Positions 1 through 31,849 of a stretch of DNA of 31,849 bases are shown one piece after another. Under the pieces are notes generated by a model. It saw only the letters and a list, made by a program, of their open reading frames with translations, was not told where the DNA came from and did no database searches. Where the stretch lies: assembly GCA_044870765.1 (NCBI GenBank), contig JBIOZG010000016.1, positions 1 to 31,849 on the forward strand, in the 5' to 3' direction. The translations under genes and the position numbers were made by a program. The DNA is from Nitrososphaeraceae archaeon. Lineage in GTDB: Archaea > Thermoproteota > Nitrososphaeria > Nitrososphaerales > Nitrososphaeraceae. Every line of letters starts with the position of its first letter. Position 1 is the first letter of the stretch.

Positions 1-96
1 CTTTTTTTTATTCAATAATAGCCACCGCAAGTTCTTTCTTCTTGATCGGAAGCATAAGGGGGAAAGTCGTGCAGAAACCTATGGCCAGATCAGGAT

Positions 97-343
97 TCAA
101 TACGTTATTGATAGGAGGAACCGCGGCTGTGGTTTCGTATGTGGTTGGACACCTCTTAAGTACTGTTGTACACTAACTTGCATAATGTTTTCTGTTCCAC
201 ATACTTCACATCGGCCTTGCATTGGATAATACAATTCTTTAAACTATTTATGAGTTTGAGTTAGATGAAGATCAATTAATCCGACAGTCATTTGCATTGC
301 AAACACAGCTTGTATCTTTTCTGCAGATGGGACACGTGAACAT
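97..343 (-). pseudogene. Possible degraded zinc-finger gene (C2H2-like plus CxxC)
   Basis: Manual minus-strand translation from ATG at 343 gives MFTCPICRK. A frame change then gives IQAVFAMQMTVGLIDLHLTQTHK*FKELYYPMQGRCEVCGTENI. Reconstruction needs one frameshift and one read-through stop. Confidence 0.25.
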
Positions 344-385
344 GAAATTGACGGGGTTAATTCGAGTTCAATTTTCCATAGTGGA

Positions 386-994
386 CTAGCCACTCAATTG
401 GATTGAATCTAATGTTGGCTGGATCTGATTTAACATAGAATCAAATTTCTCCTTTGGGTTTAGAAATATTATTGCATATAACTCATTATGTTTCTGAGTT
501 AAAATCAACATACCCTTGAAAGGAACATCATAGCCTTCTGGTATCTTGCTCAAAAATTCATTTTTTGGTATTAGGACCGAGGAAGAATCCAAGAGTTTTG
601 AGGGAGAAGAAAGATTCAGGAAATATCTATAACCATAATTACTGTGACCAAATGTTAACCGATCCGCAGATTCTAACACTCCTTTATATTTTAGATACCC
701 CGTCATAAAAGGACCAGCAATGAATAATGGAAACACCAAGTCGTCTGGAGCCCTAATTATTGCAAAGATGCTTTTTGTAGAATTTTGAAACCATATCATC
801 GTAGTCGAATTATTAGTAGGACTCGGTTCCCAATTCAGAGGGGGAGTCACGTTAATCTCAGTCTTAATCTCACTAAAGGAAAAACTTGGGCCAGATAGTA
901 ACGATAATGTTGTTACTAAAATAATCAAGATTAGAATTCTATTCCATCTCACGCCTTTCTTATTATTTTTATTCCTTTTAATACTAACCGACAC
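386..994 (-). CDS. Hypothetical secreted or membrane-anchored protein
   Basis: 202-aa ORF with a basic N-terminus and a hydrophobic stretch (ILILIILVTTLSLL). The body is loosely PsbP-like (PPLNWE...FDSMLNQIQPTLDSIQL), which is not confirmed. Confidence 0.7.
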   Translation of the reverse strand: MSVSIKRNKNNKKGVRWNRILILIILVTTLSLLSGPSFSFSEIKTEINVTPPLNWEPSPTNNSTTMIWFQNSTKSIFAIIRAPDDLVFPLFIAGPFMTGYLKYKGVLESADRLTFGHSNYGYRYFLNLSSPSKLLDSSSVLIPKNEFLSKIPEGYDVPFKGMLILTQKHNELYAIIFLNPKEKFDSMLNQIQPTLDSIQLSG

Positions 995-1323
995 ATATCC
1001 AACTGATCGTGACTTGTCTCTTCCTAATTGACCTTGCCCAAGTCATCACAAATCTAGCTTATTTAGTATTTATACTGCGAAGCTTCGATTAAAGGATCTG
1101 GCGAAAATCGTATGCTAAGGATTCGATCCAAAATGTAGGAACCCGGATCCATTTGTCACAATTCTGTAGTTCAGAAATAATACAATACATAAATAATTTA
1201 GAGCGGAGTTACAGTAATGCCAATCGATCAAGACTTTCCAATGACTCACTAAGTAATAGGAAAACAAACGAAACAAGACCTAACTCATGAAAGACTTTTC
1301 TATTTTTGAGTGATATGTTTTAC

Positions 1324-1755
1324 ATGAGTATTGAAGAAAATATGAATTTGATGAAAACCCTAGATGACGCATGGAATTCACAGGACTGGGATACTTTTAC
1401 TGAACTTCATGCTGATGATGTAATTGTGCGTTGGCCTGGTCAGCCACCTACTATAGGAATAGATGAGCATAAAATTGAGGGAGAATATTTTTTCAAGGCA
1501 TTTCCTGATAATCATGTGGAGAACAACCCGTATAAGGTCTTCTTCGGTCAGGGCGATTGGACTTGTTCAATAGCCAATTTTACAGGCACTAACAAGGGTT
1601 TAATGAAGGGACCTGATGGCAAGATGATTCCAGCTACAAACAAGAAATTCAAGATAGATTTCTGCACGGTCGCTCGTTGGAAGAACGGCAGAATTGTTGA
1701 AGAAAATCTATTCTATGATCCAATAGGAATGATGAGACAACTCGGTTTGATGTAG
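1324..1755 (+). CDS. SnoaL-like (NTF2-fold) ester cyclase / polyketide cyclase family protein
   Basis: Motifs DDAWNSQDWD, FFKAFPD, FTGT.KG...GPDG..IPATNKKF, WKNGRIVEE..FYD..GMMRQLGL. ATG at 1324 preferred over TTG at 1306. Confidence 0.9.
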   Translation: MSIEENMNLMKTLDDAWNSQDWDTFTELHADDVIVRWPGQPPTIGIDEHKIEGEYFFKAFPDNHVENNPYKVFFGQGDWTCSIANFTGTNKGLMKGPDGKMIPATNKKFKIDFCTVARWKNGRIVEENLFYDPIGMMRQLGLM

Positions 1756-1899
1756 ATGGCCTCTCAATTAACACTAATTGAAGTAGCGAAGGTTTGGGGA
1801 AAGCCTTACAGGGACAGTCGGTATTCGCCAATATCACAAGAGAAAATATAATTTATTTTAACTATAATTCACATTGGTTTAGATATTGGAGAACATAAT

Positions 1900-2784
1900 A
1901 TGGTGATGGTGATCAAAACTCATAAACAGTTAAAACCAGAACGGATTTTAACAGTATTCACTCTAACGATTATTTCTCTAGGTCTATTTTTGACGCAAAT
2001 ATCATTTGATAATCTGTCAAAGTCTTTTGGACAAACACCAAATCCAGATGAAAATCAAACCTTATCGATTATACCCATACAATTTGGTATCCCCCCGGAG
2101 CTTTCAGCAAGCCAAAAAAATGCTTCAACAACAGGCACATGTTTACTCACACCTGCCTCAGTTAGATTGCATGGAACTCCACAACAGACCGAAGGCCCGT
2201 ATTTTGTCGATGGAATGCCTAATCGCTCTGACATCCGATCAGATACCTCCAAAGGTTCAGTAGAACAAGGCATACCATTGCGCCTAGTAATTCACGTCTA
2301 CGATGTAGATAATGGCTCGTGTATTCCTCTTAGAGGAGCAAAAGTGGATATTTGGCATGCCAATTATCAGGGTGTATATTCAGCCGTAAAAGATATGGGA
2401 ACTACAGAGGAGAACTTCTTACGTGGATATCAAGTGACAGATAATAGTGGGACCGTTCATTTCACCACGATTTATCCAGGATGGTATGAGGGAAGAGCAA
2501 TTCACATTCACGATAAGGTTCGTACTTTTAATGAGTCGGAGAAAACCTTGGAGTGGACAGCACAACTGTACTTCAACAATTCCATTAATGAACAAGTGCA
2601 TGAACAAAGTCCTTACAACAATCATGGTCCTCCCCAAACAACAAACGAAGAAGATATGATTTATAGCGGAACCTCAACGGATGGCCTGATTCAAAAAAAT
2701 AGCGGAGAACAGTTGATGGTCAACATTACTAAACAAGGAGCATCCTTTCTTGGAACATTCGATATTGTTCTAAACGCAGGATAG
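1900..2784 (+). CDS. Intradiol ring-cleavage dioxygenase family protein with N-terminal signal/TM segment
   Basis: EGPYF, RSDIR, G.PL.L, VDIWHAN..GVYS, LRGYQVTD..G.V.FTTIYPGWYEGRAIHIH. The Tyr/Tyr/His/His Fe(III) ligand motifs are present, plus an N-terminal hydrophobic helix. Confidence 0.9.
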   Translation: MVMVIKTHKQLKPERILTVFTLTIISLGLFLTQISFDNLSKSFGQTPNPDENQTLSIIPIQFGIPPELSASQKNASTTGTCLLTPASVRLHGTPQQTEGPYFVDGMPNRSDIRSDTSKGSVEQGIPLRLVIHVYDVDNGSCIPLRGAKVDIWHANYQGVYSAVKDMGTTEENFLRGYQVTDNSGTVHFTTIYPGWYEGRAIHIHDKVRTFNESEKTLEWTAQLYFNNSINEQVHEQSPYNNHGPPQTTNEEDMIYSGTSTDGLIQKNSGEQLMVNITKQGASFLGTFDIVLNAG

Positions 2785-3085
2785 AATGACCGGATGTCAT
2801 AGTTACTAAAGTCTTCCCGCATTATATTATTATATTCATAATTTACATCCGCATTTAGAACAATTTGGGGCAGTCCCAATATTCAAATGGTGACAATTTG
2901 CGCATTCTTTATTATAATAAGGACCAGGATTAGACACGTTCAATTATTAAATGGTATAAGTTTTATTTAAGATCTTACCTATTTCAGACAGTAAATTCTA
3001 AGTTCTCTTATGGAGATAAAGTCTAAACTTAGTATCAATTTGAAGCAAATATGCATTTGATTACTAAGGTATTGAAAGGGTTGAA

Positions 3086-4729
3086 CTACTTAGGGGCAGA
3101 TTTTCCTATATAATGCAATATTGTTGGTTGTGGACAATCCTTGATAAGTTCGAGTATTCTATTTTCCATATCTTGAACATTCTTGGTAACGTTTTCGTGC
3201 TGACGTATGTGGTCAGTCCATGTATCAGCTATTCTGATTTCGATGTAGTGACTAATATCTGATGGGTCTTGGAATAATTCCCAATAAGCCATTCCCTCAC
3301 TCTTTAGAATACGTCCTAATTCGTGGATACTCCTCTCGAACTCATAAGATAATTTAGGATCAATATTTTTATATTCGATTGTTACTAGCGCTCGATTATC
3401 ATCTTGTTTGGGATCAATAAAAGACTGAGGAGGAAGTGACCAATGATCACTTGCTGGTGTAAAATCAAGGTCGTCTAACAGTTTACTACTGTAAGGCTTC
3501 CTGGCAATAATAGTTGCAGCTAAGGCTAATGAGGCTACTAACAGAGTGACTGGGACGCCGAATGTGTTAGCCACAGCACCCCATATTACGCTTCCAACTA
3601 CCAAACCACCATTCAATATGAGTAGATATACTGCTAGTACTCTGGCTCCAATCCATTTTGGTGCAGATTTAATTCCAATGGTGTAAAATTTTGATAGGAT
3701 CGTGATGTAAGCTATTCCTCCTAGCCCCATTACCACACAAGCTAAATCAAATACTCTTACATATCCCATTGTGAATGTTACAATTGCAAGTAACACTATA
3801 GAGGCAGTAATAAGAGATTCTACTGAAGCCTTACGCAACCTTGGCAAAATTATAATTCCCCCAATTATTGCACCCGCGCCAAATGATCCTAATAAGAGTC
3901 CAAAACCTATGGAATCAAGTGCTAATTCGTGTTTAGCCAAGAGTGGTAACAATGATAATAAAGCGCTACTGCATAATGTAAACAAACCTACACGTACAAT
4001 TAATATATGTGCTGCTTGAGAATAGCGTATATATCGCAGTTGAATTCGAATAGCTCTAATTATATTCTCTGGTGGTAAAGAGCTTTGTTGTTGGTAGTTA
4101 TTGAGGTTAGGCTTTCTTGGTAATCTACTTAGAACTAACATCATACCAATAAATGAAGCTGAATTAAGAAAAAATACTGCCCAGGGCGCAAAGGCTGCTA
4201 CAATAAAACCACCAACCGTAGGACCGATGACGCGACCTAAGTTACTGGCAAGAGCACTAAGGGTAAGAGCATTTGGTAGATCTGATCTTGATACTAATCC
4301 ACTCATAGTAGGGATAATCGGTGTCCTGATCATGGTAGTACCAGCTCCTAGTGCAAAAGTAAGAATCAGCAATACTGTTGTGGTTGTCAGACCGACGAGA
4401 GTAAGGACTCCTAGTGCAGTAGATATTGTAAACATGTATGCACATGTGATAAGAAGTATGCTTCGCCGATCAAAAATATCAGATAGTATTCCAGATGGTA
4501 ATGCGAATAGTAAAATTGGTAGAGTAGTAGCAGTTGTGATGAGAGAAACAAATAAAGGATTTGGAGCAAGTGAAGTCATTAGCCAGGATGCCCCTACATC
4601 ATACATAGCCGCACCAACATATGAAAAGAGGGAGGCAATCCACAACATCCTATATAGACTAGACTTAAAAGGACTCAAACCAGACGCTGAAATGTCTTCT
4701 TTGTCTATTTGTGTATCTTTTCTAACCAT
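3086..4729 (-). CDS. MFS transporter (MFS_3 / transmembrane secretion effector type) with C-terminal soluble domain
   Basis: About 12 hydrophobic segments, motif A (SGILSDIFDRR), ASWLMTSL, and a C-terminal tail typical of MFS_3 (W..P...VTIEY..ID...WELFQDP...TW.DHIRQH). Confidence 0.9.
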   Translation of the reverse strand: MVRKDTQIDKEDISASGLSPFKSSLYRMLWIASLFSYVGAAMYDVGASWLMTSLAPNPLFVSLITTATTLPILLFALPSGILSDIFDRRSILLITCAYMFTISTALGVLTLVGLTTTTVLLILTFALGAGTTMIRTPIIPTMSGLVSRSDLPNALTLSALASNLGRVIGPTVGGFIVAAFAPWAVFFLNSASFIGMMLVLSRLPRKPNLNNYQQQSSLPPENIIRAIRIQLRYIRYSQAAHILIVRVGLFTLCSSALLSLLPLLAKHELALDSIGFGLLLGSFGAGAIIGGIIILPRLRKASVESLITASIVLLAIVTFTMGYVRVFDLACVVMGLGGIAYITILSKFYTIGIKSAPKWIGARVLAVYLLILNGGLVVGSVIWGAVANTFGVPVTLLVASLALAATIIARKPYSSKLLDDLDFTPASDHWSLPPQSFIDPKQDDNRALVTIEYKNIDPKLSYEFERSIHELGRILKSEGMAYWELFQDPSDISHYIEIRIADTWTDHIRQHENVTKNVQDMENRILELIKDCPQPTILHYIGKSAPK

Positions 4730-4974
4730 AGGAATAACTAAGCAAGCCTATTCATACATTTTTCTACATAGACACCTTCCCTCTTTGATCAGTCATCCAA
4801 GAGTTTTATACCATGTTAGAGAATAAACCATAAGACAAAAGAACTGGTGGGCTTGATTGCTTTTTCTTTATAATGCAATCAAATCAACCCTCCCACCTCT
4901 TCTCAGTTTAATCGTATTTTGCTACAATGATAGTCAAAAAACTTATCTGGTATGTTTACCATAATAATTTGGAA

Positions 4975-5112
4975 ATGTCAACTGCAGAAGTAAAACCAAA
5001 GAAACTCAGATGCGAGATATGTGCAAGGATTTTTGAGACTCCAGAGATGTTGAGCTATCACATGTCCATGGAACATAGTCAAGATAGGAGACCGCCTACT
5101 GGCATTTCGTAA
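4975..5112 (+). CDS. Small C2H2 zinc-finger protein
   Basis: CEICARIFETPEMLSYHMSMEH fits C-x2-C-x12-H-x4-H. Likely start is ATG 4975 (the ORF track starts at 4927). Confidence 0.8.
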   Translation: MSTAEVKPKKLRCEICARIFETPEMLSYHMSMEHSQDRRPPTGIS

Positions 5113-5192
5113 AATGCGATAATACTTTTCTAATCTTTGGTTCTAACTACTTTGTTGAATTGTCGGCTTTTATAACGGCGGGTTCAATGTGA

Positions 5193-5219
5193 TTTTTCAG
5201 ATTAGTCAAATTTAAAAAT
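5193..5219 (+). repeat. Copy 1 of a 27-bp dispersed direct repeat
   Basis: tttttcagattagtcaaatttaaaaat, 24/27 identical to 10207-10233 (first 16 bp exact). Confidence 0.6.
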
Positions 5220-5235
5220 CACAAACTCGCCACAA

Positions 5236-5514
5236 TTATTTTCTTTTTTCTAGTATGGATTCAATTTTTTCTTCTAAACTCAAGATCTTATTCTCTAGGG
5301 CCACAACTTGCTTTAGAAGTTTATCCTGAATTTCCGAAGTTTTTTTCTGTCGATTGTATACCCACCATGTAATTATTGTACCTATTATTATGCCCGCGAC
5401 TAATCCGACCCAAGTACTTCCTGCATTCGATATATCCGCACTCCTATCACAATCGCCACCGAATATTGCCTGTAGCTCATACATGCACCCCCAAAAGGAA
5501 AGGATTTCAAACAA
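5236..5514 (-). CDS. Small single-TM protein with C-terminal coiled coil
   Basis: WVGLVAGIIIGTIITWWVYNRQKK TM segment followed by a heptad-like tail. Start uncertain. Confidence 0.6.
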   Translation of the reverse strand: MFEILSFWGCMYELQAIFGGDCDRSADISNAGSTWVGLVAGIIIGTIITWWVYNRQKKTSEIQDKLLKQVVALENKILSLEEKIESILEKRK

Positions 5515-5791
5515 TCTACTAATACTGCTATAACAGTTACTGTTATGATTTACGCCTTGTTCTTAATAAAATTGATAGAACTCTTATTGCTACAAGTAAT
5601 CCTATTCCGATACATTGACCAAATATCGCTTGTCGGACCGGAAATGTAAACTAAGAAAAAAATATCATGAGCACGAAAATATCGTTAATGTTAGTTGCAG
5701 TGAACCCTGATACACCACTCGTTATTAAACCGGCGATATCTGTCATCGATTATATGCACAACGTAGAGTTCGCAGCTCGTATCCTCGCTAC

Positions 5792-6319
5792 CTAATATGG
5801 AAACTCGTATGGTTGAATTTCTGGAGGAGGTGCACCGTATGCAACAACTATGTCTTCGTGATTAAAGATTGGGATTTCCCTAAATGAGCTTTGGTTTATT
5901 GCGGTCCCATTCAAGTAAACAGTAAGGGTTCCGTTAGTTGAGTTTTCAACGTTAAACCCAAACAACTGAGTATTGTTGAATTTTTGCCCCCAAATGTCAA
6001 AGAATTGACCTAGATTGAAGGTATTATTTTGTGGAGATTCTACATGTATTATTCCCGAATTGTCGTGAGTGTGCAACCAATATATGCAATCAGGAGGCTT
6101 AATACCAATTCCTCCCGGAACCAAGTATGAGAAACCATTAATGAAGATGCTGAGGTGCGCGTGGTAATGAAAATTAAAATGTTCAGTCTTATCACATTTG
6201 ATACCATCGATGACTGGATATTGTCCAAATACTTCATTTTTACTATAGGGAGTAATAATTGCTATGGCACTTAAAAATGCTGTAAGTGCTAATAAAGCAG
6301 TTAATTGAAAATATTTCAT
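5792..6319 (-). CDS. Conserved secreted His-motif protein of unknown function
   Basis: Signal peptide from ATG 6319 (MKYFQLTALLAL...), then HYHAHL, GIGI, C.YWLHTHD.SGIIHVE and LGQFFDIWG. Start 6319 lies immediately after the stop of the upstream PLAT gene, so the longer track ORF start (6442) is rejected. Confidence 0.8.
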   Translation of the reverse strand: MKYFQLTALLALTAFLSAIAIITPYSKNEVFGQYPVIDGIKCDKTEHFNFHYHAHLSIFINGFSYLVPGGIGIKPPDCIYWLHTHDNSGIIHVESPQNNTFNLGQFFDIWGQKFNNTQLFGFNVENSTNGTLTVYLNGTAINQSSFREIPIFNHEDIVVAYGAPPPEIQPYEFPY

Positions 6320-6320
6320 T

Positions 6321-6767
6321 TTACCTTCCGCGGCTTCGTGTAGGATGTAAATAAAGGTATTTTCCACATTTGTATCCCAAATATGTGTAGATCGTAGTAT
6401 CATCTTCTGGTTCAAGTGCTTCATATTTAACACCTGCTGCATTTACAGAAATATATTGTAGACACCAGTGATCATATCTACCCACAGGTTCAAAGCGAAC
6501 ATAGACAGGGTAAAGACAAATATCTTCTGAATCAAGCGAAGGATAGGCTCTAGGATCATTCAATGTGGAATTGCTTACGTTTACTTCTCCTGCTACTGCA
6601 CTTATACCCGCCGAGTAAGTCCGTTCCGCACCACGTTCAAAATCTTCATATGATGTGCCTATGTGGAACTCTCTGCCACAAAAACCAACGTATACCTCTC
6701 CGTCTGTTCCTGCATCTTCAATATCTGCCGTCCGGATTCTAAATACTATTTTTTGAATCGTTATCAT
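6321..6767 (-). CDS. PLAT/LH2-like domain protein
   Basis: RIRTADIEDAGTDGEVYV...DFERGAERTY...DHWCLQYISV matches the PLAT pattern (T...AGTD..VY...FE.G..D.F...W.L..V.V). Confidence 0.7.
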   Translation of the reverse strand: MITIQKIVFRIRTADIEDAGTDGEVYVGFCGREFHIGTSYEDFERGAERTYSAGISAVAGEVNVSNSTLNDPRAYPSLDSEDICLYPVYVRFEPVGRYDHWCLQYISVNAAGVKYEALEPEDDTTIYTYLGYKCGKYLYLHPTRSRGR

Positions 6768-7119
6768 CCTAATTAAATATGAAAGTAAAAATATAAGTTT
6801 TATACAGATCAGGATGCTTCGACTAGTCGAGATCGATCAGGGAACTAACCTAACTTGATTTTTCAGGTGGGTCGACATGACATGATCGGCCTTTTAACAC
6901 CATATGTCCGGTGGCTTCTAGTCCTAGGATTCTACAATATTCCTCTCAACAGTAACTAGATTAAATATTTTGTCACTTTTCAATTAAACATATCGGATAT
7001 AACTTTGAACGTGATTTTTTTGTCCCAAGTTGGTAAGGTTTTCCCCAACCCGAGTTCGTCGGTACCCCGAGACGCGATCGGTTTCAGTCCAAATAGTTCT
7101 CTATCATGAGTATAGAATT

Positions 7120-7995
7120 TCAAGGTAAAAATTTGCTAACTATGTCATCTACAAAGGTTGTTGATACCCTTCTTACAGACAAGAATTTTGCTTCCGGTTG
7201 AACAATTCTATCCATGCGAAACTGAGTAACTTTATCTTTAAAATGAGTTTTGTAAGGGTTAGGTACTTCTTTTTCTTCTGGATATTTTTTTCCCTTTGGA
7301 CTTTTTATTTCATATTTTTTATGTAATTTTCCATCATCTGTGACATCATAATATATTTTCCAATGCTGATTTTCTAGGTCTGGCCCATCCTCTTTCTTTC
7401 TATCTTCACTTCCATAATCTACGAATGCCAAACAACGAACACTATCTCCTTGATTTATTGTAACCGCTTTATAGCCAACCCATTTGCTGATATTATCTTT
7501 AAGCTCAAATTTTGTGTCCACACTCATCTTGTAATAATCAGGGTGAGGATACTCCTTTTGGAAATTATTGCAATCCCCTCCTTTATATTGAAAATCAAAA
7601 TTATAACATTTAGCACTGTCAGGATCACAAGGGGGTTTTGGATGTTTTCCACCACGTAATTTAATCGTAAGTGAAGATCCCTTTCCGCATTTCTTAAATA
7701 TGACATCTCCTTCCTTATCTTCTTCTGATTCAATCTCTGTGAGATAGAAGTAGCCTGTGACTTCTTGATCGACGAATTCTTCACCACTCTTCGTCCATCT
7801 CGTAGACACGACTGAATTTTTAGCAGTTTTAGGCTTCCCATCCTTTGTACTAGTATAGCGCAGTCGTGCTATATGCTCTCTGTCCCCACTGTTCTCTCCC
7901 CACTTACCAATATCGAACTTAACAAATTTTGGATTTTGTGATTCATCAGAAAATATTTTTACTACTCCGAACTCATCTTTTTCGCTTGAGCTCAT
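7120..7995 (-). CDS. Hypothetical beta-rich protein, paralog A
   Basis: 291 aa with motifs D.FG, EVTGYF, IKLRGGKH, CY.F, FQKEYPH, KWVGYKAVT.N, WK..YDV.D.G, QFRMD and LS.R, all shared with 9191..9952. Confidence 0.8.
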   Translation of the reverse strand: MSSSEKDEFGVVKIFSDESQNPKFVKFDIGKWGENSGDREHIARLRYTSTKDGKPKTAKNSVVSTRWTKSGEEFVDQEVTGYFYLTEIESEEDKEGDVIFKKCGKGSSLTIKLRGGKHPKPPCDPDSAKCYNFDFQYKGGDCNNFQKEYPHPDYYKMSVDTKFELKDNISKWVGYKAVTINQGDSVRCLAFVDYGSEDRKKEDGPDLENQHWKIYYDVTDDGKLHKKYEIKSPKGKKYPEEKEVPNPYKTHFKDKVTQFRMDRIVQPEAKFLSVRRVSTTFVDDIVSKFLP

Positions 7996-8259
7996 AGCCT
8001 ATAGATATAACCTAAATAAATAAGCCTTTTCCTGTAATTTACCAGCGCCTTACTTCACTAATCGTGGAAAATCTATTTGTCATGAATCTTTAATGTTTTA
8101 ATGAACTGTTTTATTAAAAATGATTTCAATTGTTTACACAAAGAAAAATGCCTTATTATTCAAAAGGACATGATGATTCTATATTATAGTAAAGTATGAT
8201 ATTCGCAAATTCTAAGAATTCAATATATATTATCAAACAAAGATTTTCAGAAACATAGC

Positions 8260-8736
8260 TTATTTGTCAAGGTTAATGTCTATCATTTCCTCTGTTCCTT
8301 TTTGAGTATTGCTTGCAGTTTTACATACAGTTCTTTGATCTTCCAATATGCTTACACATACGTTAACGTCTGTATCAGCTGGTACCAACGAGGAACGAAA
8401 TACGTATATGCCGGCATGCACCGATACGTATGGAGATATAATTTGTCCTTCCTCTTCGGTAGCGTTCATATAATGACATAATTTATGGTTCGGAGATTCT
8501 GGGATAACACATACTTTTATTAATCCTGTATCTTCCTTTAATCCATTAATGAATACATTTGCCTTAAAATATCCTTTACCAATATCAAATTCTAGGGGCA
8601 TCCAGAATGGATTAGTCTGTAAAATTGCACCTTCAATATTGACGTAATTAAGCAAAGAAATGAAAATTAGAATTGAACCACTGACAATCTTAAAAATTGG
8701 TATAAAAGGTTTTGTCCTAGTTTTGTTCATGGGCAT
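8260..8736 (-). CDS. Hypothetical secreted/membrane-anchored protein with four Cys
   Basis: 158 aa, N-terminal hydrophobic segment, two Cys pairs (VCV...LC; VCV...VC). Confidence 0.65.
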   Translation of the reverse strand: MPMNKTRTKPFIPIFKIVSGSILIFISLLNYVNIEGAILQTNPFWMPLEFDIGKGYFKANVFINGLKEDTGLIKVCVIPESPNHKLCHYMNATEEEGQIISPYVSVHAGIYVFRSSLVPADTDVNVCVSILEDQRTVCKTASNTQKGTEEMIDINLDK

Positions 8737-9190
8737 ACTCTATTACTAGTCTAGTCTGGAAATAATGCCTAATTAATCATTCTAGTGTTATGTTATTCCT
8801 AGATACTAACAACCTAAAGGAGATGCTAGAGTCAAACAGGTGAAATTTTTATAATATTTCTAGAATGTCACTAGTGGTTTTAGTTACATTAACGTTCTTA
8901 CTTGATGAGTCAATTGCTTCCAAAACGTTATGTGCAATTTGATTCACAAAAGACTTCTATGCTAATATTCGCTACTATGTTTTTTGTATAGTAACATAGT
9001 GAAATGAGTTACTATAAAACGCAAAAATTTCTAGAAAAAAATTGAATAACATGAAACAGACCGTATAGGCACAAGTTACGAATTCCAATCCATCGAATTA
9101 GATTAAAATTAATCCTAGTACGGTGCGTCTAACAATCCTGTCAGAATGTTTCCCCAAAATACTTACATATTACAGTTTTATTCTCTTTAT

Positions 9191-9952
9191 ATGGCAACTA
9201 TCAGCGATCTGTTTGGCATTTGGGGTAAATATCTGACAAAGGATAACAATGAATTCTATATGCCGTCAAATTTGACTAAAGATAAAGAGGAAAAAGGAGA
9301 ATACTCCCAAGATATTAATAGAATTCGTCACATCGGTGGCAAAGAGACATCATCAAACGATATGCACTTTCATAAGGAAATTCTAAATGTCGAAGCAACC
9401 GGTTATTTCAAAGTCATTAAAAATATGGATGATATCTCCGTAAAGCTGAGAGGCGGTCACCATTCAGATAAAGGTGAAGAATCTGCCCGATGCTATGTTT
9501 TTAGGCTCGGCGCTGAAGGCAAAGGAAAGAACTTTGCTAAAGAGTATCCTCACAAAAATGGTAAAGGATACTCTTGGCATACTCTTGCCGTTAAACCTCT
9601 GGGGTCCCTCCAAAATAAGTGGGTAGGAATCAAAGCAATCACTTGGAATGAAGGAAACGACAAAGTACACTGTGAGTGCTATCTTGACTTTGACGGTGTT
9701 AATGAACAAGGAAAGTTTGATCCTCAAACACAGAATTGGAAATTATGGTATGATGTAGTAGACGAAGATGGTAAGTTTGGAGAAGATAATAAGGATCACC
9801 AAACTAGAGCAGCTTGGACAGATCTTCAGAAAAACAGCTCTATTCAATTCAGGGTAGACGCACAAAATGGGAAGACCATGAAATATTCTTATGGTGGAAA
9901 TGATATTACGTTCCAAATGCTATCTGCACGTGAAATTAATATCCAAATTTAG
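9191..9952 (+). CDS. Hypothetical beta-rich protein, paralog B
   Basis: DLFG, VEATGYF, VKLRGGHH, CYVF, FAKEYPH, KWVGIKAITWN, WKLWYDVVDEDG, QFRVD, LSAREI. Start ATG 9191 chosen by alignment with paralog A. Confidence 0.8.
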   Translation: MATISDLFGIWGKYLTKDNNEFYMPSNLTKDKEEKGEYSQDINRIRHIGGKETSSNDMHFHKEILNVEATGYFKVIKNMDDISVKLRGGHHSDKGEESARCYVFRLGAEGKGKNFAKEYPHKNGKGYSWHTLAVKPLGSLQNKWVGIKAITWNEGNDKVHCECYLDFDGVNEQGKFDPQTQNWKLWYDVVDEDGKFGEDNKDHQTRAAWTDLQKNSSIQFRVDAQNGKTMKYSYGGNDITFQMLSAREINIQI

Positions 9953-10206
9953 ATGTCACGAATGAAAAAAGATTCCCAGTTACATAGACCTGTAACTTTA
10001 AAGGAGTACACCCAAATCAGCGCGGGTAAGAAGTGTTGTCGAATAGGTTGTTATAATATGAAAAGATTTCAATCATGCTCGAGTTGACGTAACTGTTAAT
10101 GTTCCATGTATGGAAAATATTTTATACATTAAGTTTATAAAATAAAATCTTATTTCAAAAATAGTAACGAAGATACTTAGGTCTTCGGCCGTCGGGGCGG
10201 ATCTGG

Positions 10207-10233
10207 TTTTTCAGATTAGTCAGAGTTAGAAAT
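10207..10233 (+). repeat. Copy 2 of a 27-bp dispersed direct repeat
   Basis: tttttcagattagtcagagttagaaat, 24/27 identical to 5193-5219. Confidence 0.6.
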
Positions 10234-10517
10234 TTCTAATTTCCTTATATAGAGAGATCTTTACTTACAAGAATTTAAAGATTTAATGTATATGATGGAC
10301 TTGAATAAAAGCCAACTCAAGTAATCAGAATCAAGATGCAAGGTCAAGTACGTTGATACTTATCACAGTATCAGAGTAACATAGGATATAATGCCATTGG
10401 TAAATTGCTCTTAAAGTTACAGATTTTGATTTAGAAAAAAAAAGCTTATCAGTTACCTCTCCCATCGCTATTTGATGAGTAAATTTGGTAAAATCCAGTA
10501 AAAGGAAAGTCAAAGAC

Positions 10518-10928
10518 ATGAAATTGTCACATTCTAAAGCTCATTCTCATTCTCATTCTTCCGGCCATTCTCACAATTCACATTCACACAATCACAGTAA
10601 TAAAAAGGACATTCTGGCTGATTCTTATAAAAAATTAAAGGCAGGCAGAGCAATAGTTGTAGGTCACTCACAACACGATATGGGTTCACACGATTCTATT
10701 CGCGAAGCAGAATACAAAGGGCATAAAATAACTATTCGCACCCATTATGATATTAGAGTGGATAACAGACCTCTTGGAGGACACGTATATGTAGGCAATG
10801 ATGGAAACGTATCTACACATGCAATGCCGGCTTACTCTTTTTCTTCAACTGTTGAACTAGTCAAGCAACTTATTGATTCTTTTCCAAGCCAATTCAGAAA
10901 GCGGGCCAGGAGAAGTAAAAGGAGGTAA
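10518..10928 (+). CDS. melC1: MelC1-like tyrosinase caddie / copper chaperone with His/Ser-rich N-terminus
   Basis: EAEYKGHKI...IRVD...HVYVGNDG...S..Y...S..E..KQLID resembles the Streptomyces caddie core (E.YKGR.I...VFVDG..LHVM.NADG..IS). It lies directly upstream of a tyrosinase. N-terminal tract HSKAHSHSHSSGHSHNSHSHNH; likely start ATG 10518. Confidence 0.7.
   Translation: MKLSHSKAHSHSHSSGHSHNSHSHNHSNKKDILADSYKKLKAGRAIVVGHSQHDMGSHDSIREAEYKGHKITIRTHYDIRVDNRPLGGHVYVGNDGNVSTHAMPAYSFSSTVELVKQLIDSFPSQFRKRARRSKRR
10919..10926 (+). promoter_or_regulatory. Shine-Dalgarno site for the tyrosinase gene
   Basis: AAGGAGGT ends 7 nt before the TTG start at 10934 and overlaps the caddie stop codon. Confidence 0.75.
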
Positions 10929-10933
10929 TTGAT

Positions 10934-11902
10934 TTGGCAGTTGTTAGACGAAATATACTAAGCAACTCTACTGTAAGAGACCAATACATCGAAGGAGTCA
11001 AGCTATTAAAGAATGATTTTCTGCGTCCTGACTGGCCAAATACTTACGACATTTTTGTTATATGGCATTTTCATTCTATGATGACCCAAACTCCGCCTAA
11101 TTCTGGCAGTGGTAGAAATGCAGCACACCGTGGTCCAGTATTCCTTCCATGGCACAGGTGGCTGCTAATTTTGCTTGAATACCATCTTCAACGCGTTTTG
11201 AATGATTCTAATTTCGGACTTCCTTACTGGAATTGGGCAGCAGATGGTGAGCTAACTCCATTCCAACAAAAAAAAGCTGCAATTTGGGCGAATAACTGTA
11301 TGGGTGGAAATGGTTCACCCGTTACAACAGGTCCATTTAGGGCAGGTCAATGGCAAATAAACATAGAACAGGGATTTGCTCCAGGTTCCATGGACCCGAC
11401 ATTGGTCTCAGTGCAAAGGCCATTACGACGAGCCCTAGGATCTGGTTTCCCTGCTAGGTTACCAACAAGGACAGAGGTACGAAACGCAGTTCGCAGGGGC
11501 GCCCCAAATGTAATATATGATTCGCCTCCATGGGACGTTAATTCTGCAGGGTTTCGAAATGAGCTAGAAGGATGGCCAGACGGACCCAGGAATCATAATC
11601 GAGTGCATGTATGGGTAGGTGGAGATATGGGACCTGCAACATCACCAAACGATCCAATCTTTTATCTGAATCATTGTAATGTTGACAGAATTTGGTCAGG
11701 ATGGCAACAGATTTTTCAAAATCCAAAATATGTTCCTAATTCTAGTGCTTCGGCAGCATTAAGACGACATCGTCTAAACGATCTTCTTTTCCCAATAACA
11801 GAAAGCGTAGCATTCGATCCTATTTATCAAGGTAGGGTTAGACCTTCTAATCTGCTTGATATATCATCGAGGTATACATACGATACATTTACGGATCTCT
11901 AG
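10934..11902 (+). CDS. melC2: Tyrosinase (type-3 dicopper oxidase), MelC2-like
   Basis: N-terminal VRRN. CuA: IWH, AAHRGPVFLPWHR, then LPYWNW. CuB: HNRVHVWVGGDM...SPNDPIFYLNHCNVDRIW..WQ. C-terminal YTYD. Confidence 0.93.
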   Translation: MAVVRRNILSNSTVRDQYIEGVKLLKNDFLRPDWPNTYDIFVIWHFHSMMTQTPPNSGSGRNAAHRGPVFLPWHRWLLILLEYHLQRVLNDSNFGLPYWNWAADGELTPFQQKKAAIWANNCMGGNGSPVTTGPFRAGQWQINIEQGFAPGSMDPTLVSVQRPLRRALGSGFPARLPTRTEVRNAVRRGAPNVIYDSPPWDVNSAGFRNELEGWPDGPRNHNRVHVWVGGDMGPATSPNDPIFYLNHCNVDRIWSGWQQIFQNPKYVPNSSASAALRRHRLNDLLFPITESVAFDPIYQGRVRPSNLLDISSRYTYDTFTDL

Positions 11903-12304
11903 TAACCTTATTTCAATCTGATGCTAACCGATAGAATCACTATTAATCGACAGGCAACATTTAATATATATTATAAATATCACGTGTCGTAAATAGTAAA
12001 TTCTGATGCATACTACTCAACAAATGGATTTAGTTTATCATGAATCATGAGTATTCTTGCATATTGCCTCGTTCAAAGTCCTATAGACATAAACAGAAAT
12101 ATATATCGTTAAGGTCATTACAAAGTAATAATGTGTGTTGAAATTAATGCATTAATAGTTTCGTGGTAAATGTTTAATATAAACTCTTACGGACGTTCCA
12201 ATAATGTTACCAACTAAGATATATCAAGTATGTTTTCTCATTATTTAAAATGACTTGCTTATCAGAGCCAGGAAATGGATCTTATAATACGTTTCCATCT
12301 AATA

Positions 12305-12320
12305 TTTTCGGCGCCGAAAA
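12305..12320. repeat. 16-bp perfect palindrome TTTTCGGCGCCGAAAA (copy 1)
   Basis: Read directly. Intergenic, between convergent genes; the same core occurs at 23000-23015. Confidence 0.85.
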
Positions 12321-12436
12321 ATTTGCAAAATAGTTTAGAAGTTCTTTCCTAATGAGTATTTGCTGATTTGTATCAATGTTAAATGTCCACATATCAGCTC
12401 TGATAAGACACAGACGCTAACCTTCTCTTTTTATTT

Positions 12437-12817
12437 TTATTTTTTCTCTTCATTACAGATTAAACATCTATCAGATTTACCCATATACCAGTGACCGAAC
12501 TTAACGCAGAAAGTACCATCTTTGAATATTATTCCCTTCTCGTTGTTCTTCCAAACATTATTGACTTTAATAGCCAATACGACAGCCCACATGCTCATAT
12601 CAATTCCATCTGCTATTGCAAAAATCCATTGAGCTGTTCTGGCTGCATAATAGACGTAAGCCGCTAATCCTGCAACAGCGAATATTGTAAGAAGTAGGCT
12701 GATATCTCTTGTTTTCCTTGTTCGCAATGTCAATATCACTTGAGGGAATGTAGAGCAAAGAACAAAGATTCCTCCTAGTGTTACTGCCAGTGTTATATCT
12801 GCTGGAATTAAATCCAT
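12437..12817 (-). CDS. SemiSWEET / PQ-loop family small transporter with C-terminal Cys/His motif
   Basis: STFPQVILTLRTRKTRDIS PQ-loop motif, three TM segments, tail CVKFGH...RCLIC. Confidence 0.8.
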   Translation of the reverse strand: MDLIPADITLAVTLGGIFVLCSTFPQVILTLRTRKTRDISLLLTIFAVAGLAAYVYYAARTAQWIFAIADGIDMSMWAVVLAIKVNNVWKNNEKGIIFKDGTFCVKFGHWYMGKSDRCLICNEEKK

Positions 12818-12950
12818 TTCATTCCGCGTTATCCGTATTCACTAATATTTTATGAATGTATATTATTGCACATTTCAAGCAATACGTCATTTTGCCAAGT
12901 TGAACTTCATGATAATCTGGTTGAATCTGTCCGCATATACGACATGTCAA

Positions 12951-13457
12951 TTATACGATAGCTTCTCCTTTATATGACCCCTTATCTTTTAGTCTCTCTA
13001 GTCTTTTCAGAACGAATTTAGCAGTATCACTTACTGCTTTGCTATCGACATATGTCAATCCTTCTAGCACTTTTTTCACATCAGAATCTTGAACTCGCAT
13101 CATGCCAAGAGCTTCTATAGCCTCATGTCTTGCAACGTCTGACTTGTCATGCACAGCACAATCAACCAAATTTGGAATCTTGTCACGCATGTTCCTCAAG
13201 CCAATCTGAAACGCCGCTTCATGTTTCACAATTCCGTTTTCTTCATTGTCTAAAACCCATACCATCAAGTCTTCTATTTCTGGTCGTAGTGAGTCATTTT
13301 TCTTATCATCAAGTATTTCACCTGATAACCATACAGCGTCCCACCTTCTTGACTCATCATTCTTTTCAGTCTTGATAATTTTTATGAGCTTGTTCAGTCG
13401 TGCTCTAGGTTTTAGTTTCCTAAAGTCGTATTCATCTAAGATAACGTTAGTACTCAT
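12951..13457 (-). CDS. HEAT-repeat protein with two His-Glu motifs, deoxyhypusine hydroxylase-like half protein
   Basis: IVKHEAAFQIG and VARHEAIEALG repeats; 168 aa. Confidence 0.7.
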   Translation of the reverse strand: MSTNVILDEYDFRKLKPRARLNKLIKIIKTEKNDESRRWDAVWLSGEILDDKKNDSLRPEIEDLMVWVLDNEENGIVKHEAAFQIGLRNMRDKIPNLVDCAVHDKSDVARHEAIEALGMMRVQDSDVKKVLEGLTYVDSKAVSDTAKFVLKRLERLKDKGSYKGEAIV

Positions 13458-13540
13458 TAAAGATTACAAGTTTTTGTCCTTTTTAATATTTTAGTATGTA
13501 TATAATAATCCTAGCACAAGATTATTTCTAAATAATAAAA

Positions 13541-14422
13541 TCAAGAATATTTTACTAAAATACGTGAGTATTTTTTGTATTTTCTCCTTTCCTTTATTAG
13601 GAGATCTATCTGCTCATGTAATCTATGTTTGTGTTGCATCAAGACCTCATAAATAATCCATTTGTCTTCTACGGTTTCTATTATAGCTGCCAATTTTTTT
13701 ATTAATAATTTTATAGAAATTATTATCTTGTCAAATATCTTGCATATATTATCATAGTCAGTCCTGTCGTTGAATTGGTATAAAAGATCTTCATCCAAAT
13801 TTTTGTTTGCTAAGCTTTTTACTAATTTACGTACCGTTCTTGAAGATAATTGTCGTTCTTTTACGATTTCTATTAAAATTGACTGTGTACGTTTATTTGC
13901 AATTGGTAGCAACTCTTCTCCGATAGAGACACTAAGTTCAGATTTAGAAAGTAAATCTATCATTTCTTTTGGCAACTCAGTTAATTTTATTCGTTTGCAT
14001 ATGTAGGAAGTACTTTTTGACAATTTTTCTGCAAGCTCTGAAACCCCTCCCCAACCAAATTCTCGAACATATTTTCTATATGCTAGACCCTCTTCTATCG
14101 GATTTAGGGTATTTCTCTGTACATTCTCTACAATTGAAGCCTCAAAAGCCTGTTTATCATCTAGCTTTACTAAATGACAAGTGATTTTTCTCCAACCTAA
14201 CATCTTACAAGCATTTAGTCTTCTGTTTCCAGCAACAACTTCATGTTTATTTGAACTGTTACTCCTAACTACAATTGGTTGCAACAAACCGATTTTACTT
14301 ATTGATTCAGCTAGTTCGTCAAGATTATTCAGAGCAGCGCGTAGCTGATTGGTTGATGTAGTAATATCTATAATGTCAAGTTCTTCTAAAGATAGATTCA
14401 GCTCGTTTTCATATTTATACAA
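13541..14422 (-). CDS. parB: ParB/Spo0J family protein (ParB-N domain plus HTH)
   Basis: LDELAESISKIGLLQPIVVR, VVAGNRRLNA, ENVQRNTLNPIEE, ELAEKLSKSTSYI. No adjacent parA in this window. Confidence 0.88.
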   Translation of the reverse strand: MYKYENELNLSLEELDIIDITTSTNQLRAALNNLDELAESISKIGLLQPIVVRSNSSNKHEVVAGNRRLNACKMLGWRKITCHLVKLDDKQAFEASIVENVQRNTLNPIEEGLAYRKYVREFGWGGVSELAEKLSKSTSYICKRIKLTELPKEMIDLLSKSELSVSIGEELLPIANKRTQSILIEIVKERQLSSRTVRKLVKSLANKNLDEDLLYQFNDRTDYDNICKIFDKIIISIKLLIKKLAAIIETVEDKWIIYEVLMQHKHRLHEQIDLLIKERRKYKKYSRILVKYS

Positions 14423-14855
14423 TCTTAGTAAATCTCCTTTTTGACCTGTGATAAGACAAACGTAATTGAAATATTCAATTGATCCTCATAATTATAACTT
14501 AGAATTTTTTTATCTAATGAAATATAGTCCAGATGGTGCTCAGCATCAGAAAATTTTCTAAAATTGATGTACAATTCATTGTTAAAACACATTTGTATAT
14601 ATAGTATTTTTGTCCATTTTTAAATAATGCTTATTCTCCAAATACTGATCACAGGATAAGTTCCTTTTTTTCTACATTTATCTTGGATATCTCTTATTGC
14701 CAAGTTCAACCACCAGGAGGCTATATTGAGATATTTTCATACCGAGAAAATATTCCCGTCAGTGCCTTTTTCTTCGTTTTAGCTATCTTCAGCTCGAGTT
14801 TTGTTGTTCAAGATCTTTTCTTGTTTGGATATTATAATATTACTGGGAATTATCC

Positions 14856-14872
14856 AAAAAGGTTATTTATAT
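14856..14872 (+). promoter_or_regulatory. Putative archaeal BRE/TATA upstream of the SLATT gene
   Basis: AAAAAGG followed by TTATTTATAT, about 20-28 bp before ATG 14891, supporting that start. Confidence 0.45.
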
Positions 14873-14890
14873 GATCCAGTTTTTTCATTA

Positions 14891-15931
14891 ATGGAGATGG
14901 GCATCTCGCCATCAAATGATAATAGTAAAGATCAAGATAAAGTCATTCTTAAACAAGCCTGGAGACTATTTAGCCAATATGATCTTAATGCTGGTCTGCA
15001 ACAATCATTATATAGAAAAATGCAATTTTATATTCTCTTGTTAGGTGTAATAGTTACAATCCTTGTATTGTCAGAAAGCTATTTCGATAAGAATATTTGG
15101 TTTGTTCCGTGGTTAAAAAATTTGATAATAATAATCCCTATAGCAATATCAACACTTGTTGCAATTTCAACATTTTTTAGATTTGGTAACAAATGGGTTA
15201 ATCTAAGAACTGCAGCAGAAACTTTAAAAAGTGAGATATATCAATTCCGAACGACAGTAGGAAAATACAGTCCAAAGTCGGTTTCTGATAATCAACCAAT
15301 TACGAAACCTGAAGATGTTTTGTTCAATCAAATACAAACAATTTCAAATCAGTTGATGGGAACAGAGGTGGCTCTTAGTTCACTAAGAAAATATGAGGGA
15401 CAAATCCCACCAAAGATGTTTGGGGCAGATAAGTCTCAGGATGATGGGTACAGTACTCTTACATCCGACAATTACGTCAATGCTCGATTAGAACCACAGA
15501 TAAGTTTCTATCAAAAAAGAACTAAAAAAATGTATAGAAATCTTATGGTTCTACAAATACTCATTCTCATAGGAGGAGGGGTGGGAACATTTATTGCGGC
15601 CATAGGTTTAGAATTGTGGGTAGCCCTAACTGCCACATTTGTATCCGTTTTTACAATCTACCTTCAATACAATCAGATTGAAAATACTTTGATAAAATAT
15701 AACCAATCGTTAAATGGTCTAAACAACATACAAGTATGGTGGGCGTCATTAACGGATAACGAAAGAAATGATATTAAAAATAGGGATAAACTAGTAAACG
15801 CGACCGAACAAATCCTTCTGATGGAACACCAGGTTTGGGTCCAGAATATGAAACAGGCTGTATCAAAGATTCACAAAATAGAAGAAGAAAAAACTAGTCA
15901 CAAAATAGAAGAAAAAACTAGTACTAAGTAG
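14891..15931 (+). CDS. Tandem SLATT-domain (DUF4231-like) membrane protein, candidate pore effector
   Basis: Two units of two TM helices plus a helical tail. Unit 1: KW.NLR.AAE.LK.EIY.FRT..G.Y. Unit 2: YV.ARL..QI.FY...LELWVAL...YNQ...L.NI..WW...LV..TE.IL..E...W. Start ATG 14891 or 14897 rather than TTG 14801. Confidence 0.8.
   Translation: MEMGISPSNDNSKDQDKVILKQAWRLFSQYDLNAGLQQSLYRKMQFYILLLGVIVTILVLSESYFDKNIWFVPWLKNLIIIIPIAISTLVAISTFFRFGNKWVNLRTAAETLKSEIYQFRTTVGKYSPKSVSDNQPITKPEDVLFNQIQTISNQLMGTEVALSSLRKYEGQIPPKMFGADKSQDDGYSTLTSDNYVNARLEPQISFYQKRTKKMYRNLMVLQILILIGGGVGTFIAAIGLELWVALTATFVSVFTIYLQYNQIENTLIKYNQSLNGLNNIQVWWASLTDNERNDIKNRDKLVNATEQILLMEHQVWVQNMKQAVSKIHKIEEEKTSHKIEEKTSTK
15871..15921 (+). 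repeat. Short tandem duplication in the 3' end of the SLATT gene (HKIEEEKTS/HKIEEKTS)
   Basis: tcacaaaatagaagaagaaaaaactag followed by tcacaaaatagaagaaaaaactag. Confidence 0.8.
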
Positions 15932-16112
15932 TTATTATCAATGATATTGACATCATATGTCGAACTTAATTGTTATTGTTTAGTGGCCAAGAAGGAATAA
16001 TCAACGCAAGGGATTGAGTCCATTAAGAATACTTGAGATACTTCAGAAGAATCTAGGTATAAATCTTCATTGGAACAGTTCCAGTCGGAGCTCTAGTAAA
16101 AAGAAGAACTGA

Positions 16113-16120
16113 TTTAATAA
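16113..16120 (+). promoter_or_regulatory. Putative TATA box of the DUF4071-type gene
   Basis: TTTAATAA 23-30 bp upstream of GTG 16143, preceded by a purine-rich tract. Confidence 0.45.
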
Positions 16121-16142
16121 GTACAATTAGCCTTGTATAGCA

Positions 16143-17489
16143 GTGAAACCTTTTTGTTTTGTAGCGATGCCATTTGGCAAGAAAGCTGCCATTGGAAATG
16201 TTACTGTAAATTTTGATTCGGTGTATGAATCCGTAATCTTACCTTCAGTGCTGAATGCTGGATTACAGCCTATACGAGCAGATGAGGAAAAAGTCGGAGG
16301 AATTATACATAAACCTATGTTCGAGCGTCTCATACTATGTGAGTATGCTATAGCAGATCTATCTACTGCTAATGCTAACGTATTCTATGAATTAGGAATA
16401 AGGCATGCAGTCCGTCCCTGGAGTACCATTCTTGTTTTTGCAGATGGATTGATGCAGAATCCATTTGATCTTGCTCCAATGCGAGCCATTCCGTATAAAC
16501 TGATGGGCAATGGGGAGCCAGAGAAAAATGACGTTGCTAAAAGTCTGTTAGTAGATCGTCTATTGGAGGCTCAGCGGATGAAAGCGAAGGACAGCCCAGT
16601 TTTCCAACTGGTTGAAGGTTTTCCAGATATACAACACATAAAGACTGACGTATTTCGCGATCGAGTTAGATACTCAGAAGAGTACAAAGAGAAATTACAA
16701 CAGGTACGAAAACAAGGATTCGAAGCATTTAGAAAGTTTGTTACTGATGAAGAGATTAAGAATCTGGAAGCTGGTGTCATAATAGATATCTTTCTTTCAT
16801 ATCGGGAACTGGCGAAAACAAGGGACGATTGGATACAAATGGTGGAATTTGTTAATAAAATGCCACCAGAGCTTGCCGTCACAGTAATGGTTCAAGAACA
16901 ACTAGGGCTAGCGCTCAATAGAGCTGGAAAAGGCGATGAAGCCGAAAGAGTGCTTGTCAGTCTCATAGATAAGCGTGGGCCGAGTAGTGAAACATATGGT
17001 ATTTTGGGACGAGTGTATAAAGATAGGTGGGAATCAGCATTAAAAAGCGGTAACAATTTCCGTGCAGAAGGCTACCTCGACAAAGCAATAGAGGCATATT
17101 TGAAAGGCTTCGAAGCTGATTGGCGAGATGCCTATCCTGGAATAAATTTGGTTACTCTAATGGAGATAAAGAATCCGCCTGATTCCAGAAGGCTTGAATT
17201 GATACCTGTAGTTAGGTACGCCTTTGAGCGCAAGATAGCATCCGGAAAGGCAGACTATTGGGACTATGGAACGAAGCTAGAGTTATCCATTATTTTAAAA
17301 GATGAAACAAATGGGCTGAAGGCTCTATCTGAAGCGCTTGCGTCTGCTAGAGCTTCGTGGGAACTAGAGACAACAGCTCGTAACTTGCGCTTGATAAGGG
17401 AAGCGCGTGAGAAACGGGGCGAAAATATTGAGTGGGCATATAAGGCTGAAGAAGAGTTACTTAAAGTGTCAAATGAGCTGAGACGATAG
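16143..17489 (+). CDS. DrHyd / nucleoside deoxyribosyltransferase-like domain plus TPR-like sensor domain (DUF4071 / MAP3K TRAF-binding type)
   Basis: CFVAMPFG, RADEE..GGIIHKPMFERL..CEYAIADLSTANANVFYELGIRHA; C-terminal LSYR, ALNR, SETYGILGRVYKD, Y.KGFEAD.RDAYPGIN, DYWD, WELETTARNL. Confidence 0.88.
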   Translation: MKPFCFVAMPFGKKAAIGNVTVNFDSVYESVILPSVLNAGLQPIRADEEKVGGIIHKPMFERLILCEYAIADLSTANANVFYELGIRHAVRPWSTILVFADGLMQNPFDLAPMRAIPYKLMGNGEPEKNDVAKSLLVDRLLEAQRMKAKDSPVFQLVEGFPDIQHIKTDVFRDRVRYSEEYKEKLQQVRKQGFEAFRKFVTDEEIKNLEAGVIIDIFLSYRELAKTRDDWIQMVEFVNKMPPELAVTVMVQEQLGLALNRAGKGDEAERVLVSLIDKRGPSSETYGILGRVYKDRWESALKSGNNFRAEGYLDKAIEAYLKGFEADWRDAYPGINLVTLMEIKNPPDSRRLELIPVVRYAFERKIASGKADYWDYGTKLELSIILKDETNGLKALSEALASARASWELETTARNLRLIREAREKRGENIEWAYKAEEELLKVSNELRR

Positions 17490-17636
17490 TGGAAGCCAAA
17501 ATCATTGACACCAACAGATAATTTAGTTCCTTTAATCTTAAAACACTTTAATCTTGGTGATTTACTGATATTAATCATAAATTTAATATAAAATTTTATA
17601 AGCTGTTCCGCGTTAAGTCAATCGAGAAAATATAAT

Positions 17637-19136
17637 TTGGATAAATCTTCTAAAATTGTTTTTATAAGTTATGCAAGAGAAGATGAGGAATCAGCAAAAA
17701 GACTTTATAAAGATCTGCAAAAACGTGGTTTAGAACCTTGGTTGGATAAGGAAGCTATTCTGCCAGGATACAATTGGAAATACTCTATCCACCAAGCCAT
17801 TAAAAAAAGTCGCTTTTTTATACCACTTATTTCTTCAACAACGCTCAAAAAAATAGGCTATATACAAGATGAGTTAAAATACGCGATAGAAGCATCTAAG
17901 CAATTTCCGGAAAAGGAAGTTTTTATGATTCCTGCTAGGCTGGATAATTGCGAAATGCCTTACGAAATATTAGAAGAAATTCAGTCTGTAGACTTATTTC
18001 CGGATTGGGGCAGTGGCATAAATCAAATATTCAAGACATTTAAAGAAAAAGGTATTGCTTTTGAAGAAGTTCTGCATGATGAAGACCCGTCTCAAATAAA
18101 AAAAGAAGATGAATGGCAAAGCGGTCTATCTGAAGAAGACTGGATCAATTTATTGACTTCAATACACAACAAAACATGTATTCCTTTTATTGGATCGGGA
18201 ATATTTTCAATTAATCAACATGATGCTAAATCATTAAAATCTATATGTAAGGAAATTATCAAAAAATGGAAAGAAAAAGATCGATATCCTCTAGAGGATC
18301 TGTATACCTTGTCTAGGGCAGATATACTAGAAGAGCCCAACCAATTGGCAAGATTAGCACAATTTTTGGAAATAGAGAAATCATTTAACGACAAATTGGC
18401 TTATCCAAAGAGTATGCTAAAAGACATACTTAGTGACATAGGAGTTTCTTCCCTACTCAAAGACAAGTCACCATATGACATTTTAGCTAGACTTGATTTG
18501 CCATTATACATGACCACGAACTATGACAAGTTCATGGAATTGGCCTTATCCAAAGATCGTTCTAAATCACCACAAAGTGAATTTTGTAGATGGAGTGATG
18601 AATTGGACAAGTACGCAAGAACTACTGGGAAACCTTCTGTGTTTAATAAAAAGGGATATGAGCCTACACCGGATAATCCATTGATATACCATATTCTTGG
18701 AGATATTGAAGCTCCCAAATCGATGGTACTCACTGAAAAAGAGTATCTTCAATTTATGGTAGAATTAAATAAAAATCATGATATTATTATACCCAGCAAA
18801 ATACGAAATAAATTACAAAAATCATCTTTACTCTTTTTAGGATATAAATTAGAAGATATAAATTTTCGCGCAATATTTCAGGGTCTCTTGAATTTTCTTG
18901 CTATTTTGTCTGCCGAGGAAAGAAAAATAAGTATTGCTGTTCAAAGTCCACCTACCATTTCCAACAAAGATCAATTGAAAATGCAAAAATATATTGACCA
19001 GTATATCTCAAATGTATTTCAAATACGTGTTTCCTGGAAAAATCTATCGGAATTCCTAATTGAGTTGGATAAACGTTGGCAGGATTTTACGAGTAAAATT
19101 GATACTAAAACAAGTTCGCCATTAGAGGGTAGATGA
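17637..19136 (+). CDS. TIR domain - SIR2-like (SIR2_2) domain fusion protein
   Basis: TIR: VFISYARED, PWLD...LPG.NW...I..AI, GYIQDEL, IPARLDNC. SIR2-like: CIPFIGSG, LYMTTNYD, YHILG, SMVLTE.EY, SLLFLGY.LED.NFR. Confidence 0.9.
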   Translation: MDKSSKIVFISYAREDEESAKRLYKDLQKRGLEPWLDKEAILPGYNWKYSIHQAIKKSRFFIPLISSTTLKKIGYIQDELKYAIEASKQFPEKEVFMIPARLDNCEMPYEILEEIQSVDLFPDWGSGINQIFKTFKEKGIAFEEVLHDEDPSQIKKEDEWQSGLSEEDWINLLTSIHNKTCIPFIGSGIFSINQHDAKSLKSICKEIIKKWKEKDRYPLEDLYTLSRADILEEPNQLARLAQFLEIEKSFNDKLAYPKSMLKDILSDIGVSSLLKDKSPYDILARLDLPLYMTTNYDKFMELALSKDRSKSPQSEFCRWSDELDKYARTTGKPSVFNKKGYEPTPDNPLIYHILGDIEAPKSMVLTEKEYLQFMVELNKNHDIIIPSKIRNKLQKSSLLFLGYKLEDINFRAIFQGLLNFLAILSAEERKISIAVQSPPTISNKDQLKMQKYIDQYISNVFQIRVSWKNLSEFLIELDKRWQDFTSKIDTKTSSPLEGR

Positions 19137-19140
19137 CATT

Positions 19141-21444
19141 TTGACTGACATGATTAAATTATCTTCTCCATTAGGAACAGAATCAAGCAGCAATGATAAT
19201 GATATTTCTAATCCCTATATTGGTCCGCGGGCATTCAGAAAAAATCCTAGCGATCAATCAAAGTTCTTTGGAAGAGATACTGAAAAAGACGAAATAATTT
19301 CTAGAATCATGTCCCACAAACTTACTCTGGTGTATGCTCAGTCTGGAGCTGGTAAAACATCAATATTTAATGCCGAAATTATTCCAGCTTTAGAAAGCGA
19401 GGGTTTTGATGTTTTACCCATGACTAGAGTTGCCATTACTCAGCTAAAACCCACCGATAACTCATACATATACAACGCTCTTCTCTACATTCGAGATACT
19501 GTAGAAGATGATCTCATTAGAAAAAAAATAGATTCTCAGTCATTATCTGAACTTTCTTTATTTGAGTTTTTGGACTACAATTTTCCCGTTAAAAGAAACA
19601 AAGATACGAATCCTACACCTCAGGTATTAATATTTGACCAATTGGAGGATTTGTTCATTCATTTTCCTAACAAATGGATAGGTCAACGGAAGGATTTCTT
19701 TGAACAAATTTCCGATTCATTGGATAATAATCCTTTACTCAGAGTGGTATTTATTATAAGAGAAGATTACCTGGCTCAATTGGATCCTTATAGAATCATT
19801 GTCCCTGAGAAACTAAGACCAAGCTTTAGGTTAGAAAAATTACGACGTGATGAAGCTACACTGGCAATAACAGGTCCTTTATTAGGTATACTTAAGAATC
19901 TTAGCCAGGAAGAAGCAGAAGGTATTAAATTAGAAGTTGATGAGCTGGTTAATGATCTTTTAAAAACATACCTGGAACTTCCAAACGGGGATCTACAACA
20001 ACTAGAAGGCGAGTTTGTAGAGCCAATACATCTTCAAGTGGTGTGTAGAAAGTGGTGGAATGAAAGAACACAAAAAGAAACTACTGAGAAAATCAAATTA
20101 AAACAAGAAGGTATATCAAACGTAGATAACGCCCTAGAAGAGTTTTATGATAAAGCCGTTGATGTTGCAAAAAATATCGGGAGTAGTGAGAAGAAGATTC
20201 GAAACTGGTGTGAAGAAAAATTAATTACACCTAGCGGGACAAGAAGTATCATTCACAGAAGTACTTCGTCAACTGAAGGAATGGATAACAAAGTAGTGGA
20301 CTCACTTGAAGGCCAATATCTAATAAGAAGGGAATGGAGATCTGGCTCACCATGGTATGAGCTGACTCATGATAGGCTGGTTAAACCAATCATAGACTCT
20401 AATAAAAAGTGGGAACTCCAAAATACAAAGTTCAGAAGATCTCTACTTAGGAAACGAGTAATTATACCAATTATTGTAGCTATCGTAATTGGAATTTCAC
20501 TAACTGCAATTGGCACACAAAATAAAGTGGAACAAAAAGATACGGTTATTCAAAGTCAAGAAATGGCTATTCAAAGTTTAGAACTCGTTAATCAAGGCTG
20601 GACGAGTTATAACTCAGGTGATAAGAAGGGAGCTTTGGAAAAATTTAACGATGCACTAGAATTAGATCCTAATAATGCAGATGCATCATTTGGTAAGGCA
20701 TTTGTACTTTATGATTTGCTTGATTTTACAGGAGCGGTATATTACTACCAAAAGGTATTGGCTATTAATCCAAACGATTCTGCTGCCTTGATGAACATAG
20801 GTATTGCTTTAGTTGACTTGGGACGCTATGAAGAAGCAATTACCTACTATGATAAAGCGTTGACCATAAATTCGGCAGACGCCAATACCTTGATTAACAA
20901 AGGTGTTGCTTTAGATAACCTGGGACGCTATGAAGAAGCAATTACCTACTATGATAAAGCGTTAGCAATAAATTCGACAGACGCCAATACCTTGTATAAC
21001 AAAGGTGTTGCTTTAGATAACCTGGGACGATATGAAGAAGCAATTGCCTCTTATGATAAAGCGTTAGCAATAAATTCGACAGATTTAGATGCTTTGATTA
21101 ATGAAGCTATAGATTTAGATGGCTTGGAACGATATGAAGAAGCAATTGCCTCCTATGATAAAGTCTTAGAGATAAATGGCAGTTATGTTGAAGATGCCTT
21201 GAATGGAAAAGCATTTGTTCTAGCGAAACTCGGTAAAAATGACGAGGCCTTAGTAAACATTGAAAAATCTCTCAAATCTGCGCCTAACGAATATTCCCTA
21301 TCTACTGCTGCCTTCATAATGTATAATCTTGGCAAATATGATGAGGCCAGAAATTATTATGAAAAGGCATTAAAGATAGATCCTAATTTAACAGATATAT
21401 TGAAAGAAATAGAGTTAAAGGCATTTAATTCAGTAATGAAGTAA
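19141..21444 (+). CDS. nSTAND1-type NTPase with TM segment and C-terminal TPR array
   Basis: NPYIGPRAF, FFGRD, Walker A AQSGAGKTS, Walker B VLIFDQLEDLF, IREDYL, LQVVC..WW, ELTHDRLV. TM VIIPIIVAIVIGISLTAIG, then about 8 TPRs (LGRYEEAI..YDKAL.I). Starts 4 nt after the TIR-SIR2 stop; ATG 19150 is an alternative start. Confidence 0.9.
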   Translation: MTDMIKLSSPLGTESSSNDNDISNPYIGPRAFRKNPSDQSKFFGRDTEKDEIISRIMSHKLTLVYAQSGAGKTSIFNAEIIPALESEGFDVLPMTRVAITQLKPTDNSYIYNALLYIRDTVEDDLIRKKIDSQSLSELSLFEFLDYNFPVKRNKDTNPTPQVLIFDQLEDLFIHFPNKWIGQRKDFFEQISDSLDNNPLLRVVFIIREDYLAQLDPYRIIVPEKLRPSFRLEKLRRDEATLAITGPLLGILKNLSQEEAEGIKLEVDELVNDLLKTYLELPNGDLQQLEGEFVEPIHLQVVCRKWWNERTQKETTEKIKLKQEGISNVDNALEEFYDKAVDVAKNIGSSEKKIRNWCEEKLITPSGTRSIIHRSTSSTEGMDNKVVDSLEGQYLIRREWRSGSPWYELTHDRLVKPIIDSNKKWELQNTKFRRSLLRKRVIIPIIVAIVIGISLTAIGTQNKVEQKDTVIQSQEMAIQSLELVNQGWTSYNSGDKKGALEKFNDALELDPNNADASFGKAFVLYDLLDFTGAVYYYQKVLAINPNDSAALMNIGIALVDLGRYEEAITYYDKALTINSADANTLINKGVALDNLGRYEEAITYYDKALAINSTDANTLYNKGVALDNLGRYEEAIASYDKALAINSTDLDALINEAIDLDGLERYEEAIASYDKVLEINGSYVEDALNGKAFVLAKLGKNDEALVNIEKSLKSAPNEYSLSTAAFIMYNLGKYDEARNYYEKALKIDPNLTDILKEIELKAFNSVMK
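20800..21170 (+). repeat. 102-bp (34-aa TPR) tandem repeat, about 3.5-4 near-identical copies
   Basis: The core g(g/a)acg(c/a)tatgaagaagcaatt(a/g)cct recurs at 20821, 20923, 21025 and 21127, an exact 102-bp period. Confidence 0.9.
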
Positions 21445-21521
21445 TTACAAGAAGCAGTTCTTAGGTAGTCTAGCCCGAAACGCATCTGTGATTTTATTTT
21501 TGAGTGAATAAAATATTAAGA

Positions 21522-22223
21522 CTAGATTGAAGTCTGTCTTATATTCCTTATACTTATGCTTCCAGTCTTTGTATTATTGACTCTGAACCACGTGTAACTT
21601 CTTTCCTTGAAAGAGGATTCATCAACCATGTAGTCTTCTAATCCTTTATATTCTTCTTCTACACACTTTACAAATCCCTTACCATCATTGAAGTCTATTT
21701 CCATCTTTGAAGAAATTGACTTTTTCTCTTCATTAGGTATGTCTGTCAACCTTACTTTGACCCATTTTCCTATATCAATATCTTTAGGCAAATCTGGCTC
21801 AGGTCCTCTGATATGTTCATTATGGAATTTTTCAACCTTGGATCCACATTTCTTTTTCTTTCTATCTATCATGTGGCTTATTCCACCAAATCTATTAGGA
21901 CCTTCTCCACCCTCTTGGTGTCGACTTTGTGTTTGACAAGTATGATTGTCTATTTTATCATCATCGAATCTCAACTCGTATTCTGTTACTGCCTTATAAT
22001 TAGCAGAATCTATGTAGAGGCGGCCATGTCCTCCATCTGCCTCAAGTTTGCCTACTCCCGAACCATCCAATATTAAGCGTGGGTCTCCGGAGGCGTGCAT
22101 TTCAAAGCCTTTCCCATTCACAAAAGGTTTTGGGAATCTATCGTCAAACGTCTTGACTGTCTTTGCAGTACCATCATTCCATTTTCCAATATCATTACTA
22201 TCGTATAGAACAGTTCCTGTCAT
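21522..22223 (-). CDS. Hypothetical beta-rich soluble protein, possible distant relative of paralogs A/B
   Basis: 233 aa; SRHQEGG, KVEKFHNEH, KWVKVRL, WFRVNN occur in similar order to the RGG.H, KE.PH, KWVG.K, QFR.D motifs. TTTATAA on the minus strand at 22244-22250. Confidence 0.75.
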   Translation of the reverse strand: MTGTVLYDSNDIGKWNDGTAKTVKTFDDRFPKPFVNGKGFEMHASGDPRLILDGSGVGKLEADGGHGRLYIDSANYKAVTEYELRFDDDKIDNHTCQTQSRHQEGGEGPNRFGGISHMIDRKKKKCGSKVEKFHNEHIRGPEPDLPKDIDIGKWVKVRLTDIPNEEKKSISSKMEIDFNDGKGFVKCVEEEYKGLEDYMVDESSFKERSYTWFRVNNTKTGSISIRNIRQTSI

Positions 22224-22352
22224 GCCTTGATATTGTCACTGTATTATAAAAATTTTTTTATGGTAAATTCAGACATTCCGCTCATCTTATGGCCATTTTA
22301 GCTTGTATCTTTGCACAAGATTTAATTAATTACATATATAGTATAAAATATC

Positions 22353-22913
22353 ATGCCCGTTACAATTAATATTATAATCCTCATTATCGGGACATTACTT
22401 TTAGTCTTAAATCCCATAATCTTGCAATCAATACATGTGAATGCCATAAAATTTGAACCTGTTGGATTTGACAAAATACCAAAAGCATTAATCAAATCAA
22501 ATAGTGCTGAGTACAAATTCGGAGCAGACTATTCGCTGGATTTTGGGGATGAAACCGTCATTATAAATGACACTAATGCTGAAAATGCTAAAAATATGAC
22601 GCTGCTTACAAACGAAACCCAATCTCTGCAAATTGAGTGTGATAGCAACGATATGTGTGGCACTAATCTAGCTCCAAATATGGTCAAAATTTATTTGGTC
22701 GACAGCACCATTCAAGATAAACAGATTACCGAAAATTCTATCCCAATTTTGGAACTGGGTAGTAACGACTGTGGTACAAAACCTCTAAAAGTTTGTGCAA
22801 ATTTTAATTTTTCTATGCCCCATGACATAATGAATCAAGACTATAAGATTGTAGTAGATATGTCATTTGATGAGGCGCAATGGATTTTTATCAATCCTGT
22901 TAAAATATTGTGA
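22353..22913 (+). CDS. Hypothetical secreted protein with four Cys
   Basis: 186 aa, N-terminal hydrophobic signal, beta-rich body. Confidence 0.7.
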   Translation: MPVTINIIILIIGTLLLVLNPIILQSIHVNAIKFEPVGFDKIPKALIKSNSAEYKFGADYSLDFGDETVIINDTNAENAKNMTLLTNETQSLQIECDSNDMCGTNLAPNMVKIYLVDSTIQDKQITENSIPILELGSNDCGTKPLKVCANFNFSMPHDIMNQDYKIVVDMSFDEAQWIFINPVKIL

Positions 22914-22996
22914 TAGTAATTGATGGTAAATAGGTACTAAATGCACCTCATTAGTTCTCACAATTAATTTCATAGCCATGGGGTGATTTAATACCG

Positions 22997-23018
22997 AATT
23001 TTTCGGCGCCGAAAAATT
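22997..23018. repeat. 22-bp perfect palindrome AATTTTTCGGCGCCGAAAAATT (copy 2)
   Basis: Read directly; intergenic, contains the same 16-bp core as 12305-12320. Confidence 0.85.
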
Positions 23019-23377
23019 ATGAATAACAAAGAGTAGTATAGTCTTCAAAAAACTAGTGAAAGTTTCTTGGCTACTTTTCCTTATTGTTTATTGTTTAAAA
23101 AATAATTAAATTCGTGAAATTAAATTATACTTATGATGAAGTAATATTTGTAGAAAATCTAGATCTTTAACTTCATCATCAAATATTGTGCCTAATAAAA
23201 ATTAAATGGACGTCTTCTTCAAAAGTGAAAGGTTAGGTTATTGATTCTATGTTGATACTAATTATTATGACTCTTTAAAGCTTAAAGCTAATTGCAATAT
23301 AATCAAAGATACTATGTACTTGTAGTAAAGAAACTTTATAGATGATTTAGTGGTTTATAAAAAACAGGTGTTCGTAC

Positions 23378-23998
23378 TTGTTGAATACAAATCGCTCTGG
23401 TTCGCGCACTTGGAACAAGAGAAGAGTATTGATTGTAATAGCAATATCTTTAGCATATGGCGCTTGGTTCAACGTCCTTGATTCCTTAGCATACTGTCCA
23501 AATCAAGTACAAAAGAGCTGTGATGAAAAATGCCAGCCAATATCTATTGGAAGTATGTTTGGAGGTGACTATATATATCAACCTTGGAACGTTATAGGGC
23601 ATTTAATTCCAGGATTGTTCCTGGCTTTGTGGACTCCAAAGAGGGTAGAATTATTTGTAGCAGGGGCATTAATCTCTTCGGTAGTAATGGATTCTCCACT
23701 CTGGGGAGTTCTAAGACTTGAGCACGGTTTACCATTATGGTATATGAATGAAACAGGTGAAAATTTTGTGAACACCTGCAATATAGGTGATTGGATTTTA
23801 TACTACTATCATCCTACAGGATCATATGCAGTATGGAATAATCCACTTGGAATTCCAAGTGCAGCAATTCTATTTTGGAGTATAATCGGTAGATTGCTTG
23901 GTGCCGGCTTACTAATATGGTGGCAAGCCAGACAAGAAAAAGATGGAAAAGAATTTTCGTTACCCACATTAGTACTAAATATAAGAAACTACCTTTAA
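23378..23998 (+). CDS. Hypothetical integral membrane protein
   Basis: 206 aa, about 4 TM segments, Trp/Cys-rich loops, intramembrane H and D residues (VIGHLIPG, VVMDSPLWG). Confidence 0.7.
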   Translation: MLNTNRSGSRTWNKRRVLIVIAISLAYGAWFNVLDSLAYCPNQVQKSCDEKCQPISIGSMFGGDYIYQPWNVIGHLIPGLFLALWTPKRVELFVAGALISSVVMDSPLWGVLRLEHGLPLWYMNETGENFVNTCNIGDWILYYYHPTGSYAVWNNPLGIPSAAILFWSIIGRLLGAGLLIWWQARQEKDGKEFSLPTLVLNIRNYL

Positions 23999-24277
23999 GA
24001 ATAAAATTAGAATGCAAATACTAGTTTTTTATATTTAATGGTAAAATTTTTTGATTTTGCCTATCATAAATTATGAAACCATATGTTTTATAATGCAAAA
24101 TTATTTGCTACCATACTTTATTTCATTTTAATTCTGTCCCGTTTTAAATGGTCTAAGAGTTCCTTTGCATGTTGGCACCAACGGACAAATTTGAAAGACA
24201 ATATTATAGTTTTAACCGTAAGTTTAAAAAATCATTCCCAGAAAAAGTCATTTATAGTAGGTTTACGGCTACTACAC

Positions 24278-24877
24278 ATGAAATATCTAATCAAAGGGAA
24301 AATAGTTGACTCTGAAGGTAAACCAATAAATAATATATTTATACAGGCCATGGACAGTGACCAAAAATTGTTTGAAGATTATAACGATGACATGTTAGAG
24401 TCTTCTATGACAAATCCAGATGGCTCATTTCAAATTAGTTTTGATGATTCAGCCTTTGCAGATAGCTGGGTTGAAAGGAAGCCTGATATTTATTTAATGC
24501 TTAGAAACGCAAGTGGACAGATAGTACATAGGACAGATACTATCAAGTTTGAGTCTGATGATAATAAGAGCGGAACTATCAACATACCAATGGATATTAC
24601 TCTTGATTCTTTAGAAAAGAAAACTGAACAAAAAAGTACAGATCTTTATTGGAATAACGATAGAATTTTAGCTGCATTTTCCTCTGTAGGAGACACAATT
24701 ACCTTAAACAATAGTGACTTTCAGAGAAATTTCAGACTTTTACTTAGTTCTATTAATGCTTGGCTAATCTATACCAATGAGGTTATTTGGGAAAAAATTC
24801 ACTACGATGGACCACAAGTTCCTCGTTACCCATTACAATCGCCCGGCCATAGTCATAAATTATCATGGGAGAAATGA
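24278..24877 (+). CDS. Hypothetical protein with N-terminal transthyretin / prealbumin-like beta-sandwich
   Basis: IKGKIVDSEGKP...IQAMDSD...DD.L....TNPDGSFQISF...E.KPDIY. ATG 24278 has TTTATA at 24251-24256. The stop overlaps the next start (ATGA at 24874-24877). Confidence 0.7.
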   Translation: MKYLIKGKIVDSEGKPINNIFIQAMDSDQKLFEDYNDDMLESSMTNPDGSFQISFDDSAFADSWVERKPDIYLMLRNASGQIVHRTDTIKFESDDNKSGTINIPMDITLDSLEKKTEQKSTDLYWNNDRILAAFSSVGDTITLNNSDFQRNFRLLLSSINAWLIYTNEVIWEKIHYDGPQVPRYPLQSPGHSHKLSWEK

Positions 24878-27576
24878 AAATGACCAATAGTGTTTACGGT
24901 ACCGAGATTTTTGAAAAGCGCAAAGAAAGATACAGTATAATCAATTCTGATCAGGTCTGCAATGTAGATGTTTGCGTAATTGGTTCTGGTGCGGCTGGTG
25001 CCATATTGGCAGGAAAGCTCGCACAATCCGGCAAATCGGTAGTTATCTTAGAAAGAGGACCGTATTATGATGGAGAATCAATGAATCAAAGAGAAGCAGA
25101 CATGATACCTATATTATGGAAAAATGCTGGTGCAAATTTTACATCCAATCTACGAATCGTAATAGCCCAAGGATCATGCTTGGGCGGATCAACAGTGATA
25201 AATGACGCAGTGTGTTTCAGGATACCAGATCTTGTTATTCAACAGTGGGAAAAAATGGGTGTTTCAATTTCCAAGGCTGAATGGGATAAGGCTAATGATG
25301 AAGTCTCAGAGCGTATCAATATACAAAAGGTTACTGAAGATGAGTTAAACGTTAACGCCAAAAAACTGAGAAAGGCATGCGAAGAATTTCTCATTGAAGG
25401 CAATCATATTGTTCATTCAAACAATCATAGAAATTGCGGACCTTCTCTATCAGATAATACTCTCCAATCATGCGTAAAATGTGGTTTCTGTCACCTTGGT
25501 TGTCATTATGATACCAAACAAAGTATGCTTGTAACATACATCCATGACGCGTTGAGTAATGATAAACTTGATTATGACGCATATTGCAATTGCCGAGCCG
25601 ACCTGATTACACACAAGGATGGCTTGGTGACGGGAGTCAATGGAACATTCATCGATTCCAAAGGTTCAGAGTCATATAGAATTAGGGTAAATGCCAAAGT
25701 AGTCATTCTTTCAGCTGGTGCGATTGCATCTTCAAATCTTTTACAAAAATCTTTGGTAGGCGGCGAAAAAGCCGGCAAAGGCCTTGCACTCCACCCAGCA
25801 CCCTTTGTAATGGGGCTTTTTGATGAAGAAATTTTTGGTAACAGGGGAATACCAATGTCATATACATGTCATGAATTTGGTGTAACCAACGGAAAAGAAA
25901 AAGGAGGGTTTTTAATAGAGAGCATATTTTTGCCCATTTTTCAAATGGCCCTTGCTATACCCACTATGGGAACTGATCATAAAAGAATGATGCAAAACTA
26001 TAATCGATATACAATGGCTGGAATTTTAACCAGAGATGATTCTGTAGGTAAAGTTTTGATTTCGTATAATGGTAATCCAAAGGTTGTATACAATCTATCA
26101 GAACAAACAACAGAAGATATGGCTAGAGGTATGGGAATTTTGGCAAGGATGTGGTTTAGCATAGGAGCTAAATCTGTCATTACATCACATAGGGATGTTC
26201 CTGAAATAGGTACGAAAGCTGATATCCCAAAACTAAAAGACGCAGTAAGGGAGAACCCCGATAACCTTATGCTCGGGTCTGCACATCCTCAGGGTGGAAA
26301 TAAGATGGGAAATAACAAAGCCGAATGTGTGGTCGATTCTGATTGCAAGGTATTTGGATTTAATAATTTATATGTCTGCGATGCAAGCGTTTTTCCCACA
26401 GCACTCGGAGTTAATCCGCAGTTAACTGTAATGGCACTTGCGACAATAACAGCAGACAAAATTATTAAAAAGTGGAAGGACATAAACGTTCAGGTGAATT
26501 ATGGTAACACATGTCAATTAACGCAACCAAGGTATTGTAAAACAGAACAAATATCAGAAAAGTTTGCAGTAGTGCAACATAGAGAGAGCCTTTTTAGTTC
26601 ACTCGCAAATTCTGATGAGGAAAAAATAATTATTGGCAAGAATTGGAAATTTGATCCAAATGAACTTAAAATCTATAACAATCTGTACTGGAAGGGATTC
26701 TATGGCAGAGATAACGATCTAATGACAACTGCACTTCGATTCTTTGGTGGATTTTACAAAAGGTTTAGACAAGTTGAAAACGGTAGGATGGAAGGCGAAA
26801 CACATCCCTTCGAAACCCAAGTCCGGGCAAAAAATATTGCTACGGAAAAATATGTGCCTGGATATGGTAAGGTAATACATTTAGAATATACTGAATTTCC
26901 TTACTCTAGCGCATATGATTTGTTGAAAATGGTTGATGAGAACACAATTATTGGTAAAGCATTTTTAGGTCCTTTTGCTAAAGGAAGAGAGCTATTTAGT
27001 TTTAGCATGTCCAGAGTATATGATGTAAATTTCCTAACTGAGAATGATTTAATGACGTTATTTCACAGTGATGAATTAAGCCACAAACCTAGTGAAAAGG
27101 AACTTGCCGGAACTTGGGAAGGTATGCTGGTTTCTGATTCATCGCTTTCACCGCGATCTCAGCTGTTTTATTTTAATTACGAAGATGGAGAAATAGATAT
27201 GAGATATTCATTTGCAAATATGTTAAGAGGTAGGTCAGACGTACTTACCGAGGGAAACGTACTTAGATTAGATGATCCAACTCCTTTTCATGATGAAATT
27301 AGGTTGGTAACATCAGACTTCGCTGTAGGCACATGGATGAGCGAATGGTCGTCTAAAAATAGTATACAACCTTTTATTGATGATTTACGCAGGTACTTTC
27401 CAATCAGAATCTCGGAAATTGATACTTTAGAAGATAAATTGTCCTTTTTAGAACGTCTTCCATTTCGAGGAATTCGGTTGCCAAAGGAATTGGGTTTGAG
27501 TTTCTTACATGTCGAGGAGAACGAACAACACGAAACAAGAATAGGTTTGTTATACGCTCTAAGAAGAATTTCTTAG
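24874..27576 (+). CDS. GMC family FAD oxidoreductase with long C-terminal extension
   Basis: DVCVIGSGAAG, VVILERG, GSCLGGSTVIN, C..CGFC.LGC, VILSAGAI.S, SAHPQGG, NLYVCDASVFPTALGVNPQLT; about 360 extra C-terminal residues. Confidence 0.9.
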   Translation: MKMTNSVYGTEIFEKRKERYSIINSDQVCNVDVCVIGSGAAGAILAGKLAQSGKSVVILERGPYYDGESMNQREADMIPILWKNAGANFTSNLRIVIAQGSCLGGSTVINDAVCFRIPDLVIQQWEKMGVSISKAEWDKANDEVSERINIQKVTEDELNVNAKKLRKACEEFLIEGNHIVHSNNHRNCGPSLSDNTLQSCVKCGFCHLGCHYDTKQSMLVTYIHDALSNDKLDYDAYCNCRADLITHKDGLVTGVNGTFIDSKGSESYRIRVNAKVVILSAGAIASSNLLQKSLVGGEKAGKGLALHPAPFVMGLFDEEIFGNRGIPMSYTCHEFGVTNGKEKGGFLIESIFLPIFQMALAIPTMGTDHKRMMQNYNRYTMAGILTRDDSVGKVLISYNGNPKVVYNLSEQTTEDMARGMGILARMWFSIGAKSVITSHRDVPEIGTKADIPKLKDAVRENPDNLMLGSAHPQGGNKMGNNKAECVVDSDCKVFGFNNLYVCDASVFPTALGVNPQLTVMALATITADKIIKKWKDINVQVNYGNTCQLTQPRYCKTEQISEKFAVVQHRESLFSSLANSDEEKIIIGKNWKFDPNELKIYNNLYWKGFYGRDNDLMTTALRFFGGFYKRFRQVENGRMEGETHPFETQVRAKNIATEKYVPGYGKVIHLEYTEFPYSSAYDLLKMVDENTIIGKAFLGPFAKGRELFSFSMSRVYDVNFLTENDLMTLFHSDELSHKPSEKELAGTWEGMLVSDSSLSPRSQLFYFNYEDGEIDMRYSFANMLRGRSDVLTEGNVLRLDDPTPFHDEIRLVTSDFAVGTWMSEWSSKNSIQPFIDDLRRYFPIRISEIDTLEDKLSFLERLPFRGIRLPKELGLSFLHVEENEQHETRIGLLYALRRIS

Positions 27577-27718
27577 ATTTGTTCGTATGTGATTTGCCTA
27601 GTTGAATTTATTCAATAAAAGTTCTAGTTCAAAATAATAATCATAAATCCTATAAAATTCAAAAATATGAAACCGCACAATTAGATATTAGGATTAATGG
27701 TGTGTTTTATCTAATATA

Positions 27719-28621
27719 ATGGCGACGACGACTACAGCAAAAACAAGCAAGTGGTTCTATATTGTTCTAATAATATTGATTGTTGGATTTATCGTAACAA
27801 TGTATTTCACACTGGCCAATGTTTACACACCAGTTAATCAAGAAGTAATTACGGCAAACAACACAGATATTTTTGTAGTCGTAAGAAAGGAGGCCAACAT
27901 TTTGATTCCACTTTCAAATTTCTTTTACTCAAAATACACGAAAATGAATGTAGATATTTACTTTAAAGACCCAAGTCTGAGGAAAGCTAGTTTCATATCT
28001 GCACCACTTTTAGCCAGCAACACAAGCTCTCTGCTGTCTCAGTTTGATGCAAGGCTCACCGAAGATCCACTTTTCACGCGTTATAACCTAACAATGAAAG
28101 TTGGACATCCCTTGCATGTGGCAAATTACACGGGAAACTATGAATTAAAGATAGTTTATCGTCTAGGAGACACTCAAGAAATTGAACCTAGCGATTCCAC
28201 TCCAGACAACGAGTCCACTGAATTACTAGGTAACGCTACTACTGCAGAGTTACCTTCAAAGGTCCCAGAAGCATTGTTGAGAAATATAAAAGTCCTCTCA
28301 ATACCATTGCATTATCAGGTTAACGCACTAGATTTCAGCAAGCCTGAATATTTCTGGATAATAGCATTGGGTGTACTAACGAGTAGAGTTTTTGCTATTA
28401 GTAAGGATACATTGAATACAGCATCAATAAGACTGGGAGTAGGAGAATTGATATGGATTCCCTTCAGCGCAATAATTACATTGCTTATATTTTCAAGCTT
28501 TGCAGACCAAGTGAAATTGTCTGCTGATATAATCGTAAATCTTTCTTTGGCTTTTGGCTTTGGATTTGGATTTGATAAAGTTTTCGAAGCATGGCAAAAA
28601 AGTCCTCAAAGAGAGACTTAA
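27719..28621 (+). CDS. Hypothetical membrane protein (N-terminal TM, extracytoplasmic domain, three C-terminal TMs)
   Basis: 300 aa; hydrophobicity pattern; C-terminal LAFGFGFGFDKVF. Confidence 0.75.
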   Translation: MATTTTAKTSKWFYIVLIILIVGFIVTMYFTLANVYTPVNQEVITANNTDIFVVVRKEANILIPLSNFFYSKYTKMNVDIYFKDPSLRKASFISAPLLASNTSSLLSQFDARLTEDPLFTRYNLTMKVGHPLHVANYTGNYELKIVYRLGDTQEIEPSDSTPDNESTELLGNATTAELPSKVPEALLRNIKVLSIPLHYQVNALDFSKPEYFWIIALGVLTSRVFAISKDTLNTASIRLGVGELIWIPFSAIITLLIFSSFADQVKLSADIIVNLSLAFGFGFGFDKVFEAWQKSPQRET

Positions 28622-29009
28622 CTCAGATTTATAAAAAATAATAGCATTGTAGCAGAATTTCATTACCTTACCCTTATTGATTATATTTCAAGCGAGTTTT
28701 ATCCCGTCTATTCCTCTCCAAGTTTGATTTGGGTGGATGCTTCAATTCATTTACTTTAGTGATTTTGATTCAAAATTTCTGATGGCTCGTGTTAGTTTAT
28801 TACTTCGGTAGGATTGTACAAATAAAAGATCTACCAAAAATGTAATTCTCTAAAACACAATAGGACACCTACAATGGAATAAAGATAATGCCTGATTTGC
28901 CTCCACTCCAGTTCGATATGAAGCCTTACGAGTCTATCTACTCGGTCTTAAGAGGGACTATGACATACAGAATAAACCTTAATAGAAAGATTTCATAAGC
29001 TTAAAAAAA

Positions 29010-29903
29010 GTGAAAATTTTTGTCTCATACTCCAGAAGAGATGCGCGTGATTTCGCAGAACAAATCTCTGAAACGTTAGAAGATGAGCACGATGTTTTTA
29101 CTGACATAGACGATATTGAGGCAGGTGATATTTGGACTAATATTATTGAGGACAATATTTCCACAAGTGATATCTTTATTGTAATCCTTACTTTTGCTTC
29201 TTTAAGGAGTTCTGAAGTTGAAAAAGAAGTACTACAAGCACAAAAGAAGAGCAAGAAAATAATTCCATGCGTTGATAGAGGCATAGAAATAAACCAGCTA
29301 AAATGGGATTTAGGAAAGTTTCAAGGAATTGAATTTAGCAGTAAGTATGAGCTGGCTAGAGAAGTTTATAGGAAGATTCAACATCATCAGCAAAACCCCC
29401 CTAAAGAAGAGCCTTCAGTGCAACCGGTGAAGGAAAAACCTTCAGTACAACCGGTGAAGGTGGACCATTCAGTACAACCGGTGAAGGAAAAACGATCAAA
29501 ACCAACCAAGTTGATTTTGATGAGTGCTGCAATTGTTTCAATAATTTTGGTCCTTCTTTTAATATATCATAACCAAATTCCACTAGATATCGATCAATTT
29601 ATTACCACAAATAAGAACACGGCTGTCAACAGTAATCCCGTAGCTAAAGATCAATCTATTACTACCAATACGGACACGGAAGTAGAAATTACATTGAAGG
29701 CCACTGATAAAGACAATAATGACTTAACGGCTGCCATAGTGGACAAGCCAAGACACGGAAGCCTAAGTAGTATAAACCAGGCTACAGGTGCTATAACATA
29801 TAAGCCTAATTCTGGGTTTGATGGCTCTGATAAATTCACGTTCAAAGTAAACGATGGGAAAGCGGATAGCAACAATGGAATAGTCAGTATAAGAGTAAAG
29901 TAG
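29010..29903 (+). CDS. TIR domain - repeat linker - TM - Ig/cadherin-like (Big_9-type) domain protein
   Basis: TIR: KIFVSYSRRD, DIEAGDIW...I...I..SDIFIVILT..SL.S.EV.KEV..A...KKIIP. TM: LILMSAAIVSIILVLLLIY. Ig-like: NSNPVA.DQSITT..DT.V.ITL.ATD.D...P.HG.L...TY.PN.GF.GSD.FTFKVNDG. Confidence 0.88.
   Translation: MKIFVSYSRRDARDFAEQISETLEDEHDVFTDIDDIEAGDIWTNIIEDNISTSDIFIVILTFASLRSSEVEKEVLQAQKKSKKIIPCVDRGIEINQLKWDLGKFQGIEFSSKYELAREVYRKIQHHQQNPPKEEPSVQPVKEKPSVQPVKVDHSVQPVKEKRSKPTKLILMSAAIVSIILVLLLIYHNQIPLDIDQFITTNKNTAVNSNPVAKDQSITTNTDTEVEITLKATDKDNNDLTAAIVDKPRHGSLSSINQATGAITYKPNSGFDGSDKFTFKVNDGKADSNNGIVSIRVK
29406..29493 (+). repeat. 27-bp tandem repeat x3 (xxxSVQPVK) in the TIR-TM linker
   Basis: ttcagt(g/a)caaccggtgaagg at 29414, 29441 and 29468. 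Confidence 0.9.
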
Positions 29904-29971
29904 CAACTCTGAGATTAATTGTTAAACTATAAATTCTCTTCTATATCTCACAATGGAGGATTTCTTCATCG

Positions 29972-30580
29972 TCAAGACACAGCTTCAGGAAAGCGATTTA
30001 AAAGATATCCCGCAAAGGCAAGTCCCCACACTAGCATTGGATACACAATCATCCTTTCCATTCCTCCAACACCAAGCCCCAAGTTATTGCCTGTGGTGAA
30101 GAGCAGCAAGGTAACGAGGGTTAGTACCCCCAGTATGATAGAAACATAATTCAGTGGAGACCGTACTATTCTGTACGACATTAGTGCAGTAAGTCCCATG
30201 AAAATAAATGTTATAAACGCGGCGACGAGATGGCTGATGCCTGTGGTTTCAGGGAACAAACCCACACCTATCGCTCCGAATCCCGCAAGAAGTATGAAGA
30301 GTGAAAAGACCTTTTTGGTAAATGCTCTCTGGAGGTAATATGCACTAATGACCACTAAACTTCCAAGGATAATGATTGAACTATTGAATATGAAAGAAGA
30401 CGGTTGGACAATAGTGCAGGTGCCAGAAGGGAATTTACAAGTAGCACCCAAATCACTGATATAGTTCTGAGACGTGCTGTAATTTGGATACAGATCCTCG
30501 GCTATCTGGAGCAAGAGAATAAACTGTGCCAGTCCTACGAGAAGTACTGTGCCCGCCATTCGGTGTGATGAATATGTCAT
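29972..30580 (-). CDS. DUF998 family membrane protein
   Basis: YP.YS...NYISDLG, GVGLFPE...H...A.I.F, LG.GGMER.IVYP...W; about 5 TM segments. Confidence 0.85.
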   Translation of the reverse strand: MTYSSHRMAGTVLLVGLAQFILLLQIAEDLYPNYSTSQNYISDLGATCKFPSGTCTIVQPSSFIFNSSIIILGSLVVISAYYLQRAFTKKVFSLFILLAGFGAIGVGLFPETTGISHLVAAFITFIFMGLTALMSYRIVRSPLNYVSIILGVLTLVTLLLFTTGNNLGLGVGGMERMIVYPMLVWGLAFAGYLLNRFPEAVS

Positions 30581-30896
30581 TCGATCTTATGTTAAGGAAT
30601 GGCTGCATATTAATAAAAATTAGCTTTAAGAATTCGTCATTTTCCTTCGACTTACTTCATGTATGCTACAACATCTAGATCAAACTTTTTTATATGTGTA
30701 ACAATCCCTTGCACACTCTTTTTATTTATTCAAAATATTCCACATTCCAGCGTAACAAGGAAAACTATTTCGCAAATGTGCTATATCTGGCTTGTATTGA
30801 TATTATTTGTTTCCCTCATCTAAGTATTCGAATAATTTATGTATAATTATCTTAAATTGCTTGTACAACTGTTACTCTTTTAAGAAATAATCTCAT

Positions 30897-31742
30897 TTAT
30901 GCTTCCTTATTTCTTTCATCACAGGAAAAGTAATTAGAATCCTCACATTTACGAAATAAAGGTTCTATACCGTACTTGGATAAATACCTCTCAATCTCAC
31001 ATCTACTATTTGTGCCTAGATAGATTGGACATTGCTCTTCCCATAACCTATATTCTATTTTCCATTTGTTACAATTGTTGTCCATTCCTGCCAAAGCATG
31101 ATTTGAAGTGTTTATGAAAACTACAGGTCTATAACGATTGTTACTAAAATAGTGGTCGATAATTACTGCACACTTGTTGCAATGAATGCTGTCCTTTTCC
31201 AATTTATTAATTCCACTATAAATATTAGGAAAATCAAACTTTGCTGGGATTCCATCTTCCAGTACAATGGAGAAAGATTCTACATCAAAAGTTCTTCCGT
31301 GTCTTAATTTTCTAAATATCCTATATATACAATCCAACCAAGCATTCTCACGGAGCCGTTCGTCATTATAAACTATTGTTACTAATATTTTATTCTCAGT
31401 ATCAGATGGGGCTAAGTGAATTTCTTGAATATAGTTACGTACGCGTTCACCGCTTAAATCTCTAGCAGGATGATATATCACTGGTTGAATATTGATATCC
31501 AGTTTCGTCTGTCTATTATGAGCATTAACAGGCGAAAAATGCAGAGAGTTATCTTTTATCTTAACAGATTCTAGCTTGATAGATTCAAGTATCTTTGTCA
31601 TAATACCTTTAGCTGTATTATTAACATCTTTCCATAGCCATATTTTATGCTGCGTATCAAGATAGAGAACCCAACAATCCCTCTTATCTCCAATTCCCTT
31701 TTTCCCATACAGTTGTTCCTCCATTTTTTCTTCATGAATCAC
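30897..31742 (-). CDS. Hypothetical soluble protein
   Basis: 281-aa ORF with conserved-looking motifs (PVIYHP, GRTFDVESF, FPNIYSG, VFINTSNHA); family not recognised. Confidence 0.7.
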   Translation of the reverse strand: MIHEEKMEEQLYGKKGIGDKRDCWVLYLDTQHKIWLWKDVNNTAKGIMTKILESIKLESVKIKDNSLHFSPVNAHNRQTKLDINIQPVIYHPARDLSGERVRNYIQEIHLAPSDTENKILVTIVYNDERLRENAWLDCIYRIFRKLRHGRTFDVESFSIVLEDGIPAKFDFPNIYSGINKLEKDSIHCNKCAVIIDHYFSNNRYRPVVFINTSNHALAGMDNNCNKWKIEYRLWEEQCPIYLGTNSRCEIERYLSKYGIEPLFRKCEDSNYFSCDERNKEA

Positions 31743-31849
31743 ATTAGGTAGTAAAGAAATTTTTACATCAAAATGTATTACATAATGAAGAGTGTATCTA
31801 TTTAATTTTGAACCTGCATTCCGACTTTTCTTATCCCAACGTAATTTGG

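What the first reader, a model, noticed from the sequence alone, without database searches (positions are those of the whole stretch)
14891..21444. Candidate four-gene immune/conflict system: SLATT-SLATT, DrHyd-TPR, TIR-SIR2, nSTAND1-TM-TPR
Seen: four consecutive plus-strand genes, each built from domains associated with defence. The TIR Glu (YIQDEL), the NDT-like Glu (NVFYELG) and the Walker A lysine (GKTS) are retained. Known: TIR and SIR2 act as NADases or signal generators in Thoeris, DSR and Avs; STAND-TPR proteins are NLR-like sensors; SLATT domains are predicted pore effectors in nucleotide-centred conflict systems, often alongside SLOG, TIR and DrHyd. Inference: this combination matches no named system I recognise (no cyclase, no Macro/SLOG ThsA, effector not fused to the STAND). 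It may be an undescribed sensor / nucleotide-signal / pore system in a probable archaeon. It could also be two adjacent two-gene modules, since the first three genes each have their own TATA-like box.
Basis: partly seen in the sequence, partly recalled or inferred. Interest (0 to 1): 0.85.

Follow-up and report, generated by a model that had tools for sequence, protein, structure and literature searches.

The report
Archaeal four-gene NAD-signalling membrane defence locus
A soil ammonia-oxidising archaeon carries a four-gene cassette (membrane pore protein, ASK1-like nucleotide enzyme, TIR-SIR2 NAD-cleaving protein, membrane-spanning NLR-like ATPase) whose parts recur together in other genomes, so it looks like a new variant of an immune sensor-signal-pore system, though no function has been tested.

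Summary
There are four co-oriented genes: SLATT-SLATT (14891-15931), DrHyd/TPR-S (16143-17489), TIR-SIR2 (17637-19136) and nSTAND1-TM-TPR (19141-21444). All domains score above Pfam thresholds and the quoted motifs are conserved.

The host is a Nitrososphaeraceae archaeon. I found none of the four genes in 39 same-genus genomes. PADLOC and NCBIfam assign no named system.

Elsewhere the locus resolves into two conserved pairs.
- Pair A: a (TIR-)SIR2 gene lies directly upstream of this nSTAND1 clade at 11 of 11 loci. The NTPase is followed by one TM helix in 14 of 15 ORFs, then a variable TPR or beta-propeller domain.
- Pair B: DrHyd-TPR-S lies beside SLATT in three other archaeal loci and two bacterial plasmids. 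A TIR gene is nearby in 7 of 7 loci holding both.

The pairs co-localise in every family genome that has both (5 of 5). nSTAND1-SLATT fusions also exist.

Best reading (0.5): one sensor, NADase/signal and pore pathway. Main rival (0.35): two autonomous neighbouring systems.

Caveats: the window's SIR2 has Leu where ThsA and KomC have the catalytic His. All functional claims are inferred. I rate it a new variant of a known kind.

The parts
14617..21521 (.). Approximate extent of the variable four-gene cassette
   Evidence: Metagenome contigs carry different sequence left of 14617 (runs X5 and X6, same consensus). They also differ left of 21521/21522 (X20, X5) (table 7). In 39 same-genus genomes there was no DNA match to 14900-20780, while the flanks 13560-14449 and 21505-22920 do match.
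14863..14872 (+). TATA-like box TTATTTATAT, 19-28 nt before the g1 ATG
   Evidence: Read directly from the sequence. Not tested against chance. It would fit a leaderless archaeal transcript (established knowledge, inference).
14891..15931 (+). g1: SLATT-SLATT membrane protein (346 aa), predicted pore-forming effector
   Evidence: Pfam DUF4231 67.6 bits and SLATT_1 69.3 bits. NCBIfam SLATT_1 122 bits against a cut-off of 41. Hydrophobic helices lie in both halves. The start was fixed by comparison with L083.
16143..17489 (+). g2: DrHyd (Rcl/DNPH1-like N-glycosidase fold, residues 1-175) plus TPR-S (ASK1 central-regulatory-region-like, residues 176-448)
   Evidence: Pfam MAP3K_TRAF_bd 157.5 bits and TPR-S 95.4 bits. 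PDB sequence match to ASK1 8qgy/5ulm, E 8e-10. AF2 model pLDDT 82.9, top Foldseek hit ASK1 8qgy, E 1.9e-9. The N-domain profile hits only Rcl/DNPH1 in its top 11, best E 0.006. E83 is invariant.
17637..19136 (+). g3: TIR (residues 1-140) plus SIR2_2 (residues ~160-499), predicted NAD+-cleaving signal generator/effector
   Evidence: Pfam TIR_2 88.8 bits and SIR2_2 77.8 bits. PDB profile hits to ThsA, KomC and TIR-APAZ. E79, N295, D297 and H352 are conserved.
19141..21444 (+). g4: nSTAND1 NTPase, single TM helix, TPR array (767 aa from TTG 19141; 764 aa from ATG 19150 as in database protein P0224)
   Evidence: Pfam nSTAND1 94 bits plus TPR families. Walker A and Walker B are conserved. The gene starts 4 nt after the g3 stop.
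20458..20514 (+). TM helix of g4 (residues 440-458), preceded by FRRSLLRKR
   Evidence: Hydropathy scan. The same feature occurs in 14 of 15 nSTAND1 ORFs longer than 430 aa.
20743..21150 (+). Tandem 102-nt (34-aa TPR) units inside the g4 sensor region, 83% and 74% identical to the first unit
   Evidence: the repeat finder family D1. This region is the most divergent part between the window and its 91-94% relatives.

Best explanation
The cassette is a membrane-associated, NAD+/nucleotide-centred conflict system, most likely antiviral and of the abortive-infection type. It is built from two conserved gene pairs that work as one pathway.

Proposed mechanism:
1. g4 is a receptor-like STAND ATPase. 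Its NTPase faces the cytoplasm. One TM helix anchors it, and a fast-evolving TPR array faces outward to perceive a cue.
2. g4 oligomerises, ATP-dependent, and activates the product of the gene just upstream, TIR-SIR2.
3. TIR-SIR2 cleaves NAD+. The TIR part produces an ADP-ribose-derived signal and the SIR2 part contributes NAD+ depletion or NAD binding.
4. The signal is received or processed by the DrHyd-TPR-S protein (g2).
5. g2 controls the SLATT-SLATT protein (g1), which permeabilises the membrane.

Shown here: domain identities, conserved catalytic residues, gene order, the co-occurrence statistics and the existence of fusions.

Inferred: every biochemical step, the topology, the trigger and the defence role.
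For: **Pair A.** At 11 of 11 loci outside the window's genome where this nSTAND1 clade is matched over most of its NTPase, a SIR2_2 gene ends no more than 152 nt upstream on the same strand. Five of these have an N-terminal TIR and six do not. The same order occurs in metagenome loci L085, L087 and L088 at 36-50% identity.

**Receptor-like build.** One TM helix preceded by a Lys/Arg-rich stretch follows the NTPase in 14 of 15 ORFs. Downstream is either a TPR array (window, L184, L186) or a beta-propeller (L085, L088, L164, L166, L180, L183).

**Pair B.** DrHyd-TPR-S lies beside SLATT in the window, L165, L164 and L004. It also does so in Agrobacterium and Rhizobium plasmids, at 51% identity to g2.

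**Links between the pairs.**
- In all 5 family genomes that have both a full-length g2 homologue and a (TIR-)SIR2 of this clade (G000, G220, G223, G126, G081), the two lie within 8 kb on one contig.
- In L168 the order g2-like, SIR2, nSTAND1 is the same as in the window.
- A TIR gene lies within about 5 kb in 7 of 7 loci that hold both g2 and SLATT.
- Two database proteins (P0237, P0254) fuse this nSTAND1 NTPase directly to a DUF4231/SLATT domain, at 71.1 and 65.4 bits.
- SLATT-SLATT proteins 43-44% identical to g1 are fused to a SLOG (LSDAT_prok) domain and followed by TIR-STAND genes in L176 and L177.

**Inheritance as a unit.** All four genes are kept in order in L083 and L084, at 91-99% identity for g1-g3. 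The boundaries at about 14617 and 21521 enclose exactly the four genes.

**Immune-like evolution.** I found none of the four in 39 same-genus genomes, apart from one weak TIR-only match. The sensor part of g4 diverges fastest: 75.5% over g4 against 97-98% for g1 and g2 in L083.

**Weak hint of expression.** Contigs of one soil RNA library lie on all four genes. One of them spans the g3/g4 junction, 18965-19252.
Against: - No experiment bears on any step.
- Seven of 11 pair-A loci show no g2-like or SLATT gene in the sequence available. Two of those contigs are only 3.9 and 8.4 kb.
- One of 6 g2 loci (G225:C60) has neither a SLATT nor a SIR2 nearby. Each pair can therefore exist alone.
- g1, g2 and g3 are separated by 211 and 147 nt, each gap holding an AT-rich box, so they need not be one operon.
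- A caspase-pentapeptide-TPR-S protein (L163) shows that TPR-S can carry its own effector head. That fits g2 being a self-contained sensor-effector.
- At the position aligned with the catalytic His of ThsA-type and KomC SIR2 domains the window has Leu. Only 35 of 77 family members have His there.
- The conserved catalytic loops of the g2 N-domain are modelled with low confidence, pLDDT below 50 at residues 83-90.
- Related genomes are not independent samples, and defence genes cluster in islands for other reasons.
Confidence: 0.5

Rival explanations
1. These are two autonomous two-gene systems that merely sit side by side in a variable defence island.
- System A: the nSTAND1 receptor plus its (TIR-)SIR2 NADase effector. 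It kills by NAD+ depletion.
- System B: DrHyd-TPR-S plus SLATT-SLATT. TPR-S is the sensor, DrHyd makes or destroys a nucleotide, and the SLATT pore is the effector.
For: - Each pair is found without the other. Seven of 11 pair-A loci show no B component in the sequence available. G066:C117 and the two rhizobial plasmids have pair B without SIR2 or nSTAND1.
- Six of 11 pair-A loci lack the TIR domain that would be the link.
- TPR-S also occurs with a caspase head.
- The intergenic gaps between g1, g2 and g3 hold AT-rich boxes.
- The g2 family is very large and mostly bacterial: 7732 of 8000 scored candidates had E <= 1e-3. The nSTAND1 clade is named only from Nitrososphaeraceae relatives.
Against: - In 5 of 5 family genomes with both, the pairs lie within 8 kb on one contig.
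- nSTAND1-SLATT fusions exist.
- A TIR gene accompanies pair B in 7 of 7 loci.
- B components accompany TIR-fused SIR2 in 5 of 7 loci and TIR-less SIR2 in 1 of 6. The numbers are small and the genomes are related.
- The cassette boundaries enclose all four genes.
Confidence: 0.35
2. The same parts serve a non-antiviral role. Examples are an envelope-stress or cell-contact (kin or competitor) sensing pathway that triggers dormancy or programmed death in surface-attached soil populations.
For: - The sensor domain is predicted to lie outside the cell.
- Beta-propeller and TPR ectodomains would fit surface ligands rather than intracellular phage proteins.
- The papers that defined nSTAND1 and related systems link them to multicellular or social prokaryotes (passages read in PMC7159879 and PMC8195603).
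- The window encodes a second receptor-like protein, TIR-TM-Big_9, at 29010-29903.
Against: - The distribution is patchy, cassette-like and lineage-specific.
- The closest solved relatives of the enzymatic domains are anti-phage proteins: ThsA, KomC and SPARTA TIR-APAZ.
- Nothing here tells viruses apart from other triggers.
Confidence: 0.1
3. The cassette is partly inactive: a decaying or domesticated remnant. In particular the SIR2 domain would be a non-catalytic NAD-binding or scaffolding module.
For: - The window has Leu at the position aligned with the catalytic His of ThsA/KomC. His is there in only 35 of 77 family members.
- Broken copies exist in other genomes, with stops in G119:C7, G105:C5 and G078:C16.
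Against: - All four window ORFs are intact.
- The other catalytic and nucleotide-binding residues are conserved.
- H352 is invariant in 22 of 22 and may replace the canonical His.
- g1-g3 are 91-99% identical in L083 and L084 with no frame breaks.
Confidence: 0.05

Closest known systems
Thoeris (ThsB TIR signal generator plus ThsA SIR2-SLOG or Macro effector)
   Same: It combines a TIR and a SIR2_2-type domain. The g3 SIR2 part matches ThsA chains (7uxt, 6lhx, 8bto) and shares the TTNYD motif. PADLOC ThsA1 matches weakly at 43.6 bits.
   Different: - TIR and SIR2 are fused in one protein.
- No SLOG or Macro sensor domain is present.
- A STAND NTPase is the obligate neighbour.
- NCBIfam Thoeris type III ThcB4 scores 25.3 bits against a cut-off of 220.
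- The window has Leu at the aligned catalytic His position.
Avs/AVAST and other bacterial NLR-like STAND defence proteins (e.g. SIR2-STAND, TIR-STAND; names recalled, not from a call)
   Same: A STAND NTPase with a C-terminal repeat sensor is coupled to an NAD+-cleaving effector. The sensor domains vary on a constant NTPase.
   Different: - The effector is a separate upstream gene, not an N-terminal fusion.
- The NTPase belongs to the nSTAND1 clade.
- A TM helix separates the NTPase from the sensor in 14 of 15 ORFs. The sensor is therefore predicted to be extracytoplasmic.
- No PADLOC Avs model matched g4.
TIR/SLOG/DrHyd plus SLATT nucleotide-centred systems predicted by comparative genomics (Burroughs et al. 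2015; paper not held, known to me through citing passages in PMC7159879 and PMC9503650 and from recall)
   Same: SLATT is a predicted nucleotide-signal-responsive 2TM pore next to TIR-class enzymes (passages read). In this family I saw SLOG-SLATT-SLATT followed by TIR-STAND genes in L176 and L177.
   Different: - Here the SLATT protein has no fused SLOG.
- The neighbour is a DrHyd-TPR-S protein.
- The TIR is fused to SIR2 and paired with a membrane-anchored nSTAND1.
- I could not check whether the DrHyd-TPR-S plus SLATT pair is already drawn in the 2015 paper or its supplements.
N-terminal half of animal ASK1/MAP3K5 (thioredoxin-binding domain plus TPR central regulatory region)
   Same: g2 aligns with ASK1 over the TPR region at E 8e-10. 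The whole AF2 model has ASK1 8qgy as its top Foldseek hit, over 456 alignment columns.
   Different: - g2 has no kinase, PH or SAM parts.
- g2 keeps the Glu (FYELG) where the weak, non-significant ASK1 alignment shows FYHLG.
- g2 is a stand-alone 448-aa protein beside a SLATT gene.
SPARTA TIR-APAZ
   Same: It is the best solved match of the g3 TIR domain over its full length, with E79 aligned to E77.
   Different: No APAZ domain or Argonaute partner is present. The match concerns the TIR fold only.

Membership tests
SLATT (g1) | Matches the SLATT/DUF4231 profiles above the curated cut-off and has paired TM helices | tested here: met
   Pfam DUF4231 67.6 bits (cut-off 24.7) and SLATT_1 69.3 bits (cut-off 26.3). 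NCBIfam SLATT_1 122 bits (cut-off 41). Hydrophobic helices lie in both halves.
DrHyd / nucleoside 2-deoxyribosyltransferase-like superfamily (g2 N-domain) | Rossmannoid fold with the catalytic Glu in a G/Y-E-L-G motif | tested here: inconclusive
   The profile of 12 N-domains hits Rcl/DNPH1 in its top 11 PDB matches. The best E is only 0.006 over 63 residues, with NVFYELG aligned on VGYELG. E83 is invariant. The AF2 model of this domain is of medium to low confidence and I did not search its fold on its own.
MAP3K_TRAF_bd / TPR-S (g2 C-domain) | Matches the Pfam profiles and has a fold like the ASK1 central regulatory region | tested here: met
   157.5 and 95.4 bits. 5ulm aligns at TM 0.45/0.53, rmsd 3.4 over 252 columns.
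TIR NADase (g3 N-domain) | TIR fold with the conserved catalytic Glu | tested here: met
   TIR_2 88.8 bits. E79 is kept in at least 90% of 22 sequences and aligns with E77 of TIR-APAZ chains. That E77 is catalytic is recalled. Activity was not tested.
SIR2_2 NADase of ThsA/DSR/KomC type (g3 C-domain) | Catalytic Asn (TTNYD) and catalytic His directly before the Gly of the H-G motif | tested here: inconclusive
   The Asn is met: N295 is invariant. The His is not at the aligned position, where the window has Leu354. His is there in 35 of 77 family members. An invariant H352 lies two residues upstream.
Thoeris | Separate ThsB TIR gene plus a ThsA with a SLOG or Macro ligand-sensing domain | tested here: not met
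   TIR is fused to SIR2 and no SLOG or Macro domain was found. NCBIfam Thoeris models score far below cut-off.
nSTAND1 STAND NTPase (g4) | Matches PF20703, with Walker A and Walker B | tested here: met
   94 bits against a cut-off of 27.1. GAGKTS and hhhhDQxE are invariant in 14 of 14.
Avs/AVAST | Single polypeptide of N-terminal effector, STAND and C-terminal sensor, matched by PADLOC Avs models | tested here: not met
   The effector is a separate gene. No Avs model is among the 6 weak PADLOC hits of g4.
CBASS / Pycsar | A nucleotide cyclase (CD-NTase or Pyc cyclase) gene in the operon | tested here: not met
   No cyclase family is among the Pfam hits of the four proteins or of the 20 flanking window ORFs I scanned.

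The most novel reading that the evidence does not exclude
Nitrososphaeraceae possess a large family of transmembrane NLR-like receptors. They have a cytoplasmic nSTAND1 ATPase, one TM helix, and a surface-exposed beta-propeller or TPR ectodomain. They detect events outside the cell, such as virus contact or envelope damage. They then switch on an intracellular TIR-SIR2 enzyme. Its NAD+-derived product is relayed through an enzymatically active ancestor-like relative of the ASK1 N-terminal module (DrHyd-TPR-S) to a SLATT pore. This would be a prokaryotic outside-in immune pathway with Toll-receptor-like logic. It would also be a working example of the conflict-system context from which the ASK signalosome module derives.
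Probability: 0.25. Interest if true: 0.85.

Novelty: new variant of a known kind. Interest (0 to 1): 0.62.

Why it matters
If the reading holds, three things follow.

1. It adds a defence architecture for ammonia-oxidising soil archaea, whose immune systems are little studied. The STAND sensor is membrane-anchored with its variable domain outside the cell. Characterised bacterial NLR-like sensors are cytoplasmic (recalled).

2. It provides a natural TIR-SIR2 fusion, with a Thoeris-like signal maker and NADase in one chain, under STAND control.

3. It gives a testable function for the very large DUF4071 (TRAFs-binding) family. That family is the prokaryotic counterpart of the ASK1 regulatory region and keeps the catalytic Glu that the ASK1 alignment lacks.

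A search of the held library for 'TIR-SIR2' and its variants found no paper. A search for DUF4071, DUF4231 and TRAFs-binding domain found no functional study of the pair among the 15 titles and abstract starts listed, none of which I opened. The 2015 comparative-genomics paper and all supplements could not be read, so the pairings may already be tabulated there.

Tried and rejected
- **Complex prediction** of g3 (499 aa, 22-row alignment) with g4 residues 1-440 (14-row alignment). ipSAE was 0.00 in both runs and the verdict was 'no answer'. This is not evidence either way.
- **The 2015 NAR paper** (PMC4678834) is not held. Supplements are closed.
- **Flanking direct or inverted repeats** of the cassette: nothing beyond chance-size matches.
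- **tRNA genes as integration targets:** none in the window.
- **Base composition:** the cassette (GC 0.33-0.41) does not stand out from the window (0.31-0.42).
- **Fused SIR2-nSTAND1 proteins:** the only candidate, P0092 (336 aa), joins SIR2_2 to the middle of the nSTAND1 profile (positions 116-217). It looks like a deletion or assembly chimera and I did not use it.
- **Equal contig lengths** suggest more co-located sets: P0003/P0106/P0228 at 34632 and P0028/P0237 at 86986.
- **Loss of the canonical SIR2 His** does not track the TIR fusion. His is present in 26 of 61 proteins with TIR and 9 of 16 without.
- **Parts of the stretch without cover** in the RNA-library run X20 (11 of 30 bins) say nothing.
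- were corrected. A term-length slip was corrected.

Full report
**What is there**

The window is one whole 31.8-kb contig of a 2.0-Mb genome that is 96.7% complete. Its family-mates carry the titles Nitrososphaeraceae, Nitrosocosmicus and Nitrosopolaris.

Between 14891 and 21444 lie four intact + strand genes.
- g1 (14891-15931) has a DUF4231 and a SLATT_1 domain.
- g2 (16143-17489) matches MAP3K_TRAF_bd and TPR-S.
- g3 (17637-19136) has TIR_2 followed by SIR2_2.
- g4 (19141-21444) has nSTAND1 followed by many TPR matches.

All of these are above Pfam's cut-offs. The g1 start is the ATG at 14891. In the 97%-identical locus L083 the stretch upstream of it is in another frame. g4 begins 4 nt after the g3 stop. 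g1/g2 and g2/g3 are separated by 211 and 147 nt that contain AT-rich, TATA-like boxes. I did not test these boxes against chance.

**Residues**

- The TIR Glu (E79) is kept in at least 90% of 22 family members. It aligns with E77 of the SPARTA TIR-APAZ chains. That E77 is catalytic is my recollection.
- SIR2: T293, N295 and D297 (TTNYD) are invariant in 22 of 22.
- At the position that HMMER aligns with the His of ThsA-type and KomC SIR2 domains, the window has Leu. A PDB entry title names the KomC residue as mutant H146N. A script over 77 family members found His at that position in 35, Leu in 26 and Asn in 11. An invariant His (H352) sits two residues upstream. SIR2 catalysis is therefore plausible but not secure.
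- g2: E83 in NVFYELG is invariant in 29 of 29 and in 12 of 12 sequences.
- A profile of the g2 N-domain finds only Rcl/DNPH1 N-glycosidases in its top 11 PDB matches, with the Glu motifs aligned. The best E is 0.006.
- The g2 C-terminal two thirds match the ASK1 central regulatory region, at sequence E 8e-10. The AF2 model has pLDDT 82.9 and its top Foldseek hits are 8qgy and 5ulm.
- g4: Walker A and B are invariant in 14 of 14.

**Not a named system**

- PADLOC gives no hit for g1, one weak hit for g2, 12 domain-level hits for g3 (best 72.3 bits to a TIR model; ThsA1 43.6 bits) and 6 weak hits for g4.
- NCBIfam's Thoeris and retron-TIR models score far below their cut-offs.
- No cyclase, Macro, SLOG, HerA or Argonaute was found in the four proteins or in the 20 other window ORFs I scanned.

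**Distribution**

Across 238 family genomes including the window's own:
- g2 matched in 18 (E <= 1e-3).
- g3 matched in 31 (E <= 1e-5, mostly TIR-only or SIR2-only pieces).
- The g4 NTPase matched in 12 (E <= 1e-5).
- g1 matched in 8 (E <= 1e-3).

In the 39 other genomes of the same genus, g1, g2 and g4 were not found, and g3 gave one weak TIR-only match. A DNA search of 8000-27900 in those 39 genomes matched the flanks, namely the ParB-like gene, 21505-22920 and 24234-27576. It also matched the TPR repeats. It matched nothing in 14900-20780. These tallies include the unpublished genomes G151 and G020, and no conclusion depends on them.

Soil and rhizosphere metagenomes from 16 studies hold all or part of the stretch. 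In two DNA runs, contigs cover 30 of 30 and 27 of 30 bins. Contigs with different sequence to the left of 14617 and of 21521/21522 bracket exactly the four genes. L083 and L084 keep all four genes in order.
- In L083, g1 is 97%, g2 98%, g3 94% and g4 76% identical.
- In L084, g1 is 93%, g2 99%, g3 91% and g4 86% identical.

The sensor part of g4 therefore changes fastest. It contains 102-nt tandem TPR units.

**Pair A**

I combined. At all 11 places outside the window's genome where the nSTAND1 match covers most of the NTPase, a SIR2 match ends no more than 152 nt upstream on the same strand. The places are G109:C49, G220:C44, G223:C48, G220:C54, G098:C38, G098:C169, G220:C32, G119:C7, G105:C5, G078:C16 and G126:C477. 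Five have an N-terminal TIR and six do not.

I dropped some rows from this count. One was a partial hit of 145 residues (G098:C121), which has no SIR2 match on its contig. The others were six fragments shorter than 110 residues, most with stops.

Metagenome loci L085, L087 and L088, at 36-50% identity, show the same order. L086 is rearranged and L089 is too short.

A hydropathy scan found one helix preceded by a Lys/Arg-rich stretch just after the NTPase in 14 of 15 ORFs longer than 430 aa. The exception, L087, ends there. Three of the 15 are near-identical to each other. Behind the helix sits a TPR array or a beta-propeller. The 120 best database relatives show the same two kinds by their precomputed Pfam lists. 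By the positive-inside rule, which is established knowledge, the variable domain is predicted to be outside the cell. This is inference.

**Pair B**

- A g2 homologue is followed by SLATT-SLATT in L165 (61% and 42% identity).
- A g2 paralogue is followed by a SLATT gene in L164.
- A g2-like protein with a 200-residue C-terminal extension is followed by a small SLATT in L004.
- In L099 the two lie 4 kb apart.

g2 belongs to a very large, mostly bacterial family: 7732 of 8000 scored candidates had E <= 1e-3, and the listed ones are 61-98% identical. I opened three plasmid loci. Two of them (Agrobacterium and Rhizobium, 51% identity) have a DUF4231 gene directly downstream. All three have a TIR gene within 6 kb.

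In all 7 loci that hold both g2 and SLATT, a TIR-domain gene lies within about 5 kb.
- Window: TIR-SIR2.
- L164: TIR-TPR and TIR-SIR2.
- L004: TIR-SIR2 and TIR-NHL.
- L099: TIR-pentapeptide.
- L165: a CAP12/Pycsar-type TIR directly upstream.
- The two plasmids.

**Links between the pairs**

- Five family genomes hold both a full-length g2 homologue and this SIR2 clade: G000, G220, G223, G126 and G081. In all five the two lie within 8 kb on one contig. In L168 the order is g2-like, SIR2, nSTAND1, as in the window.
- Four of the 11 pair-A loci have a g2-like or SLATT gene within 8 kb. Seven show none in the sequence available.
- Counting the window and G081 as well, B components accompany TIR-fused SIR2 in 5 of 7 loci and TIR-less SIR2 in 1 of 6. 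These are small numbers from related genomes.
- Two database proteins (P0237, P0254; 53-55% identical to g4) carry a DUF4231/SLATT domain directly after the NTPase.
- SLATT-SLATT proteins 43-44% identical to g1 are fused to a SLOG (LSDAT_prok) domain and followed by TIR-STAND genes in L176 and L177.

Against a single pathway:
- Each pair occurs alone.
- TPR-S also occurs behind a caspase head (L163).
- g1 to g3 may have their own promoters.

**Expression**

Contigs of one soil RNA library, 90-97% alike, lie on all four genes. One spans the g3/g4 junction. The tool warns that DNA can be present in such a library and that contigs show no single transcript. I take this as a weak hint only.

**Literature**

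In passages I read, SLATT is described as a predicted nucleotide-responsive pore next to TIR-class enzymes. DrHyd is described as a TIR-related effector or signal domain. nSTAND1 is described as a new STAND clade of conflict systems. The components of the ASK signalosome are said to stem from bacterial conflict systems (PMC7159879, PMC8195603 and PMC9503650).

- No held paper contains 'TIR-SIR2' or its variants.
- A search for DUF4071, DUF4231 and TRAFs-binding domain returned 16 papers. Going by the 15 titles and abstract starts listed, none is a functional study of the pair, but I opened none of them.
- A search combining Nitrososphaer*, defense systems, TIR and STAND returned 7 papers. I read passages of one (PMC6563490), and it does not treat these genes.
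- The 2015 paper that defined SLATT and DrHyd and all supplements were out of reach. The pairings may already be listed there.

**Verdict**

The locus is best read as a composite of two conserved gene pairs that recurrently travel together and are tied by a TIR domain and by nSTAND1-SLATT fusions.

- I put 0.5 on one sensor, NAD-signal and pore pathway.
- I put 0.35 on two autonomous neighbours.
- I put 0.1 on a non-antiviral trigger.
- I put 0.05 on partial inactivity.

It is a new variant of known kinds (NLR-like STAND sensors, TIR/SIR2 NADases, SLATT pores), not a new category. Its most unusual feature is the conserved membrane anchor, which places the variable sensor domain outside the cell.

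Noticed in passing
window 29010-29903 (+): A second receptor-like TIR protein of 297 aa. It has an N-terminal TIR_2 domain (68.8 bits), a linker with PSVQPVKEK-like repeats, one hydrophobic helix preceded by KEKRSKPTK, and then a Big_9/cadherin-like Ig domain.
   Followed up: partly
window ~14607-14665 (g0-g1 intergenic, at the left cassette boundary): A short stretch of about 55 nt matches at 78-89% identity in about a dozen same-genus genomes and on another contig of the same genome, G000:C44. Metagenome contigs diverge from the window at 14617. It could be a recombination site, a small mobile repeat or a regulatory element.
   Followed up: no
window ~10179-10275: A second short repeat of about 75-95 nt, up to 89% identical, is found in many same-genus genomes. 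It occurs twice on G000:C4.
   Followed up: no
window 13541-14422 (-): A ParB_N plus HTH_ParB gene lies directly upstream of the cassette. Its DNA matches several contigs per genome in the genus, so it is a multi-copy family. ParB-like genes are reported on thaumarchaeal integrative-conjugative elements (passage read in PMC6563490). No TFIIB gene or integrase turned up in the Pfam scans of the window ORFs.
   Followed up: partly
L004 5868-7847 (-) and L168 2863-4818 (-): These g2-like proteins (652-659 aa) carry a conserved C-terminal extension of about 200 residues. It has FLFSGH...GGACGGDLLFAE-type motifs and no Pfam match. It might be a further nucleotide-binding (SLOG/LOG-like) domain. That idea is my impression only.
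   Followed up: partly
L163 10530-12890 (-); L176 5410-12905 (+): Other conflict-type architectures occur in the same family. There is a caspase-pentapeptide-TPR-S protein next to a g2 homologue. There are also TIR-NACHT/nSTAND3-pentapeptide and TIR-NB-ARC-TPR proteins downstream of a SLOG-SLATT-SLATT gene.
   Followed up: partly
C-terminus of the TIR-SIR2 family (alignment A1; window residues ~488-499): Many members end in a conserved K-[ST]-C-[LS]-P-[LI]-x-G tail. The window has KTSSPLEGR, without the Cys. It may be a docking or modification motif.
   Followed up: no
L166 6338-7288 and L181 12687-13637: A 317-aa ORF with a weak PsbP_2 match (below cut-off) directly follows the nSTAND1 gene in two paralogous loci of one genus. 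It may be a third partner in that lineage.
   Followed up: no
window 10934-11902, 24865-27576: The flanking cargo is metabolic (tyrosinase, GMC oxidoreductase, SnoaL-like cyclase, dioxygenase, MFS transporter) rather than defence-related. The cassette is therefore not inside an obvious large defence island in this contig.
   Followed up: no
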